Source: an uncultured virus (IMG/VR IMGVR_UViG_3300025410_000672) (taxonomy: Duplodnaviria; Heunggongvirae; Uroviricota; Caudoviricetes). Taken from it: 64,000 nt of DNA. Position 1 is the stretch's first letter. Each line of letters begins with the position of its first letter. The translations under genes and the position numbers were made by a program. This document shows positions 1 to 64,000 of the stretch, piece after piece. The stretch is from positions 1 through 64,000 of the IMG/VR virus record IMGVR_UViG_3300025410_000672; one strand, 5' to 3'. The notes beneath the pieces are model-generated. The model worked only from the letters and a program-made list of their open reading frames with translations. It made no database searches and was not told the origin of the DNA.

Positions 1-12
1 GGAGCAATTACA

Positions 13-447
13 ATGATGAAGGAGAATAGAATGCGTAAGATACTTTTAACAACTGCTGTTATCGCAGCACTTGCTATTCCTGCTGCAACACCTGCCGATG
101 CTTGGTGGCGAGGTGGTGGTTGGGGTTATGGCGGCGGCTGGGGCGGCTACGGAATGGGTTACGGTGGTTGGGGTTACGGAGGCTATGGAATGGGGATGAT
201 GGGCGCTGCTGCTGGTGGAGCATTACTTGGTGGTATCGTTGGTGGTGCTATTGCTGCTCAAGCTGCTCGTCCAGTTTATGCTGCTCCTGCTCCAGTTTAT
301 GCTGCTCCTGCTCCGGTAGTAGTTGAACAACCTGCAACAGTAGTAGTTGAACAACCTGCCCCTGTAGTTGTTGTAAAACGTAGATGTCAAATTATGCAAG
401 AATGGGATGCATTAGAAGGCTATGTTTACAAAAAGGTATGTCTATGA
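13..447 (+). CDS. Exported Gly/Tyr/Trp-rich low-complexity protein
   Basis: Signal peptide ending PADA, GGWGYG-rich tract, short tandem repeats (PVYAAPA, VVVEQPA); similar to 59104..59379. Confidence 0.6.
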   Translation: MMKENRMRKILLTTAVIAALAIPAATPADAWWRGGGWGYGGGWGGYGMGYGGWGYGGYGMGMMGAAAGGALLGGIVGGAIAAQAARPVYAAPAPVYAAPAPVVVEQPATVVVEQPAPVVVVKRRCQIMQEWDALEGYVYKKVCL

Positions 448-541
448 TTACTGATATAATTTATGGAATGATATATCTAGGTGAGATTGTAGCAGTCTTC
501 ACTGTTATAATCTCAATCTACTCAATCTTTAAGGGAAACAA

Positions 542-685
542 ATGAGTGCATGGCTTATAGCAGTAACGGGAACAATCTATGCCGTAGTGGCAATTGAACA
601 ATTTTTAAAAGGCAATATGTCTATGACTATAGTTTATAGTGGATATGCCTTTAGCAATATTGGACTTTATCTTCTGGCTAAGTAG
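542..685 (+). CDS. Small membrane protein (47 aa)
   Basis: ORF MSAWLIAVTG...YLLAK read by eye, AAGGGA upstream, hydrophobic. Confidence 0.55.
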   Translation: MSAWLIAVTGTIYAVVAIEQFLKGNMSMTIVYSGYAFSNIGLYLLAK

Positions 686-733
686 TTGACACAGTTATTA
701 CAAGTGTTATTATATACTACAGGAGACAGACAG

Positions 734-1174
734 ATGACTAAGGTAATTGTGTTCGATATTGACGGAACATTAGCCGATATGGAACACCGTAGACAATGGT
801 TTGACGGTGGAAAAAAGAACTGGAATGCGTTCTTTGCTGCTCAGCATTTGGATCCAACACACGAAGATATTGTTTGGATGCTGAATCAGTTTCACCAGAG
901 TGGTAATACAATTCTTATCTGTACTGGACGTAACGAAGGACACAGAGAAATATCTGAAGAGTGGTTAACAAAGAACAACATCGAGTACGATAAGATGTAT
1001 ATGCGTCCACTTAACGATTTCCGTCAAGATGGCGTTGTTAAAGTTGATCTGTTAGCAAAAATCCGAGAAGAATACGGTGAACCTTGGTTGTGGATTGATG
1101 ATCGCAAACAGGTTGTGGATGCTATTCGTGCTGAAGGAGTTCGTGTTCTTCAAGTTTGTGAGGGCGATTATTAA
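734..1174 (+). CDS. HAD phosphatase resembling the 3'-phosphatase domain of T4 polynucleotide kinase
   Basis: DIDGT, TGR, K and DDR motifs; AGGAG before ATG 734. Confidence 0.8.
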   Translation: MTKVIVFDIDGTLADMEHRRQWFDGGKKNWNAFFAAQHLDPTHEDIVWMLNQFHQSGNTILICTGRNEGHREISEEWLTKNNIEYDKMYMRPLNDFRQDGVVKVDLLAKIREEYGEPWLWIDDRKQVVDAIRAEGVRVLQVCEGDY

Positions 1175-1207
1175 AGTAGCATATATAGAACTTGTCAGGA
1201 GAAAACT

Positions 1208-1573
1208 ATGAACAAGTTCTTAATTGCTGCCTTAATCGCCTTTACACCATATAATGCCTTTGCTAAATCTGTAGTAGAAAAAGAATTCAAACCAGATCCA
1301 GGATGTGTTACTAAGGAAGTAGCAGATAATGTTATTAATAATGGTGGTTATGAACTTCTTGTTAGAGGTATAGATCCTCAAAAGAAGATTATAGAGTTTT
1401 GGTTCAGTGGTGCTAAACAAATGGTTATGCTCACATACGAACTACCTAAGGATGCTAAACCAGAATCAATAAAGCAAGTCTGCGTTGTAGGTTATGGTGA
1501 AAACATAGTGTTTAATGGAGATACAGTAGATCTTCTAAAGAAGGCCCTAGATAAAGTAAGCCCAAAGACATAA
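1208..1573 (+). CDS. Exported hypothetical protein
   Basis: Signal peptide, AGGAG SD; weakly similar to 60108..60449. Confidence 0.55.
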   Translation: MNKFLIAALIAFTPYNAFAKSVVEKEFKPDPGCVTKEVADNVINNGGYELLVRGIDPQKKIIEFWFSGAKQMVMLTYELPKDAKPESIKQVCVVGYGENIVFNGDTVDLLKKALDKVSPKT

Positions 1574-2097
1574 GTATATTTGGTTTCCTATTTGGACTTC
1601 TACACATGGAGGAATCATGTTAAATCCTAACGTCGGTGAATACTCATTGGCTACTGATCCAATGAAATATAATTTGAGATTTGCGTTTGTTTACGAAAAT
1701 AATACAATTGGTCTTAGAAAAAATAACTTATCACAAAGACATAACGAACTAACTGAAGAAGAACGAAAAGAACTTTCTAATTTAATAATTATAGAAGATT
1801 ACCTCCAAAAAAGAATAAAAGAATTAAAAGAAATAACATGAGTGAAGAATGGTTATATCAGGCAACTAGTACTCAAGCCGAATTAGATATTGCTCGTAGA
1901 AAAATAGAACTCCTCGAGCAATTCTATCGTAATATTGTTGAATTAACAATTAATCATGACTTTATAGAAAGTAAAGACGGACACGACTATGCAAGTGTTA
2001 GTCCTCAAAAATTAGGGGACTTACTTGCAAAGGTTGATCCTGAATGGTTTAAACACTAATATAATTTGCTTCATTGCGCCGGTTAAATATCCTTACC

Positions 2098-2679
2098 ATG
2101 AATACACACATACTTGCAATCCACGGTGCTTATAGTTCACCATTTATTTTTAACTACTTACAAAAGCAGTTACCAAAGTCTTACAAGTGGCAATTCTTTG
2201 ATTACAGAGATAATCCAGAAGGACATATGGGTCCACTTATTGATCAACTACAAAAGTGTATGGTCAACGAGTGCCACGTAATTGGACATTCGATGGGAGG
2301 ACTACTTTCTCTTTGGTTAGGTGAAAATCTAGCAGTAAAATCAATAACAACAATAGCAACACCACTAGATGGATTAGATGTAAATTTATTACAATCAATG
2401 ATGACCCGCAGTCCATTTATTAAAGAAATGGCACATGGTAGCAAGTTTATAAAATTCATACACAATCAATCATTCCTAATGCCAGTTCAACATATAGTTT
2501 CAACTAAAGGTTATAATCCATATATCTATGAAGAAAGCGATGGCGTTGTAACTATGCGTTCACAGCGTGGATGGAATATTGGCGAGATTCACGACATTCC
2601 TGCTAACCATGCCGAAATTATGATGCATGAAGATACTGTAAAGTTGGTAAAGACCTTTATTGACACAAACAACGAATAA
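2098..2679 (+). CDS. Alpha/beta hydrolase
   Basis: HG oxyanion motif, GHSMGG nucleophile elbow, SDG and NH catalytic residues. Confidence 0.8.
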   Translation: MNTHILAIHGAYSSPFIFNYLQKQLPKSYKWQFFDYRDNPEGHMGPLIDQLQKCMVNECHVIGHSMGGLLSLWLGENLAVKSITTIATPLDGLDVNLLQSMMTRSPFIKEMAHGSKFIKFIHNQSFLMPVQHIVSTKGYNPYIYEESDGVVTMRSQRGWNIGEIHDIPANHAEIMMHEDTVKLVKTFIDTNNE

Positions 2680-2693
2680 TACTATAATGTATT

Positions 2694-3254
2694 ATGATCA
2701 TTAAAGAACGTGATGTAATGGTGGACATCGAAACACTTGCCACCGGTCCAAACGCTGTCATCCTTACAATTGGTGCTTTAAGATTTGACCCATATGGAGA
2801 TGATCGTGATCGCAATGTTAAAAACATGCCTCATTTTTATTGTCGGGTTGATCCTGAAAGTTTTGATTATCCAGAGGCTGAAATCAACAATGAAACCTTA
2901 GCATGGTGGAGTAAACAACCTCCTGAAATACAACACGAAGCATTTGGTGAAGGTGTTGAACGTTTACCTATCAAAGAAGCATTAACACAATTCTTTGATT
3001 TTTGTAGACCACTAGATAGAATTTGGGCAAATGGTCCTGCCTTTGATATTATTATTTTAGAAACTGCTGCTAAACATGCCGGAGTGCCTGTACCTTGGAA
3101 TTTCTGGCAGGCTCGAGATTGTAGAACCGTATTTCGCTTAAATCCACAAAGAGATCAAAAATCAAATAACCATAATGCCTTAGACGATTGCTGGGTACAG
3201 ACCTATAAATTACAGCAATGTTTAAAGGCATTAAATGTAACAAAGATGGACTAA
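2694..3254 (+). CDS. DEDDh 3'-5' exonuclease (DexA/exonuclease VIII-like)
   Basis: DIET, WANGPAFD, RDCRT and HNALDD motifs. Confidence 0.85.
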   Translation: MIIKERDVMVDIETLATGPNAVILTIGALRFDPYGDDRDRNVKNMPHFYCRVDPESFDYPEAEINNETLAWWSKQPPEIQHEAFGEGVERLPIKEALTQFFDFCRPLDRIWANGPAFDIIILETAAKHAGVPVPWNFWQARDCRTVFRLNPQRDQKSNNHNALDDCWVQTYKLQQCLKALNVTKMD

Positions 3255-4315
3255 ATATCTAAGAGGAGCCTATGGAAACCTTTGAATTAAATGAGAATCA
3301 CCAATTAGTAATATGTTTAATAATGCTTTGTAAAATGACAAAACATACTGACCCAGCGGCATATGCACAATACAAAGCACATTTAAAACTATTAGAAGAA
3401 GCAATGATGAAGGAATTTGACGATGAGAATGTGGGAAATACACGCTGCCATTAAGCAAGCAGGAAACCAAAGAATCGTCAATATTCAAGTTCAAGCACCA
3501 AATCAAATTGTGGCTAAAGAATTAGCCAAGGCCCAATACGCCGGCTCAGATGTAGTTTTAAGAGGTACTCCTAGAGAAGTTAAACCTCTTAAAACAAATC
3601 AAAAAAACGATCCTCGACAATTTAAAAAATAAATTAATATATGATTGGTTGGATTATTCTCTCATTTGCTATCGGCATGGCTGTTGGCATGTATCTATTA
3701 ATATCAGACTATTGGTTGAACGTTGTCTTAGTTCTTGACTACGTGTATGAAAAGATAGTATTATTTTCTAAGAGATGGAGAAAGAGTATGTCTTTTAAAC
3801 AAATCTATGGTGACGATCAAATTTATGTTTCTACAAATGATATATATGGTGGACAAGAATTAAGAATTACTATGAATTCCATATCTAAAGAAAATCTAAA
3901 TTGGTTACAGAATTTTAGAATGGAACACGAAAAAGAAAAGAAACTTCGTGAAGAAAATATCGCAGTAAAGAATGCCTGGGAACAATATCAAGTTGTTAAA
4001 ACATTAGCACAAAAGGAAACAGTGGGATGAGTGAAAGACTCTTTGATAAGTTTATCGAATCTCTAGAAGAACTTATTGATACACAAGACGATATGTGGGA
4101 AGAAGAGAAACATGAGAATGTTCATGCTCGCCGTAAAATATATGAGGAAAGATTTATTCCAGCAAGAGACAAATTAAAAAGAACACTAGATGATTATATC
4201 GATGAAAGAATATTAAAAGGTCTTCAGAAACACGGAGTAAGAAGAACTTATACCAATCCTGAATAACCTTTTTTATAATCTGGATATATAATGATGTCAA
4301 CATTAGGATCCAGAC

Positions 4316-4714
4316 ATGAAGAAGATTTTAATAGCAATAGCACTTTTAATTTCAACTCCAGTATACGCAACACAGATTGTAGTAGATAAAAGAACACAAA
4401 CAATGTATGTAGATAGTCCAGAAGGAACATTTACATGGAAAGTATCGACAGCAAGGAAAGGTTATAGGACACCAAGTGGAACTTTTTATCCTTATTCGCT
4501 CCAGCCTATGCATTATAGTAAAAAGTATGATAATGCTCCCATGCCTCACAGTATCTTTTTTAATGGCGGTTATGCTATACATGCTACTCCTCATGTGGGT
4601 GCTTTGGGTCGGCCTGCTAGTCATGGTTGCGTACGTCTATCACCTGCTAATGCCCGGACGCTATACGGAATAGTAAAGCGTGATATAGGTTACACAACAA
4701 TCCATATACAATAG
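4316..4714 (+). CDS. L,D-transpeptidase (YkuD family)
   Basis: Signal peptide; AIH...SHGCVRL catalytic motif. Confidence 0.9.
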   Translation: MKKILIAIALLISTPVYATQIVVDKRTQTMYVDSPEGTFTWKVSTARKGYRTPSGTFYPYSLQPMHYSKKYDNAPMPHSIFFNGGYAIHATPHVGALGRPASHGCVRLSPANARTLYGIVKRDIGYTTIHIQ

Positions 4715-4755
4715 GTTGACACTGTTCATTAAGTAAAGTAATATAAGAACATGAT

Positions 4756-4831
4756 GGGGGATTAGCTCAGTTGGGAGAGCGACTGATTTGCATTCAGTAG
4801 GTCATCGGTTCGATCCCGGTATCCTCCACCA
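4756..4831 (+). tRNA. tRNA-Ala(UGC)
   Basis: Cloverleaf, G3-U70, loop TT-TGC-AT, encoded CCA; TTGACA promoter at 4716. Confidence 0.95.
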
Positions 4832-4834
4832 TAT

Positions 4835-4913
4835 CGGAGTATAGCGCAGCCTGGTTTAGCGCATCTGCTTTGGGAGCAGAGGGTCGCAAGTTCGAATCTT
4901 GCTACTCCGACCA
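4835..4913 (+). tRNA. tRNA-Pro(UGG)
   Basis: Cloverleaf, loop TT-TGG-GA, CCA. Confidence 0.95.
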
Positions 4914-4929
4914 ACATAAAGGAAAGAAA

Positions 4930-5190
4930 ATGAGAGCAAGTCATATATTAGTTGATTCATTAGAACAGGCACAAGCAATTCTTGCAGAAGCAAATGCTTT
5001 GAATTTTGGATCACTAGCACAGCAACATAGTAAGTGTCCAAGTAAGGCTCAAGGCGGCGACTTAGGTGATTTTGGTCCCGGTATGATGGTTAAACCATTT
5101 GAAGATGCTACAGTAGCAACTCCTGTTGGATCTATCAGCGAACCAGTACAAACACAGTTTGGATATCATTTAATTCATCGTACAGGTTAA
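4930..5190 (+). CDS. ppiC: Parvulin-type peptidyl-prolyl isomerase
   Basis: ASHILV...SKCPS..GGDLG..MVKPFE..TQFGYHLI; the true start is the ATG after tRNA-Pro. Confidence 0.9.
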   Translation: MRASHILVDSLEQAQAILAEANALNFGSLAQQHSKCPSKAQGGDLGDFGPGMMVKPFEDATVATPVGSISEPVQTQFGYHLIHRTG

Positions 5191-5316
5191 TTATTATGAA
5201 TAAAGATGAATTAAAAGGACCACATTGGACTGTATTACTTGTTATTCTTTGTGTTATGGCAATAGCAAGTTATTTTGCCTTTGCTACAGGACTTATAGGT
5301 AATATAACAATAGTAC

Positions 5317-5637
5317 CTAGCGAATAAGTTTTTCTCTTACAAGGTGTTCTAATAATGGATCATCTTCATATCTTATGAGAGCAAAGTCGACATGATTAAT
5401 TGCTTTCTCTAAAGGAATGTCAAACCATTCACCGTTTAATCTATATCTATCAAGGTGTTTATGAATGACAGATTCTAATAGTTTTGTTTTTTTAGAATCT
5501 GTTTTTCGAAGTTCTATTATTTTTAATTTGTGAGGATGTCCAGTTTGTAGATTCTTTAATCTACGTTCTGGATTCTTGCTTATTCCAATTTTGTATGGAG
5601 GATTTTCTGATCCAATTATATAGATATAACTTGACAT
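5317..5637 (-). CDS. GIY-YIG (T5orf172/MUG113-like) nuclease
   Basis: YIYII..YKIGIS..RL..LQTG..E..H..GEWF. Confidence 0.8.
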   Translation of the reverse strand: MSSYIYIIGSENPPYKIGISKNPERRLKNLQTGHPHKLKIIELRKTDSKKTKLLESVIHKHLDRYRLNGEWFDIPLEKAINHVDFALIRYEDDPLLEHLVREKLIR

Positions 5638-5665
5638 TCGAATACTTATAAGGATATAATACAAC

Positions 5666-6376
5666 ATGCCTACAATGCGAATCATAATACCTGCAAGAAT
5701 GAAAAGTATAAGACTTCCTAATAAACCTCTAGCAATGATTGGAGATATAACACTTATCGAAAGAGTTCATCAAAAGGCTTGTGCTACAGATTATCTTGTT
5801 ACTGTTTTAACCGATAGTCAAGAACTTAAAGATCAATTTCCTAATTGGGACATAAGATTAACACCAGAAGACTGTGCTACAGGAACAGACAGAATTGCTA
5901 GTGTTGCAGATCAATTTCAAGAAGATATTCTTGTAAACTGTCAAGGTGATTTGCCATTTATTGATTCTTATCAAATTGTAGATACTGCTATAACTTTGGA
6001 AAGAACTAAAGCAGATGTTGCTACATTAGTTCATGATATGGATCTTAATAAATTAGAAGATCCTAATACTGTAAAGGCAATATGCTGTCAAGTTGCTCCA
6101 GACTTAGATCCAAAAATTATGAGAGCACATTGGTTCCTCAGAAGTTCTCTAAAATATGGATATCAACATGTTGGTGTGTATGCTTATCGTCGAGAATTCT
6201 TACAAGTACTTTCTTCTGAAAGAACTCCGCATGAAGTAGCAGAAAATCTTGAACAGTTGAGATTCTTAGAACTTGGATATAAAATTGCTGCTCTACATAC
6301 CGATCCGGTGCCGTTAGAGGTTAATACTCCAGAAGATCTCGAAGCAGCAAATAAATATTTGTATGAGATTTTATGA
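5666..6376 (+). CDS. kdsB: CMP-Kdo synthetase (3-deoxy-manno-octulosonate cytidylyltransferase)
   Basis: IIPAR.KS.RLP.KPL, TGTDR, NCQGD, HVGVYAY and E.LEQLR motifs. Confidence 0.85.
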   Translation: MPTMRIIIPARMKSIRLPNKPLAMIGDITLIERVHQKACATDYLVTVLTDSQELKDQFPNWDIRLTPEDCATGTDRIASVADQFQEDILVNCQGDLPFIDSYQIVDTAITLERTKADVATLVHDMDLNKLEDPNTVKAICCQVAPDLDPKIMRAHWFLRSSLKYGYQHVGVYAYRREFLQVLSSERTPHEVAENLEQLRFLELGYKIAALHTDPVPLEVNTPEDLEAANKYLYEIL

Positions 6377-6605
6377 ATTTGATATTAAGACAAAGGAATC
6401 GGGCCCAGCATCAAGATCCCTTTGTCTAAGTAAAAAACGTCTAGGAGCAAGTGATCAGTCATCTTGTGTAAGCCAAGGACTTCGTCCACATAAGGGCGAA
6501 AAAAGTCATCTTATGGGTACAACAAGAGTTAAAGTTGCTGGTAAAAAGATTAAAGGTAAGAAGTATGGTGGTCCACTTCCTGATTGGGGTAGCCACAAAA
6601 AATAA
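6363..6605 (+). CDS. Small basic putative head-internal protein
   Basis: MRFYEF N-terminus; late motif TAAATA 5 nt upstream. Confidence 0.5.
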   Translation: MRFYEFDIKTKESGPASRSLCLSKKRLGASDQSSCVSQGLRPHKGEKSHLMGTTRVKVAGKKIKGKKYGGPLPDWGSHKK

Positions 6606-7502
6606 TCATTCTTTTCTTGCTTTTCTATCAAGGCCGTTTTTACAGATTTCTTTAGAACAAATAACAGGATCTTTAGGCCACTCAATAGGCATATTATAAA
6701 TGTTACCTATTACTCCTCCTTCATGACACCACCCTCTAGAAACATTTCCTCTGGGATCAATTACTAAAGTATCAATTCCTGCATAACAGGTCATATTAGT
6801 ATAAGAAGATTGTTCTGATGTTTTAATAACTATACCAGTTGGATCAATTGATATATCCTCATTGAATGAATTTTCGATTGATTCTTTCATTTTATTAAAT
6901 TTATACCATTGTCGATGAGTGTAGGGGAGATATGTATTATTTCCTTTTCCAAAATCACTGTAAAGAAGTTGTAAATTACCTAAACCGTATTTTCTTCTAA
7001 AATATTTTACATACTTAATACCTCTATCAAAAACTTCATCGTGATTTGTAACTGGAAATAAAATTTCCATTTCTACAGGATGATATTTGTCATTCTCTCT
7101 TAATAAAGAAATAACATTTTCTATATGAGATATATCACAAAATTCTTGATGAACAGAAATAATTACTTTTGATAAAAATTGTCGAGATTTCTTCCACCAA
7201 TCTAAACTTGCACTTCCATTTGTTCTAAGAATTAAATTTGTGGGATAGTTGTGTAGACGATTTCCTATATTGGGAATTTTTTCATAAAGAGTAGGTTCAC
7301 CACCTATAAATTCAAATATCACATCTCTTCCTAGAGAATCATAATGTGCAAAAATATCTGTACAAACATTAATGATAGTTTCGTCATTAGGATAAGGATT
7401 ATCTCCTCTTTTGAGAAGATCTAAGCAGTAACTACAATTGTAATTACAACTATTACTTAAAACCCATTCTACTATAGTCTTAGGTCGTTCAAAGTCATCC
7501 AT
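6606..7502 (-). CDS. Radical SAM protein with C-terminal Cys cluster
   Basis: CNYNCSYC, GGEP, TNG; SPASM/twitch-like Cys residues. Confidence 0.85.
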   Translation of the reverse strand: MDDFERPKTIVEWVLSNSCNYNCSYCLDLLKRGDNPYPNDETIINVCTDIFAHYDSLGRDVIFEFIGGEPTLYEKIPNIGNRLHNYPTNLILRTNGSASLDWWKKSRQFLSKVIISVHQEFCDISHIENVISLLRENDKYHPVEMEILFPVTNHDEVFDRGIKYVKYFRRKYGLGNLQLLYSDFGKGNNTYLPYTHRQWYKFNKMKESIENSFNEDISIDPTGIVIKTSEQSSYTNMTCYAGIDTLVIDPRGNVSRGWCHEGGVIGNIYNMPIEWPKDPVICSKEICKNGLDRKARKE

Positions 7503-8007
7503 CTAAATAATTTAGCCAACTTTCGTGAGGAACTTGCCATTCCTTCTTTTTACGATTGTTAGCCAGCATCCAGTAATTTGGCATTTCTGGATCTATCTTT
7601 GGACGAATTTTAGCATTATTGCCTTTGCTATTATTACAAGGATAACATGCTGTAACAACATTATGCCAAGTTGTTTTACCACCCTTAGATACAGGAACAA
7701 CGTGGTCAATTGTACATTGTTTAACTGTTAAATTGTCTCCACAATATTGACAAGTGTAGTTGTCGCGTAGAAAAACCCATCTACGATTAAATCTTACACG
7801 GGACTTTGGTTGCCAATATTCATTGAGCATAATAACTGCGGGTACTTTAATAGTATGATTGGGAGAATGTATCTCCCAATTATCATATTCGTGTAGTACC
7901 TTAACTTTATCTAACCAAATATATCGTATTGCACTTTGCCAATCTATTGCCGACAATGGAACTAAATTCATAGGTTGTGCGTCAGCATTTAACAATAATG
8001 TATTCAC
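7495..8007 (-). CDS. HNH endonuclease (McrA-like)
   Basis: RD.YTCQYC..TIDHVVP..GG..W.N...AC..CN..K. Confidence 0.9.
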   Translation of the reverse strand: MNTLLLNADAQPMNLVPLSAIDWQSAIRYIWLDKVKVLHEYDNWEIHSPNHTIKVPAVIMLNEYWQPKSRVRFNRRWVFLRDNYTCQYCGDNLTVKQCTIDHVVPVSKGGKTTWHNVVTACYPCNNSKGNNAKIRPKIDPEMPNYWMLANNRKKKEWQVPHESWLNYLDG

Positions 8008-8052
8008 ATCAAACCTCTATACTAAATAGTATGTCAACCATAGGAGACTCTG

Positions 8053-8724
8053 GTGTATTTACAGAACAAATATACCACTTGGTATTATTTAATAATAGCA
8101 CAGGCCCAGAAAAGAATCAACCTGCCTATTTTCGTTGAGAAACATCATATCATTCCAAAATCATTAGGTGGTAATAATAGTGATGACAATTTGGTTAGAT
8201 TAACACCGAGAGAGCACTTTGTTTGTCATCTTCTCTTAACGAAAATGGTTACAGGTGATGCCCAAAGAAAAATGTGGTTTGCTTCTTATTTAATGATGCG
8301 AGGAACAAAAAGATATAAACCTTCTGGAAGATTATATGAGATTCTTAAACAGAAAATGATACAATCACTTAAAGAAAGACCTGGACCAAATTTAGGAAAA
8401 AAACTTTCTGAAGAACATAAGAAGAAACTTAGTTTAGCACAAAAGGGAATTCCTAAAGGACCAATGTCTGAAGAGCATAGAGAGAAACTAAGAAAACCTA
8501 AAACAGAAGAGCATAAGAAGAAACTATCAGAAGTAAGATTAGGTAAATCTTGGGGACATAAACATTCGGAAGAAACTAAACAAAAAATGTCTAATTGGCA
8601 AAGGGGTATTCCTAAACCTAAAGTAACATGTGAGCATTGTGGGAAAGAATTGTCACTAATGAATTATAAAAAATGGCATGGAGATAAATGTGTCAACTGC
8701 GGCGGTAAGAGTCATGTAAAATGA
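8053..8724 (+). mobile_element. Free-standing HNH homing endonuclease with NUMOD3 repeats
   Basis: EKHHIIPKSLGG..NLV.LT.REHF.CH.LL; repeated SEEHKKKLS. Confidence 0.85.
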
Positions 8725-9214
8725 TCATGCCTTCGGGCAATTGTCTTCGGGCTGTGTAGGATCCATTTTCTGCTAGCCAAATTATTTCTGAAAGTTGTTT
8801 AGGACGAGAATTTAATGCTTCTTCTACAAAGTCTCGGAGAAATTCAAAAGTATCTCCGATTCTTCTAAAAAGATTATCATTAATCGCATCGCTATAATCA
8901 TAATAACTGTGACTTCCCATAGAAGTATAATATCTTAAACTAATACCTTTTCTACGAGCATACATTGGACAAAAACTTGTGAGGAATAAGCAATCCTCAG
9001 CAAGCCATCTTGAACGGTGAACAGATTCACCTGTTTTCTTTATTTCGTCTAAAGTAAGGATAAATGATTTTTCTGGAGGAAAGCCCTTTTTCTCCACATA
9101 GTCTGCTAAAAAGTAAACCAAGTATGCTTCTATGTCGCCTTCGAGTTCATACCCATGTTTTTCACTGGTATATTTTACAACATCATAGAAGGCCGAAACA
9201 TAGGCTCTTTCCAT
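8693..9214 (-). CDS. Hypothetical protein
   Basis: ORF; likely start MERAY at 9214, 4 nt after a TAAATA motif. Confidence 0.55.
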   Translation of the reverse strand: MERAYVSAFYDVVKYTSEKHGYELEGDIEAYLVYFLADYVEKKGFPPEKSFILTLDEIKKTGESVHRSRWLAEDCLFLTSFCPMYARRKGISLRYYTSMGSHSYYDYSDAINDNLFRRIGDTFEFLRDFVEEALNSRPKQLSEIIWLAENGSYTARRQLPEGMIILHDSYRRS

Positions 9215-9310
9215 ATTGTATTTAATAGAAAAGCCAGAACAAGTCTGGCTTTTCACTGGTTTTCTAAAAATTATTTGCGCTATGCGCTTCAATATAATTG
9301 TTTGATAAAT

Positions 9311-9589
9311 TTACTTTTTCATGTTCACAAAATCGTAGAACATTTGTGCTGTTTTAAGGATTTGATCGGCTCCTGGAATCTGTGGAGCTTCAACAGTAGT
9401 AACGACTTGGTCGCCATCTTTCTTAACAGTTAATTCAAACTGTCCCCACTTAGCCTGGTAGTCATTCCAGAGCTGAGTCTGTGCCATTTCTAATAGTTGA
9501 GTTCTTATCTCGTAGCCATTTTTCGAAAATTTAACTTCTGGGATATACTTGTTCATCTCTGTGGTCTTTTCTTCGGTATATTTAAACAT
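9311..9589 (-). CDS. Hypothetical phage protein
   Basis: ORF with AGGAG SD. Confidence 0.6.
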   Translation of the reverse strand: MFKYTEEKTTEMNKYIPEVKFSKNGYEIRTQLLEMAQTQLWNDYQAKWGQFELTVKKDGDQVVTTVEAPQIPGADQILKTAQMFYDFVNMKK

Positions 9590-9636
9590 TTTGTTTTCTC
9601 CTGTGTGTGTATGATGTTTATTTATAACAGATAAAA

Positions 9637-10227
9637 CTATGCTTGTAAATCTTTTTTTCTATTCTTTGCTGCCAAACTTAATTTTTCTCGGTGTTCATCA
9701 CTAAAAGTTATTCCTTTTCTTGATTCTGATATTTTCTTCTTTGTTTCTTCAGACCTTTTACTTCCTTTAACTGCTCCGCCTACTATATTAGTCTTAGATG
9801 CTAGACTCATTTTCTGCTTTGTTTCTTTTGATACTATTTTTCCTTTATGGGCTCTACTTATAGCCTCTCTATGTTGATCAGTTCTTCCAATAAGTTTATG
9901 TGCTTCAGAAAGTTGTATTCGTAGAATTTCAAACATTCTTGAGCACGGAACATATCTATCCATTGATTTAGTTTTTCTGTTCATCATAGAATTTAAGGCA
10001 AATATCATCTTACTTTTATTTTTATCAGATGTTATTCTAACTAATAACAAATGGCATATAAAGTGTTCTCTTGCGGTTAAGACAGCAAGATTATCTGCGT
10101 CATTTGTTCCGCCTAATGATCTTGGAATGATATGATGTTTTTCTTTATACCCTTCTAACTTTCGGGTCTTTGCTCTATTACAAATGTCTTGATAAATTTT
10201 GAGATATTTGTTATCAATAAATATCAT
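9637..10227 (-). mobile_element. Free-standing HNH homing endonuclease with NUMOD3 repeats
   Basis: EKHHIIPRSLGG..NL..LTAREHFICHLLL; SEETKKKIS repeats; paralogue of 8053..8724. Confidence 0.85.
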
Positions 10228-10724
10228 TGCTGTTGCCCCTTGTAAGCAATAGAGTAGTTGGGAATTGGCGTTCCGTGAACTACACTCATATTTATACCAG
10301 AGGAGTAATAGCTTTAGTTTTCTTTCGGATCAGTATATGTTAAATACTTAATGAAAAGACAAACAAGATCAATACTACAGGAACTAAACTCTTATGCTAC
10401 TAAAAAAGATGTCGAGTTAATTGTAGAAAGCAGAGCATTACATGTTATCAATGGTGCTATTAATATCCTAGATATGGTTAGAGAAAACTTTCCAGAAGAA
10501 GTTGCTCTTGATCTTGAACGCCGCTTAATCAATAGTATACGCGGCAGTGATCCTGATAAATTCCGTCGAGGTATTCGTAAAATACAAGAATCAAAGAGAG
10601 CAGGAACACGCCTTGCTCGACTAGATGACCCCAATTCTGACTCTTAACAATTGAATATTTTTTCAAATGATAAATAATTGTAACGAGGTCTAGATAGTCC
10701 TCGACATTTTTTAGGAGAAATAAT

Positions 10725-11240
10725 ATGGCCGATCTATACGGTACAACAGTTGCAGCTAATGCTGCTAAGATTACAACAGGCGTTACAGTAACAGGTCCTG
10801 CTCTTTATATGTACGAAGTAGACTTCAAAATTGCAGTCAATCAGGCTGACGGTTCACGTGAAGTAACTTGGTTACTTTACAACATCAGTGAGCAACTTGG
10901 ATATACTCCAGTTGTACTCGGAACACTTGGTGCAGTTGCTTACAATCAAAGCGGTGGTGCTGGTACTGCAAATGGTACAATCCGTTTTGCTATCGAAGCA
11001 AAAGGTTCAGAAGTTCTTTCAGTAGACTCTGCTACTAATCACAGTTATGTATGGTCAGGTGCAACAACTGAGCCAACTGTAAATTACTTATTACCAAATG
11101 GTACTGCTGGTTCAGCAGTTTTCTCAACTGCTCTTCAGACATACCTAAGAACTTTTACTGCTTGGGCTTACACTGATGATTCAGGTGCAGCACAGACAGC
11201 TAATCTTTCAAGTGCAACTGTTACAGCATTCACTTTCTAA
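10725..11240 (+). CDS. Putative virion structural protein
   Basis: Ala/Thr/Gly-rich, late motif, strong SD, followed by a terminator. Confidence 0.5.
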   Translation: MADLYGTTVAANAAKITTGVTVTGPALYMYEVDFKIAVNQADGSREVTWLLYNISEQLGYTPVVLGTLGAVAYNQSGGAGTANGTIRFAIEAKGSEVLSVDSATNHSYVWSGATTEPTVNYLLPNGTAGSAVFSTALQTYLRTFTAWAYTDDSGAAQTANLSSATVTAFTF

Positions 11241-11260
11241 TTAAAAGAGAATATTAATTA

Positions 11261-11290
11261 AGAAGGGTGGTTTTTATACCACCCTTTTTT
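11261..11290 (+). terminator. Rho-independent terminator
   Basis: AGGGTGG-loop-CCACCCT followed by T-run. Confidence 0.8.
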
Positions 11291-13198
11291 ATTGACATAA
11301 TTATAATAATGCAACGGTTTCGAATTACTACTCTTGTTGATATCACACGAACATTAGTATTCAATGAATATTTAGACCCACTAAAGAAAAAACAACAAGA
11401 TAACTTTAATACTCTTCATCAAACACTTGAAATGAGAGCAAATATTTTTACGGAGAAAAATCCTGAAAGAAAGATAATTAATTGGAATGGTAAAAAACAA
11501 TTAACTTGGGTGTGGGAATTTTATATTGAACGTGATGATATTTTTTTAAAAGATAATGATCCTGCTGGATTGATGAAACAAGACATAGAATATGTACCTT
11601 TTATAAATGATTGTGAAGAAACTGCGAAATTTAAAAATTGTTTTTTCTCAATTAATAAAAATATTAGGGTTGAATTTATTAGTACTTAACTTATAGTCAA
11701 CCTACCACTAAATATTGTTGTAAGAAGGCAAACACCAGGCATATATATTCCGAGGCCCATTAAGGCAGCAACACGAGAATCGTTGCTCGAGAAAGAAAAG
11801 GAATTAAGCCGATGGCACCTAGACCAGCTGCTCAAATTGAAAAAGAATCCTTAGAAGCTCATGTTGAGTTATGTCAACAGAGATATGAAACCTTGGAAAA
11901 CAGACTTTCGATCATCGAAAGAAAGGTAGACGAGATCAGTAAAGATATTACTGACGGAAATCAAACAATGGTTAAGGTTCTTATTGGATCAGCAGGAACT
12001 ATTGTAGCAGGATTATTATCAACCATAGTCGTATTATTAATGAAGTAACATATACTAAATATGTTACTATGAGATTTAGAGAATTTAAACCCCAACAGCA
12101 AATAGACGAATTAATGCCAGCTATCGGTCAAGCACTAAAAGGTGTTGGTGGAGCAGCTATTCAAGCAACCCGTAATGCTGCTACTATGGGGGCAAAAGCA
12201 GTTACTGGTGCTGCCAAAGGTGTTAAAACTGTAGGATCTACTGCAAAAGCAGTTGCTCAATCTAATTTGGGAAAATCTAGTTCTAATCCAATAACTATTC
12301 CAGCAGTTGGATCAGAGATTGTTCTTCCGGATAAAGATACTAAAAAACCTGCATCATATACTATTAAATCTATGAGAGGTAATGATGTTGAATTATCTCC
12401 AGTTACTAAAGCCTCTCAAAGTAATGATCCAAAACTATCTCTTAAAGTAAATCGTAGAGATTTAGAAAACACACTTAAGGCAGTAAGCCCAGAAACACAA
12501 GGTAAGACAACATTATGAGAATTAGAGAGCTAGTTAATCCAAACTTATTAATTGCTCTCACAAATGAGGAAGCAGCCTTCCTTCGCAAGAATAAAGGTCA
12601 AGAAAGAATTAACCTCCATTCACTATCTGAACGCGAAATACGAGTCGCAGAAAACTTGATTATTAAAGACGTTTTATGTAAACTAACTGATACTCAACTA
12701 ATGGTGAATGATTATGTCGGATCTAAAACACAAAGAAATAGCCAGTAAGTTAGAAAGCATAAGCGAAGATGTTATTCGCAGCGGAGCAATACCTATTGTT
12801 ACCAAGAATGGCATATTAATCGGCACATATATGATCCAGCCTAAAAATGGACAATTTTACATAAAGAATGGTTCTCAAGTATTACATGTTACATATTCAA
12901 AAAGTGCGGCTATGATAGTTGCTCGTATGCTTCTTAAAAGAATTAATGGTGATCGAGTTAAAGAAGTATTAGATGCAGATCGTATTGCTTTTAGCTGTCG
13001 TAATGATTTAGAATTTTATAAGCATCAGATAAAAGTTGCTGAAAAGAAGAATAACTTCCTCAAAGAAGAACTATATACAACAAGATTTGAGGTTACTGAT
13101 GCAAAGTATCAGTATGCTAAAGATATACTACAGAAAAGTTATTCTTTGTTATTCTAAACGAGTGATAAATAATATAACATCCAAAACAGGAAAACAAC

Positions 13199-14206
13199 AT
13201 GAGAACCAGTGACTTTACAACTAAACCAAGTTCAAAAGTAATGAACGAGACCCTTAGCAAGAAGTTTGGCGAGAAGCTAGACCTTGAGAATTACAGCGAC
13301 GAACAACTCAATAAGGCTGCTGGCTTAATTGAAAGCAGAATTGCTGTTCTTAAAAAGGGCAGGTTTAATGAGACACTGGAAAGTGAAGAGTTCTATCGTT
13401 TAAAACTTATGCACGATATTGTTAGAACTGCTATCACTGAAAGAGCAAAGAATCCATATGCGATTGGAATGGCTGCTGCTAAAAAACAAGCAGGTATTAC
13501 AGCAAAACATGCACACGATCTTCCAAAGAAGGTTGTAAAGAAAGGCCATGAGATTGCTAAGAAAATTAAAGAAGAAAAGAAAGTCGATGAAGAGCCAAAT
13601 GAAGGAAATGCATTTGGTAAAGCTGTAAGAGATGCTAAAAAAGATGGCATTCAAAAGGGTGAAAAGATTAAAGTTGGCAGTAAGACTTATCCAGTTAAAG
13701 AAACATCTAAAAAGAAGAACACAATGAAAGAATCATACGATCGTTATATTGCAGAAGGTGAAGAAGGTAAGGCTGAGATTATCATGGCTGTTAAGGACAT
13801 GGTTGACAAGTTTACTACTTGGTCAGAGAATATTGCTCAGATGCAGGCACAGACTGCTATGGAAATGGCTGACAGCATTCGTAACGAGATGGGTAATGAT
13901 CAAGCAGAACAATTTATTTCTTCAGTTCAACCTGCACTAGACGCTGCATTCCAGGCAGTTAAATCAGCACGTGAAGCACTTAATAATACTGTTGGAACAC
14001 TAACAGGTGAGGCTCCTGCTCCAATGGGTGCTGAACCAGGAATGGGCAGTGACGATATGGATACAAGCGTAGGACCAGACATAGATATAGATGCAGAAGT
14101 TCCAGGAGATGATGCAGAAGTTGATGTTGCTGCTCCAGTAGATCGTATGAAGCGTGAAAGTATTGAGAGTCGTCTACGTCTTGCAAAAATTTTGGTTGGA
14201 AAATGA
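13199..14206 (+). CDS. Putative prohead core/scaffold-like protein
   Basis: Charged helical protein in a late-gene cluster with other MRFxEF-type proteins. Confidence 0.4.
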   Translation: MRTSDFTTKPSSKVMNETLSKKFGEKLDLENYSDEQLNKAAGLIESRIAVLKKGRFNETLESEEFYRLKLMHDIVRTAITERAKNPYAIGMAAAKKQAGITAKHAHDLPKKVVKKGHEIAKKIKEEKKVDEEPNEGNAFGKAVRDAKKDGIQKGEKIKVGSKTYPVKETSKKKNTMKESYDRYIAEGEEGKAEIIMAVKDMVDKFTTWSENIAQMQAQTAMEMADSIRNEMGNDQAEQFISSVQPALDAAFQAVKSAREALNNTVGTLTGEAPAPMGAEPGMGSDDMDTSVGPDIDIDAEVPGDDAEVDVAAPVDRMKRESIESRLRLAKILVGK

Positions 14207-14570
14207 AATTAAATGAACTCGATAGCACAAGCGATAATCTTGTGCTATTAATGAGAAACTTAGTATCACAAGCAAATAGTAAACAACAGCCCAGTTATCT
14301 ATCCTGGGCTGCTCTTAATTCATTACTACAAAATGTAGGTGATGAACAATTTGATTACGACAGTTTTAAACAAGTTTACGATACTAATCCTATGTTAAAA
14401 AAATTAGTTTATAAGTTTGACGGTCGTGGTGTTGAACTTAAAACATATGGAACTGATCCTAAAAAATCAAAAGGTGGCGAAAAAGAAACTAGCATTTCTA
14501 AAATGGCTAAAAGTGCTGCTAAACGTCGTTTAGGTTGATAATTTGCAAACTAGAAGTTAAAATGTAAACA

Positions 14571-15248
14571 ATGACATTATTACAACCAAAGTTTGATTAT
14601 GCTCCAATTAATCGTAAATCAGAAGATGGTAAAAGACTTTATCAATGCCCAGATGGAAACTCTGTTCCAAGCGTAACTACTATCCTTGATAAGACTAAAG
14701 ACAAAACTCACCTAATCGAGTGGCGTAAACGTGTTGGCGAAAAGAAAGCACAAGAGATAGTAACTGAAGCAGCAGGTGTTGGTACTAGAATGCACACTTT
14801 CTTAGAAAAGTATATCGAAACAGCAGAGTGGCCAGATCCTGGAACTAATCCCTATTCTCAACAAGCATGGAAAATGGCTGAAAGAATACGTGACGAAGCT
14901 TTGATAGATATTGATCAAATATGGGGTAGTGAAGTTAATTTATATTTTCCTCAGATTTATGCAGGAACAACAGATCTGCTCGGAGTCTATAAGGGCAATG
15001 AAGCAATTATGGATTTTAAGCAAACTAATAAACCCAAGAAAGAAGAGTGGGTTGAAGATTATTATCTACAACTAGTAGCGTATGCTGAAGCACATAACGA
15101 AGTGTATGGAACTAAGATTAATCAAGGTCATGTTTTTATGTGTAGTCGTGAATTAGTATATCAGCAGTTTGATTTAACACCCGATAAGTACGATTACTGG
15201 CGAGATAAATGGTGGCGCCGGGTGGAGCAGTATTACTTGAGCAACTAA
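14571..15248 (+). CDS. PD-(D/E)XK exonuclease (T4-like phage exonuclease)
   Basis: PSVTTIL, GT.MH, AGTTD..IMDFKQ and YYLQLVAYA motifs. Confidence 0.85.
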   Translation: MTLLQPKFDYAPINRKSEDGKRLYQCPDGNSVPSVTTILDKTKDKTHLIEWRKRVGEKKAQEIVTEAAGVGTRMHTFLEKYIETAEWPDPGTNPYSQQAWKMAERIRDEALIDIDQIWGSEVNLYFPQIYAGTTDLLGVYKGNEAIMDFKQTNKPKKEEWVEDYYLQLVAYAEAHNEVYGTKINQGHVFMCSRELVYQQFDLTPDKYDYWRDKWWRRVEQYYLSN

Positions 15249-15280
15249 ATATATATGAAACACTTTGTGGAGTAATATAG

Positions 15281-16927
15281 ATGGCAGTGGTCCAAATCTC
15301 GAGAATTCAGCAACGTAGAGGTAAAAAGAACTCATCTACAGGATTTCCTCAGTTAGCAAGCGGTGAAATAGGCTGGGCGATTGATACACAAGAACTTTAT
15401 ATAGGAAACGGTGCTGTATCTGAAGGTTCTCCATATGTTGGTAATACACAGATTTTGACAGAACATGTTAATATTCTAGATTTTATTGGATCATACCAAT
15501 ATCAAAGACATAATCCAATTATTCAAACAGGACCTGTCGCAACTAATCCTATACAAAGAACTCTACAAGAAAAATTAGATGATATAGTTAATGTTAGAGA
15601 CTTTGGTGCAATCGGCGACGGTATCACTGACGATACTGCTGCTATTCAAAGAGCTATCGATCAATTATTTTTAAATGATTCAACTAAAAACAATGTAACT
15701 TCTAGATTTATTTTATACTTTGAACCAGGAATTTATATTATTTCAGATGAAATTAGAATTCCTCCTCATACATATCTTCAAGGATCAGGAATAAACTCTA
15801 CAGTTATTGAACTTATAGATACATCTATGAGTAATTCTTTGATGCGCACAGTAGACAGTAATAGTATTCCTGGTACCTATACTCCCTTTGACAGTATGGG
15901 ATATCCACAAAGACCTAGAAATATCGTCATACAAGATATGACTCTTAAAACTGATTTAGCAAATACTATTCTTCTTTTAGATAATGCAGATACTTGCTCC
16001 TTTAATAGAATTGCATTCATGGGAACATTTGTTAATGGACTTACTCCTACAGGTGATGATCTTGCAAATCAACCAGTAAGACAAACAGGTGTGTGGATGC
16101 GAAGTGCTAGTGGTATATTCCGTCCTGATAACGTAAATTTTACAGATTGTGTTTTTAATAAAACTGGGTTTGGGGTATTTTCTTTAGGAGATTCTAATAA
16201 TATAGGATTCATCAAATGCCAATTCTATCAATTATTTGATGGTATTAATCTCGGAGGTGGGGTATTTGGATCTGTTAATCTTAAAGTAGATCTTTCTTAT
16301 TTTGATCTTGTTGATCGTTATGGAATTTGGATTAAATTAGGATACGGAAATACTTCATCTAACAACAAATATATGCTTGTTGGTAACGATAATCAAGATT
16401 ATGCTAACGCATCTTACGCTATTTTAAGATTTGATCACGATAACAATCAAAGCTTAAACGATTATTTTGAAAGAAATACAAAGTTAAAAGATCAATCCAC
16501 ATTTGGACTAGTTCCATTTTATCCAAATGTTCAATCAGGTGGATTAATAGTTGATCCTACTAACTTTGTTAAAACATTAGAAGAAACTCCTGTATTGGCA
16601 ATTGAATTTTTTCGTTTTCCACTTATCTCTTCATCAAGATACATTATCGATTATGTGATAAACAAAAGAACTCTTGGTGGCGCTATAAGAACTGGTAGAA
16701 TATACATAACTGTTAACATGAATACAGGAACTTGTGCAATAGATGACGAATTTGACTACATAGGTGATACAACTGTTGAGAATGTAGTTTTTTCAACAGC
16801 GTTAGAAGATTATAACGGAGATGGCACTAAAGAAACGTTAGTTTTAAAAATGTATAATCCATCTGGTAACGGAACGGGATATGTAAATTATACATATCGT
16901 ACAATGTCATATTTTAATAGTCCATGA
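15281..16927 (+). CDS. Tail/baseplate protein with pectate-lyase-like beta helix
   Basis: RIQQRRG..L..GEIG N-terminus; NVRDFGAIGDGITDDTAAIQRAID. Confidence 0.7.
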   Translation: MAVVQISRIQQRRGKKNSSTGFPQLASGEIGWAIDTQELYIGNGAVSEGSPYVGNTQILTEHVNILDFIGSYQYQRHNPIIQTGPVATNPIQRTLQEKLDDIVNVRDFGAIGDGITDDTAAIQRAIDQLFLNDSTKNNVTSRFILYFEPGIYIISDEIRIPPHTYLQGSGINSTVIELIDTSMSNSLMRTVDSNSIPGTYTPFDSMGYPQRPRNIVIQDMTLKTDLANTILLLDNADTCSFNRIAFMGTFVNGLTPTGDDLANQPVRQTGVWMRSASGIFRPDNVNFTDCVFNKTGFGVFSLGDSNNIGFIKCQFYQLFDGINLGGGVFGSVNLKVDLSYFDLVDRYGIWIKLGYGNTSSNNKYMLVGNDNQDYANASYAILRFDHDNNQSLNDYFERNTKLKDQSTFGLVPFYPNVQSGGLIVDPTNFVKTLEETPVLAIEFFRFPLISSSRYIIDYVINKRTLGGAIRTGRIYITVNMNTGTCAIDDEFDYIGDTTVENVVFSTALEDYNGDGTKETLVLKMYNPSGNGTGYVNYTYRTMSYFNSP

Positions 16928-17548
16928 TATTTTTTGAAAAATTTGAAGATAGAATTGCTTCCTGGGTTGCTTTTAGACAAAGCCTCGAAAAACATGTTGA
17001 TCCGTTAACTGAAACTATTAACTTTTGGAATCAAGCACCTATTAGTTCTCGTACATGTGATCCATTTGATCCCTCAACTTGGCTTAAAGCATGGGATCTA
17101 ATCGAAGACAATCACTATTGTGAATTTTCTAAGATTTTAGCCATTTATTATACCCTTGTTCTTACAGATAGATTCAGAGACAGTTATTTTGAAATACAAA
17201 TAGTAAATGATCATGAAGCACATGAAATGAAATATCTTTTAATCGTTGACGATTACGTTATAGGATACTATTATAACAGAGTAATAACTTATGACGAGAT
17301 TCCAAATGACCTAAATATCCAAGCATCTTATCCAATGTTGAACGACAACTTTACCTCTTAAGGTTAATTAATACTATACATTTTAACGGTTAAGCAGTAT
17401 AATAGCATTATGATTAGACAATTTATCCATTTGAGATCGAGAAATATACTACTAGAATATCCCGCTCAACCATTTCATAAATATTCGACTTGTTTCAACA
17501 AGCAGTTCATAATATCTAAAACACACATTTCTGAATAAGGATACCACC

Positions 17549-19861
17549 ATGAGTTCACGTATAACAATCATTAAAAGAGACGGGAGAAAAGAAGATCTAA
17601 ACTTAGACAAAATACACCGTGTTGTTTTCTGGGCCACTGAAGGTCTTACTGGTGTTAGTGCTAGTGAGTTAGAAATTCGTAGTCAATTACAATTTTATAA
17701 TAATATAAAAACATCCGATATTCAAGAAACTCTTATTAAGGCTGCGGCTGACCTTATTTCAGAAGAATCACCAAACTATCAATATGTTGCTGGTAGACTT
17801 ATCAACTATTCCTTACGTAAAGAAGTTTATAATAATTATAAACCTTGTCATCTTTTAGAACTTGTTAAAAGAAATGTTGGATTAGGATATTATACTCCCG
17901 AACTATTAGAATGGTATGACGAACACGAATGGAATAGATTAGATTCATATGTTAAACATGATCGTGATATGGATCTTACATATGTTGCTATGGAACAAAT
18001 GCGTGGAAAATATCTTGTACAAAATCGTGTAACAGGAGAAATATTAGAAACTCCACAGGCATCATATATTCTTATTGCTGCGACCCTTTTTTCATCTTAT
18101 CCAAAAGAAACTCGTATGTCTTGGATACGTGAATACTATGAAGCAATTTCTACACATGACATTTCATTACCTACACCAGTTATGGCAGGTGTTCGTACAC
18201 CACAACGTCAATTCAGTTCATGTGTTCTTATTGAGACTGCTGACAGTTTAGATAGCATTAATGCTACAACTTCTGCTATAGTAAAATATGTTTCACAGAA
18301 GGCAGGTATCGGCTTAGGTGCTGGTCGTATTAGAGCATTAGGTTCTCCAATACGTAACGGTGACGCAAGTCACACAGGCGTTGTACCTTTCTTTAAAATG
18401 TTCCAAGCGGCAGTTAGATCCTGTTCGCAAGGAGGAGTTCGTAATGGTGCGGCCACATTGTATTATCCAATATGGCATTACGAAGTCGAAGATCTCCTTG
18501 TCCTTAAAAATAGTAAGGGCATTGAGGACAATAGGGTTCGTCATATGGACTATGGGGTACAGTTTAGTAGACTGTTCTATCAACGTTTGATTCAAGGAGG
18601 TGATATTTCTCTTTTTAGTCCTAATGACGTTCCCGACATGTTCGAAGCATTCTTTAGTGATCAAGATAAATTTGCTGAACTTTATGAAAAGGCCGAAGCC
18701 AATCCTAAATTAAGAAAGAAAAAAGTTAAGGCAATTGATTTGTTCTCTGCATTTATGAGAGAACGTAAAGACACAGGCCGCATATATCTACAAAACGTAG
18801 ACAATGCTAACACACATGGATCATTTGATGAGAAAGTTGCTCCAATTAAACAAAGCAATCTTTGCTGTGAAATTGATCTACCCACAAAGCCACTTACACA
18901 CATTTTTGACGAAGAAGGACGTATTGCTCTTTGTACTCTAAGTGCTATTAATTGGGGTAATATAAGAGAACCTAAAGATTTCGAAAAGCCTTGTGCTTTA
19001 GCAGTCCGCGGACTTGATGCATTATTAAGTTATCAAAGTTATCCAGTAAAGGCTGCTGAGATCGCAACTAAAGAATATCGTCCTCTTGGTGTAGGAATTA
19101 TTAATCTTGCTTATTGGCTTGCTAGAAATGACCTAAGTTATTCTAATCCAGCAGCATTAGCAAAGATTGATGAATACGCAGAAGCATGGAGTTACTATCT
19201 AATTAAAGCCAGTGTCGATCTTGCCAAAGAGCAAGGAGCATGTGGTAAGCCAGAAGATACAAAGTATGCAAAGGGCATTGTACCAATCGATACTCGTAAA
19301 AAAGATCTTGACGAAGTTGTTCCTCACGTTGAACGTATGCCTTGGAATTCTCTAAGAGAAGACCTTAAGACATATGGAATTCGTAATGCTACACTGATGA
19401 GTTTAATGCCGGCTGAGACTAGTGCTCAGATAGCAAATGCTACAAACGGCATTGAACCGCCTCGTTCATACATTTCAATTAAACAAAGTAAACATGGTGT
19501 TCTAAAACAAGTTGTTCCAGAATATCGTCGTCTTAAGAATAAGTATGAATTACTTTGGGATCAACAAAGTCCAGAAGGTTACTTAATGATTTGTGCTGTA
19601 CTACAGAAGTACATTGATCAAGGTATTTCTGTTAATACAAGTTATAATCCACAGTTCTATGAAGAAGAAAAGATCCCAATGAGTGAAATGTTAAAACATG
19701 TTCTTATGTTTTACAAGTATGGAGGTAAACAGCTCTATTATTTTAATTCATATGACGGCCAAGGTGAGATAAATGTTAATAAACTAGTAAATGAAGAATT
19801 ACCAGAATCACAAGAGGCAGAATTTGTCGACGATGCCGACTGTGAATCATGTAAAATTTAA
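17549..19861 (+). CDS. nrdA: Ribonucleotide reductase class Ia alpha subunit
   Basis: ATP cone, QFSSCVL, SNLCCEI, C-terminal CESCKI. Confidence 0.97.
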   Translation: MSSRITIIKRDGRKEDLNLDKIHRVVFWATEGLTGVSASELEIRSQLQFYNNIKTSDIQETLIKAAADLISEESPNYQYVAGRLINYSLRKEVYNNYKPCHLLELVKRNVGLGYYTPELLEWYDEHEWNRLDSYVKHDRDMDLTYVAMEQMRGKYLVQNRVTGEILETPQASYILIAATLFSSYPKETRMSWIREYYEAISTHDISLPTPVMAGVRTPQRQFSSCVLIETADSLDSINATTSAIVKYVSQKAGIGLGAGRIRALGSPIRNGDASHTGVVPFFKMFQAAVRSCSQGGVRNGAATLYYPIWHYEVEDLLVLKNSKGIEDNRVRHMDYGVQFSRLFYQRLIQGGDISLFSPNDVPDMFEAFFSDQDKFAELYEKAEANPKLRKKKVKAIDLFSAFMRERKDTGRIYLQNVDNANTHGSFDEKVAPIKQSNLCCEIDLPTKPLTHIFDEEGRIALCTLSAINWGNIREPKDFEKPCALAVRGLDALLSYQSYPVKAAEIATKEYRPLGVGIINLAYWLARNDLSYSNPAALAKIDEYAEAWSYYLIKASVDLAKEQGACGKPEDTKYAKGIVPIDTRKKDLDEVVPHVERMPWNSLREDLKTYGIRNATLMSLMPAETSAQIANATNGIEPPRSYISIKQSKHGVLKQVVPEYRRLKNKYELLWDQQSPEGYLMICAVLQKYIDQGISVNTSYNPQFYEEEKIPMSEMLKHVLMFYKYGGKQLYYFNSYDGQGEINVNKLVNEELPESQEAEFVDDADCESCKI

Positions 19862-19870
19862 GAGGAAACA

Positions 19871-20983
19871 ATGACTTCAGTTTTTAATAGTAATAATCGT
19901 TCCGACCACACTAAGTCATTAGCGTTTCTCGACTCTAATGGCGGTGTTACTGTACAGCGTTATGATACTATGAAGTATCGTCAGTTTGAGAAACTTACTG
20001 AAAAGCAGTTATCATTCTTTTGGTTACCACACGAAGTAGATATTCTACGTGATGCGAAAGACTTCAAAGATCTAAACGATCATGAGCAACATATTTTCAC
20101 TAGTAATCTAAAAAGACAAATACTGTTAGATAGTGTTCAAGGTCGTGCTCCAACATTAGCATTTGGTCCTATCTGTAGTTTACCAGAATTAGAAACTTGG
20201 ATTAATACTTGGACATTCTTTGAGACTATTCACAGTCGCAGTTATACACATATTATTAGAAACATTTATCCTAATCCAAGTAAAGTGTTTGATGATATGT
20301 TAGACGTTAAAGAGATTGTAGATTGTGCTACAGATATTAGCAAGTACTATGATCAATTAATAATGCTTAATAATATGAGTCAAAGAGAAAGAGATAATTG
20401 CTTTGACGAACCAACTAACAAGAGTCACAAGAAAGCACTTTGGATGGCTCTTATGTCAGTTAACATCCTAGAAGGCATTCGTTTCTATGTTTCATTTGCT
20501 TGTTCTTGGGCATTCGCCGAAGTTAAGAAGATGGAAGGCAATGCTAAGATTATTAAGTTCATTGCTCGTGATGAGAATTTACATCTTGCTGGAACACAAG
20601 CATTATTAAAGATACTTCCGAAGGATGATCCAGACTACGCCATAATTGCTAAAGAGTGTGAATCAGAATCTATTAAACTATTTGAAGATGCTGTTGAACA
20701 AGAAAAGACATGGGCAAATTATTTGTTCAAAGATGGCAGTATGATTGGACTTAACAATCAATTACTTTGTGATTATGTTGAATGGATTGCCAATAAGCGT
20801 ATGACTGCTGTTGGTTTACATACAAAGTTCAAAGGAGGAACTAATCCCTTACCGTGGACACAAAAATGGATTTCTGGAGCAGAGGTACAAGTTGCTCCAC
20901 AAGAAACAGAGATAACTAGTTACATCGTTGGCGGAGTTAAACAGGACGTCGATGATCAGAGTTTCAAAGGTTTTTCATTATAG
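19871..20983 (+). CDS. nrdB: Ribonucleotide reductase class Ia beta subunit
   Basis: LLDSVQGR, ETIHSRSY, EGIRFY, RDENLH, QVAPQE. Confidence 0.97.
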   Translation: MTSVFNSNNRSDHTKSLAFLDSNGGVTVQRYDTMKYRQFEKLTEKQLSFFWLPHEVDILRDAKDFKDLNDHEQHIFTSNLKRQILLDSVQGRAPTLAFGPICSLPELETWINTWTFFETIHSRSYTHIIRNIYPNPSKVFDDMLDVKEIVDCATDISKYYDQLIMLNNMSQRERDNCFDEPTNKSHKKALWMALMSVNILEGIRFYVSFACSWAFAEVKKMEGNAKIIKFIARDENLHLAGTQALLKILPKDDPDYAIIAKECESESIKLFEDAVEQEKTWANYLFKDGSMIGLNNQLLCDYVEWIANKRMTAVGLHTKFKGGTNPLPWTQKWISGAEVQVAPQETEITSYIVGGVKQDVDDQSFKGFSL

Positions 20984-20991
20984 GAGTCGAA

Positions 20992-21261
20992 ATGTTAACT
21001 GTATATTCAAAACCGAACTGCCCCCATTGTGAACTTGCTAAAAGTTGGCTTGATTCAAATAAAATAGATTATGAGTCTGTTAATATAACAGAAGATTTTG
21101 ATGCATTGGAAATGATAAAAGAACATGGACATAAGTCTGTTCCTCAAATCTATCTTAATGGTGAAGTACTTGTTCCAGGAGGATGGGACGGATTAAAACA
21201 TCAAGACCCAGCAGTATTAAAAGAACAAATTGAATTAAACGACTTAAGAGGATTTGCCTAA
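20992..21261 (+). CDS. Glutaredoxin/NrdH-like redoxin
   Basis: CPHC and SVPQI motifs; directly after nrdB. Confidence 0.9.
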   Translation: MLTVYSKPNCPHCELAKSWLDSNKIDYESVNITEDFDALEMIKEHGHKSVPQIYLNGEVLVPGGWDGLKHQDPAVLKEQIELNDLRGFA

Positions 21262-21575
21262 TGCTAATAAAAACATTTAAACCTAACGATATAGTAAGTA
21301 TGAAATTAATAACTGGTGAAGAAATTATTACTAAGTTAGTAGAAGTTAATGAGTCGGGGTATACAGTTAGTAAACCATTAGTTTTATCAATAACTCAGAA
21401 AGGTCCAGCGATGACTCCTTTCTTATTAACTGCTGAAATTAATGATAACATCATACTTTCAAAGAATGTTGTTGTCGCTACAGCAAATACAGATAAGTTT
21501 ACATCTGATCAATATATTTCTGGCACTACAGGTATACAACCTGCCACTTCTGGTGATATAGGAAAATTAATTTAA
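21261..21575 (+). CDS. Hypothetical protein (possibly Sm-like fold)
   Basis: KL.TGEEII N-terminal motif; TAATG coupling to glutaredoxin. Confidence 0.5.
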   Translation: MLIKTFKPNDIVSMKLITGEEIITKLVEVNESGYTVSKPLVLSITQKGPAMTPFLLTAEINDNIILSKNVVVATANTDKFTSDQYISGTTGIQPATSGDIGKLI

Positions 21576-21850
21576 CCTGATTTTACTGTAGATTGTCCTT
21601 GAACAATTGTTTGTGCGCCGCAATTTCGTGTATCGTTATTGCGGTGTATTTTTATACCATAACAAAGAACTGTACCACTAGTACCTTGGGCTGCTGGATC
21701 ACTATGTCCAGCATTGTCTGGATTTGCATGGTCACCTTTAACAATTACATTCTTACCACCAATCTTAACGGTTGTATTTGACGGTGTTTTAAAAGATCCT
21801 TCACCGTGACTATCTTTGTCGCCTTCTACTGCCCAGAGTTCTAAACCCAT
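21572..21850 (-). CDS. PAAR-like spike-tip protein (gp5.4-like)
   Basis: Three repeats of GD..H/C..G..TV in a 92-aa protein. Confidence 0.7.
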   Translation of the reverse strand: MGLELWAVEGDKDSHGEGSFKTPSNTTVKIGGKNVIVKGDHANPDNAGHSDPAAQGTSGTVLCYGIKIHRNNDTRNCGAQTIVQGQSTVKSG

Positions 21851-21902
21851 GTTAATCTCCCTACTATTTACCGATAAATATTTTCATAACTAGGAATTTA
21901 TT

Positions 21903-23720
21903 ATGGCAGATCAACCAGATCCGGATACAAAGGGACCTCCTAACGCTCCTAAACCAAATGATAAACCTCCAGATCAATCATACGACCCATCAAGTGATGG
22001 TGGTAGATTTGAAATCCAGCCAAATACCTATGACAAAACAGGAGCACTTCCTAGCGATATATTAGCAAAAAGAAGTTCGGCTAGAAAGAAAGTAGTAAAA
22101 AAGAAATCACCTTCTGGTCAAACAAATTCATCTGATTCTTTGAGTAATCAAGCAAATCAAAATACTGCTGATACTGCTGGTCCTACTCAAACAAAACCAG
22201 CACAAGATCAATATCCTACAGGGCCTGGTGGCTCAACTAATGGTGCTAATGGACCCCCTACATCTACACCAAGTTTTACTCCTACTTCTACACCGACACC
22301 AACACCAACTACCCAACCTTCTGTTCCGCCAAACAGTGGAACTAACAAATCAACTCAACCAAACAATGCACCACCAAATCCTGATCCAACAAGAGGAACA
22401 CCAACAGGACTAACTGTAAAAAGTGGAGCAATCAGAGGACCAGCAGCAGCAGGAACTTATGCATTAGGTCATGCTATTCAAGATTCAATTCCAGGATTTA
22501 ATCGATTTACAGCATTTAACGATGAATATCATCAAGGAACTAATTCATTTCACGCTAAAGGATTAGCACTTGATTTTACAGTTAATTCAGGCGCTGCTGG
22601 TAGTCAAGCAGCAGCAAATGCAGTTTCTCGATTATTAAGTCAAAACGGTATTCGTGGAACAATAATAAATGAATACTTGCATCCATCAGCAAGAGCCACC
22701 GGAGGGCATATTCACGTTAATTATGCATCTTATGCTGATGCAGCAAAAGGAGCGCAAGTATTTGGAGCCGCTGGTTCTAACAATAATCTTATAGCTGGTA
22801 GTGGCCCATTTGATCCCAAAGGAGTTCAATCAGGAGCAGTATCTATGTCAGATAGAGTGTCTTTAGCATTAGCTGCTGGATTTACAAGTGCTGAAGCAGC
22901 AACAATGGGTGCTATATCACAGGCAGAATCATCTGGTAATTCTAATGCACATAATACAAATGCCAGTACTGGAGATAACTCCTATGGACTTTGGCAAATT
23001 AATATGATTGGAAATCTAGGGCCAGCAAGAGATGCGTTATTTAGACAGAACATTCCAGGATATACAGGATATGAATCTTTAAAAAATCCGTGGATTAATG
23101 CTCAAGCGGCTAGACTAATTTATAATCAACAAGGTTTTCGCGCTTGGTCTACATATACAAACGGATCGTACGGAAAATATACCAACGATGCTTTAAATGG
23201 TATAGGAGCAGGATCTGAAACAGCAGGAACAGGAAATGCTACAGGATCTGGTCAATATCCTTCGTCTTCAAGTGGATTAAATGTTAATGGAACTACAGGA
23301 AGTGGTGGAAGCAATAATCCATATGCAGGTGGTCAACCACAACTTGGAATTTTTTCTTTAGCACAATTTCTTCAACAAAATGTTGGAGGTTTCCAGTCTG
23401 TTTCTTCATTTACTAATCCGCCATCTAATTCTTCAAATCCTTCTGCATATTCTAATGGATTAGCATTAGATTTTAAAATAAACAATCCAACTACAAATTT
23501 AGCTGAACAAGATACTCAATATATTAAAAATTTCTTAAATGCAAATAATATCTCCGGAACTGTAACTGACTTTTATCTCACATCGTCACCTATTACAGCA
23601 GGATATATTCATATAGAACTTGCTAACAAAAGTGCAGCAGACCAATTGTCTGTTTACCTTGCTAATTTATCAGATTTTAACGCAACAGTTGCTAATACTA
23701 CTGTTGTAAATGGAAATTAA
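21903..23720 (+). CDS. Virion-associated peptidoglycan hydrolase (M15-like peptidase plus SLT-like lysozyme)
   Basis: SFHAKGLALDF...GGHIHV; AISQAESSG..SYGLWQIN; degenerate second peptidase repeat at the C-terminus. Confidence 0.7.
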   Translation: MADQPDPDTKGPPNAPKPNDKPPDQSYDPSSDGGRFEIQPNTYDKTGALPSDILAKRSSARKKVVKKKSPSGQTNSSDSLSNQANQNTADTAGPTQTKPAQDQYPTGPGGSTNGANGPPTSTPSFTPTSTPTPTPTTQPSVPPNSGTNKSTQPNNAPPNPDPTRGTPTGLTVKSGAIRGPAAAGTYALGHAIQDSIPGFNRFTAFNDEYHQGTNSFHAKGLALDFTVNSGAAGSQAAANAVSRLLSQNGIRGTIINEYLHPSARATGGHIHVNYASYADAAKGAQVFGAAGSNNNLIAGSGPFDPKGVQSGAVSMSDRVSLALAAGFTSAEAATMGAISQAESSGNSNAHNTNASTGDNSYGLWQINMIGNLGPARDALFRQNIPGYTGYESLKNPWINAQAARLIYNQQGFRAWSTYTNGSYGKYTNDALNGIGAGSETAGTGNATGSGQYPSSSSGLNVNGTTGSGGSNNPYAGGQPQLGIFSLAQFLQQNVGGFQSVSSFTNPPSNSSNPSAYSNGLALDFKINNPTTNLAEQDTQYIKNFLNANNISGTVTDFYLTSSPITAGYIHIELANKSAADQLSVYLANLSDFNATVANTTVVNGN

Positions 23721-23749
23721 TACATAATAAATATTATAAGGAGTAAACT

Positions 23750-25297
23750 ATGACAGGACTGGTAGGTATAAGAGCAGCATCAAGTTCAGCAGGACCCGGA
23801 GATGCTTTTTCAGGATCTCCTATTCTTTCTGGATCATCTTTTGCTTCTGGATCGTCGTTACCACCTACAAGTGATTCATTTTCTTCTATAGGTGGATTAG
23901 GAAACTATTCAACAGCAAATGTTAGTCCTTCTCAATATCAAGGAGGTTTTGGTTCAAGCGGACAAAATGCAGGTCAGGCAGCAGCAGATTCAACTGCTAG
24001 TCAATCAAGTTCTAGTAGCAGTAGTGACAATACTGGAAAAAATCCTCAAAGAGGTTCTAGTACTAGAAAAAGAATGAGACGTGTTGATAATAAAGATTCT
24101 AGTTTAAGAGAACCACAACCAGCAGATGATAGAGTTAAATCTGCAACTAGTGATGATGCTGATATGTTCTTGGGTTTAAAAAGTTTAACACAAGAAGGAA
24201 GTAGTGGAAATAATGATGGTAGTTCTTTTTTAATTGATAGTATTCCTCCTAACTTAAACGGTGTAATACAAAGTTTTGTTCCTCAAGTAGCAGGAATGCA
24301 ATCATTATTAGGACAAATACCTAGTGCATCTTTAGGACAATTTTTAAATAATATACCATCAAGTTTACAAAGTTTATTACCAGCAGGAATGTTACCGGGA
24401 GTAACAAGCGGTTCTAATGTAAATTTAAGTACTATACAAAATTTAGCAAGCCAAGCAGGATTATCACAAAGTGCATTGTCAGGGTTATTAGGATCTAATG
24501 TAGGTAGTTCTGGAGGCAGTGGGTCTTTGCCAAGTCTTGCAAATGGTTTACAAAGTTCAGCGATATCGGGACTTTCACAAGCAATTCCTTCCAATATTGC
24601 TCAATCATTGTTCAATCCTAGTCAATTAACCAGTATGCTTCCTGCTAATTTACAAAACTTAATTCCTCAAGTTCCTCCAATATTCTCAGAAGGTGCAGAA
24701 AATCTTACATCAGCAGTAGCAAATGCTGCTCCTCAGATGGCTCCAAATAGCGACCAACCTAGTGGTGGTCAGGGAAGTAATGGATGTAACCATGTTGATC
24801 CTTCCAACGATGGAAAAAATAATACTAATACTCGTTATATTGATTATACACAAATGTTGTCACAAAATTTCTCCCTAGGTCAATTAACACTCTTGTCTGG
24901 TGTTGCTCCTGGTAGATTCCCACTAAGCGGAAAAGATTTAGATAAAGTTACTAAAAGTCTTTCTGGCGTTGCAGAAAATGTTTTAGAACCTTTAAAAACT
25001 GCTTATGGAGCATTTACTATTGTAGGTGGACTAAGAGATGATGGCGAACATAAGGATGGAAAATGTATAGATCTTTCATGGGCATGTAGTCAAACCAAAT
25101 TAATGGAAATTGCTCAATATGTACAAAACAGTCTTCCTGTATCCGAAGTTCAAATGCATCAAGGAAAAGGAAATGTAGGTTGGTTGCATATTAAATACGA
25201 CAATGGATCTTGTGGTGCTAGTGCCCAAACAAATAGTCCAGCAGGTGGACAAACTTCTGGATTAGTTGATTGGTCAACAATTCCATATACATTTTGA
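23750..25297 (+). CDS. Ser/Gly-rich baseplate-associated protein with C-terminal M15-like peptidase
   Basis: LSQNFSL...VLEPL...H..GKCID...WLHI. Confidence 0.6.
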   Translation: MTGLVGIRAASSSAGPGDAFSGSPILSGSSFASGSSLPPTSDSFSSIGGLGNYSTANVSPSQYQGGFGSSGQNAGQAAADSTASQSSSSSSSDNTGKNPQRGSSTRKRMRRVDNKDSSLREPQPADDRVKSATSDDADMFLGLKSLTQEGSSGNNDGSSFLIDSIPPNLNGVIQSFVPQVAGMQSLLGQIPSASLGQFLNNIPSSLQSLLPAGMLPGVTSGSNVNLSTIQNLASQAGLSQSALSGLLGSNVGSSGGSGSLPSLANGLQSSAISGLSQAIPSNIAQSLFNPSQLTSMLPANLQNLIPQVPPIFSEGAENLTSAVANAAPQMAPNSDQPSGGQGSNGCNHVDPSNDGKNNTNTRYIDYTQMLSQNFSLGQLTLLSGVAPGRFPLSGKDLDKVTKSLSGVAENVLEPLKTAYGAFTIVGGLRDDGEHKDGKCIDLSWACSQTKLMEIAQYVQNSLPVSEVQMHQGKGNVGWLHIKYDNGSCGASAQTNSPAGGQTSGLVDWSTIPYTF

Positions 25298-25324
25298 CAC
25301 AATCTAAATCCTATGCTATAAATA
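25294..25324 (+). promoter_or_regulatory. Composite sigma70 and T4-late promoter for tmRNA
   Basis: TTGACA-17 bp-TATAAA, with the -10 extended as TATAAATA. Confidence 0.7.
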
Positions 25325-25327
25325 GTT

Positions 25328-25637
25328 CATCATTGTTGATATCAATGTAATAAAACGAACTGGACGCCGGGGCGGTACCGGCCGCCTCCACCATAGTAGC
25401 ATTGTTTCCTAGGCCTGGCCCATGAAATCGCCCTTTGCGGTTGACAGTGCTACTTTGATGGGGGCGACAAAGGATTGACAGGCGAATAAAGATTGAAGTA
25501 GATGGTCCGGCGAAAGCTCGGTTAACGCAATAAAACTAATAAATGCAGCAAACGATAACTTTGCTCCATCTAAGGTTTCTGCTCTAGTAGCTTGACCTTA
25601 ATGAGCCCGCCGGAGCTCGGAAACAGAATCCGGCACT
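25328..25637 (+). ncRNA. ssrA: Circularly permuted two-piece tmRNA
   Basis: 3' acceptor end CGCCTCCACCA (ends 25393) precedes the 5' end GGGGGCG (25460), G3-U70; paired intervening segment; tag ORF AANDNFAPSKVSALVA* at 25545..25595; outer ends approximate. Confidence 0.9.
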
Positions 25638-25947
25638 TAATTCAAAAAAATATTTGCTTAATCATAGTATTATGTGCTATGATTATAAATATGAGCACCA
25701 AAAAGAAAACTTGTGAAACTTGTGTTTTTTGGCATGTTCCAAAAGGTTCAAGTATCGACGTCGAAAATGAGTGTCGCCGATACCCACCCCGAAGGATCAT
25801 TAATTCAGAATCTGAATTCCCCGAAACTTATCATAATGATTGGTGCGGGGAATATAAGAAAGATGAAAAGAAATAACCCGCTACTGGTCTGTGCCGCCAA
25901 GCCCATAGGGGACGGACAGCCAAAGAGGGCCAAAATTGCCCACTTAT

Positions 25948-25976
25948 AAGAAGAGTCCTAAGGGGCTCTTCTTTTC
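25948..25976 (+). terminator. Rho-independent terminator
   Basis: AAGAAGAGTCCT / GGGGCTCTTCTT hairpin followed by T-run. Confidence 0.75.
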
Positions 25977-26568
25977 TATTGATTAGTTTCGAATTTGATT
26001 ATATACTTTTGTTATAGGAGAATTCTATGAGCAGAGTGTTGAAACGAACTTTGTGGAAATTATCCCAATTCTTTGGAGTAATCTTTGGTGCCTTCGTATA
26101 TGTTGTCGGTAGTGCTTATCTCGGATATCTTCTTTTTGGAAAACCTGAAGCAGGATTATTTACATTCCTTGGTAGCGGAGTGTTAGCAACAATAATTAAA
26201 TGGACCTACGATGACGCAAAGCGTGAGATTGAACGTGAAAACGAAGAACTCTTGCGTAAACTTCAAGTAGAAGATATTAAAAAAAAGTGTAATATAAAAT
26301 GATACAGAAAATTACCGCAGATCTCACCCATCTTCCGGATCAAGTATTAACGGGTCCACTTCAAATCAACGACGATTATCCTGGATTTTTTCTTCGAGGT
26401 GATGCTACCCTTTATTATGCTATATGTTTGGAAAATGTCCTAGAAGCCCTAAAAAGAGACATAAATCCGGACCCAGTTTATGAAGAATCTCTCCATAAGT
26501 TGTTGCGTTCCTTGCGAGGAAATCGTATAAGTAGTATAGAAGATGACGACAACGACGTAGGATGTTAA

Positions 26569-27153
26569 ATGGCAAGAACTAAAGAACTCGATTTACCAGA
26601 CTTATCATCAACATTATCTCTAGAAGATCATGGGATTTTCTTACTTTATGACGAAATCACTAGTGCCAATACTAGTGATGCTATTGAGTTCATTTTAAAA
26701 AAATGTCTAATGCCCGTAAAAAATCGTCCAAAGAATTTAACTATTATAATCAATAGTATGGGAGGAGACGTAACTTCCGCTTTCGCACTCATTGATATAA
26801 TGCTAGGCAGCAAAATACCAGTACATACACTAGGACTTGGACAAATTAGTTCTGCTGGATTGCTTATTTTTATGGCTGGTGCTAAAGGAAGTAGAACACT
26901 TACTCCAAATACTAGTATATTAAGCCATCAATTTAGTTGGGGAACTGAAGGTAAAGAACACGAACTTCTAGCCGCAGTTAAAGAATATAATTTAACAAGT
27001 AAGCGTATGCTTAATCATTATAAAGCATGTACTGGACTAACAGATGCTAAAATCAAAAAAATCCTAATGCCTAGTTCAGACGTTTATCTAGATTCACAAG
27101 AAGCAATAGAATATAATATCGCAGATAAAGTAGTTTCCACATATCTTCCATGA
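26569..27153 (+). CDS. Divergent ClpP-family protease
   Basis: IINSMGG, GQISSAG (catalytic Ser), ILSHQ (His). Confidence 0.8.
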   Translation: MARTKELDLPDLSSTLSLEDHGIFLLYDEITSANTSDAIEFILKKCLMPVKNRPKNLTIIINSMGGDVTSAFALIDIMLGSKIPVHTLGLGQISSAGLLIFMAGAKGSRTLTPNTSILSHQFSWGTEGKEHELLAAVKEYNLTSKRMLNHYKACTGLTDAKIKKILMPSSDVYLDSQEAIEYNIADKVVSTYLP

Positions 27154-27177
27154 TAAGTAGTTGCCAAGGAGGTTCCT

Positions 27178-27975
27178 ATGGCAAGTATTCTATCATATAC
27201 ACTACCTATATTCGCAAAAATATTACCAAATCCACATCAGGTCTTTAAGGATGAACCATATGGTGACAAGCCCGGGCAGACTGCTGATTGTTATTTTCTT
27301 AAGAAGAATAATGGATCTAATCCTACAATAATTTTCATACACGGCGGAGGATGGGGAGCAGGTGATAAATCTGCTTACGAAGGAAGAGCAAAGAAATATG
27401 GACTTGCTGGATTTAATGTTATATCATTAAACTATACTTTAGCAACACCAGACACTTCTACACATTGGGATGCTCAATTACAAGATGTACGAGCAGCATT
27501 AAATTGGGTTAAGAGTAATGCTCAAAAATGGGGCATTGATCCGTACAAGATTGCTGTAGGCGGTGATTCAGCGGGTGGACATCTTGCTCTTTGGCTCGGG
27601 TTAGAACCAGGCGTTAAAGCAGTTCTTAACATGTTTGGACCTTGCGATTTAACACAACCACAAATGGCACAGGTTATGGCTGGACTAGATGTATTTGGAC
27701 ATCAGACTTATGAACAGAATCCACAACTCTATATAGATGCTAGTCCAATTTTTAAAATGACTGGAGGTTATCCTCCAACATACATTGTCCATTCTACAGA
27801 TGATGCTATTGTTCCATATGTTGAGGCACAGACTTTGGTTAATAAGTTAACACAACTATCAGTCTATAATATACTTCTAACATATGTTGGTGGACATGAT
27901 CTTAGCAAAGTTCCATCTTACAAAGTAACTTGGCTTGAACTTAAAGGATTGTGGTTCCTTCTAGGACAAGTTTAA
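27178..27975 (+). CDS. Esterase/lipase (HSL-type alpha/beta hydrolase)
   Basis: HGGGW, GDSAGG, D and GGH residues. Confidence 0.85.
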   Translation: MASILSYTLPIFAKILPNPHQVFKDEPYGDKPGQTADCYFLKKNNGSNPTIIFIHGGGWGAGDKSAYEGRAKKYGLAGFNVISLNYTLATPDTSTHWDAQLQDVRAALNWVKSNAQKWGIDPYKIAVGGDSAGGHLALWLGLEPGVKAVLNMFGPCDLTQPQMAQVMAGLDVFGHQTYEQNPQLYIDASPIFKMTGGYPPTYIVHSTDDAIVPYVEAQTLVNKLTQLSVYNILLTYVGGHDLSKVPSYKVTWLELKGLWFLLGQV

Positions 27976-28689
27976 TCAAGGTTGACTACTATAGCAGTGA
28001 TGCTATAGTAGTTTTATGTTTATAACAGAATCACCTAAAACAAAGTTTGTCAAAATGACAGATAAAGATCCACGATGGATTCAATCTGATGGGTTAGCAT
28101 GGTATGAGCGTGCCTGTTTAGAAGTTAGTCCAGAATGTCCTAGTGAGGTGGTCTTTATACTTCAAAACGCTATGAGTAAAGGATGGATTACTCAATCTGT
28201 TTATGTTCCAGAAAAGACGCTAATGTGGGAAACCCTAGGAGGTTCAAAGTGAGTTTTCATTTAGTCGGCCCATATCTTACTACTACCAAATATAACAGCA
28301 AGAAGAAAAAGAGCAATAGTAAGAAACTTGCCCAAGCCACAGCCGAACATGATAAGTGGCTTATGGACCGTGGTCTTCATCCTAGCCAGCGTAACCTACA
28401 GAAAGCCTTTAAGGGCAAATATAAGGCAGCATTACCTGATCTTAAAGTAGAGAGTAACTATCCACTTTCTAATGTTATTGAGGCCAATGGCTTTAGACGC
28501 GGCGTCATGCATAATCTACATAAAGAAAATGCTGCTACTCAGCAGGCTATTTTAGACAAGGCTAAACTAGTTGATCAGGCTTATAACAAGGGTCCATTTA
28601 TGGTTATGAGTAAAAGTGATGACCCCACAAAAAGTGGTAGTAAAAGTCGCCGTGGCTAAGATAAATAATAGAAAGAAGGATACCGAACC

Positions 28690-29382
28690 ATGGCATCAGG
28701 ATTTTCAAATTCACAAGATCAATTAACACCTACATACTATCGTGTGTATATCAATTTAAGTGGTTACTCATCAACTGCTACTTCTACAGCATCGGGAGCA
28801 GTTGAGCCATTTGATTACGATAGTTTTGCTACACTTAATACTACAACAAATAACTCAATACGTCGTGCTAGAGGAAACATTCGTTGGAATGCTATTCTTA
28901 ACCAACTTCAACTATTTTCAAACTGTGAAATCCTAGACGTTACTGCCACAACGGCTGGTCCAGCGTTTGAAACAGCAGCAGATGATGTTGCTACTGCACT
29001 TGCTTTTACAGTTGGATATTATCAAGAAGAATACATTTACAATGGCTGGTTAAAACTAACTGGTGGTGCTGTTCTAAGTGACGGAGCAACTCCACTAGAT
29101 GGTCGTCCTTGGGAACAACTTTCAAGATCATATCAAGCATCTAATATAGCAGCCGCTATTCAAGAAGCAGTAACAAGAGGTATTACACTTGGTAGTTCAA
29201 GTGGTTATACTCGTCGTTATAGAACACTTGATGTTTTTAGCTCAGGTGGATATGAGCAGAGAGATCTCGATGTTACAATAACACAACCAGATACTCCTGC
29301 TAACATTTGGGCAACTATTACATCATGTAGTGTTATTGAATCAATGACTCAGGAAACAATAGATACTGCGTCAGATACGTAA
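28690..29382 (+). CDS. Putative virion structural protein
   Basis: Thr/Ala/Ser-rich, late motif upstream. Confidence 0.45.
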   Translation: MASGFSNSQDQLTPTYYRVYINLSGYSSTATSTASGAVEPFDYDSFATLNTTTNNSIRRARGNIRWNAILNQLQLFSNCEILDVTATTAGPAFETAADDVATALAFTVGYYQEEYIYNGWLKLTGGAVLSDGATPLDGRPWEQLSRSYQASNIAAAIQEAVTRGITLGSSSGYTRRYRTLDVFSSGGYEQRDLDVTITQPDTPANIWATITSCSVIESMTQETIDTASDT

Positions 29383-29396
29383 GGTAGAATAAAGAA

Positions 29397-30740
29397 TTGT
29401 TTTTCGCATTAATAACGCTGCTGACTGCTTTGGTAATCAGCAGCGTCGCTATTTACTACTCAGTTTCTGGACTTGCTGCTATCTTCGCAGCATCAGCAAT
29501 ACCTATTATTATAATGGGTATGAGTTTAGAAATTGGCAAACTTGTAACTGCTGTTTGGTTACATAAGAATTGGAATTCTGCCCCTAAGATATTACGAACA
29601 TATTTTATGATTGCTACATTGGTTCTAATGTTTATTACATCAATGGGTATCTTTGGTTTTTTATCAAGAGCACATATTGAACAATCAGCACCAATTGGAG
29701 ATATTGCTGCTCAGATTGAAATGATTGACGCAAAGATACAAACTAAAAAAGAAGAAATTACTAACGCTCAAACAACTATTAAAGGCTTAGATGAAGTTGT
29801 TAATCAATATCTAACAAAAGGTACAGACGTTAAATCAGTAACAAGTGCTAATAGTGCTCGTAAACAGAATTCAGGTGAGCGTAACAAATTACAAAAACAA
29901 ATTGATCAAGTACAAAAGGATATTGCTAAACTCAACGAAGAGAAGTTTCCGTTAAGTCAAAAGATTCGCAAAGCAGAAGCAGAAGTTGGACCTATCAAGT
30001 ATATTGCTCAAATGATTTATGGAGATAATCCAGATAAGAATCTATTAGAAAAAGCAGTAACATGGATGATATTTGTTATTATCTTTGTATTTGATCCACT
30101 TGCTGTTCTACTGCTTATAGCAAGTCAAATCGGGTTTGAACAAGCAAGCGAACATAAGAAGTTTGTAAAGGCAGAAGCAGAACGTGCTAAACGTGAAGCA
30201 GAGGAAGAAATTGAACGTATTAAACGTGAAAAAGAAGAGAAAGCAGAACGTAAACGTAAAGAAGTTGCTGCTGAAGAAGAACGTCAAAGATTAGAAGAAG
30301 AAGCCGTTGCTGAACGTAAACGTATTGATGCTGAATTAAGAGCAGAACGTAAACGTCAAGAAGCAGAAATAGAAATGAAACGTCTAGAAGCAGAAGCAGA
30401 AGTTTCTCGCTTAAAGATTGCTGCTGAAGAAGCAGAGCGTAGACGTATTGAAGAAGAATCAAATGCTCGTAAGATTTTAGAACAAGAAATAGAACTTGCT
30501 AAAGAGATTGTTGAAAAGCCAGTTAGAAAGCCAAGAGTTAAAAAAGAACCAGTAATAAAAACTCCAGAACAACTTGCAGAAGAAGTTACTAACGATCTTG
30601 ATGCTTGGAATAAAATGATTGAAGAAGCAGAAAAGGCAGTAGCAGAAGAAAAAGTTCTCAAAGAAGTTACCTTGCCTAAAAAAAAAGAAAACTTTATAAA
30701 AAAAGAGGGAAATCGTCAGATCAAAGTAGAGAAGAAGTAA
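29397..30740 (+). CDS. Membrane protein with long coiled coil
   Basis: N-terminal TM segments, FDPLAV motif, E/K/R/A-rich C-terminus. Confidence 0.6.
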   Translation: MFFALITLLTALVISSVAIYYSVSGLAAIFAASAIPIIIMGMSLEIGKLVTAVWLHKNWNSAPKILRTYFMIATLVLMFITSMGIFGFLSRAHIEQSAPIGDIAAQIEMIDAKIQTKKEEITNAQTTIKGLDEVVNQYLTKGTDVKSVTSANSARKQNSGERNKLQKQIDQVQKDIAKLNEEKFPLSQKIRKAEAEVGPIKYIAQMIYGDNPDKNLLEKAVTWMIFVIIFVFDPLAVLLLIASQIGFEQASEHKKFVKAEAERAKREAEEEIERIKREKEEKAERKRKEVAAEEERQRLEEEAVAERKRIDAELRAERKRQEAEIEMKRLEAEAEVSRLKIAAEEAERRRIEEESNARKILEQEIELAKEIVEKPVRKPRVKKEPVIKTPEQLAEEVTNDLDAWNKMIEEAEKAVAEEKVLKEVTLPKKKENFIKKEGNRQIKVEKK

Positions 30741-31335
30741 TTGATAATTTAAAAGATAGAATTTATAGATCAAAAAAATTGTTCAGACCTATGGATTTTC
30801 TTTTTAATGAATATCAATTAAATCGATTTGCTGATATAGATTTAACAAATCAAGATCTATCAAATCCAGAGATGTTAAGACTAATTAAGTATGTTGATTC
30901 TATACAAGCAAAAGAAATACAATTTGAAGATATGCCGGCAAAGTATAGACAAATGTTAGCGGATTTAATTTACAGTGTCTAAAAAATTAATAATAGTTAC
31001 CCCGCCAGATTACTATCATGCAAATGCTACAAGAATATTATTAATCAATCCAACTTCTGAAGAAAAAGAAGAAATTCAAGAATGGCTTAAGAAACATAAT
31101 GAATTTGAAATAATTCTATATCTTTATAACAATAATCATGATATAATTTGGCTTCTCAATAAATTAGAAATATCAGATTCAGTTTATTTTAATGTTGACA
31201 ACAGTGAAGATATTTCATATTATTATAGTAGTTACATAATATCTTTCCCAAAAGTAACTTTCAAAACAAAATTTGATTATTCTATAATCAACAATGACAA
31301 GGTGGAAAAAATCGATGAGTTTATTCAACGACAAC

Positions 31336-31575
31336 ATGTGGGTTAACGATAATAACACTGGTCGTCTTTTTAAGGGCACCAAAATATATGTTAAAAACAA
31401 TGACGTAAACAAAGCATTACGTAAATTTAAAAAGAGACTCCAAGATGAGGGTTGGTTTAATGAATTACGTAAAAGAGAACATTATGTCTCTAGAGGCGAG
31501 AAAAAAAGAAAGAAGCTTGCTGCTGCTATGAGTAGAGATCGTAAACGTATTTCTCAATGGTTACGTGATAACTGA
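31336..31575 (+). CDS. rpsU: Ribosomal protein bS21
   Basis: V.NNDV.KALRKFKK.....ELRKREHY...EKKRKK; start uncertain. Confidence 0.85.
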   Translation: MWVNDNNTGRLFKGTKIYVKNNDVNKALRKFKKRLQDEGWFNELRKREHYVSRGEKKRKKLAAAMSRDRKRISQWLRDN

Positions 31576-31645
31576 AAATTAATATTATGAATATAATTAA
31601 ATCATTATCTTGTAATTTAATGATTTAATTATTATATATAAGTAT

Positions 31646-31705
31646 ATCTGCTACGTTGCTCTAGTAGAATGTAGTAGATTTCTTGCTTAACAAAGGAGAA
31701 AACAC
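31646..31705 (+). promoter_or_regulatory. ROSE-like RNA thermometer upstream of dnaK
   Basis: TCTTGCT pairs with SD AGGAGA leaving a bulged G; upstream hairpin ATCTGCTAC/GTAGTAGAT. Confidence 0.6.
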
Positions 31706-33607
31706 ATGGCAAAGATAATCGGTATTGACCTCGGAACCACCAATAGCTGCGTTGCAGTTTTAGAAAACGGAACCCCCAAAGTAATTGAAAACGCAGAAGG
31801 TGCTAGAACAACACCAAGTATTGTTGGCTATGCTGACGATGGTGAAGTTCTAATCGGTCAACCAGCAAAGCGTCAAGCAGTAACTAATCCAACTAACACA
31901 ATTTATGCTGCTAAACGTTTCATCGGACGTCGCTTCAAAGAAGATGCTGTCCAAAAAGAAGTAAAGAATGCTCCATATAAAGTTGTGGAAGCAAAAAGTG
32001 GTGATGCGTGGATTAACGCAGGTGGCAAAGACATGGCACCTCAGCAGATATCAGCGGAAGTCCTTCGCAAAATGAAAAAGACTGCTGAAGACTATCTCGG
32101 TTATTCTGTTACAGAAGCAGTTATCACAGTTCCTGCTTACTTTAACGATGCCCAACGTCAAGCAACTAAGGACGCTGGTAAGATCGCAGGGCTTGAGGTA
32201 AAGCGTATCATCAACGAACCAACTGCTGCTGCTCTTGCATTTGGATGTGATAAGAGTGATAAGAAGGATCGTAAGGTAGCAGTATACGATCTCGGTGGTG
32301 GTACATTTGATATTAGTATAATTGATATCGCTGACACCGACGGTGATAAGCAGTTTGAGGTTCTATCCACAAACGGTGATACACATCTCGGTGGTGAAGA
32401 CTTTGACCAAAGAGTCATTGATTACCTTGTAGACGAATTTAAAAAGGAACAAGGCATTGATCTAAAGAAGGACACTATGGCTATTCAGCGTCTTAAAGAG
32501 GCTGCTGAAAAGGCAAAGATTGAGTTATCATCGGCAACTCAAACTGATGTCAATCTTCCTTATATCACTGCTGATGCTTCTGGACCTAAGCATTTGACGG
32601 TCAAAATCACCCGTTCAAAGTTTGAGGCGCTTGTGGAGGATTTGGTTCAGCGCTCTATTGCGCCATGTCAAATCGCCCTTAAAGACGCAGGTCTTAAGGC
32701 TACTGATATCGACGATGTGATATTAGTAGGCGGGCAAACTCGAATGCCAATGGTTCAAGAAGCAGTTGAAAAGTTCTTCGGTAAAGCACCACGTAAGGAT
32801 GTGAATCCAGATGAAGCAGTTGCCGTTGGTGCTGCTATCCAAGGTGCAGTATTAGGAGGTGATAAGAATGACGTATTATTACTTGACGTTACTCCGTTGT
32901 CACTTGGTATTGAGACAATGGGAGGTGTCTTTACAAAACTCATTGACAAAAATACAACTATTCCTACTAAGAAGAGCCAAGTCTTCTCAACTGCTGAAGA
33001 CAATCAGCCTGCCGTTACTATTAAGGTTGGACAGGGTGAAAGAGAACTTTTCGAGTATAATAAGTTACTTGGACTTTTTAATCTCGAAGGTATTGCTCCT
33101 GCTCGTCGTGGTATTCCACAAATTGAAGTTACATTCGATGTGGATGCTAACGGTATTCTTAGTGTTTCTGCAAAAGATAAGGGAACAGGTAAAGAACAAA
33201 AAATCACTATTCAAGCGAATGGTGGTTTAACTGAGGCTGAAATTGACCAAATGGTTAAAGATGCCGAAGCGAATGCCGCAGAGGATCATAAGAGAAGGGA
33301 GCTCATAGATGCTCGCAACAATGCAGATGCTAATGTAGCAAATATTCGCAGAGAACTTGAAGAGCATGGCGACAAAATATCTGCTGATGATAAGCAGAAA
33401 ATCGAAGATGTTCTTAAGGATGCAGAGGAAACTATCAAGGGAGAAGATAAAGAAGCTATTGATAAGGCTACACAGAAAATCTTCGAAGTTGCCGGTCCTC
33501 TATTCGCCGCCGCACAAGCAGCAAAACAAGAAGAACAATCAAGTAATAGCGACCCTGAAGTAAATCCAGATGTTGTTGACGCTGAATTTACCGAAGTAAA
33601 AGAGTAA
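31706..33607 (+). CDS. dnaK: Chaperone DnaK (Hsp70)
   Basis: [23 protein letters not shown]-terminal DAEFTEV. Confidence 0.98.
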
Positions 33608-33649
33608 AACTCTTGACAAATTGTAGTTTAAGTACTACATAATAAATAG

Positions 33650-33729
33650 TTGAGCGGGATTGCCAAATGGGGTTCCGCTCAATATACCGAAAGGTAAACA
33701 AAATCTTGCTTAATAAAGGAGATAAGAAG
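33650..33729 (+). promoter_or_regulatory. ROSE-like RNA thermometer upstream of hsp20
   Basis: Three hairpins; the last is TCTTGCT-TAATAA-AGGAGA over the SD. Confidence 0.7.
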
Positions 33730-34155
33730 ATGAATCAGACATTAAATTATGCCCCACTTACACGATTTGCTGTAGGTTTTGAAGATTTATTCAGAGAAAT
33801 GGATAAACTTCACCTTAACAACACAAATGCAGCATATCCTCCATACAATATCGTAAGTATCGATGAGGATCGATTTTTAATCGAAATTGCTGTAGCAGGC
33901 TTTGCAGAAGACGAGTTAGATATTACTCTAGAAAGAGGTCAACTTGTTATAACAGGCAATAAATCAGAAGATGAGGAACCTCGCAATTTTGTTCATCGAG
34001 GCATTGCAACAAGAAATTTCACAAGAAATTTCCGATTAGCAAACTTTATCGAAGTTAATAATGCGAGCCTTAAAAATGGTCTTCTTGTAATAGAATTAAA
34101 AAGACTTATTCCTGAAGAAATGAAGCCTAAGAAAATTGCAATCGCTCATAAGTGA
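33730..34155 (+). CDS. Small heat-shock protein (IbpA/Hsp20)
   Basis: YPPYNI..EIAVAGF..HRGIA.R.F..NGLL; start at MNQTL after the SD. Confidence 0.92.
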   Translation: MNQTLNYAPLTRFAVGFEDLFREMDKLHLNNTNAAYPPYNIVSIDEDRFLIEIAVAGFAEDELDITLERGQLVITGNKSEDEEPRNFVHRGIATRNFTRNFRLANFIEVNNASLKNGLLVIELKRLIPEEMKPKKIAIAHK

Positions 34156-34223
34156 TTGTACTATATAAGTGTAGGGGCAATACCGTCCCCTACACTGATA
34201 AATATAAAATGGTGAAAAATATA

Positions 34224-34523
34224 ATGACTGTTGTTGATCCTGTTGCTGTAGAAAAAACCAAGTTAAAAATTGAAGAACCTGGTTTTTATAAGGTTATTTT
34301 CTTAAATGACAATGTTACTCCTATGGAGTTTGTTGTTGAGATATTACAGAAAATCTTTAAACATGACTTAGAAACTAGCCAGAAGATTATGCTAACTGTA
34401 CACACCGAAGGATCTGCTGTAGCTGGTGTCTATACATATGAAATAGCCGAACAGAAAGGTGTTGAAAGTACTGTTCTTGCTCGAAATAATGGATTTCCTC
34501 TTCAAGTAAAAGTTGAAAAATAA
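34224..34523 (+). CDS. clpS: N-end rule adaptor ClpS
   Basis: YKVIFLND..TPMEFVV..IML.VH..G.A.AG.Y.YEIAE.K..FPL; start uncertain. Confidence 0.9.
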   Translation: MTVVDPVAVEKTKLKIEEPGFYKVIFLNDNVTPMEFVVEILQKIFKHDLETSQKIMLTVHTEGSAVAGVYTYEIAEQKGVESTVLARNNGFPLQVKVEK

Positions 34524-35086
34524 TGAGTTTGAGAGAACTTACATTTGAAAGGCATAAAATTGCCGAAAGGCAAGAATTTGTAAAAGTTCTTTTCTCTGGA
34601 AATATTAATCCATTGTTTTATGCAACATTTCTAAAAAATCAACATCCTATGTATGAGTTTTTAGAAGTTAATGCAGATATAAATCGTGTCACAGAAGGAC
34701 TTTTTGATTATCACAGATCTTTCAAAATTCTAGAAGATTATTTAGAACTTTGGCCAGATGATGAAGATAACAAACCAACTATCCTTCCTGTAGTAAAAGA
34801 TTACCTAGATCATATTAAACATCTTTCTGCTACTGAACCTAGATTATTAATGGCTCATATCTACGTAAGACATATGGGAGACTTAGCAGGTGGACAAATG
34901 ATTGCTAAAAAAGTTCCAGGATCTGGAAAATTTTATCAATTTAAAGATCCTAATGCACTTAAATTAGCAATCAGAGAAAAACTCGACGATTCGTTATCTG
35001 AGGAAGCAAATACTTGTTTTGACTTTGCTATTAGAACGTTTAACGAATTAATGCTCTTAGATATACCAAAATATAACAATGAGTAA
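34523..35086 (+). CDS. Heme oxygenase (HemO/Ho1-like)
   Basis: LRELT..RH..AE (proximal His); AHIYVRHMGDLAGGQMI. Confidence 0.9.
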   Translation: MSLRELTFERHKIAERQEFVKVLFSGNINPLFYATFLKNQHPMYEFLEVNADINRVTEGLFDYHRSFKILEDYLELWPDDEDNKPTILPVVKDYLDHIKHLSATEPRLLMAHIYVRHMGDLAGGQMIAKKVPGSGKFYQFKDPNALKLAIREKLDDSLSEEANTCFDFAIRTFNELMLLDIPKYNNE

Positions 35087-35759
35087 TGTTTGGCCCCGTC
35101 TTATAGAGATTCAAGATCTCTTCATAGATAAACTTAATAAAACAGGTTTAGAAATATTCGAACCAGGGATGGATCGATTTAATCAACCTGGTTGGGTTAA
35201 TAGAGTTTGGGGTAGTAGAAATTATCGTCGTGCTCATGTTGATGTTGTAGATGCTCGCGAAACTAAAGGGCTGTGGATGATGCATTGCTGTATCTTTCCA
35301 CATGTTGATAATAATGCTCCTATCTTTGGATATGATGTTGTAGCAGGTAAGAATAAGATCACAGGATGTTTCCATGATTTTTCAATTACAGATGATCCTA
35401 GTCATCCCTTAATAGAATGGTTTGGAAATGAAGTTAGTAAACTAACATGGCGTAAAAAAAGAGATCTTCCAGATTGGGCACAGCGCATCTTTAGTGAACA
35501 CATGATTGCTGCTGGTAATGTTTCTAAAGAAGATGAATTAGATCAAATCTTTGCTATGATTGAAAAGAATCTTTCACACTATTTAGAATGTGTAGGAGAA
35601 ACAAGCGGTACTACATTTAATAATGCAGAAGAACAAAACTATTACTGCGAAAATCAGAAGCAAAACCCGCATACTCCTAAGGTTATGTCTAGTTTAGGGC
35701 TAGATGAGGAAGATGTGAGAGTGTTCATACAGGACTGTTTGTTCCCTGAAATAGTATAA
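35079..35759 (+). CDS. Ferredoxin-dependent bilin reductase (PcyA/PcyX-like)
   Basis: RRAHVD, MHCCIFP..PIFGYDVV, HDFS, R.LPDW..IFS, YCENQKQNPHT..LF; coupled to heme oxygenase. Confidence 0.85.
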   Translation: MSNVWPRLIEIQDLFIDKLNKTGLEIFEPGMDRFNQPGWVNRVWGSRNYRRAHVDVVDARETKGLWMMHCCIFPHVDNNAPIFGYDVVAGKNKITGCFHDFSITDDPSHPLIEWFGNEVSKLTWRKKRDLPDWAQRIFSEHMIAAGNVSKEDELDQIFAMIEKNLSHYLECVGETSGTTFNNAEEQNYYCENQKQNPHTPKVMSSLGLDEEDVRVFIQDCLFPEIV

Positions 35760-35769
35760 ATATATCATC

Positions 35770-37248
35770 ATGAGATTTAGAGATTTTAACACCACTATTG
35801 TAGAAGAAAATCAAATTACTTCTAATCCTGTAGATCAGCTAAAAAATATATTACTATCAAATGAGCCCGGTAGTGCTCCATATAATTTTGCTCTTAATCT
35901 TTCTAAAAAAATAGCAAATATTATCAAATCTTCATCTTCAAAAAAACCTATTGATACACAAGAACCAGTTAATTCTCCTGAAGAGACTCCAGAAAAACCA
36001 GCATTAGAGGCATTAGGCGATTTTAATATTAGTAAAGAACCTAAATTACCTCCAGAACTCTACCTTCTTTATAAGCATATTCCAGAAGTAATGGAACTTA
36101 TCAATGCTAATCCAGAAGTAGCAAAAAAATTAAATGCGGCAAATAAAAAATATGGTAGAAAAGAATTTACAAGAGGAAAAACTACACAACAATCAATAAC
36201 AACACAATCACAACAAAATATTTTAGAGTTAACAAAAGAAATTGCAAATAGAGTTGGAATGGGTGGTAATGATTTTTGGATTAATACTTTAATTGGCCAA
36301 TTAACTCCACTAACTGACGACGAAAAGAAAACATTCTTATTAGCATGTAAAGGCGGACATGCCCTTAATTGGGCAGGTATGTTACAATCTGAACAAGGAA
36401 TGGTAGAAACTTATCTCGATAATAAAATTAAGCCTTTTTGGAAGAAGATATCTTCTGGAATTTATTCTATGCCTTTAGCAGCATCTGTAGGGGGCGGCCA
36501 ATCTGGAAATGGTGAAGCTATGGTTGCTATAATGGTTGGAGGTCGTAAGCCTGAAAAGGGAGATCTCGAGGTTAATGGGAAAAAATTTGAAGTAAAAGCA
36601 ACTCAAGCAGATATTAAATCAACTGGAAGTGTGCAAATTAACGAAGCTTGGTTAGAAGGTGATTCAACAAAAGCAACTGATGTTAAAAATGCGTTAGTTA
36701 AATGGCTTAAAGAAAATAAACTAGACAGATTAATTACAGAAAAATTAATTGCTGCGGCTGATTTTAGACCTCAAAAAATTAATGGTATGAATTTTATTCT
36801 TAGTAAACTCACTCGCACACAAGCAGTTAAACTCTTATTATCAATACACAGTACTGTATTTCCTGCTATAGCAAGTAAAAGACCGTCGGTATTAAAATAT
36901 TTTACATCAAAAATGTTGAAAAAAGGAAAAGTTCCTCAATTAGATATTGAAGACGTAAAAAAATATCAAGGTGGAATGGCAATCTTTGAATATGCTATGG
37001 GTAAACACGAAGCTAGAAACTTTTTATTTTTAAGTTCTGTAAAAGGTAGAACAGATATCGGATTTGTTATAACAATGGGCGCAAAATCAACTGTTATGAA
37101 AGCAACAACACCAGGAAGTCCTGTACAATTAAGTTCTGGGATCACTTTTCAAGGAAGTGGAATTAAAAAAGCCTCGCCCGGCATCAAATGTTTTATAGAA
37201 AGAACTGATGACGGATTTGATATGAAGATTAAAGAAGTTAATCAATAA
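35770..37248 (+). CDS. Putative head-internal protein with PD-(D/E)XK nuclease-like motif
   Basis: MRFRDF N-terminus; GE....KGDLEVNGKKFEVK. Confidence 0.5.
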   Translation: MRFRDFNTTIVEENQITSNPVDQLKNILLSNEPGSAPYNFALNLSKKIANIIKSSSSKKPIDTQEPVNSPEETPEKPALEALGDFNISKEPKLPPELYLLYKHIPEVMELINANPEVAKKLNAANKKYGRKEFTRGKTTQQSITTQSQQNILELTKEIANRVGMGGNDFWINTLIGQLTPLTDDEKKTFLLACKGGHALNWAGMLQSEQGMVETYLDNKIKPFWKKISSGIYSMPLAASVGGGQSGNGEAMVAIMVGGRKPEKGDLEVNGKKFEVKATQADIKSTGSVQINEAWLEGDSTKATDVKNALVKWLKENKLDRLITEKLIAAADFRPQKINGMNFILSKLTRTQAVKLLLSIHSTVFPAIASKRPSVLKYFTSKMLKKGKVPQLDIEDVKKYQGGMAIFEYAMGKHEARNFLFLSSVKGRTDIGFVITMGAKSTVMKATTPGSPVQLSSGITFQGSGIKKASPGIKCFIERTDDGFDMKIKEVNQ

Positions 37249-37298
37249 TAAAATATACATATAATTTTATAAATAGCTGTACATAATTGGAGACAGCT

Positions 37299-37913
37299 AT
37301 GCAGATCACTAAAGATCAACTTGATAAAGCAATACCACTTGCTCGAGATGGCGATATAGAAAAATACTATCAGCCACTAGTTAATGCTATGAATAAATTC
37401 CAAATTAATACTAAATTAAGAATTGCTGCGTTTTTAGCAAACTTAGCACACGAAAGTGGTTCTTTACGTAATGTTGAAGAGAATCTTAATTATAGTTCTA
37501 ATAGATTAATGCAGGTTTTCCCACGTTATTTCAGAGGAAGAAACGTTTGGGCATATAATCATCATCCAGAAATGATTGCTAATGTTGTATATGCTGCTAG
37601 AATGGGAAATGGTGATTCAAGATCCGGAGACGGATGGAAATATAGAGGTCGAGGTTTTATACAATTAACAGGTAAAGCAAATTATGAAGAATTAGGAAAA
37701 GCAGTAGGACAGGATCTAGTTACTAATCCAGATTGGGTAGAAACTCCAGAAGGAGCATCAACAAGTGCTGCTTGGTTCTGGCAGTCACATGGTCTTAACG
37801 AACTTGCTGATCAAAATCGTTTAAGAGATATTACATTAAGAATTAATGGCGGATTGAACGGACAAGACGAACGTATCGCTTTCTTCAATCGCATTGAAAA
37901 AATATTAGGATAA
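37299..37913 (+). CDS. Endolysin, glycoside hydrolase family 19
   Basis: AAFLA...HESG..EENLNY, YRGRGFIQLTG, INGG.NG...R. Confidence 0.9.
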   Translation: MQITKDQLDKAIPLARDGDIEKYYQPLVNAMNKFQINTKLRIAAFLANLAHESGSLRNVEENLNYSSNRLMQVFPRYFRGRNVWAYNHHPEMIANVVYAARMGNGDSRSGDGWKYRGRGFIQLTGKANYEELGKAVGQDLVTNPDWVETPEGASTSAAWFWQSHGLNELADQNRLRDITLRINGGLNGQDERIAFFNRIEKILG

Positions 37914-37924
37914 AGGAGTGTGAA

Positions 37925-38404
37925 ATGTTTGGTTTTCTAAGCGGTATGGGAGCAAGAATAGTAACGATCCTAGTTGTTCTAGTATTACTAATTGCTGCCT
38001 TTTTTTATGTAAAAAGTTTACAATCTAGCCTAGAGGCTGCTAAAGCAGAACAGGCTAGATTAGTTGATGTTGTTAGTTCACAAAAATTAGCAATGGATCA
38101 ACTTAAAATGGATATTACTAGAATGAATAATATTCAAACAGAATATGGTAAAAAAGTCAGCGATTTTGACAACAAAGTTAAAGATATTTCTGACAAGTTC
38201 AATAAAGATAAAAATGGAAAACCTAGAGATTTTGGAAAGGATATTGCTACTCATCCAGATGCAATGGAATTATCAATTAACAGAGCAACAATAGATGCTC
38301 ATCGTTGTAATGAATTAATAACAGGATCACCACTAACAAAAGATGAACTATCAGGTAAAGTTAAAAATTCGATATGCCCAGAACTATTAGGAGGCAAGAG
38401 ATGA
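37925..38404 (+). CDS. Inner-membrane spanin (Rz-like)
   Basis: N-terminal TM plus coiled coil, directly after the endolysin. Confidence 0.7.
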   Translation: MFGFLSGMGARIVTILVVLVLLIAAFFYVKSLQSSLEAAKAEQARLVDVVSSQKLAMDQLKMDITRMNNIQTEYGKKVSDFDNKVKDISDKFNKDKNGKPRDFGKDIATHPDAMELSINRATIDAHRCNELITGSPLTKDELSGKVKNSICPELLGGKR

Positions 38405-38733
38405 ATAAAGTTTTAATAATAATGTCTGCTCTAGGATTAGCAGCATGTAATAGCACAACAATGATTAAACCAGAAATTCAAAATCGTCCTAATATTGTTC
38501 TTCCACAAGTACGTCCGGTTGAGCAATTACCAGTTAAATGGACTGTACTTACTCGTAAGAACATGGAATCAAAGTTAAAGGCATTAGAAGCAAATGGAGG
38601 TACTGCTACATTCATTGCTACTACTCCTGAAGGATATAAGAATCTAAGTCTTAATGCTGCTGAACTTCGTCGTTATATCGAAGAACAAAATGCTAAAATG
38701 GACGCATTAGAGAAATATTACGAAGGACAATAA
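38401..38733 (+). CDS. Outer-membrane spanin lipoprotein (Rz1-like)
   Basis: LAAC lipobox, Pro-rich, ATGA overlap with the i-spanin. Confidence 0.75.
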   Translation: MNKVLIIMSALGLAACNSTTMIKPEIQNRPNIVLPQVRPVEQLPVKWTVLTRKNMESKLKALEANGGTATFIATTPEGYKNLSLNAAELRRYIEEQNAKMDALEKYYEGQ

Positions 38734-39273
38734 ATGTCAAAAGATGTAACATGCCCTGATCCATCTGCTACTGCTGATACTGTAGCAGATGCTACAAAAG
38801 AAGTTGTTCACAAAGCAACTGAACATCCAATTTGGCAACAATTACTTACAACTATAGCAGCAAAGCCTGAAGACTTTGTTATGTGGTTTTTATTAATTGT
38901 GTTAATGACTATGTTTACGTTTTTAATATGGTCATGGCATAGAAGTAAAACAAACAAATTTGATTTGGAAGATTTAGTTTGTATAGATGGTAAACTTAAC
39001 GAAAGCAAGATGAATCGATTTGTTGCTTTCGTTATTAGTACTTGGGGATTTATATATCTACTTGTTACTAAACAATTTACAGAATGGTTTTTTATGGGAT
39101 ATATGGGTGCTTGGGTAAGTAATGCTTTATTAGCAACATATCTTCGTCAACGTGATAAAGAAATTGATCAGAACTATCAATTACAATTGGCAAAAGCACA
39201 AGCAGATAATCCAAATATAGTTACAGATCCTACTGCCAATTTACCAGCAAATGATCAAGGTAATACAGGTTGA
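38734..39273 (+). CDS. Putative holin
   Basis: Three hydrophobic segments; last gene of the lysis cassette. Confidence 0.45.
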   Translation: MSKDVTCPDPSATADTVADATKEVVHKATEHPIWQQLLTTIAAKPEDFVMWFLLIVLMTMFTFLIWSWHRSKTNKFDLEDLVCIDGKLNESKMNRFVAFVISTWGFIYLLVTKQFTEWFFMGYMGAWVSNALLATYLRQRDKEIDQNYQLQLAKAQADNPNIVTDPTANLPANDQGNTG

Positions 39274-39336
39274 CAAATAAATCTTAATACATTATTATTA
39301 ACCTAACTAAGGAGAATATAACAGTGAGTCATATAA

Positions 39337-39555
39337 ATGGCTAAAGAAGAGTTGATTGAGTTAATGGGTACAGTTACTGAAGTATTACCCAATAGTATGT
39401 ATAGAGTTACCGTTAAAGAAAATGGACATGTAGTTCTTGCTTACGGTAGTGGAAAGATAAGACAAAACAAGATCAAAATACTTGAAGGTGATGTTGTTAC
39501 ATTAGAAATGAGTCCCTATGATTTAGAAAAGGGCAGAATCAAGTATAGACATTAA
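39337..39555 (+). CDS. infA: Translation initiation factor IF-1
   Basis: [15 protein letters not shown]...SGK.R...I.IL.GD.V..E.SPYDL.KGRI.YR. Confidence 0.95.
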
Positions 39556-39562
39556 ATAACTA

Positions 39563-40381
39563 ATGCTACCTTTACCATATCATAACGAAACTGAGGGAAC
39601 TCGTATATTTCAGAGTTTCCAAAAATTCTTTAACAAAGAAGTTACACCTAAGCAGGTGGTTTCTCATCTCAGAAAAATTGTAGGTCCAAATGTTGTAATA
39701 ACAACACAAAAGAGTACAAATGTTGAGAATAATGATTTAAATCTTAATGCTTATTATGATCCTGACGAAGATGAACAAGAAGAAAAACCATTTGAAATAA
39801 TGGTGGTATTCCCAAAAGAAAACCCAAATGTCACTATGGATAAAGAGGGATGGCGTGAATTCGCCACGAAGGTCATAGACTTTCTCGAACACGAGATGAT
39901 ACATCAGGCTCAATATAGATCTCGTGAGTTTCGCCCTGGTAGGCAATATCGAAGCAGGCACACGGATCCAACCATTAAACAGAGTCAAGAATATCTGGGA
40001 AATCCGGACGAGATAGAAGCCTATGCGTATAATCTTAGTCGTGAGCTATTGAGAAAAACTAATAATGACTATGATCGCACAATGCGTCTGCTAAAAAACT
40101 TTAGTCAAACTGCTATGACAAAGGACCAAGCAGGTCGACTGCTTAGTCCTAATCTTTCTGCTTACTTCAAAGATTTTAATTATGATACAACTCATCCAGT
40201 TCTTAAAAATCTTATGAAAAAGACTTATCAATTTGTTCAACAGCAAATGAAACAAAAGCAGAGAGAAGCCCGTGTTGCCGAACGCAACTCACAAATCGAA
40301 CGAGAGACGGAACGAGTAAAAGAGAGTCTTGAACGACTTGACAAAGAGTTTGGATCATCATATACTATTATAGTAGAATAG
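39563..40381 (+). CDS. Putative zinc metallopeptidase
   Basis: HEMIH...EIEAY motif. Confidence 0.55.
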   Translation: MLPLPYHNETEGTRIFQSFQKFFNKEVTPKQVVSHLRKIVGPNVVITTQKSTNVENNDLNLNAYYDPDEDEQEEKPFEIMVVFPKENPNVTMDKEGWREFATKVIDFLEHEMIHQAQYRSREFRPGRQYRSRHTDPTIKQSQEYLGNPDEIEAYAYNLSRELLRKTNNDYDRTMRLLKNFSQTAMTKDQAGRLLSPNLSAYFKDFNYDTTHPVLKNLMKKTYQFVQQQMKQKQREARVAERNSQIERETERVKESLERLDKEFGSSYTIIVE

Positions 40382-41359
40382 AAATCCAAACATAGGAAAA
40401 TCCGAATGTCCGTTACCGGTGTTGAAATTAGCGAGTTTGAAACTCTTGAAGTTCTTGCGGCTGCTATTGCTGCTTTCGAACACAATAAAGGCTACATCAA
40501 ACATAACGAACCAACATTTATATACGATGACGCACATATTACCAAATATGCTAATAAAGAAATTCTAAGATATCACTTTATGGTTGATTACTACGGTAAT
40601 AATGGTAATAAACCTCCTGTTATTAAAGTCTCTGATGAACATAGAGAAAAAGCAAAAGAAATTCGTGAATATACTAAAAAAGAAATCTTTAATCTCCTAA
40701 ACAATAAACATGGTTATACAACTGACCTATATACTATTCTTAATAACGAGTATGCAGGAGCAAATAAGTTTGGATGGATTGCTTCTGCTCCGCTCTATTT
40801 CCAAAACGGTAAAAATAAAGATTTATATAAAGAAAAATTAAACAGTATTCAAAGTAACTATGTTGGTGCTATAGGTGGCAAGGTATTTTTAAAAGATTTT
40901 GAAATTATTAAAAATAATAAGAGTAATAATTTTCCAGGATGTGTTGTTCAAGGTATTTGTGAAGGAAACTTGTTTCTATTCTTTTCATCACACGATTGGA
41001 GTGGATTTAAGGTTGGTGACAAAGTTAATATCGAAGGCAAAGTAAAAGATCACGTTTTAGAACAAAATACAATCCCTATGACTAAATTAAACAGAGTCTA
41101 CGAAAGGACACAGAATGGCAGTAGAAGGACAATACGGACAGTCAGTGACAGTGACTTGTTCCGATAATGGAAAATCACAAATAGCAGAAGTATTAAAATT
41201 TCAAGAAGGACAAAGACTAATAGTAAGTCTTAATCGAACTATTCGCATGGAAATGGTATACAATCCCCGTAGTAAGTTGTATATTGCTAATCAAAGTGGC
41301 CTAGAATTTGTTTCTAGTGGTCCTAATTTTATTCAACGTGCGGAGGTTAAAAGACGCTA

Positions 41360-41959
41360 ATGGCATTAGTTCCAGTTGTTATTGAAAAAGAATCAGGCGG
41401 TGAACGCTCTTATGATATCTATAGTCGTTTGCTTAAAGATCGTATCATTATGCTCGAAGGAGAAGTTGGCGATCACATGAGTGGAGTAATTTGTGCTCAA
41501 TTACTCTTCCTCGAAAGTCAAAATAGTAAAGATATCTATATGTACATTAATAGTCCCGGTGGATCAGTTACTTCTGGTATGGCTATCTACGATACAATGC
41601 AATTCATTAAACCAGATGTTGTTACTATTGCTATGGGACAAGCATGTTCGATGGGTTCACTATTAGCACAAGCAGGTGCTCCAGGTAAAAGACTTATACT
41701 TCCACATGCTCGTCACATGATACATCAACCAAGTGGCGGAGCAAGAGGACAGGCAACTGATATCCAAATTCAGGCACGTGAGATACAAAAGATGAAAGAA
41801 TATCTCACAAATATCTACGTTAAACATAATTCGCAAAGTAAACTATATGATGAACTTGCTGCTGATATGGAACGTGATTATTTCATGAGTGCCGCAGAAG
41901 CAGTTGCTTATGGTCTTGCTGATCGTGTTATTGAAAAAAGGGAAGAAGCCGTTGAATAA
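41360..41959 (+). CDS. clpP: ATP-dependent Clp protease proteolytic subunit
   Basis: [37 protein letters not shown]. Confidence 0.95.
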
Positions 41960-42764
41960 ACTTCTAATGTGTCCACCGATGTATTTTAATGTCGATTATG
42001 ACATTAATCCATGGATGAGTGACAATATAAATCAAGTTGACAAAGAATTAGCAGAGAAGCAATGGCGTAAACTTTATAATGCTCTCCGCGATGTTGCTGA
42101 TGTTTATCTAATAGATCCACAACCAGGATTACCAGATATGGTGTTTACTGCTAATGCTGGATTCTATAAGAGAAAACATAATATGGTTTATATTTCTAAT
42201 TTTAGAAATGAACAGCGTAAGGGTGAAGAAGTACACTTTATCGAATGGTTTAAAGAAAATGGATATTCTATTGTTTATACACACTATCCATTTGAAGGTG
42301 AAGGTGATCTCTTAAAAGGTGATATGGACAATCACTGGATCGGATGGGGATTTAGAAGTGACAAGAGAATTCACGACGAATTTCCTTTTACTAACATAGA
42401 CAACTTAAAAAAGTTACATCTTGTTGATCCACGCTTCTATCATCTTGATACTTGCTTTGCTCCCCTAATGAGAGAGAAAGGAGTACTTTGGTATCCGGAT
42501 GCGTTTAGTGAAGAATCACAGAAGAAGATTAGAAAGTATACTGATAGAAAGTTTTCGGTAGAGGTAACAGAGGAAGAAGCATTGACCTTTGCTTGTAATG
42601 CTGTTATTATTAAGAATCATGTGTTCATGCCCGAATGTAACTCAGTCGCAAACAAACTTAGTATGTTAGGATATAAAGTACAACAGTTTGATATGAGTGA
42701 GTTTATGAAATCAGGTGGAGCATGTAAGTGCCTAGTTATGAAGATCGGAAAGAAGGACGATTAA
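41952..42764 (+). CDS. Amidinotransferase/dimethylarginine dimethylaminohydrolase-family protein
   Basis: [33 protein letters not shown] start inferred. Confidence 0.85.
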
Positions 42765-43796
42765 TATGTACAAGGTTAGTACTGTAGAAAAGAAAAACGT
42801 TGTCGAAAAAGAATCTTTCACAAAAGATGGCAAGTTTGCTATCATTAAACAAGGTTATAGATGGGGTTACTTTACTACAGACGAGAAACCTAATCTTGAA
42901 AATTACGATCCAGAAGAAGGCCTTATGATTTATGATTATAATGTTGATGATCATAGTTTTGACGACGGGTGTTGGATTGAATTTGAATACGACGACGAAT
43001 TAACTGAAGATGAACAGGCTGAGTTTGAAGATGCGTTCAACGAAAACTGGTATTCGGGCGTTGAAGATTTAGGCTGGGATCAAGACGAAAGTGAAGTGAT
43101 CTTCTACGGTGAACTCGAAGTTGAAGAAATCAAAGAAGAAAATGATGACTTAGACAATGTTGCTGACGGAACTACTCGATCTCACGTTATTGAAGACGAT
43201 GACGATGATATTGAAGAATACGAACGAGACTAATGAAAGTTCATATTGGACGTTATCCAAGTAACTGGGTTACTAAAAGAAATCCAAATGCTGAACAAAA
43301 AGTTCAAGTAAGGATTGATCCTTGGGATACTTGGAACATGGCAGAAACATTGGCAGATATTATACTGCCAATGCTGAAACAACTACGTGATGAGAAACAC
43401 GGTTCTCCTGGAGGATTAAAACCTTTTAATGAAACTTCTAACTCTCCACAAGGCTGTTTTGATTGGTACAAGGATGATGATAACAAGGCTTGGGAATTAG
43501 GTCATAAACAATGGCATGAGATTATGGATAAAATGATTTGGTCATTTGAACAAATTGTTGATCGTGATAGAGACAGTCAATTTCACAGTGGTACACATGA
43601 TATTAAATGGGTTCCTATTAAAGACGCAGACGGAAACACCACAAGTTATCAAATGGTAAAAGGTCCTAAAGATACACATAAATTTGACCAAAAAGGTTAC
43701 ACAGAGTATTATGAGAAAATACAAGAAGGTTTAGATCTTTTTGGAAAATATTATATGAATTTATGGGACTAATAAATAAATAGGAGAGTATAGCGA

Positions 43797-43867
43797 GCGG
43801 GATTAGTTTAGGGGTAAAACTAAAGATTTCCAATCTTTCGTCATCGGTTCGATTCCGTTATCCCGCT
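43797..43867 (+). tRNA. tRNA-Gly(UCC), CCA not encoded, overlapped antisense by an endonuclease ORF
   Basis: GCGGGAT/ATCCCGC acceptor, loop TT-TCC-AA, U73. Confidence 0.85.
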
Positions 43868-44585
43868 CGGTGTACTTTTCTTCCCACAATTTTATTCTTT
43901 CTAATAATTCTTCAAATGTTATGTCACATTTACCAGATTTAACTTTATTTTCTGAGTGTAATATTATTCTACAATTAGCAGGATGAGATATAATTTTCGA
44001 ATCAATATTATTAGCGAATCCATAACTAACTGATATAATATGATCTCTGCTAACTCCTGATATGTTCTTTGGTTGTTTTTTTCTTTTTTTTCCTGGACAA
44101 GTATACCATCCATATTTTTCTATTAGTTCCAAATCAAACTCTTCAGGATAATGATATATATTAAATCTAAACCTTGAGGCAGAATAGTATTTTTCTTTAA
44201 GTGTTTTAATGTATGGCGAACATCGTCGTATAGATCCATCTAAATTTCTATTAGAGTAATATTGATTAGTATGTTTACATAAAATAAATTTTACTTTAGA
44301 ACAAGGATGTTTTTCGATTGGCTGCGGCCCCCTTTTTCGAGGAGTTTTATTTGTTATTTTAGCAGCACAACTCTGAGAACAATATTTGTTTTTTCTTTTA
44401 CTATATTCAAGCGGTGTTTGGCAATAATTACAATTAGTAGGATTTAGTTGATATTTTTTTATCGAGGCTTCTTTATTAACTTTGTTTCTATATTTTGTCC
44501 CGCACGACAATGAACAAAATTTTCCAAAAGATCCGTTACTTAGGATAAATTCTAAATTACATTCTTGACATATCGCTCGTTTCAT
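43803..44585 (-). mobile_element. Zn-finger/HNH-like homing endonuclease inserted at the tRNA-Gly 3' end
   Basis: CxxC..FCSLSC and CxxC..YCSQSC fingers; SRDHIISV...HPANC....H.EN..K; TAAATA 5 nt before ATG 44585. Confidence 0.75.
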
Positions 44586-44648
44586 TGTAGTATTTAGCAT
44601 AAGATATATAAATAAGTTCAGAGTGGTAAACCCGCTCCAAGGACACAA

Positions 44649-45236
44649 ATGATTCCAATACTGGATCAAAATAATATCTATAGAAAATTTAATTTCTCCA
44701 GTCTTTTTACAGATAAAGAAGATAAGGAGATTTGTAGAATTGTTAAAGAAATTATCGATTCTGGAAATTATTATACCAACAGTCCAAAATATCAAACAAA
44801 AGAAAATGTATTCGGACGACAAGAAGAAATTTGGATGAAACTTCGTATGACTTTTGTTTTATCTGTTTTTTTATATCTAGGTCGAGAAGTTAAAATATCT
44901 AATGTCTTAGCGTGGAGCTTTATGACTAATCATGATACAGCAGAAAATAGAGATAATCTCTGGCACAATCATCTTTCAGATCCAAATAAAACAAAATTAA
45001 GCGGAATTTATTATGCTTACATACCGGATGATGTGAGAGATTATGATACCTGCGGAACAGAATTTGCTCCAAACGGAGTAGATGCTCCAGAAAGATTCTT
45101 TGTACGTCCTGCTCCTAAAACTTGGCTAATATATCCCAGTAAAATATGGCATCGTCCTGGAATAATTCAAAGTCACAAAAATAGATTTGTAGTAGCGTGT
45201 GATGTAGAATTAAACGATGTACAATTAAAAATATGA
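44649..45236 (+). CDS. Putative 2OG-Fe(II) oxygenase-like protein
   Basis: WHNH..LSGIYY..GTEF..YPS.IWH..R DSBH pattern. Confidence 0.55.
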   Translation: MIPILDQNNIYRKFNFSSLFTDKEDKEICRIVKEIIDSGNYYTNSPKYQTKENVFGRQEEIWMKLRMTFVLSVFLYLGREVKISNVLAWSFMTNHDTAENRDNLWHNHLSDPNKTKLSGIYYAYIPDDVRDYDTCGTEFAPNGVDAPERFFVRPAPKTWLIYPSKIWHRPGIIQSHKNRFVVACDVELNDVQLKI

Positions 45237-45410
45237 TAAAATAATATCTTGACGCAATCCAAACGATATAGTAAAAATCAATACAGTTATAAGACAAGAT
45301 TATAAATACTTGTCAGAGTAATAAGATACTTTAACCAGGGAGGTGTTGAGTAAACTACTCATATAACTTGTGTAAAATATGCCAAACTTTAACTTTAAGG
45401 AGAATAAGAC

Positions 45411-46178
45411 ATGGCAATATTAACTAAGACTGCCGCAGTTTCAGACACAGACGCACAAGTAGTCGATTTACGTGGTATGTGGATCGGACTAGTAACACTC
45501 AATGTTTTTTACCTAATTGTACGTATATATGAACAAATCTTTGGCTGGAGAGCTGGCCTTGATTCGTTCGCTCCAGAGTTCCAGACATATTGGATGTCAA
45601 TCCTATGGACTGAAATTCCTCTAGAACTAGTTTCGGGTTTAGGCCTCGCAGGTTATCTTTGGAAGACTCGCGATCGTAACCTTGCAGCAGTTTCTCCACG
45701 TGAGGAAATGCGCAGACTAGTTGTTCTTGTACAGTGGCTCGTAGTTTACGGCATTGCCATTTATTGGGGTGCTTCGTTCTTTACAGAGCAGGACGGTACT
45801 TGGCACATGACAGTTATTCGTGATACAGACTTTACTCCAAGTCACATCATTGAGTTCTATATGTCATATCCAATCTACAGCGTTATTGCTGTTGGTGCTT
45901 TCTTCTATGCAAGAACACGTATTCCATACTTCGCTCAAGGCTATTCATTAGCATTCTTGATCGTTGCTATTGGACCATTTATGATTATTCCAAACGTTGG
46001 TCTCAACGAGTGGGGTCATACTTTCTGGTTCATGGAAGAACTCTTTGTAGCACCGCTACATTGGGGCTTTGTGTTCTTTGGTTGGATGGCACTAGGCGTA
46101 TTTGGTGTTGTTCTACAGATTCTAGGTCGTGTTCACGCTCTAGTTGGCAAAGAAGGTGTTGCTCTACTAACAGAGTAA
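45411..46178 (+). CDS. pmoC: Particulate methane monooxygenase subunit C
   Basis: WRAGLDSFAPEF, WGASFFTEQDGTWH..IRDTDFTPSH, PNVGLNEWGHTFWFMEELF..PLHWGF; closely matches Methylocystis PmoC as recalled. Confidence 0.97.
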   Translation: MAILTKTAAVSDTDAQVVDLRGMWIGLVTLNVFYLIVRIYEQIFGWRAGLDSFAPEFQTYWMSILWTEIPLELVSGLGLAGYLWKTRDRNLAAVSPREEMRRLVVLVQWLVVYGIAIYWGASFFTEQDGTWHMTVIRDTDFTPSHIIEFYMSYPIYSVIAVGAFFYARTRIPYFAQGYSLAFLIVAIGPFMIIPNVGLNEWGHTFWFMEELFVAPLHWGFVFFGWMALGVFGVVLQILGRVHALVGKEGVALLTE

Positions 46179-46201
46179 ACCCTGTTAAAAACCCTCCCAA
46201 G

Positions 46202-46233
46202 AGCCGCTCGCGCAATGCGGGCGGTTTCTTTTT
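46202..46233 (+). terminator. Terminator after pmoC
   Basis: GCCGCTCGC-GCAAT-GCGGGCGGT followed by T-run. Confidence 0.8.
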
Positions 46234-46245
46234 GATAAATACACC

Positions 46246-47142
46246 ATGTGTATTGTTATTGGAAAATACTTTGAAGGAACTGGTTGGGTTGCTGTAAAGA
46301 ACCGTGATCGTAACTATATCCCCGAAATTAGTTTTAAGAAGAAAATTGGTGATGGTGTAGAAATACTTTACTTCTGGGATGACATTACACAGTATTGCGA
46401 AGGAATGAATTCCGCAGGTGTAGGTGTACTAAGTGCTAGTCTTATGGTTATGGACGACGAGAAAGAAATAGAGAAGCGTTCAAAGACTCCAAGTAAAGAC
46501 GGTGCAAAAATTAAAAAAGCATTAACATTTCCAAATATTAAAGCAGTTGCTATGAGTCTTATTAAACAAAAACTTACAGGCAATACACTTATATTCAATC
46601 AAGAAACTATGTATCTACTCGAAGGTGCCTGGAAGCCAGGAGAATATAAATCAAAGGGATATGATTATATTATTAAAGAAATTCCAAAGGATCAAACAGT
46701 TGTAAGAACTAACTACGGTATTTGGATACCTTGGGCAGGATATCAGCGTGGAGTTGACGACAATCAAACAATGAGTCGTATTAGTGCCGAATCACGTAGA
46801 CTTATAGGCGAAGATGTTGTTAAAAAAGCAGAAGACCCCGAAGATATTCTAGATGGCTTAACATTAGATTATACACACGACGGACAACTTAATGCTTTAC
46901 GCACAACTACTAAAAAGAAAAAAATGCGTACTACAAGTCAGATAATGATTATTCCAAAAGAAAAAACTATGTATGTTCGTCCTGTACAAAGTAATATGAA
47001 GTTCAACTTCTGGGAATTAAATGATCCAAAACAACAGACATGGATCGAGATTCTAAGTAATCGTGTATTGTATATGAATCTTAAAGACAGTGATCCAGGA
47101 AACGATCCACCGTTTGATCATAAGTTAGATCATAATTCTTGA
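46246..47142 (+). CDS. Ntn-hydrolase-like protein (NRDE/TANGO2-like)
   Basis: N-terminal Cys2, KNRDR, EGMNS.GV, RTN. Confidence 0.6.
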   Translation: MCIVIGKYFEGTGWVAVKNRDRNYIPEISFKKKIGDGVEILYFWDDITQYCEGMNSAGVGVLSASLMVMDDEKEIEKRSKTPSKDGAKIKKALTFPNIKAVAMSLIKQKLTGNTLIFNQETMYLLEGAWKPGEYKSKGYDYIIKEIPKDQTVVRTNYGIWIPWAGYQRGVDDNQTMSRISAESRRLIGEDVVKKAEDPEDILDGLTLDYTHDGQLNALRTTTKKKKMRTTSQIMIIPKEKTMYVRPVQSNMKFNFWELNDPKQQTWIEILSNRVLYMNLKDSDPGNDPPFDHKLDHNS

Positions 47143-47179
47143 CATAATCCAAATAAACATATATATTAATACTATGAAC

Positions 47180-47269
47180 GGTGGGGTGCCTGAGAGGTCG
47201 AAAGGAGCGGTTTGCTAAACCGTCGTACCGGAAACGGTACCCAGGGTTCGAATCCCTGTCCCACCGCCA
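47180..47269 (+). tRNA. tRNA-Ser(GCU)
   Basis: Long variable arm, loop TT-GCT-AA, G73, CCA. Confidence 0.95.
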
Positions 47270-47601
47270 TTATATGCAGTTTTATGTGCGATAAAACTGG
47301 CTAAATACAAAACGAGCTTTTTATCGTAAACCAAAGGATTAATATTATGCGTAAGTCCAAAGCAAAAGCAATCGCTATAGCACAGACAGAAAAGCAGAAT
47401 GCTATGTTTGTTATAACTTCAATGCTTGCTCTTGCTGTTATGCTAGTTTTTTACATAGCATAACTTAAAGACTTAAATTTCTAAAAATTTAGAGTTTCCC
47501 ATAACTTGGGAAAGGCAAGTTGAACGTTCTCATATTTCGTTCAACACTTACTATGTTCGTCTGGCATTGTGCTAACGAACTTAACAAGAAAGGTAAAAAT
47601 T

Positions 47602-48090
47602 ATGTTTAATATGAAAAATATTGTGATGGCTGCTATTGTGGCTATTTGCTTTGCTACACCGGCATCAGCAGATCCTGTTACAGACCTTTTTGATGGAATG
47701 TTTGGACAGCCTCACACTCAGACTGCTGTAAAGCAGAGCCGTCATTCTCGACACACACAGCCTGCTCAAGAACAGGCAGATAACGGCGGACTATTCGGTG
47801 GCATTATTTCCGCTGGTCAGCGTATGGTTGCTTCTTTTTACGGACACGGTGAGAAGTTGAGCAAATATACTGCTAGTGGACAGCGTTTTAATCCACATGC
47901 TATGACAGCAGCACATAAGACACTTCCATTTGGTACACAACTTCATGTTTGTCACCGTGGATGTGTAACTGTAACTGTTAATGATCGCGGTCCATTTGTT
48001 CGCGGACGTCAATTAGATCTTTCATATGGCGCTGCTAGAGCAATTGGAATGACTAGTACAGCATCAGTGCATGTTGCTAGATTAAACTAA
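47602..48090 (+). CDS. RlpA-family lytic transglycosylase (DPBB)
   Basis: Signal peptide; ASFYG..TASG.RF...MTAAHKTLPFGT..VNDRGPF..R.LDLS. Confidence 0.9.
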   Translation: MFNMKNIVMAAIVAICFATPASADPVTDLFDGMFGQPHTQTAVKQSRHSRHTQPAQEQADNGGLFGGIISAGQRMVASFYGHGEKLSKYTASGQRFNPHAMTAAHKTLPFGTQLHVCHRGCVTVTVNDRGPFVRGRQLDLSYGAARAIGMTSTASVHVARLN

Positions 48091-48096
48091 TATTTT

Positions 48097-48125
48097 AGAG
48101 GCTGCTCCTGAAGCAGCCTCTTTTT
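48097..48125 (+). terminator. Rho-independent terminator
   Basis: GAGGCTGCT-loop-AGCAGCCTC followed by TTTTT. Confidence 0.85.
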
Positions 48126-48598
48126 ACGACTCGAGGCTAATTAATGTTATAGGAGCCTCAAATGACTGTTGTAGATTTTGTTGTTTTTCAAGAAAAACAA
48201 AAACTTGTTAGAGAACTTAAAGAATGGCGTGAGAGACTTAATTTGGCTTATGAATTTGATTGGAAAGATCCCAGTAAACAAATATGTCATAGTGAAGTAG
48301 AAAGATTAAGAAAACTAGTCGAAATCGATGAAACAATTATTGACAAAATTTCTAAACATGTATAAAGTAAGTAATATGTTTCGACTTAAAAACTATATAG
48401 ATTTTAATCATCTAAAAGAAATTAATTCGGGTTATTTCAAACATCTTTTTATAGCACTCTATTTTGTGTTTATAACTATTATTAGCGCCGTTACTGGATT
48501 AATACATGCTTTCATTCCTTTCCTATTTCCATTCACTCCTTACCTTCTTGTTAAAAAAGTAGTAGATGGAACTGAAAAATATTTCATGAAAAAATAAA

Positions 48599-49327
48599 AT
48601 GGAATTTCAAAAGATTTTAGAAGAAGGTATTACAATTCATAGTTCGGGTTCTTCCGGACCTTCAAAACCATTCTTCCAACCACCTAAAAAAATTAGAGCA
48701 GCAAATAGAATTTCTAGGATTGTTAACGGACTTACTGGAACTAGTAGAATCTATACTGTTATGAAAATGGATCATGCTGGTGGATTATTTGGACAAACTC
48801 TTCCTGGTTATGAAATTGGAGCAATGACTATAATTGAAAAATTTAGTCCATATACGTTTATTAAAAATATAAAAAGATTTTCTCATTCACATATTACTCC
48901 ATTACATGCTAAAGCAATAATGAAAACAAAAGGATTTAAAGATATTGATTTATCAAATATTACTATTATGTGTGGGGCAGAACCTGTTACTTGGGATATT
49001 ATAGAAGCATTTGTATCTAAAGGATGTATATTTATTACTAATTGGGGAATGAGTGAAATAGGTCCTACAGCAATTAATTATAAATTTAAATCAATAGAAG
49101 AAGTTAATTATGTTAAAAGTATTTGTCCAAAAGATGCTACAATATTAGGAAATAAAAAGTATTGTGAATATAAAATAGATAATGAAGAATTAGTGGTAAA
49201 AGGTGATATTTGTATTTTCGATAATTGGTATTATACTAAAGACAAAGTTGTAGAGATAGATGATATATTATTTTATTCTGGAAGAATAAATTTGGACGTA
49301 GACTTTAATAATCCAAAAAAAGGTTGA
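48599..49327 (+). CDS. Minimal AMP-binding (acyl-CoA synthetase-like) protein
   Basis: SSGSSGPSK, NWGMSEIGP, ELVVKG, WYYTKD..GR. Confidence 0.7.
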   Translation: MEFQKILEEGITIHSSGSSGPSKPFFQPPKKIRAANRISRIVNGLTGTSRIYTVMKMDHAGGLFGQTLPGYEIGAMTIIEKFSPYTFIKNIKRFSHSHITPLHAKAIMKTKGFKDIDLSNITIMCGAEPVTWDIIEAFVSKGCIFITNWGMSEIGPTAINYKFKSIEEVNYVKSICPKDATILGNKKYCEYKIDNEELVVKGDICIFDNWYYTKDKVVEIDDILFYSGRINLDVDFNNPKKG

Positions 49328-49354
49328 CATGTTTCTAATCTTCGTGTATAAATA
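49324..49354 (+). promoter_or_regulatory. Composite sigma70 and late promoter for the tRNA array
   Basis: TTGACA-17 bp-TATAAA(TA). Confidence 0.75.
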
Positions 49355-49383
49355 AAAGACAATAAGGAAACGTGAGTTCAAAA

Positions 49384-49511
49384 ATGAATCAACGCAATAA
49401 TCAAATTAGTATGGTATGCTGGTATGAAAATACCAGTCGGGGTCTTGCGTGGTGATTTAAGAATCACATATACGTTTACAAGACCCTGGAAGTAAAATTC
49501 CGGGGTTTTTT
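49384..49511 (+). promoter_or_regulatory. Candidate leader-peptide transcription attenuator
   Basis: 23-aa leader ORF; antiterminator GGGTCTTG/CAAGACCC overlaps terminator GACCCTGGAA/TTCCGGGGTT plus T-run. Confidence 0.65.
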
Positions 49512-49529
49512 ATTGAGAGGAGAACGAAT

Positions 49530-49685
49530 ATGAAGTGGCCTAAACTAATACAAAAGATGTATAAAGCAATTATAGAACGTGATGAAGATAAAGAAAAAGA
49601 GTTATACTTCAAAGCCATGAAGAAAAACTTCAAGGACAAGAAGGAAGAAAAGAAGATTACTGCTAAAAAGACTATTATAAAGTAG
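49530..49685 (+). CDS. Small Lys/Glu-rich protein (51 aa)
   Basis: GAGAGGAG SD; ORF MKWPKLIQK...TIIK read by eye. Confidence 0.55.
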   Translation: MKWPKLIQKMYKAIIERDEDKEKELYFKAMKKNFKDKKEEKKITAKKTIIK

Positions 49686-49728
49686 TAATCTTGTTGTTTG
49701 ACAGTGTGAATAAGAATTTAGCATTTTT

Positions 49729-49803
49729 GCTCCCTTCGTCTAGCGGTTAGGACGTCGCCCTTTCACGGCGAAAACAGGGATTCGAATTCCCTAGGGAGCA
49801 CCA
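49729..49803 (+). tRNA. tRNA-Glu(UUC)
   Basis: Cloverleaf, loop CT-TTC-AC, CCA. Confidence 0.95.
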
Positions 49804-49807
49804 ATAT

Positions 49808-49882
49808 GCTAGTGGGTCGGTATGGCATCGAAAGACTCTCATAAGATCTTCAAAATTGGTTCAATTCCAATCATTAGCACCA
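49808..49882 (+). tRNA. Divergent tRNA with CAU anticodon (Met or Ile2)
   Basis: Acceptor GCTAGTG/CATTAGC-A-CCA and T arm intact; loop CT-CAT-AA; D arm and anticodon stem mismatched. Confidence 0.6.
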
Positions 49883-49893
49883 ATAAATAATAT

Positions 49894-50577
49894 ATGCGTT
49901 TAATAATTTTAGGTGATAGTGGAGCAGCTGGAGATCATTCTTGGCCTAAGAAATTATCAAATAAACTAAATTGTGAATTAATAAATTTTGCCAAGCCTGC
50001 TGCACAAATTCTTTTACAAATACAATTAATGCAAGATTGGCTAATTGATAATGATTTAAATAAAAATGATATTATTATTTGGCAAATAGGATGGTCTCTA
50101 CATTCTGTTGTACATATAGGACACGAACATTTAGATTCCGTTCAAAAAGCAGATAGATTTGTAAAAAATAAATTGTTTATTTCTCATTATCATATAAGAG
50201 ACAATAAAATCGATAATAAAAAAAGAATATCTTTATTACCTATTAGTCCAATTCTTCATAAATTTTCTAATAGAAAAAAACCAAATGATGATGCAGAAGT
50301 ACTTCATCAATTACTTTTTATGCTTGTAATATTAAAGAAATTATGTCCTCACATATTAGTTACTCAATCACAAGAAGAATTTGTTAAGGACGAACATTGG
50401 AAAAACTTTAAAAAAATATTAATAGAAAAAGATATTGACTTTATCGAAGAAGGTATGTATAATTGGTGTATAAGTAATAACTTAGATACAGAATTTTTTC
50501 ATCCAACTAACGAATCTTATGGTATATATGTAGAACAAAAAATATATCCTAAATTAAAAAGTTTAGGTTGGATATAG
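49894..50577 (+). CDS. SGNH-hydrolase-like protein
   Basis: LGDS N-terminal motif; C-terminal D..FHP. Confidence 0.5.
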   Translation: MRLIILGDSGAAGDHSWPKKLSNKLNCELINFAKPAAQILLQIQLMQDWLIDNDLNKNDIIIWQIGWSLHSVVHIGHEHLDSVQKADRFVKNKLFISHYHIRDNKIDNKKRISLLPISPILHKFSNRKKPNDDAEVLHQLLFMLVILKKLCPHILVTQSQEEFVKDEHWKNFKKILIEKDIDFIEEGMYNWCISNNLDTEFFHPTNESYGIYVEQKIYPKLKSLGWI

Positions 50578-50613
50578 GTAGACCTGATAAATAATTATAG
50601 GAGGTCTACCAAT

Positions 50614-51042
50614 ATGCCTAGAGGAATTAAAGGAATACCAAAAACTTATCTTTGCTTACATTGTGGAAAAGAGAATAAATTCAGCTTTAGTAGTACAAAT
50701 AAGTTTTGCGATAATAAATGTCAAAAAGAATTTGAAGGTAAAGAAAAAGTTAAACTATGGTTAAAGGGAGATAAAGAACCAACTAAAAGTATCATAGTTA
50801 GATATCTAAAAGAAACTAAAGGATATAAATGTGATGTTTGTGGTTTATCTGAATGGAACGGATCATCTATAACATTAGAAATTGATCATATAGATGGCGA
50901 CTCAACAAACAATCATCCTTCCAATTTTAGATACATGTGTCCAAACTGCCATTCGCAAACACCTACATATAAAGGTGGAAATAAAGGTAATGGCAGACCA
51001 AGACATCAAAAGGATTATACAATAATACGCTCTCTTAGTTAA
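50614..51042 (+). mobile_element. HNH homing endonuclease in the tRNA array
   Basis: CDVCG..W....LEIDHIDGD..NN...N.R.MCPNCHSQT; stop codon lies inside tRNA-Thr. Confidence 0.9.
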
Positions 51043-51102
51043 ATGGTATAACAGCTGATTAGTAATCAGTTATTGGCAGTTCGATTCTGTCAGAGAGCAC
51101 CA
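51029..51102 (+). tRNA. tRNA-Thr(AGU)
   Basis: GCTCTCT/AGAGAGC acceptor, stem GCTGA/TCAGT, loop TT-AGT-AA, CCA. Confidence 0.85.
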
Positions 51103-51107
51103 TTTAA

Positions 51108-51181
51108 GCCGACATAGTGTAGTGGTAGCACGAGAGATTGTGGATCTTTTAGTCCAGGATCGTTACCCGGTGTCGGTACCA
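51108..51181 (+). tRNA. tRNA-His(GUG), alphaproteobacterial type
   Basis: Loop TT-GTG-GA; G1-U72, A73, A at position -1. Confidence 0.85.
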
Positions 51182-51186
51182 TTTAT

Positions 51187-51263
51187 TGGCGTGTAGCTCA
51201 GTTGGTTAGAGCATTCGACTGATAATCGAAAGGTCGGTGGTTCAAATCTACCCATGCCAACCA
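51187..51263 (+). tRNA. tRNA-Ile(GAU)
   Basis: Cloverleaf, loop CT-GAT-AA, CCA. Confidence 0.95.
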
Positions 51264-51268
51264 GTTAT

Positions 51269-51353
51269 GGGGGAATGTCCCGAGCGGCAAAGGGGGCGGA
51301 CTGTAAATCCGCTGGCTAAGCCTTCGTAGGTTCGAGTCCTACTTCCCCCACCA
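51269..51353 (+). tRNA. tRNA-Tyr(GUA)
   Basis: Long variable arm, loop CT-GTA-AA, CCA. Confidence 0.95.
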
Positions 51354-51354
51354 T

Positions 51355-51428
51355 AGAGGTAAAGTGTTACGATAGCACATCGGTCTCCAAAACCGAGGGC
51401 GTGGGTTTGACTCCTACTACCTCTGCCA
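51355..51428 (+). tRNA. tRNA-Trp(CCA)
   Basis: AGAGGTA/TACCTCT acceptor, loop CT-CCA-AA, G73. Confidence 0.9.
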
Positions 51429-51433
51429 AAATT

Positions 51434-51555
51434 TGTCGCGCTTGACCCGTCGCGGCAGACTTCCATACAATGCTTGGGAGTCAAATAAGTCCTACATCAA
51501 CTGTGTAGGGGTATAATAGTCCGCATTCCAAAGCGTACTCGCTAACGGGTTGCCA
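51434..51555 (+). ncRNA. Unknown structured RNA ending in GCCA
   Basis: Several complementary segments; see findings. Confidence 0.5.
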
Positions 51556-51559
51556 AATT

Positions 51560-51634
51560 GGGGAGGTGCCAGAACGGTTATGGGAAGGTCTGCAAAACCT
51601 TTATATGTGGGTTCGATTCCCATCCTCCCCTCCA
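51560..51634 (+). tRNA. tRNA-Cys(GCA)
   Basis: Loop CT-GCA-AA, U73, CCA. Confidence 0.93.
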
Positions 51635-51637
51635 ATT

Positions 51638-52525
51638 TTAGATTTTTAATCTTGCTTCTATATATTCAGCAATTTGTTCTGCGACATTTACTTTAACATA
51701 AGTTTCAAAACCTTCAAAACCTGGAGCAGAATTTGCTTCACATACTTTGAACCCGTCGTTGTCAAATAATAAGTCGATGCCGGCTATATCTAATCCTAAG
51801 GCTCTTGCTGTTTTAATACAAAGTGTTTCTATTTCTTCTGTTACTTCAAATGCTTCACCAGTGCCGCCACCTGTGATATTAGCACGAAAGTCACCTTGTG
51901 GTCCTGTTCTTTTCATTGCACCAATAACTCTGTTACCTAAAACCCAAACACGAAGATCTGTGCCTTTGCTATTATCTATAAACTCTTGAACTATCATAAT
52001 TTTCTTAAGACCTAGTCCGTCTATTAGTCCCATAAGGTCTTCAAATAATTTTTTATTCTCACAAAGATAAACACCTCTACCATAACTCCCTTGTAGAACT
52101 TTTACTACACAAGGAAATCCAATTTCTCCTTCTACTAAAGAACTAGAAACTGGAAACTTAACTAACATAGTTTTTGGAGTTGGAATATTGTTTTGAGATA
52201 AAATTTGATGTGCTAATAATTTGTCTTTAACATTATTAATACCATCTATACTGTTAACTGTTGTTACAGATAATTTTTCAAGTTGTCTAATAACTGCTGA
52301 AGTAAAATAATTTGTTCCCGAACCTGTTCTATTTAGAACTATCTTAGGAAGAGTGATTTGTGTATTATTATATCTAACACTTTTTCTGTTATGTCTATTA
52401 ACAATAATATCAAATTGATCAGGATTCATTAACTTAGCATTTAACTTTAGGTTACTAAATGCTTTCAAAAGTCTATCGTTTTCATAGTGTTCTATACTAT
52501 GTTGACTCAAAATCCATATAGACAT
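51638..52525 (-). CDS. RimK-family ATP-grasp ligase
   Basis: DKL..Q.L....PTPKT, G..G.GV, VQEFI..DLRV, DFRAN...GG, AGIDLL..CEANSAPGF. Confidence 0.9.
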   Translation of the reverse strand: MSIWILSQHSIEHYENDRLLKAFSNLKLNAKLMNPDQFDIIVNRHNRKSVRYNNTQITLPKIVLNRTGSGTNYFTSAVIRQLEKLSVTTVNSIDGINNVKDKLLAHQILSQNNIPTPKTMLVKFPVSSSLVEGEIGFPCVVKVLQGSYGRGVYLCENKKLFEDLMGLIDGLGLKKIMIVQEFIDNSKGTDLRVWVLGNRVIGAMKRTGPQGDFRANITGGGTGEAFEVTEEIETLCIKTARALGLDIAGIDLLFDNDGFKVCEANSAPGFEGFETYVKVNVAEQIAEYIEARLKI

Positions 52526-52762
52526 GCAGGGATCCTCTCGCATTGTATTTATTGCTATTAGTTTAGTAAAAACGTGTTATTATTCTCCTTTATTTTTCCG
52601 GTAAATATATAACCAACCAAATTTGGTGGTATTACTGATCGCATACGGACAGCCGATCAGCAGACGCAACTAAGGAGCAACATATCTATGGCTCATAAGG
52701 ATAATAATTAATCACCCCGCTCAAGAAGGGTAGTTAGTTGCGCTTATCATGAAAGGAAAAAT

Positions 52763-53251
52763 ATGAAGAAGATTATACTATTAGTAGCCATGTCTATTGC
52801 TTTGTCTGCGACATGCGATAGAGCATTAGCACGTAGTTATTATAAGAGTACTCAGTATTCATCACACGAACAGACATTTGACAATCCATTAGATGCTATC
52901 TTTGGAGGTCAAAATTGGCATATGAACCCACAAATGGGTGAAGTTAAATTAAGACATGCTGGTCACTCTTCACAAAGTATTGTATCATATGGCCGCATGT
53001 TACAACATCAGGGCATCCGCGTTTCGGAGCATCCTGCTTTCGGTGGTGTTCATCATGTTCACCACGGTCGCGGTCACTACGGTGGTCGTGCTATTGACAT
53101 TAACGTTGGACGTGGAGTAGTCGAAGCAAGCAATCCTCGCACACGTCATTGGTTTGATGGTGTTGCTGCTAGAGCAAGAGCAGCAGGTTATATGGTTCTT
53201 TGGAAAGTAAAAGGCCACTTTAATCATATGCATATCGAAGCAAGAAGATAA
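52763..53251 (+). CDS. Exported protein with M15-like metallopeptidase motif
   Basis: Signal peptide; HYGGRAIDIN...GHFNHMHIE. Confidence 0.6.
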   Translation: MKKIILLVAMSIALSATCDRALARSYYKSTQYSSHEQTFDNPLDAIFGGQNWHMNPQMGEVKLRHAGHSSQSIVSYGRMLQHQGIRVSEHPAFGGVHHVHHGRGHYGGRAIDINVGRGVVEASNPRTRHWFDGVAARARAAGYMVLWKVKGHFNHMHIEARR

Positions 53252-53256
53252 TCAAG

Positions 53257-53285
53257 AAGGGCGGTATGTCCGTTGCCGCCCTTTT
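53257..53285 (+). terminator. Rho-independent terminator
   Basis: AAGGGCGGTA-loop-TGCCGCCCTT followed by TT. Confidence 0.75.
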
Positions 53286-53294
53286 AAATACTCT

Positions 53295-53738
53295 ATGATT
53301 AAGATCTTAATTATGGGGTTACCCGGGGCAGGTAAGACTACATTTGCTCATAAGTTAATTGACCGATTTCAAAAAGAAAATAAATCTTTTTCTTGGTACA
53401 ATGGTGATCATATACGCAAGATGTATAACGATTGGGATTTTTCCGAAAAGGGAAGATTGAGACAAACAAAAAGAATAACCAAAAAAGCAAATATATGTAA
53501 GGAAAATAAGATTATCGCTATTTGTGATTATGTCTGTCCAACTGAAGAATTACGTAAAATATTTGATGCTGATATAACTGTGTGGATTGATACTATTAAC
53601 AAAGGAAGATTTGAAGATACAAATAAACTATTTGAACCCCCCACTAAATACGACATTAAAGTAACAGATTATAATATAGAAAAATGGATTGAAGATCTTA
53701 TATTAAGGATTAATAATGAAGACAATAACAAAGAATGA
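53295..53738 (+). CDS. Adenylyl-sulfate kinase-like P-loop kinase
   Basis: GLPGAGKTT, NGD.IR..DWDFS..GR, FEPP. Confidence 0.75.
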   Translation: MIKILIMGLPGAGKTTFAHKLIDRFQKENKSFSWYNGDHIRKMYNDWDFSEKGRLRQTKRITKKANICKENKIIAICDYVCPTEELRKIFDADITVWIDTINKGRFEDTNKLFEPPTKYDIKVTDYNIEKWIEDLILRINNEDNNKE

Positions 53739-54369
53739 TCGATGGTTAGTATTAAGTCCAGGAAGAACAGGTAGCGTAGTGTTATCTAATACTATATTAG
53801 AAGTTTATAGGGCAAATAATTTAAGTTTAAAGTTTTTGTGGACTGATCTTGATAAAATAAAAGAAGCACCAAATGGATCATTAGTACATTGTCATGCAGA
53901 ACCTTTTCCTTTTTCAACAGATATGTATTGTATTCTTAATGTTCGAGATCCAATCGATATTACATTTAGCCAACTTATTAGACCTTATATAGGAAGATGG
54001 CATTTACATAAAAGACATTTAAATGATGTTAAGATTACACCATTTCATTTAAATCCTTTAGATTTTTTCAATCAATATACAGAAACACTAAGATGGTATA
54101 GAAATATTCCTAAAGATTTTTTACAAGTTGCACAAATAATAAATTATGAAAATTATTCAAAAGATCCTCTTCGTTTAGTACCTAAGTTATTAGAAATACC
54201 AGAATTAGATGAAGAAAATTTTAAAAGAGCAGATGAAATCAATTTGGTTAAAAATCCTGGACCACATAAATCTTGGATTTCAAATTGGGATTTAATAGAT
54301 CAAATAATTAAAAGTATTGAAAAAGAAAACAAAGAATTTTTCCAATCTTTATTGACAAAAACTTTGTAA
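53716..54369 (+). CDS. Sulfotransferase-like protein
   Basis: SPGRTGS 5'-PSB-like motif, RDPID...S, INYE; overlaps the APS-kinase-like gene. Confidence 0.5.
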   Translation: MKTITKNDRWLVLSPGRTGSVVLSNTILEVYRANNLSLKFLWTDLDKIKEAPNGSLVHCHAEPFPFSTDMYCILNVRDPIDITFSQLIRPYIGRWHLHKRHLNDVKITPFHLNPLDFFNQYTETLRWYRNIPKDFLQVAQIINYENYSKDPLRLVPKLLEIPELDEENFKRADEINLVKNPGPHKSWISNWDLIDQIIKSIEKENKEFFQSLLTKTL

Positions 54370-54392
54370 TACTTTACTATATATAAAGTTGT

Positions 54393-54468
54393 TTCCCGAT
54401 AGCTCAGCTGGTAGAGCAAGCGACTGTTAATCGCTGGGTCCCTGGTTCGAGTCCAGGTCGGGGAGCCA
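54393..54468 (+). tRNA. tRNA-Asn(GUU)
   Basis: Cloverleaf, loop CT-GTT-AA, G73, CCA. Confidence 0.95.
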
Positions 54469-55327
54469 CCCTAGGAAATATAATGACTGTTACATTTACC
54501 TTAGAGAATTTAGATAATAGTAAAATCGATATAAACTATGAACCTCTTCCTTATGAACATTCACAATTGTGGTTGCAAGGAATTAAAGATTTTTTAGATA
54601 CCGGAAATCCTTTAATTGATAACGAGAGGCTTTTTAATTTTGGTTCACATCAAAATGTAATAGATTATTTAGATAAAACTAATAAACTTATCGACGAAAT
54701 AAATTCTTATCTTCAAGGCATTGTAATGCCTAATATTAGATATGAAAATATACAGCAAGATGTAAATTTTGTTCATATTAATTTTGCAGAAACTGATAGA
54801 GGTGCCGAATATACTAAATTCTGTAGACAAGAATTATGGAATGATCTAAATTCACGTTTACACGGATTAGAAACTATTATGAGACATAATAATTCATATC
54901 CTCAAGGACAGATATTCGTTGAGTTAAATTGTCAAAGATATGTGTTACCCGAAAACGCATACAAGCATTTTACAGTAAAAGATACATTCGGTATTTGCTA
55001 TGCCAACTATGCTCATATTGGACGTCATATACAAGAAGTAGTTTATGCAGAAGATGAATTAGCATATGATACTCACATTTTGCCTATGAGTAAAATATCA
55101 GGAAGTAGCAGACTATGGTTTGGAGACACTCTTCCAGCAGTTGTAGAACGATATCAAATGTTTCGAATAAAAAGATGGTTTGACAAACATAATATATCTA
55201 ACATAGTTAATATGGAATGGGGTGACCCTCATCTAGCTATAGGATGGCTACCTGTAGCAAAAATGACAAATAATATTACTAAAGAAGATTTGCGAAATGT
55301 TGTAAAGATAAAGGAAATATCTTTACA

Positions 55328-56050
55328 ATGAAATTCGAAATAGGAATGCCTCATTTAAATTATAATGGCTTAGATCCTGTTTGGTTAGCAAAAACACTAG
55401 CAGAAATCCATTGGAATTTTTTAAAACATATCTCATCTATCAACGAAAATAATCAACGATTATATGCTAGTGTTTTTGCTTTCGAAATTGATTTTAATAA
55501 AGGACAGGATTCTTTTAAAGAATTCGACGAAGCAGAGATTGTTAGTAAAATCTACAAATTTAACAATCAAATTTATAGATCTAAACATTCAATAATATGT
55601 ACTGGAAATGTTGCTAGTGCAATTGTGGATACTATTTTTGTTAAAAAAGATTTAACATCTGGTTCTTTAATCAGAGATAATCCTATAGGATTTTCTAAAG
55701 GATTTGAAACAACTGATACTGTTTTTTTAAAAGAACATAAAGAATTAAAAAGAGAATTTTCTGTTATTAAAAACAAAGAAGATTATAAAGAATTACCATT
55801 TAGTTCTGAAGCATATTTTAATGGAGTTAAATTATTATACTTTGCTAATTTTTTAAATTTAGTTTATCTAAGTGAATCACTGACATTTAATAAAATTTTA
55901 AATCCCATCAAAAAAATTAAAACCTATTATTTTGGTAATATAACACCCGAAGAAAAAGTATACGGATTAACTACAAAAATAGAAGAAAAATATCAAACAA
56001 TATTACGATCAGATGATAGAATTATAGCATTCTGTGAAATAATAAGATAA
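55328..56050 (+). CDS. Double hot-dog biosynthetic protein (Pnap_2097/LnmK-like)
   Basis: GMPHL..GL...WL.....HW, RLYA and FNG..LLYFANF motifs as recalled. Confidence 0.55.
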   Translation: MKFEIGMPHLNYNGLDPVWLAKTLAEIHWNFLKHISSINENNQRLYASVFAFEIDFNKGQDSFKEFDEAEIVSKIYKFNNQIYRSKHSIICTGNVASAIVDTIFVKKDLTSGSLIRDNPIGFSKGFETTDTVFLKEHKELKREFSVIKNKEDYKELPFSSEAYFNGVKLLYFANFLNLVYLSESLTFNKILNPIKKIKTYYFGNITPEEKVYGLTTKIEEKYQTILRSDDRIIAFCEIIR

Positions 56051-56092
56051 ATTATTAAAAGTGCGGAAAAAAACGTTCATAAGGAACATATC

Positions 56093-57907
56093 ATGAAAAA
56101 ATGGAAAAGATATATACCATGGATTACTTTTGCTGTAGTTGCAGGTTTACTATTTGCAATGTGGCAAAACCAAGAAAAACACCCAGATATTAGAGAAATT
56201 AATTTTAGTGATTTCTTAGTTCAAATCGATGAAGGGCGTGTACACGATGTCACAATTGAAGGAAATGAAGTTACAGGTCATTTTACTGACAATCGTACAT
56301 TTGAAACATATCTACCAAGCGGACACACAATTATACCTAAACTAGAAGCAAAGAAAGTTCAAATTACAGCAAAACCTATAGGTGGAGAAAGTATATGGAC
56401 TACTCTAGCATCTAACATTTTACCTTTAATTATTTTTATGTTTGTTTGGTTCTGGCTAGCAAGATCAATGACTGGTCGAGGAGGCGGCGGCGCTATGGGA
56501 TTTGGAAAATCTAAAGCGAAATTACTCGAAACACAAGGAACAGTTAAATTTGACGATGTTGCTGGTGTTGATGAAGCAAAAGAAGATTTACAAGAAGTTG
56601 TTGAATTTCTTCGTGAACCTAATAAATTCCAATTAGTTGGTGGAAAAATACCGAGAGGCGTTCTGCTAGTCGGACCACCTGGTACAGGTAAAACATTACT
56701 TGCTAGAGCAGTAGCAGGTGAAGCAGGTGTACCATTCTTTAGTATTTCTGGTTCAGACTTTGTAGAAATGTTTGTTGGTGTTGGTGCTAGTCGTGTTCGT
56801 GACATGTTTGAACAAGCAAAGAAAAATGCTCCATGCATTATCTTTGTTGACGAAGTTGATGCTGTTGGTAGACATCGCGGCGCGGGATTAGGCGGAGGAA
56901 ACGACGAACGTGAACAAACACTTAATCAATTACTTGTTGAGATGGATGGCTTTAATGAAAATGAAGGAATTATTATTATTGCAGCAACAAACAGAGTTGA
57001 CGTATTAGATCCTGCCCTACTTCGTCCAGGTCGCTTTGATCGTCAAATTACTGTTCCTAATCCAGACTTTATCGGACGTGAAAAGATCTTAAAGGTTCAT
57101 ACACGTAAAGTTCCTTTGTCTCCAGATGTTGATCTTAAAGTTGTAGCAAGAGGAACACCTGGATTTAGTGGTGCTGACTTAATGAATCTTGTTAATGAGG
57201 CTGCATTACTTGCTGCTCGTCGTGGTAAAAGAATTGTTATGAAGAAAGAGTTTGAAGATGCTCGAGATAAGATTCTTATGGGAGCAGAACGTCGTACACT
57301 ATTAATGACTGAAGAAGAAAAGAAAATGACTGCTTATCACGAAGGTGGACATGCTCTTGTTAGTCTTAACATGCCAGGTTCTACGCCAATTCATAAAGCA
57401 ACGATCATTCCACGTGGTCGTGCTTTAGGTATGGTCCAGTCATTACCTGAACGTGATGAGATTAGTCAAACATATGAACAATTTATTGCTATGTTAGCAA
57501 TGGCAATGGGAGGGCGTGTTGCTGAAGAATTAATTTTTGGACACGATAAGGTAAGTTCAGGTGCTGCTGGTGATATCCAACAAGCAACCAAGATTGCTCG
57601 TGCTATGGTTACACAACTTGGATTTAGTGACAAACTTGGAACAGTTGCTTATAGTGAACCACAACACGAACAGTTCCTTGGATACTCAATGGGTCGTGAA
57701 CAATCTGTATCACAAGAAACCCAAAAGACTATCGATCATGAAGTTCGTCGCTTTATTCAAGAAGGATATGAAACAGCAAAGAAGATCTTAACTGAGAAGA
57801 GAGATCAACTTGACAAACTTGCAGAAGCTCTTATAATGTATGAGACACTAAGCGGTCAAGAGATAATCGATCTTTTGGACGGTAAGGAACCAGTCAGGGA
57901 GTCTTAA
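56093..57907 (+). CDS. ftsH: ATP-dependent zinc metalloprotease FtsH
   Basis: Two TM segments, [23 protein letters not shown]. Confidence 0.97.
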
Positions 57908-58401
57908 TGACTATCTTTGTAATTTCGGACACACACTTTGGACATGCTAACATTCTGAAATTTACAAGACAGGATGGCAGTCCAATGCGTGTCTTTGAAT
58001 CAGTGGAGCATATGAATGAAACAATGGTTGAAAACTGGAATCGAGTTGTCACCGACAGCGATATTGTCTATCATCTTGGCGATGTTTATTTTGGGAAGGG
58101 TCACGAGATACTTGGTCGGCTAAAAGGTCGTAAGCGTCTTATCCTCGGAAATCATGATAACGGCAAGTGCCAGAATTTACACAAACATTTCCAGAAGATT
58201 ATGATGTGGAGAATGTTTCCAGAATTTAATTGTCTGCTAACTCATGTACCTGTTCATGCAAGTGTACTTTATAAGACAAAGTATAACCTACACGGACATG
58301 TACATCATAATAGTCTTCCTGAAGAAAACTACATTAATTGTTGTGTAGAACCCTTAAACTTTACTCCTACTCCTTTGGAATCTTTAATTCCAAAGGAATA
58401 A
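57907..58401 (+). CDS. Calcineurin-like metallophosphoesterase
   Basis: SDTH, LGD, GNHD, HGHVH. Confidence 0.9.
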   Translation: MTIFVISDTHFGHANILKFTRQDGSPMRVFESVEHMNETMVENWNRVVTDSDIVYHLGDVYFGKGHEILGRLKGRKRLILGNHDNGKCQNLHKHFQKIMMWRMFPEFNCLLTHVPVHASVLYKTKYNLHGHVHHNSLPEENYINCCVEPLNFTPTPLESLIPKE

Positions 58402-58542
58402 ATACCATATGAAAAGATTAATTTTAGTTACATCAATATTATCGTTCGGAGCAGGTCTTATTGTTGGGTGGAATCTTCTACCTCAACCACAATGGCTATT
58501 TGATGCTTACGGATATTTGATATTATTCAAATAAATAAAAGT

Positions 58543-58986
58543 ATGAAAAAACTACTACTTTTATTCTTTCTATTCACTTCTTCTGCATTTGCTGTAGACT
58601 TACCTATTTTACCAAATCCCAAACTTACTCCTGGTGATATAGATCATAATGCTTCAACTAAAGAATTTTGTACTCCTGGGTATACTCGTAAAGTTAGAAA
58701 TGTTCCACTGTCTGTAAAAAGACAGGTTTTTGTTCTTTATGGAATTGATCCAACATCTAGCGATTTCGAAGTAGATCATCTTATTAGTTTAGAATTAGGC
58801 GGATCTAATGATATTAAGAATTTATGGCCACAAAGTTATGATACACAACCATGGAATGCTTATAAGAAAGATGGTTTAGAGCATAGATTACATGCTTTAG
58901 TTTGTAATGGCAAAATAGACGTAAGAGAAGCACAAAAAGCCATTGCATCTGATTGGATTTCAGCGTATAACAAATATATGAATTAA
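58543..58986 (+). CDS. Exported HNH-like protein
   Basis: Signal peptide; EVDHLISLELGGSN...NLWPQ. Confidence 0.7.
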   Translation: MKKLLLLFFLFTSSAFAVDLPILPNPKLTPGDIDHNASTKEFCTPGYTRKVRNVPLSVKRQVFVLYGIDPTSSDFEVDHLISLELGGSNDIKNLWPQSYDTQPWNAYKKDGLEHRLHALVCNGKIDVREAQKAIASDWISAYNKYMN

Positions 58987-58992
58987 TAGAAA

Positions 58993-59069
58993 GGCTTGGT
59001 ATCTCAGTTGGTTAGAGTGCTGCCCTGTCACGGCAGAGGTCGCCGGTTCGAGCCCGGTCCAGGTCGCCA
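58993..59069 (+). tRNA. tRNA-Asp(GUC)
   Basis: Loop CT-GTC-AC, G73, CCA. Confidence 0.93.
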
Positions 59070-59103
59070 GTTTGTTAAATAGTTGTAGTTAACGGAGACT
59101 ACA

Positions 59104-59379
59104 ATGAAAAAGAAACTTCTTACACTATTAACGGTGCTTGGACTTACTATTGCTACAGTTGCTCCTGCTAATGCTTGGTACCGTGGATATTATGGCGGAT
59201 ATTATGGCGGATGGGGTTACGGTGGTGCAATGGCTGGGGCTGCTATTGCAGGTGCTCTTGCTGGGGCTGCTATTGCTAATTCATATGCTTATCCATATGG
59301 AGGATATTATTATGTACCACAATATTATTATCCTGCGCCAACATACTACTATTACCCAAATTATTACTATGGATGGTAA
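59104..59379 (+). CDS. Exported Gly/Tyr-rich small protein
   Basis: Signal peptide ending PANA, GYYGG-rich; similar to 13..447. Confidence 0.6.
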   Translation: MKKKLLTLLTVLGLTIATVAPANAWYRGYYGGYYGGWGYGGAMAGAAIAGALAGAAIANSYAYPYGGYYYVPQYYYPAPTYYYYPNYYYGW

Positions 59380-59815
59380 ATGTTACACATAATAAATGAT
59401 ATTTCAGATCCTTTATTAGAATTAGTAAAGGATGATCCTGTTCGATCAGATATCTATCCTATAGAAAGAATTATGGGTAATAAAGAAATTATGGTTTTGT
59501 TGGATCCTATTAGTAAAGAACCACAATCGGTAATTTGTGTATCTTATCAAGATCATATACCTGCAGATATAAGAGATTTAATATCTTCTGATTCTCCTAT
59601 ATTTGCTGTATTCTATACTATCTGGAGTTACAAAACAGGTTCAGGAAGAAGATTGCTCTTTAAGGCAAAAGATTATATAAAAGAACATAGACCAGAAATT
59701 AAACGTTTCATAACTCTTAGTCCAAAAACATTTACTGCTAGTAGATTTCATACTGACAATGGTGCTAAAATATTAAGAGTTAACACAGACAGCGTCAATT
59801 ATGAATACCAATAAC

Positions 59816-59905
59816 GGAGAGGTGGCCGAGTGGTTTAAGGCAGCGGTCTTGAAAACCGCCGTAGGTGAAAGCCTACCGTGAGTTCGAATCTCACCCTCTC
59901 CGCCA
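59816..59905 (+). tRNA. tRNA-Ser(UGA)
   Basis: Long variable arm, loop CT-TGA-AA, CCA. Confidence 0.95.
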
Positions 59906-61913
59906 TACGATATATAATATATTAGGAGAATTAATATGCGTATAATTTTATCTTTACTAACTATTATGGCTTTAGGAAATTCCGCTTTTGCTGGTCCTAT
60001 TCCAAGAGTTGATCATTCATCGAAATCAAAATCAACACAAGAATGGAAACCACCACTAGAGATTCAGAAAAAAGAAAGTATTGTTGTTGCTCCTACAAAG
60101 AAATAATATGAGATATATTTTTCTTGCAATGTTTGCAGGAGTAATAATCTATAGTATAGTCAACACTAAACTAAGCGTTGACTATCAATGTTATAGTAAA
60201 GAAGGCCTTAATAAATTAATCGACGAGAAAAAATATCAAACTCTAATTCAAACTTTTACCGATGATGGTAAAATAAATGAAACAATGTTTACACCTTACT
60301 ATGATAAAGAAACAATTATTGTTGAATATAAAAAACCAAATACAGAAAAATATTGTATTAAATCAATAACACACGGTACAATGGTAAATGAATATTCTGT
60401 TGAAATGCTTTATGAGGCTCTTGAAAAATATAAAGGAAAACGAGCATGAGATACATAATTCTTTTATCACTATTTCTAGCAGGATGTAATTCGTTAGCCC
60501 CAGTTAACGCTGGATTAGATATTGTCGACGTTGCGGGCAAATTAGGTCTTGACGCAGATACTAATGGTGTCTATTATAAACATAGAGGACCAATAGAACA
60601 TGTATGTGAATATAAGGTTAAACAGAATTTTACAGCATTTCGTCCTTGCTAATAATGGAGATTTAAATGTTTAATATTTCAGACGAAACTAAAGCAGAAG
60701 CAGTTGCACAGATGAAGGAAATTCTTGGACATGACATTCCAGAAGAAAAACTACAAGAAGCATTTGATGCTGCTGTTAAAGTAGTTGCTAGAAGTTTTGG
60801 AATGTAATTATGGATAAGTGGGACGAATTGAAACTATTATTAGAGGCAGATTTGTCTCACACCGTCCATTATTCTCATGATAAAAATTATGAACATGGGC
60901 AATTATTACGTGTCAAGGAATGGATGGAGTATCTTGAGAAGAAAGAATTAACTAAAGAAAATTCATCATAATTTACGATAAATACTATCTTTGTTAGGAG
61001 TATAGTATGAAAACATTCGTTATGGCCACACTTTTAATGTGCCTAAATAGTGGCCCATGTGAACAAAAACAAGTTCAGATTGAAAGTAGAGCCTGCACAA
61101 TAGGAACACTAGATGCAAAAGTTCCTATGAACGGTGAATATGAAGATGCAAAAATTCATGTGAAGTGCCACAAATAACACTAAATATATTTGGCTTTTGC
61201 CAAAAATGATTGTAGTATACAATTATACACACACAAGGAGAGACACAATGAAGACCCTAATCGCAGCCACTCTATACACATGTCTTAATATCAGCGGAAC
61301 AAATGTTTGTCAATACAAAGATGTTCAGTTAGAAAAAGATACTTGTAAGACTGGTGTTATTGAACAGACCCTTCCAAGAGGTACTGAACTTACTAAGATT
61401 AAAGTCGCTACTATATGTAAGGGTTAATATTGATAAAATATATTCCAATAATTTTGATTTGTCATGTTAGCGTTCCTTCGTATGACTGTAAATCAGAACA
61501 TAAAAATGTAACAACTGCTATTGGGGAATTTCAGAATACCCCGATGGCTTGTTTAGTTGAGGGGCAAACTAGACTTGCGAGTCTAGCATTTGCTCCAAAA
61601 CTAGGAGATCCTTACTATGCTAAAATTAAATGTGTTCCAAAGATGTTTATCGATTAAAGGACAAAAAATGAACTTGTTTGAACTGTCGACTGGCGAAACT
61701 ATAGTTGTAGAAAAAATTGAATCTATCACTAATGTTGATCACAAAAATGGATATAAAGGTTCTTTATATGAATTTACCATCTTTATGGATTCTGGACGAA
61801 CAATTCATGTATCTAACGAAGATAATAAACCACTCATCAAAGAACAAGAAAAACTACTATACATAATCAAGAGAACTTGACAAGTATCACTTAACCTGTT
61901 AAATTAATATCAT

Positions 61914-61998
61914 GCGCTTGTGGTGGAATTGGTAGACACGGCAGACTTAGAATCTGTTGCTTCACGGCGTGGGAGTTCAAGTCTCTCCAGGCGCACCA
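61914..61998 (+). tRNA. tRNA-Leu(UAG)
   Basis: Loop CT-TAG-AA, variable arm, A73, CCA; TTGACA promoter upstream. Confidence 0.95.
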
Positions 61999-62019
61999 AA
62001 ATATTGAAGGTTTAATAAA

Positions 62020-62529
62020 ATGCCGTTCAAATCAAAATTATCTAAATGTAAATTAGTTATTACCGATGTAGATGGGGTACTTACAGATGGTAGAATCTAT
62101 TATACAGAGCATGGTGAAACAATGAAGGAGTTTCATGCTCGAGATGGTTTTGGTGTTATAATGTTACAAAAGATGGAAATTAAAACGGCAGTTATAAGTG
62201 GACTCGGTTCTGAGGCTTTACAAAAACGAGTTTCCGATTTAGGTATTGAATATAGTTTTTATCATGTAAAAGATAAATCTGCGATATGTAAAACACTTAT
62301 GGAAAATTTATCTCTTCATCCAAATGAGGTAATTTGTATTGGTGATGAAATAATAGATCTTCCAATGTTTGAAGTTTGTGGAACATCTTTTGCTGTAAAT
62401 GATGCTCCAATATACATAAAAGAAAAAGCCGAAAGAGTTCTTTTTTCGAATGGTGGAAGAGGAGCGTTTCGAGAAGTAGTAGATGAGATAGTAAAAGCAA
62501 AAGGGTTGCCTTTCGAACACTTTGTTTAA
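62020..62529 (+). CDS. kdsC: Kdo 8-phosphate phosphatase (HAD)
   Basis: DVDGVLTDG, K.F..RDG.G, IGD..ID, GGRGAFRE. Confidence 0.9.
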   Translation: MPFKSKLSKCKLVITDVDGVLTDGRIYYTEHGETMKEFHARDGFGVIMLQKMEIKTAVISGLGSEALQKRVSDLGIEYSFYHVKDKSAICKTLMENLSLHPNEVICIGDEIIDLPMFEVCGTSFAVNDAPIYIKEKAERVLFSNGGRGAFREVVDEIVKAKGLPFEHFV

Positions 62530-62540
62530 GGGACCTTTTG

Positions 62541-62616
62541 GATCCCTTAGCTCAGTAGGTAGAGCACTCGACTTTTAATCGAGTTGTCCTGGGTTCGAAT
62601 CCCAGAGGGATCACCA
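62541..62616 (+). tRNA. tRNA-Lys(UUU)
   Basis: Cloverleaf, loop CT-TTT-AA, CCA. Confidence 0.95.
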
Positions 62617-62619
62617 TTT

Positions 62620-62645
62620 TGGGGTATCGTCTAATGGTAGGACAG
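62620..62645 (+). pseudogene. Truncated tRNA 5' fragment (Gln-like)
   Basis: TGGGGTATC plus D arm GTCT-AATGGT-AGGAC, then breaks off into a late promoter. Confidence 0.65.
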
Positions 62646-62657
62646 TATAAATACTAT

Positions 62658-63197
62658 ATGTTATCCAAAAATATTGATGAAAATTTAATTAAAGAATTAT
62701 TAGATAGCGGAAAGACTAATAAAGAGATTTCTTTTATTCTAGATATTTCGGCACCAACTGTTACATATTGGAGAAAGAAACTTAAAAAAGGATTATCAAT
62801 AAAAAGATACAATTGGAAAGAAATACAAGAAGCACACAATAATGGATCTTCTTATTCAAATTTAAGAAAAGAATTTGGTGTAACTAAACGGTCAATCGAA
62901 ATGGCTAAGAAGAGGGGAGATTTTAGTACAAGAAAAATTCCTTGTATGGATCCGGAACAAGCAAAATTAAGAAAAAGAAATAGAAGAGAAGCATGGATGA
63001 GATATCATAGCCGAAAGAAATATCAGACTCCCGCCGACGAAGATATAAAAAAACTACAAGAATTTTATGCTAACTGTCCACCTGGATACGAAGTCGATCA
63101 TATTATACCAATTTCTAAGGGAGGATTACATTCAATATCTAATTTACAATATTTAACAAAATCTGAAAATCGTGCTAAAAGTAATAAAATAATTTAA
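62658..63197 (+). mobile_element. HTH + HNH homing endonuclease
   Basis: N-terminal HTH repeats; CPPGYEVDHIIPISKGGLH...NLQYLT..EN..KSNK. Confidence 0.88.
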
Positions 63198-63272
63198 TGG
63201 GGAGTGGTGCAATGGTAGTCACGTCGGACTTTGACTCCGAAAATGATCGTTCGAGTCGATCCTCCCCAGCCA
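63198..63272 (+). tRNA. tRNA-Gln(UUG)
   Basis: TGGGGAG/CTCCCCA acceptor, loop CT-TTG-AC, G73, CCA. Confidence 0.9.
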
Positions 63273-63288
63273 AATATAAATACCTCAT

Positions 63289-63387
63289 GCGGGTGTAACT
63301 CAGAGGTAGAGTTCTTGCTTGCCTGAAGACATTAAGGTGTCTTGAATAAGCAAGATGTCGAGGGTTCGAATCCCTTCGCCCGCTCCA
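63289..63387 (+). tRNA. tRNA-Gly(GCC) with a 24-nt insert in the anticodon loop
   Basis: Gly acceptor GCGGGTG/CGCCCGC-U-CCA; removing 63324..63347 gives a 75-nt cloverleaf with loop TT-GCC-AA. Confidence 0.8.
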
Positions 63388-63471
63388 AAATCTCCAGGTT
63401 GACATATCTATAATAGACTGTATAGTTATAATTGTAAGGTGAGTGAAAGACTTACTATTATGGAGATTGAG

Positions 63472-64000
63472 ATGAGCAAGTCTAAAGACATAACGAAGAC
63501 TCCGTTTGACCCTAGTGAAGGTTGGAAAAGTCGCAAAGTGCCTTTGGTTCAGGTTGCTAGAAATATTAATAAAAGATTAAAAATTAAAAAGCCAAATACT
63601 TCTTTTAATTATAAAGATGTGTTAAAATTTGATTGGGTACCTGTTAAGAAATGTATTCTTAATTATGACCGGCAGAGATATCCAGAGCCAACTCACATTG
63701 AAAAATTGTTGATTAAATGGAATATTATTTGTGCTACCCCTTTACAGGCTAGATATAGTAAAGAAGAAGATTTGTATTATATTGCAGACGGGCAACAACA
63801 CGGTATTGGTTGGGTTTTGCAATATGGTGAAGATAGTCTTGTTCCAGTTTGTTATGTTGAGAGTGAAGATGAAAATATTGAATCTATTCAACTTCTTGCT
63901 CTCAATACTGATTCTGAACCTATGGCAAAGTATTTTATCCATAAGCAGAAATGTATAATGGGAGATGCTGAGTCTATTGCTCTCGAGAATACAGTCGTTA
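63472..64000 (+). CDS. ParB-like (DGQH-type) protein, runs off the window end
   Basis: Read by eye: MSKSKD...YDRQR...YYIADGQQH...; GGAG SD. Confidence 0.55.
   Translation, partial: MSKSKDITKTPFDPSEGWKSRKVPLVQVARNINKRLKIKKPNTSFNYKDVLKFDWVPVKKCILNYDRQRYPEPTHIEKLLIKWNIICATPLQARYSKEEDLYYIADGQQHGIGWVLQYGEDSLVPVCYVESEDENIESIQLLALNTDSEPMAKYFIHKQKCIMGDAESIALENTVV

Follow-up and report, generated by a model that had tools for sequence, protein, structure and literature searches.

At the locus lies an intact pmoC gene on the plus strand of a 64,000-nucleotide stretch (the window, positions 1 to 64,000 of IMG/VR record IMGVR_UViG_3300025410_000672), flanked on both sides by candidate expression signals. 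In order along the strand, the features are:

45249..45278, plus strand: weak sigma-70-like promoter candidate (TTGACG, 18 nt, AAAAAT), score 9 of 12
45293..45314, plus strand: 6-bp inverted repeat (GACAAG / CTTGTC) bracketing TATAAATA, identical at 22/22 positions in the closest relative
45301..45308, plus strand: TATAAATA, resembling the -10 element of a T4-type late promoter, 102 nt before the start codon; its promoter role is predicted
45315..45410, plus strand: putative 5' leader of about 96 nt ending in the ribosome-binding site, its first 64 nt identical to the closest relative at 52/64 positions
45397-45402, plus strand: AAGGAG ribosome-binding site, 8 nt before the ATG
45411..46178, plus strand: pmoC coding sequence, intact, 255 amino acids, ATG start, with all six metal-site residues present
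46201..46233, plus strand: hairpin and T-run resembling an intrinsic terminator, the stem-loop at 46201-46227 being followed by CTTTTT

The product of the gene matches Pfam family PF04896 with 360.4 bits (E 5.5e-108) over profile positions 5-244 of 245, where the cut-off is 26.7; PHROGs, which hold no PmoC family, gave 0 matches for it. The DGTWH motif starting at residue 128 accounts for D128 and H132 and is followed by H145, and the NEWGH motif starting at residue 199 accounts for N199 and H203 and is followed by H217. None of these six residues varies across the 79 viral and 80 bacterial PmoC rows compared. An alignment to 1yew_C gives a numbering offset of +28, so that the two triads correspond to Asp156/His160/His173 and to Asn/His/His 227/231/245 of Methylococcus capsulatus, the latter being what we take to be the second metal site of PmoC. 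The former three are named as copper-site ligands by Chen et al. (2020, Nat Microbiol 5:1504; PMC7674155). Over residues 16-255 the protein is 94–95% identical to bacterial PmoC of the Methylocystis type, which has the same length. The original prediction, made from the sequence alone, had described a complete PmoC with both motifs, a close match to Methylocystis PmoC and an AAGGAG Shine-Dalgarno sequence, and all three descriptions agree with what is found here.

The gene sits on a genuine phage genome, as had been proposed. The window holds 18 tRNAs in 64 kb together with genes for ribonucleotide reductase, an endolysin, spanins, prohead proteases and many homing endonucleases, and the record to which it belongs (77,737 bp) is classed as viral with a completeness of 22%, from which a full genome of about 350 kb is estimated. 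Hsp20 and a RimK/CofF-like gene are also present in the phage, and T4-type Gp23 capsid genes occur in four of five related pmoC records. A tblastn search of an annotated phage collection, which may omit near relatives, returned no match. A tmRNA of alphaproteobacterial type lies inside the window and points to an alphaproteobacterial host. The host is most likely a Methylocystis-like alphaproteobacterial methanotroph.

The original claim that neither pmoA nor pmoB accompanies the gene stands for pmoA. A search of the record over its full 77,737 bp, about 22% of the genome, gave no match to the family PF02461 at E<=1. Nor is pmoA found in any of five related records, four of them complete, or next to viral pmoC at any of 80 loci, of which 69 extend 1200 nt or more downstream. 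For pmoB the search of the record (PF04744) gave no match, but the control was silent too, and this half of the claim gains nothing from it. These comparisons support the view that pmoC stands alone on the phage.

At the DNA level, the gene's codons lean strongly towards those of its phage neighbours. Its GC content is 43.2% overall and 34.8% at third codon positions (GC3 0.349) in a window of 35.2% GC; GC3 is 0.74–0.91 in 80 bacterial copies of pmoC and 0.21–0.47 in 80 viral ones. Relative synonymous codon usage correlates with that of the 48 other genes in the window at +0.55, compared with -0.37 to -0.51 for bacterial pmoC. Identity to bacterial copies is about 74% (0.68–0.75 among the copies listed), and exact matches to bacterial pmoC extend to 23 nt at most, as against up to 59 nt for other phage copies. 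In these exact-match comparisons with bacterial and phage copies, we found no host-like mosaic segments and no sign of recent gene conversion within pmoC. The AT-rich, phage-like codons noted originally are thus present, but the recoding, although strong, is incomplete: the GC3 of the other 48 genes averages 0.220, and pmoC lies about 2 SD above it.

Synonymous differences from bacterial pmoC are saturated (pS 0.82–0.90), which exceeds the correction limit and precludes a dN/dS estimate for that comparison, while pN is only 0.055–0.139. Against 13 other phage copies, dN/dS is 0.03–0.10. The proposal of long residence under purifying selection is therefore borne out by saturated pS, low pN and low dN/dS together. 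These patterns support the view that pmoC was acquired, a long time ago, from a pmoCAB operon copy of the Methylocystis type and then recoded, with the protein kept almost unchanged. That all synonymous sites have turned over, yet the protein remains so close to that of the host, argues for a requirement to fit host PmoA and PmoB and to bind copper.

Upstream of the gene lies TATAAATA. Among 49 distinct viral sequences upstream of pmoC, 33 have it on the coding strand no more than 200 nt from the gene, compared with 30 of 2054 background windows (1.5%) and, for its reverse complement, 2 of the 49; the upstream sequences are often mutually homologous, falling by eye into about nine families with the octamer and six without, so the 33 cases are not independent events. 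In the comparison with the closest relative, the promoter core is conserved (31/34 and 22/22 positions identical), whereas the preceding 30 nt match at only 12 positions. Of the 25 copies that this phage and the closest relative have between them, 24 are co-oriented with the local genes (by reading); the octamer precedes the endolysin gene (37268), as well as the DnaK and Hsp20 genes in the closest relative, and two copies in the window sit just 7 and 11 nt ahead of where the next gene starts in its longest ORF. As such, the octamer shows no enrichment, with 11 copies in the window where shuffles predict 11.1 and two in the rest of the record where 3.6 are expected, and it precedes the major capsid gene (gp23) in only one of four related phages. 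No gp55-like late sigma factor was annotated in a PHROGs scan of the 86 ORFs, covering 22% of the genome. The earlier proposal of a late promoter is supported by the recurrence of the element at 45301-45308 in other phages and by its conservation in the closest relative, and its late activity is a prediction. We infer that TATAAATA acts as the late promoter of pmoC.

The sigma-70-like candidate further upstream belongs to a kind of site for which the region shows no enrichment (14 promoter-like sites against 11.0 expected); its TTGAC is kept in the closest relative. Upstream regions that lack TATAAATA make up 16 of the 49, and one group of the alpha type has by eye a sigma-70-like TTGAC ... 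TATAAT arrangement instead, suggesting that late timing is not universal. A riboswitch-like leader was considered and dropped, as the predicted fold of the leader is indistinguishable from shuffled sequence (z -1.32). An Rfam search over 43500-48500 passed only two tRNAs and gave no match in the leader.

Downstream, the terminator-like hairpin has a stem of 12 pairs, seven of them G-C, and a 3-nt loop. It is kept in the closest relative, in which paired changes from C-G to T-A read, by eye in the alignment, as compensatory. A GC-rich hairpin within 75 nt of the stop codon occurs at 46 of 48 distinct viral pmoC loci and in 92 of 810 random windows, and this recurrence supports the gene's own terminator, postulated at the outset. 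A terminator scan of the region detected none after the gene upstream of pmoC, and read-through into pmoC is therefore possible. The closest relative (L002) shares precisely the block 45267-46235, from promoter to terminator, while its neighbouring genes differ, and an independently assembled relative has the cassette at the matching syntenic position. Comparison thus supports regarding pmoC as its own transcription unit, and across phages the gene appears usually to be wired in this way, with a promoter of the T4 late type and a terminator. From the cassette, a discrete transcript with its ends at about 45315 and about 46233 would be expected.

Taking these results together, we propose, with a probability of roughly 85%, that pmoC serves a large freshwater phage, whose relatives have a T4-type capsid gene, as an auxiliary metabolic gene that was captured from a host long ago, is carried as a self-contained cassette and supplements the particulate methane monooxygenase (pMMO) of the host. 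The phage would carry only the PmoC (gamma) subunit of the enzyme, in a cassette consisting of a TATAAATA late-type promoter, possibly with a weak sigma-70-type one, a leader, a strong ribosome-binding site, the coding sequence and an intrinsic terminator. During infection, probably late, the phage PmoC would be inserted into the host membrane and assemble with host PmoA and PmoB, replacing or supplementing the copper-site subunit of the host. Methane oxidation could thus keep supplying energy and reductant as host gene expression fails, a presumed benefit comparable with that of psbA in cyanophages.

A more elaborate version is rather unlikely. The cassette would be a mobile moron, captured once from a Methylocystis-like ancestor and passed among unrelated large T4-like phages (165 to >500 kb), with the membrane protease FtsH, DnaK and Hsp20 of the phage serving as a repair kit in the style of that for D1. 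If this were true, damaged host PmoC would be extracted and swapped for phage PmoC late in infection, and PmoC turnover would be the rate-limiting weakness of pMMO.

The proposed supplementation of host pMMO has to be weighed against two other roles for the protein. Phage PmoC could be a takeover or exclusion factor, one that poisons pMMO assembly, alters the membrane or blocks superinfection, or the gene could be a neutral passenger. Chen et al. state that how phage PmoC works is unknown, and their Table 1 lists fragmented or partial pmoC in some phages (PMC7674155). Residues 1-16 also differ from all of the nearest host proteins: only 13 residues distinguish the window PmoC from all six nearest bacterial proteins, and nine of these are in that N-terminal stretch. 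Beyond the N-terminus, however, K168R is the sole majority phage-specific substitution, present in 26 of 34 phage rows and 3 of 43 bacterial ones, which is what would be expected if PmoC must still fit host PmoA and PmoB and bind copper. On the same grounds we gave up the notion that the core of PmoC is specialised in phages; positions 93 and 105 are variable in this comparison. The invariance of the six metal ligands in 79 viral copies argues against these roles, and dN/dS values as low as those seen here, persisting past synonymous saturation, argue that pmoC is not a neutral passenger. We therefore consider both of these roles unlikely.

Much less credible is that the protein is AmoC or PxmC and not a methane monooxygenase subunit at all. 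Names might suggest this, since the Pfam family is called AmoC and the best NCBIfam model AmoC_BACT (NF041641, 358.7 bits with a cut-off of 319; TIGR03078 scores 335.8 bits with a cut-off of 280.6), and amoC-phages have been reported from freshwater lakes; these models, however, do not separate AmoC from PmoC. Solved structures do so clearly, with alphaproteobacterial PmoC chains scoring 527 (3rfr_C), 524 (4phz_K) and 519 bits (7s4m_G), and AmoC chains just 211–222. In Methylocystis genomes and metagenome-assembled genomes, the genes of the nearest bacterial proteins immediately precede pmoA, in the order pmoCAB. In a tree of 160 rows, the window PmoC is nested inside the Methylocystis/Methylosinus PmoC, clustering with 54 alpha-type viral rows and three lake Methylocystis/Beijerinckiaceae rows (SH-aLRT 89), and after deduplication the 34 distinct alpha-type viral PmoC form one clade (SH-aLRT 78.5). 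The phylogeny that had been suggested as a check thus places the protein with Methylocystis-type PmoC; the tree includes no PxmC reference, and PxmC is excluded by the 94–95% identity to operon PmoC.

Equally remote is an assembly chimera or mis-binned fragment, in which pmoC of a co-occurring Methylocystis was joined to phage DNA, because the gene's DNA is not host-like in GC3, identity or exact matches, the same cassette recurs in a relative assembled independently, and four other runs, all of them freshwater metagenomes from a single year and perhaps from one campaign, yield contigs that bridge the 5' junction (X4 44669-45992, X6 44271-45857, X9 45103-45553) and the 3' junction (X4 46013-47152, X5 46033-47228, X6 45968-47204, X9 46099-46765) with 0 mismatching letters. 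What might favour a chimera is that the other-run contigs break within pmoC at 45857-46013, that the record of the closest relative is classed as a provirus in IMG/VR, and that, as Chen et al. point out (PMC7674155), the presence of similar genes in a community often makes phage scaffolds end at pmoC. None of the 24 runs found was listed as RNA. The exact matches of up to 59 nt to other phage pmoC explain the breaks, and no join with host DNA, the outcome that would have undone the original prediction, is seen.

Phage-borne pmoC ties viruses to the main biological methane sink of lakes, and the window provides a clean, intact example. Among known systems, an analogue is psbA of cyanophages, which encodes D1 and is a phage-borne gene for a single membrane subunit of an energy-conserving complex of the host. 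Like psbA and viral amoC, the pmoC described here would represent one membrane subunit of a host energy complex carried alone by a phage, although the enzyme and the host differ from those of the psbA system. As to expression, the late promoters of T4 consist of TATAAATA, which is recognised by the gp55-RNA polymerase and needs no -35 element. The pmoC cassette has the same octamer a short distance upstream of its gene; unlike in the T4 late system, the motif shows no overall enrichment and stands before the capsid gene in just one of four relatives, and no gp55/gp33 homologue was seen in the 22% of the genome covered.

The protein is like bacterial PmoC of Methylocystis and Methylosinus (3rfr, 4phz, 7s4m) in length, in all six metal residues and in amino-acid identity over residues 16-255. 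The gene is unlike bacterial pmoC in its nucleotide identity of about 74%, its GC3 of 0.35, its different N-terminal 16 residues, the phage signals that flank it and the lack of pmoA after it. Methylocystis and Methylosinus also hold stand-alone pmoC identical to the operon copy, and nine sets of identical proteins span both classes.

The phage matches the pmoC-phages of Chen et al. (PMC7674155), whose paper confirms the initial remark that such freshwater phages were already known. These are described there as related to cyanophages, with genomes of 159–527 kb, 32–44% GC, many tRNAs and a PmoC more than 90% similar to that of methanotrophs, and include an alpha-type group predicted to infect Methylocystis. 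In three pmoC-phages of the gamma type, the most highly expressed genes are reported to include pmoC as well as structural genes; a promoter of the T4 late type followed by a terminator would provide a sequence-level reason for such late co-expression in metatranscriptomes. The words promoter and terminator are absent from the main text of that paper, and codon is used there for tRNA usage only, so that the anatomy of the cassette and the synonymous saturation are additions to it, unless they are covered in its supplements. Phage-borne pmoC as a phenomenon is an already described class, and what the present analysis contributes is incremental: the promoter/terminator cassette, the codon turnover and the phage-borne alphaproteobacterial tmRNA. 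The phage resembles the alpha-type group in an apparently stand-alone pmoC, with no pmoA in the 22% of the genome covered, in being a low-GC, tRNA-rich freshwater phage of large estimated size, in carrying Hsp20 and in a PmoC more than 90% identical to that of Methylocystis with divergence concentrated N-terminally. Its estimated size (22% completeness at 77.7 kb), its GC content of 35% and its RimK/CofF-like gene are in keeping with the alpha-type pmoC-phage genome of 352 kb and 35% GC that is said to carry cofF (PMC7674155).

The pmoC gene lies in a compact cassette, followed by two further genes:

45301–45308: TATAAATA, a T4-type late-promoter-like octamer, upstream of pmoC
45397–45402: AAGGAG, the Shine-Dalgarno sequence as predicted, 8 nt 5' of the pmoC ORF
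45411–46178, plus strand: pmoC ORF, ATG start, 255 aa
46201–46227: terminator hairpin, 12 pairs and a T-run
46246–47142, plus strand: 298-aa ORF directly 3' of the pmoC terminator, starting Met-Cys
47569–48090, plus strand: RlpA-like DPBB (lytic transglycosylase) lipoprotein (PF03330, 76.7 bits)

Our analysis confirms the observation of a phage pmoC and supports the interpretation given to it in the original prediction. The ORF matches PF04896 (Pfam AmoC/PmoC) end to end with 360 bits and also exceeds the cut-offs of both matching NCBIfam models. The names of these models do not tell AmoC from PmoC, but comparison with solved chains separates the two: PmoC chains from alphaproteobacteria (3rfr_C, 4phz_K and 7s4m_G) score 519–527 bits against the window protein, gamma-type PmoC chains 330–343 bits and AmoC chains only 211–222 bits. 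Among the best 80 matches listed from a bacterial genome scan, which come from Methylocystis, Methylosinus and related MAGs, identity reaches 95%, bearing out the close match to Methylocystis PmoC stated in the original prediction. In a tblastn test pmoA follows pmoC in 46 of these 80 loci and does not in 34, three of which have too little room to tell. Identification as AmoC or PxmC is excluded because of the solved-chain scores and because the nearest bacterial genes are followed by pmoA. Both predicted metal-site motifs were located (DGTWH at residues 128–132 with His145, NEWGH at residues 199–203 with His217), and the six metal-site residues do not vary across 79 viral and 80 bacterial PmoC sequences. 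Alignment to 1yew_C, with an offset of +28, equates three of them with Asp156, His160 and His173, which are named in Chen et al. 2020 (PMC7674155).

A scan of viral contigs yielded 117 stretches encoding pmoC, the best 80 of which form our viral comparison set. Fifty-five of these 80 copies are alpha-type (84–94% identity to the window protein) and 25 gamma-type (56–68%); none of the 80 loci has pmoA near pmoC, 69 of them having at least 1200 nt of downstream room. A quick maximum-likelihood tree with 160 rows places the window protein beside L002, the pmoC locus of its closest relative, and the loci L026/L027, within a set made up of 54 viral rows of alpha type and three bacterial rows (SH-aLRT 89), the latter being lake Methylocystis/Beijerinckiaceae MAGs. 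This whole set is nested in Methylocystis-type operon PmoC, far from the gamma-type outgroup, in trees that contain no PxmC or AmoC sequence. With duplicates removed (100 rows, five gamma-type rows as outgroup), the 34 distinct viral proteins of alpha type are recovered as a single, weakly supported clade (78.5), and the data are thus compatible with one ancient capture. On the bacterial side, two MAG loci (L118 and L148) have a tandem pmoC pair about 1.3 kb apart without pmoA, and in several Methylocystis genomes the operon copy and stand-alone copies encode an identical protein.

The AT-rich, phage-like codons are evident from a GC3 of 0.349, compared with 0.21–0.47 in viral copies (best 80 of 117) and 0.74–0.91 in the 80 listed bacterial copies. 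Codon preference correlates with that of 48 other window genes (r 0.55), whereas bacterial pmoC is anticorrelated with them (r −0.37 to −0.51). Amelioration towards phage composition is incomplete, pmoC GC3 being above that of 46 of the 48 genes (mean 0.220, sd 0.066). Against 12 bacterial copies, the synonymous difference proportion is 0.82–0.90 and non-synonymous differences are 0.055–0.139; this synonymous divergence is past saturation and mirrors the opposite base composition. Comparison with 13 other phage copies (dS 0.67–2.3) gives dN/dS of 0.03–0.10, in line with the purifying selection proposed earlier. Among the matches listed, only 13 residues set the window PmoC apart from every one of the six nearest bacterial proteins; nine of these fall within its first 16 residues, and K168R is the only majority phage-specific change outside the N-terminus.

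A chimeric join with host DNA is rejected on several grounds. No host-like stretch was found within pmoC by 30-codon windows and an exact-match scan against bacterial copies: third-position identity is 0.23–0.57 in all windows, and no exact match exceeds 23 nt. Both pmoC junctions are bridged without differences by contigs of four runs not flagged as a possible source, these runs coming from one year and one habitat and perhaps from a single campaign. The bridging contigs break within pmoC (45857–46013), a region in which stretches as long as 59 nt are shared exactly with other phage pmoC variants. Finally, the cassette has a syntenic position in L002 (on a contig of 128.8 kb), whose flanks are 76–82% identical.

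The gene also has its own terminator, as predicted. A GC-rich hairpin follows the pmoC stop in 46 of 48 distinct viral loci, with a T-rich tail in 29, against 92 of 810 random windows (T-rich tail in 19), and by eye the stem is apparently kept in L002 by paired changes. Beyond it, the 298-aa ORF has no Pfam or PHROG match and falls into viral hypothetical clusters in the Atlas, in one of which 16% of the members carry PF03417 (AAT, a family of N-terminal-nucleophile hydrolases). The RlpA-like lipoprotein, conserved beside pmoC in L002, has a signal-peptide-like N-terminus and a local GC of 41–44%, above its surroundings.

The further claim of an own unit with a probable late promoter is supported comparatively. 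The 11 copies of TATAAATA across the window equal chance expectation, so this count says nothing; comparative evidence for the transcription unit is much stronger. On the coding strand, the octamer occurs at most 200 nt upstream of pmoC in 33 of 49 distinct viral sequences (20/31 alpha-type, 13/18 gamma-type), compared with 30 of 2054 background windows of 200 nt from the same loci. Some of the 49 sequences are related to each other; inspected by eye, they fall into about nine motif-bearing families and six that lack the motif. The octamer mostly lies 65–119 nt before the start, and its reverse complement is found in only 2 of the 49. Homology to L002 around pmoC spans exactly 45267–46235 and the neighbouring genes differ, the 298-aa ORF and the block 43800–45240 having no counterpart there; the promoter core is 31/34 and 22/22 identical, the preceding 30 nt only 12/30. 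Of 25 copies in this phage and its closest relative, 24 are oriented like local genes (by eye) and 18 are intergenic (by crude ORF calling), with copies 5' of the endolysin and tmRNA genes and, in the relative, also of DnaK and Hsp20. However, only one of four relatives has the octamer ahead of its capsid gene, and the genome fragment (estimated 22% complete) showed no late sigma factor. No terminator was found between pmoC and the upstream 2OG-Fe(II) oxygenase-like gene. The octamer stands between perfect inverted arms of 6 bp, GACAAG and CTTGTC (45293–45314), a repeat that is identical in L002 and may be a regulator site. An alpha-type group on 165–174-kb contigs (loci L004, L005, L014, L016, L021, L022, L036, L052 and L054) lacks TATAAATA 5' of pmoC and has, by eye, a conserved sigma-70-like TTGAC ... 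TATAAT and a GC-rich leader hairpin, which suggests that expression timing of pmoC may differ there.

The window is phage DNA, with 18 tRNA genes and genes for class I ribonucleotide reductase, endolysin and two spanins, two prohead/ClpP-like proteases, polynucleotide kinase, exonucleases and many HNH/homing endonucleases; beyond the window, the record also encodes tail-fibre and baseplate-like proteins as well as QueD and a DNA methyltransferase. The record is a linear viral contig of 77,737 bp with estimated completeness of 22%, so that the whole genome would measure about 350 kb. The absence of pmoA extends to this entire record and to all five related pmoC-carrying records (four complete), four of which have a T4-type Gp23 capsid gene; the pmoB search of the record was uninformative, its control giving no signal. 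Other features are:

7495–10227, 43803–44822, 50614–51042, 62619–63197, and L162 440–1828: HNH/homing endonuclease genes
25290–25637, plus strand: alphaproteobacterial-type permuted (two-piece) tmRNA (RF01849, 112.3 bits; gathering score 50)
31706–33607, plus strand: Hsp70/DnaK (868 bits)
33667–34155, plus strand: Hsp20
34152–34523, plus strand: small protein matching an 'ATP-dependent protease' PHROG
35079–35759, plus strand: ferredoxin-dependent bilin reductase homologue (PF05996, 64 bits)
51638–52543, minus strand: RimK-family ATP-grasp ligase (PF08443, 172 bits), adjoining a cluster of seven tRNAs
56093–57907, plus strand: full FtsH-type membrane AAA+ protease (Peptidase_M41 238 bits, AAA, FtsH_ext)

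The endonuclease load is unusually high (at least seven in 77.7 kb), several genes being on the minus strand of an otherwise plus-strand genome. RF04321 also matches the tmRNA region (98.6 bits, match start 25329), with TATAAATA just 5' at 25317–25324; ARAGORN reported no tmRNA at these positions. The region is conserved in L002, and the tmRNA type independently points to an alphaproteobacterial host. The bilin reductase is a cyanophage-like gene, yet pmoC and tmRNA indicate a methanotroph host; photosynthesis-related genes in pmoC-phages were remarked on by Chen et al. FtsH is present in this record and three of the five related ones and absent from two complete ones. FtsH, DnaK, Hsp20 and the small protein could be a membrane-protein quality-control set; FtsH, DnaK and Hsp20 beside pmoC invite, without supporting, a repair-cycle hypothesis.

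As the original prediction held, this class of element is already described, and the window pmoC is a clean member of it. Chen et al. (PMC7674155) report 22 phage genomes of 159–527 kb from methane-rich lakes, with 32–44% GC and up to 29 tRNAs, in which pmoC is present and pmoA/pmoB absent. Their phage PmoC shares >90% similarity with the PmoC of co-occurring Methylocystis, Methyloparacoccus or Methylobacter and diverges at its ends; Hsp20 is frequent, two genomes have cofF, and in three gamma-type phages pmoC is co-expressed with structural genes. Their main text mentions neither promoter nor terminator, nor does it name FtsH, DnaK or chaperon; codon appears once, about tRNAs. In the literature searched, pmoC had no match together with "late promoter", and pmoC-phage with codon matched only Chen et al. 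and an unrelated preprint. A 2026 amoC-phage preprint infers late expression from transcripts, its main text, as available, being without promoter analysis. What our analysis adds is incremental: a recurrent cassette of probable late promoter and terminator, full synonymous turnover beside a protein that has hardly changed, a host clue from the alphaproteobacterial tmRNA, and the co-occurrence of pmoC with FtsH, DnaK and Hsp20. The RimK-family ligase may be the 'cofF' mentioned for two pmoC-phages. The window fits the alpha-type pmoC-phage group of Chen et al., and its GC, size estimate and RimK/CofF-like gene fit their description of a 352-kb alpha-type genome, a likeness by description.

What the first reader, a model, noticed from the sequence alone, without database searches (positions are those of the whole stretch)
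49324..49511. Candidate attenuator that switches on the phage tRNA array when tRNAs run short
Seen: a promoter (TTGACA-17-TATAAATA) is followed by a 23-codon ORF, MNQRNNQISMVCWYENTSRGLAW* (49384..49455), containing a GAAA-tetraloop hairpin (49419..49436). Two mutually exclusive structures follow. The antiterminator pairs GGGTCTTG (49440-47, under the last leader codons) with CAAGACCC (49479-86). The intrinsic terminator is GACCCTGGAA/TTCCGGGGTT plus T-run (49482-49511). The downstream array encodes tRNAs Glu, CAU, Thr, His, Ile, Tyr, Trp and Cys. Seven of these eight amino acids fall in one 10-codon run of the leader (I-S-M-V-C-W-Y-E-N-T), with codons those anticodons could read (ACC needs A34/I34 wobble). 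Known: this is trp/his attenuator geometry, where full translation masks the antiterminator and stalling frees it. Inference: a multi-amino-acid sensor that releases phage tRNAs when host tRNAs are depleted or cut, for example by anticodon nucleases. I know of no description of this in phages.
Basis: partly seen in the sequence, partly recalled or inferred. Interest (0 to 1): 0.92.

Follow-up and report, generated by a model that had tools for sequence, protein, structure and literature searches.

The report
Switchable terminator before phage tRNA genes
A giant freshwater phage carries, behind one of its own promoters, a short RNA leader that can fold either into a transcription stop signal or into a competing hairpin, with a tiny reading frame ending on that hairpin, so it probably tunes read-through into a small gene and two tRNA genes, though its link to tRNA shortage is unproven.

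Summary
The three helices are far stronger than chance, and the antiterminator/terminator competition is real. Upstream sequence pairs with the terminator's 5' arm at -17.9 kcal/mol, matched by 1 of 2000 shuffles and 0 of 2087 genomic segments. It is the only one of 25 terminator-like hairpins in this 77.7-kb record with such a competitor.

The promoter belongs to a strand-biased phage promoter class. The 23-codon ORF ends 5 nt past the antiterminator's 5' arm; this placement has about 8-11% chance expectation.

A conserved 51-aa ORF with a strong ribosome-binding site lies between the terminator and tRNA-Glu. Two protein genes and promoter-like sites split the "array". The leader ORF has no well-spaced Shine-Dalgarno. 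The codon match is weak and post hoc (p about 0.003-0.06).

I could fetch no relative's DNA, so conservation and covariation remain untested.

Best reading: a translation-coupled attenuator, confidence about 0.45. The tRNA-shortage sensor version is about 0.15.

This scan flagged the same idea before on other DNA (e1-5368003 and others). Those are unchecked AI notes.

The parts
49324..49352 (+). Sigma-70-type promoter: TTGACA (49324-29), 17 nt, TATAAA (49347-52). The -35 hexamer contains the TGA stop of the upstream 242-aa gene. The predicted start is about 49359.
   Evidence: Sequence. It belongs to a class TTGACA-N16-18-TAnnn[T/A] found 22 times on the + strand and 4 times on the - strand, with 16 of 22 outside long ORFs. 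Class members precede tRNAs, the tmRNA and genes.
49384..49455 (+). 23-codon ORF (27 codons from GTG 49372). Codons 12-18 lie in hairpin 1 and codons 19-22 are the antiterminator 5' arm. The stop is at 49453-55.
   Evidence: The chance of a 15-60-codon ATG ORF stopping in the 22-nt window over the arm is 7.6-10.9%. AAGGA lies 15 nt before the ATG and 3 nt before the GTG, whereas most of the 37 SD-bearing long ORFs have spacing of 5-9 nt.
49418..49437 (+). Hairpin 1: 8 bp with a GAAA tetraloop. It abuts the antiterminator arm but does not compete with it.
   Evidence: -10.5 kcal/mol, z -6.4, 0 of 200 shuffles.
49438..49488 (+). Antiterminator: 5' arm CGGGGUCUUG (49438-47) pairs with CAAGACCCUG (49479-88), enclosing an inner hairpin at 49448-75.
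   Evidence: -21.4 kcal/mol, z -5.5. Duplex test: 1 of 2000 shuffles and 0 of 2087 genomic segments. It is the minimum-energy fold of the nascent RNA at 3' ends 49490-49502.
49480..49514 (+). Intrinsic terminator: AAGACCCUGGAA / loop GUAAAA / UUCCGGGGUUUU, with a T-run at 49506-11. It shares 49480-88 with the antiterminator 3' arm.
   Evidence: -17.1 kcal/mol, z -4.6. It is the only one of 25 terminator-like hairpins in the record with a strong upstream competitor (z -4.7, 0 of 200).
49515..49685 (+). RBS GAGAGGAGAA (49515-24) and a 51-aa Lys/Glu-rich ORF (49530-49685). This is the first gene behind the terminator and there is no room for a promoter of its own.
   Evidence: The protein cluster has 5 members on 15 or more contigs, including three full-length variants with substitutions only. 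No Pfam or PHROG family.
49699..49704 (+). TTGACA lying 25 nt before tRNA-Glu. The best -10 is TAGCAT at a 15-nt spacing, which would start transcription inside the tRNA, so it is a doubtful promoter.
   Evidence: Sequence. The judgement on spacing is my reading.
49729..49882 (+). tRNA-Glu(UUC) 49729-49803 and tRNA(CAU) 49808-49882. These are the tRNAs most likely to depend on read-through.
49894..51042 (+). A 227-aa gene (49894-50577) and a 142-aa HNH-type gene (50614-51042) that split the 'array'. A promoter-like site TTGACT-17-TATAAT lies at 50435-63.
51029..51634 (+). tRNA-Thr(AGU), His, Ile, Tyr and Trp (51029-51428) and tRNA-Cys (51560-51634). A promoter-like site TTGACC-18-TACAAT lies at 51442-71.

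Best explanation
This is a promoter-proximal leader of about 150 nt that acts as a translation-coupled transcription attenuator.

A phage sigma-70-type promoter (49324-52) starts an RNA that first forms hairpin 1. It then forms a long antiterminator hairpin (49438-88) whose 3' arm is also the 5' half of an intrinsic terminator (49480-514). The two folds are almost equal in energy and interconvert easily, so the leader sits near the tipping point.

A 23-codon reading frame runs through hairpin 1, and its codons 19-22 are the antiterminator's 5' arm. A ribosome that reaches the end of the frame covers that arm, the terminator forms and transcription stops near 49510. If ribosomes are absent, late or stalled before about codon 15, the antiterminator competes and part of the polymerases read through. 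They then reach the 51-aa ORF, tRNA-Glu and tRNA(CAU), and perhaps the genes and tRNAs beyond.

Shown: the promoter class, the three helices, their mutual exclusion and the ORF geometry. Inferred: translation of the ORF, the kinetic decision and which genes depend on read-through.
For: - Structure: z -5.4 for the leader. Each helix has z between -4.6 and -6.4, 0 of 200 shuffles.
- Competition with the terminator arm: -17.9 kcal/mol, reached by 1 of 2000 shuffles and 0 of 2087 genomic segments.
- Uniqueness: 1 of 25 terminator-like hairpins in the record has such a competitor; the next best has z -2.8.
- Balance of the two folds: terminator fold -44.7 against antiterminator fold -42.7 kcal/mol. 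The antiterminator is the minimum-energy fold while the 3' end is at 49490-49502. The local refolding barrier is about 4 kcal/mol between states of -39.2 and -40.2.
- Ribosome masking: with a ribosome footprint at codons 15-24, the terminator pair probability is 1.0.
- ORF placement: the stop falls in the 22-nt window over the arm, with 7.6-10.9% chance expectation.
- Promoter: it belongs to a class of 22 sites on the + strand against 4 on the - strand, 16 of 22 intergenic.
- Need for read-through: the 51-aa ORF has a strong RBS 8 nt before its ATG and only 18 nt separate it from the T-run. Three intact protein variants exist. So the terminator must be passable.
Against: - No Shine-Dalgarno at working distance. 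AAGGA lies 15 nt from the ATG and 3 nt from the GTG, while 29 of 37 SD-bearing long ORFs have 5-9 nt. However, 49 of 86 long ORFs have none.
- At equilibrium, stalls at codons 8-14 do not favour the antiterminator (P 0.01-0.14, and 0.49 only at codon 10). The ribosome can therefore only push towards termination.
- The low barrier fits a plain leaky terminator equally well.
- A trp-like segment 1:2 pairing is not significant (49 of 500 shuffles).
- There are no runs of regulatory codons.
- No relative's DNA could be fetched, so there is no test of ORF conservation or covariation.
- An earlier finding's genome shares fewer short words with the leader (10 of 53; 0 of 13 in the ORF body) than with the 51-aa ORF plus tRNAs (64 of 109).
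- Terminator 46199-230 also stands 15 nt before a co-oriented gene without any competitor. Read-through in this phage therefore need not require a switch.
- Aeromonas phage Aeh1 and the distant relative G003 (read by eye) show no such module before their tRNAs.
Confidence: 0.45

Rival explanations
1. It is a terminator/antiterminator switch or tuned leaky terminator that does not use the small ORF. Either a phage or host factor (a protein, small RNA or tRNA) binds hairpin 1 or the antiterminator, or the near-isoenergetic folds simply set a fixed read-through fraction for the 51-aa ORF and the tRNAs.
For: - The helices and their competition are significant on their own.
- The barrier is about 4 kcal/mol and the two folds differ by 1-2 kcal/mol.
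- The ORF lacks a well-spaced Shine-Dalgarno.
- The ORF placement alone has 8-11% chance expectation.
- Hairpin 1 has a GNRA loop and no competing role. This is reminiscent of protein-binding hairpins such as lambda boxB, which I recall rather than tested.
Against: - No Rfam family matches, including T-box and riboswitches.
- No boxA within 3 mismatches lies in 49324-49530.
- The ORF ends exactly where a terminating ribosome would mask the arm.
- No candidate factor was identified.
Confidence: 0.28
2. This is the first reader's specific version: a multi-amino-acid, codon-matched sensor. Single codons for Ile, Met, Cys, Trp, Tyr, Glu and Thr report shortage of exactly the tRNAs encoded downstream and switch the array on, for example after anticodon-nuclease attack.
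For: - ISMVCWYENT holds 7 of the 8 array amino acids. Only 4 of 85,178 stop-free six-frame 10-residue windows do so, as do 1 of 499 small ORFs and 0.26% of random 23-mers.
- Five of the seven codons (I, M, C, W, Y) lie where a stalled ribosome leaves the arm free.
Against: - The window length and the choice of eight tRNAs were made after the fact.
- 7 of 8 anywhere in the peptide occurs in 32 of 499 small ORFs, and in 6% of random peptides.
- The phage encodes tRNAs for at least 17 amino acids in this record, so almost any peptide 'matches'.
- W-Y and N-T are forced by the two arms of hairpin 1.
- These are single codons with no runs, and His is absent.
- Stalls at E, N and T cover the arm.
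- Six of the eight tRNAs lie behind two genes and promoter-like sites.
Confidence: 0.13
3. It is a stand-alone small RNA gene or a tiny protein gene with its own promoter and terminator. The roughly 150-nt terminated transcript, or the 23-aa peptide, would be the product. This is not exclusive of attenuation; rnTrpL and peTrpL of Sinorhizobium do both.
For: - There is a complete promoter-to-terminator unit of about 150 nt with strong structure.
- At equilibrium the terminator fold dominates (P 0.97).
- It lies among tRNA and tmRNA genes driven by the same promoter class.
- Abstracts on rnTrpL/peTrpL were seen in the listing (PMC7968998, PMC7298713).
Against: - A dedicated RNA gene would not be expected to hide half its terminator in a competing hairpin.
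- The 51-aa ORF directly behind needs read-through.
- There is no Rfam match and no second copy in the record.
- The peptide has no family and is too short to search.
Confidence: 0.1

Closest known systems
Leader-peptide (ribosome-mediated) transcription attenuators of amino-acid operons: trpL, hisL, pheL, thrL, leuL, ilvL (Rfam RF00513, RF00514 and related)
   Same: It has a promoter-proximal short ORF and an intrinsic terminator whose 5' arm can instead pair with an upstream segment. The ORF's end lies on that segment, so ribosome position can decide the fold.
   Different: - There are no runs of regulatory codons.
- No significant segment 1:2 pairing exists, so the logic uses three segments rather than four.
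- The downstream genes are a 51-aa ORF and tRNAs in a phage.
- It falls below every Rfam threshold (His_leader 20.9 bits against 49).
- The Shine-Dalgarno spacing is poor.
Ribosome-stalling attenuators that sense translation in general rather than one amino acid, e.g. B. subtilis bmrCD and the mef(E)/mel leaders (PMC4191407 and PMC4335068, abstracts seen)
   Same: A short upstream ORF combined with a terminator responds to how well ribosomes progress. This is the best functional analogue for a 'translation-health' sensor.
   Different: Those respond to antibiotics and control resistance genes in bacteria. No inducer is known here, and there is no sequence relation.
T-box riboswitch (tRNA-sensing antiterminator)
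   Same: An antiterminator/terminator choice is tied to tRNA status, and it controls translation-related genes.
   Different: No T-box match appears in Rfam, even at E up to 10. The leader is about 130 nt, and by my reading it has no Stem I or specifier and no bulged antiterminator.
Phage processive antitermination sites (lambda nut boxA/boxB, HK022 put)
   Same: It is a phage early transcript in which a GNRA-type hairpin lies ahead of a terminator.
   Different: There is no boxA in the leader. Here a dedicated competing hairpin overlaps the terminator, which nut and put sites do not need. That comparison is recalled, not tested.
Attenuator-derived sRNA rnTrpL and peptide peTrpL of Sinorhizobium meliloti (PMC7968998 and PMC7298713, abstracts seen)
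   Same: The terminated leader could itself act as a product. The phage carries an alphaproteobacterial-type tmRNA.
   Different: There is no sequence similarity and no evidence of any trans function.

Membership tests
Leader-peptide transcription attenuator (functional class) | Intrinsic terminator between the promoter and the regulated genes | tested here: met
   Terminator 49480-49514, -17.1 kcal/mol, z -4.6. The promoter is at 49324-52. The 51-aa ORF starts 18 nt after the T-run.
Leader-peptide transcription attenuator (functional class) | Antiterminator mutually exclusive with the terminator | tested here: met
   The two share 49480-88. Duplex -17.9 kcal/mol, 1 of 2000 shuffles and 0 of 2087 genomic segments. 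It is unique among 25 terminator-like hairpins.
Leader-peptide transcription attenuator (functional class) | Short ORF placed so that ribosome position selects the fold | tested here: met
   Codons 19-22 are the 5' arm and the stop lies 5 nt beyond it. The terminator probability is 1.0 with footprints at codons 15-24. Chance placement is 7.6-10.9%.
Leader-peptide transcription attenuator (functional class) | The ORF is translated (start codon with a ribosome-binding site) | tested here: inconclusive
   An ATG is present. AAGGA lies at 15 nt from it (3 nt from the GTG), outside the usual 5-9 nt. However, 49 of 86 long ORFs have no SD-like motif. No RNA or ribosome data exist.
Leader-peptide transcription attenuator (functional class) | Clustered regulatory codons for the amino acid(s) sensed | tested here: not met
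   Only single codons are present. 7 of 8 array amino acids fall in 10 codons (1 of 499 small ORFs), but 7 of 8 anywhere occurs in 32 of 499.
Leader-peptide transcription attenuator (functional class) | Anti-antiterminator / pause hairpin (segment 1:2) competing with the antiterminator | tested here: not met
   Hairpin 1 is strong (z -6.4) but does not overlap the arm. The candidate pairing of 49385-97 with 49445-59 is not significant (49 of 500 shuffles).
Leader-peptide transcription attenuator (functional class) | ORF and helices conserved, with compensatory changes, in relatives | not testable with these tools
   No relative's DNA was found: 7 scans of viral contigs, 1 of metagenome contigs and 1 of genome contigs. 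Contigs in four runs are identical over the element.
Rfam leader families (His_leader RF00514 and others) | Score at or above the family's gathering threshold | tested here: not met
   His_leader scores 20.9 bits against 49, E 0.49. No family reaches threshold in 49200-49800 except tRNA.
T-box riboswitch | Match to the T-box covariance model (Stem I, specifier, T-box antiterminator) | tested here: not met
   It is not among the 12 matches listed at E up to 10.
nut-type antitermination site | boxA element next to the boxB-like hairpin | tested here: not met
   None of the 48 matches to the boxA consensus (up to 3 mismatches) in the window lies in 49324-49530. The count equals chance (41.4 +/- 6.8). 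The consensus was recalled.

The most novel reading that the evidence does not exclude
The leader is a translation-stress sensor of a giant phage. When host decoding fails, through tRNA depletion or cleavage by anticodon nucleases, ribosomes fail to reach the end of the 23-codon frame in time. The antiterminator then wins and the phage transcribes more of its own tRNA genes. The frame's Ile/Met/Cys/Trp/Tyr/Glu/Thr codons would be tuned to the tRNAs it releases. This would be trp-style attenuation applied to tRNA genes, as a counter-defence.
Probability: 0.15. Interest if true: 0.9.

Novelty: new variant of a known kind. Interest (0 to 1): 0.6.

Why it matters
Phage tRNA genes are now seen as counter-measures to tRNA-targeting host defences (abstracts of PMC10264068 and PMC11555353, seen in the listing). 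How phages control their expression is largely unknown.

A ribosome-read attenuator in front of tRNA genes would mean the phage measures translation capacity directly and answers with tRNA supply. None of the four literature listings I saw shows such a control (titles and abstract starts only).

Even the modest reading is useful. It gives a clean, statistically solid terminator/antiterminator pair in an uncultured giant phage, and a compact element that can be tested in a reporter.

Tried and rejected
Searches for known RNA families
- Rfam over the whole window at gathering thresholds found only the tmRNA and tRNAs. At E up to 10 on 49200-49800 it found nothing meaningful.
- The T-box and boxA/nut readings were rejected.

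Searches for relatives
- The upstream 242-aa gene gave 4 viral and 9 metagenome loci. One is the same phage at 100% identity (L015). The others are 44-49% identical, with no tRNA and no element downstream.
- The 227-aa gene and the 301-aa gene returned only another contig of the same phage, which ends at about 50040.
- The 51-aa ORF found nothing in viral contigs or genome contigs.
- Three DNA patterns found nothing: a 29-mer of the hairpin and arm, a degenerate MVCWYENT pattern, and a 25-mer of the tRNA(CAU) 3' end.
- BLAST of the element against five related virus records gave only chance hits with E of 0.16 or higher.
- blastn against GenBank phages matched only tRNA-Glu.
- The record behind L015 is not held.

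Sequencing runs
- No RNA holder was listed.
- The four runs I laid cover the element only with identical low-depth contigs. One 182-nt contig matches 49483-49529 with 7 differences and is unlike upstream.

Protein look-ups
- The antisense 60-aa ORF has no homologue.
- The 27-aa leader is below the size limit of the protein search.

Other tests
- A trp-like segment 1:2 pairing was tested and is not significant.
- A look at Aeromonas phage Aeh1's tRNA region found 6 terminator-like hairpins, none with a competitor (z 0.3 or higher). Its ORF before tRNA-Glu is unrelated to the 51-aa ORF.
- G003's tRNAs have plain promoters (read by eye).

Not done: I built no covariance model, because there was no second sequence. 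I used no structure or complex prediction.
Full report
**Source**

The window is a virus record of 77.7 kb, 35% G+C and about 22% complete. The same phage appears as a 352.5-kb metagenome contig identical over the 6.7 kb fetched (L015) and as a 107-kb IMG/VR contig that begins inside the 227-aa gene. All 24 listed sequencing runs that hold the stretch are freshwater metagenomes. None is on record as RNA.

**Observation**

The leader from 49355 to 49516 folds at -47.6 kcal/mol against -29.1 +/- 3.4 for 200 dinucleotide shuffles, z -5.4, with none as good. Taken separately:
- hairpin 1 (49417-38): z -6.4
- the long antiterminator hairpin (49438-88): z -5.5
- the terminator (49480-511): z -4.6

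None of 200 shuffles reached any of these. Controls gave z -0.4 for the upstream gene and z -3.0 for the 51-aa ORF region.

The promoter TTGACA-17-TATAAA belongs to a class TTGACA-N16-18-TAnnn[T/A]. This class occurs 22 times on the + strand and 4 times on the - strand of the record, with 16 of the 22 outside long ORFs. Its members stand directly before tRNA-Ala, tRNA-Ser, tRNA-Asn, tRNA-Leu, the tmRNA and several protein genes. I take the promoter as real, with a start near 49359.

**The switch**

The 3' arm of the long hairpin (49479-88) and the 5' arm of the terminator (49480-91) are the same bases.
- The best duplex between the 120 nt upstream and the terminator arm is -17.9 kcal/mol. That is reached by 1 of 2000 shuffles and by 0 of 2087 other 120-nt segments of the record.
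- I called 25 terminator-like hairpins in the record by a simple rule, 13 on the + strand and 12 on the - strand. Only this one has a strong competitor (z -4.7, 0 of 200). The next best has z -2.8, and the five strongest terminators have z of 0 or higher.
- For the transcript 49359-49511 the terminator fold has -44.7 and the antiterminator fold -42.7 kcal/mol.
- While the 3' end is at 49490-49502 the antiterminator is the minimum-energy fold.
- The local path from that fold to the terminator has a barrier of about 4 kcal/mol between states of -39.2 and -40.2.

The leader is therefore a finely balanced two-state element, not an ordinary terminator.

**The small ORF**

Codons 12-18 form hairpin 1, codons 19-22 are the antiterminator's 5' arm, and the stop follows 5 nt later.
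- With a 30-nt footprint at codons 15-24 the terminator pairs have probability 1.0. Footprints at codons 1-14 leave the arm free.
- A 15-60-codon ATG ORF stops in the 22-nt window over such an arm at 7.6-10.9% of random places. The placement is therefore mild evidence, about tenfold, for a ribosome-read switch.
- Against it, AAGGA lies 15 nt before the ATG and 3 nt before the alternative GTG. Of the 37 long ORFs (of 86) with an SD-like motif, 29 have a spacing of 5-9 nt. The other 49 of 86 have no such motif.
- A trp-like pairing of the ORF's start with the region of the arm is not significant (49 of 500 shuffles).
- At equilibrium, stalls at codons 8-14 do not favour the antiterminator. Ribosomes can therefore only push towards termination, and the 'on' state is the intrinsic leak.

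**What lies downstream**

The first gene after the T-run is not a tRNA. It is a 51-aa Lys/Glu-rich ORF with the RBS GAGAGGAGAA, and there is no room for a promoter.
- Its protein cluster has five members, three of them full-length variants differing by substitutions only, and no other homologue among 5.8 billion proteins.
- It is a real lineage-specific gene that can only be expressed by read-through. This is itself an argument that the terminator is meant to be passable.
- tRNA-Glu and tRNA(CAU) follow. The TTGACA 25 nt before tRNA-Glu has only a 15-nt-spaced TAGCAT, which would start inside the tRNA (my reading). These two tRNAs probably depend on the leader as well.
- The other six tRNAs lie behind a 227-aa gene, an HNH-type gene and promoter-like sites at 50435 (11 of 12 matches) and 51442.

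**The codon argument**

The run ISMVCWYENT holds 7 of the 8 amino acids of the array.
- This is true of 4 of 85,178 stop-free 10-residue windows in six frames, of 1 of 499 small ORFs, and of 0.26% of random 23-mers.
- 7 of 8 anywhere in the peptide is true of 32 of 499 small ORFs, and of 6% of random peptides.
- The window length and the set of eight tRNAs were chosen after seeing the data.
- The record encodes tRNAs for at least 17 amino acids.
- W-Y and N-T are imposed by the two arms of hairpin 1.

I regard this as suggestive at best.

**Relatives**

I could not obtain any orthologous DNA; the searches are listed under Tried and rejected.
- Homologues of the 242-aa upstream gene (44-49% identity) have other neighbours and no tRNAs.
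- A distant 306-kb relative has plain promoters before its tRNAs (read by eye).
- Aeromonas phage Aeh1 shares the order Glu-Met-Thr-His but has no terminator with a competitor in its tRNA region.
- Contigs of four runs are identical over the element. One short contig resembles only the terminator and RBS (7 differences in 47) and differs upstream.

**Earlier notes of this scan**

That genome shares these proportions of short words with the region:

| Stretch | Words shared |
|---|---|
| Whole leader, 49324-49530 | 10 of 53 |
| 49324-49400 | 3 of 20 |
| ORF body, 49384-49465 | 0 of 13 |
| 49450-49535 | 3 of 21 |
| 51-aa ORF plus tRNAs, 49525-49890 | 64 of 109 |
| 49686-49806 | 11 of 20 |

The leader therefore evolves faster than its neighbours. 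Fifteen such notes exist in the scan, of which eight were shown to me. They are unchecked AI readings and I did not count them as evidence.

**Literature**

Four full-text searches returned no paper describing leader-peptide attenuation of phage tRNA genes. I saw only the listings, with titles and abstract starts.

**Verdict**

The estimates are:

| Reading | Confidence |
|---|---|
| Translation-coupled attenuator gating the 51-aa ORF and tRNA-Glu/tRNA(CAU) | about 0.45 |
| ORF-independent or merely leaky switch | about 0.28 |
| Free-standing small RNA or peptide gene | about 0.1 |

If real, it is a new variant of a known kind of control.

Noticed in passing
window 25290-25637 (+): A phage-encoded permuted (two-piece) tmRNA of the alphaproteobacterial type scores 112 bits against the Rfam model. 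A TTGACA-17-TATAAA promoter of the same class sits at 25294. This hints at an alphaproteobacterial host.
   Followed up: no
window 31706-33607 (+): A full-length DnaK/Hsp70 homologue is encoded by the phage. It is 66-69% identical to bacterial-type DnaK in phage-labelled records and 51-59% identical to those of uncultured huge phages.
   Followed up: partly
window 51029-51102 (+): tRNA-Thr has anticodon AGT, with A at the wobble position. This is an unusual anticodon for a bacterial-type tRNA.
   Followed up: no
window 63289-63384 (+): A 96-nt Rfam tRNA match (54.9 bits) directly after tRNA-Gln was not called by ARAGORN. It may be a tRNA with an insertion or a long arm.
   Followed up: no
window 46199-46230 (+): A strong terminator (-18.5 kcal/mol) lies 15 nt before the co-oriented 298-aa gene, with no room for a promoter and no competing hairpin (z +1.0). 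Read-through of terminators may be general in this phage.
   Followed up: partly
window 48599-49327 (+); L001 and L016 downstream of the match: The 242-aa gene upstream of the leader carries an SSGSSGPSKP stretch that I recall as resembling the adenylate-forming (ANL) motif. In relatives at 48-49% identity it is followed by a gene with a CxxxCxxC-like CKFCAYP stretch, radical-SAM-like by recall. It has no Pfam or PHROG hit.
   Followed up: no
window 49475-49482 and about 50040: Contigs of two runs end at 49475 and 49482, inside the switch, and the IMG/VR contig of the same phage ends at about 50040. One 182-nt contig keeps only the terminator and RBS (7 differences in 47 nt) and differs upstream. 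This may be a local hot spot of strain variation.
   Followed up: no
window 49729-51181 vs L027 6000-6522: The tRNA order Glu, Met(CAU), Thr, His is the same as in Aeromonas phage Aeh1 (Straboviridae). This suggests an old shared array core that here is interrupted by two protein genes, one of them HNH-type.
   Followed up: partly
window 33613-33690 (+): Another promoter of the TTGACA class is followed at once by a GC-rich hairpin (GAGCGGGA...TTCCGCTC) rather than by a gene start. It may be another small structured transcript.
   Followed up: no
L027 2494-3066 (Aeromonas phage Aeh1): A 570-nt non-coding stretch with several promoter-like sites precedes the first tRNA of the Aeh1 array. My scan found no terminator in it.
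   Followed up: partly
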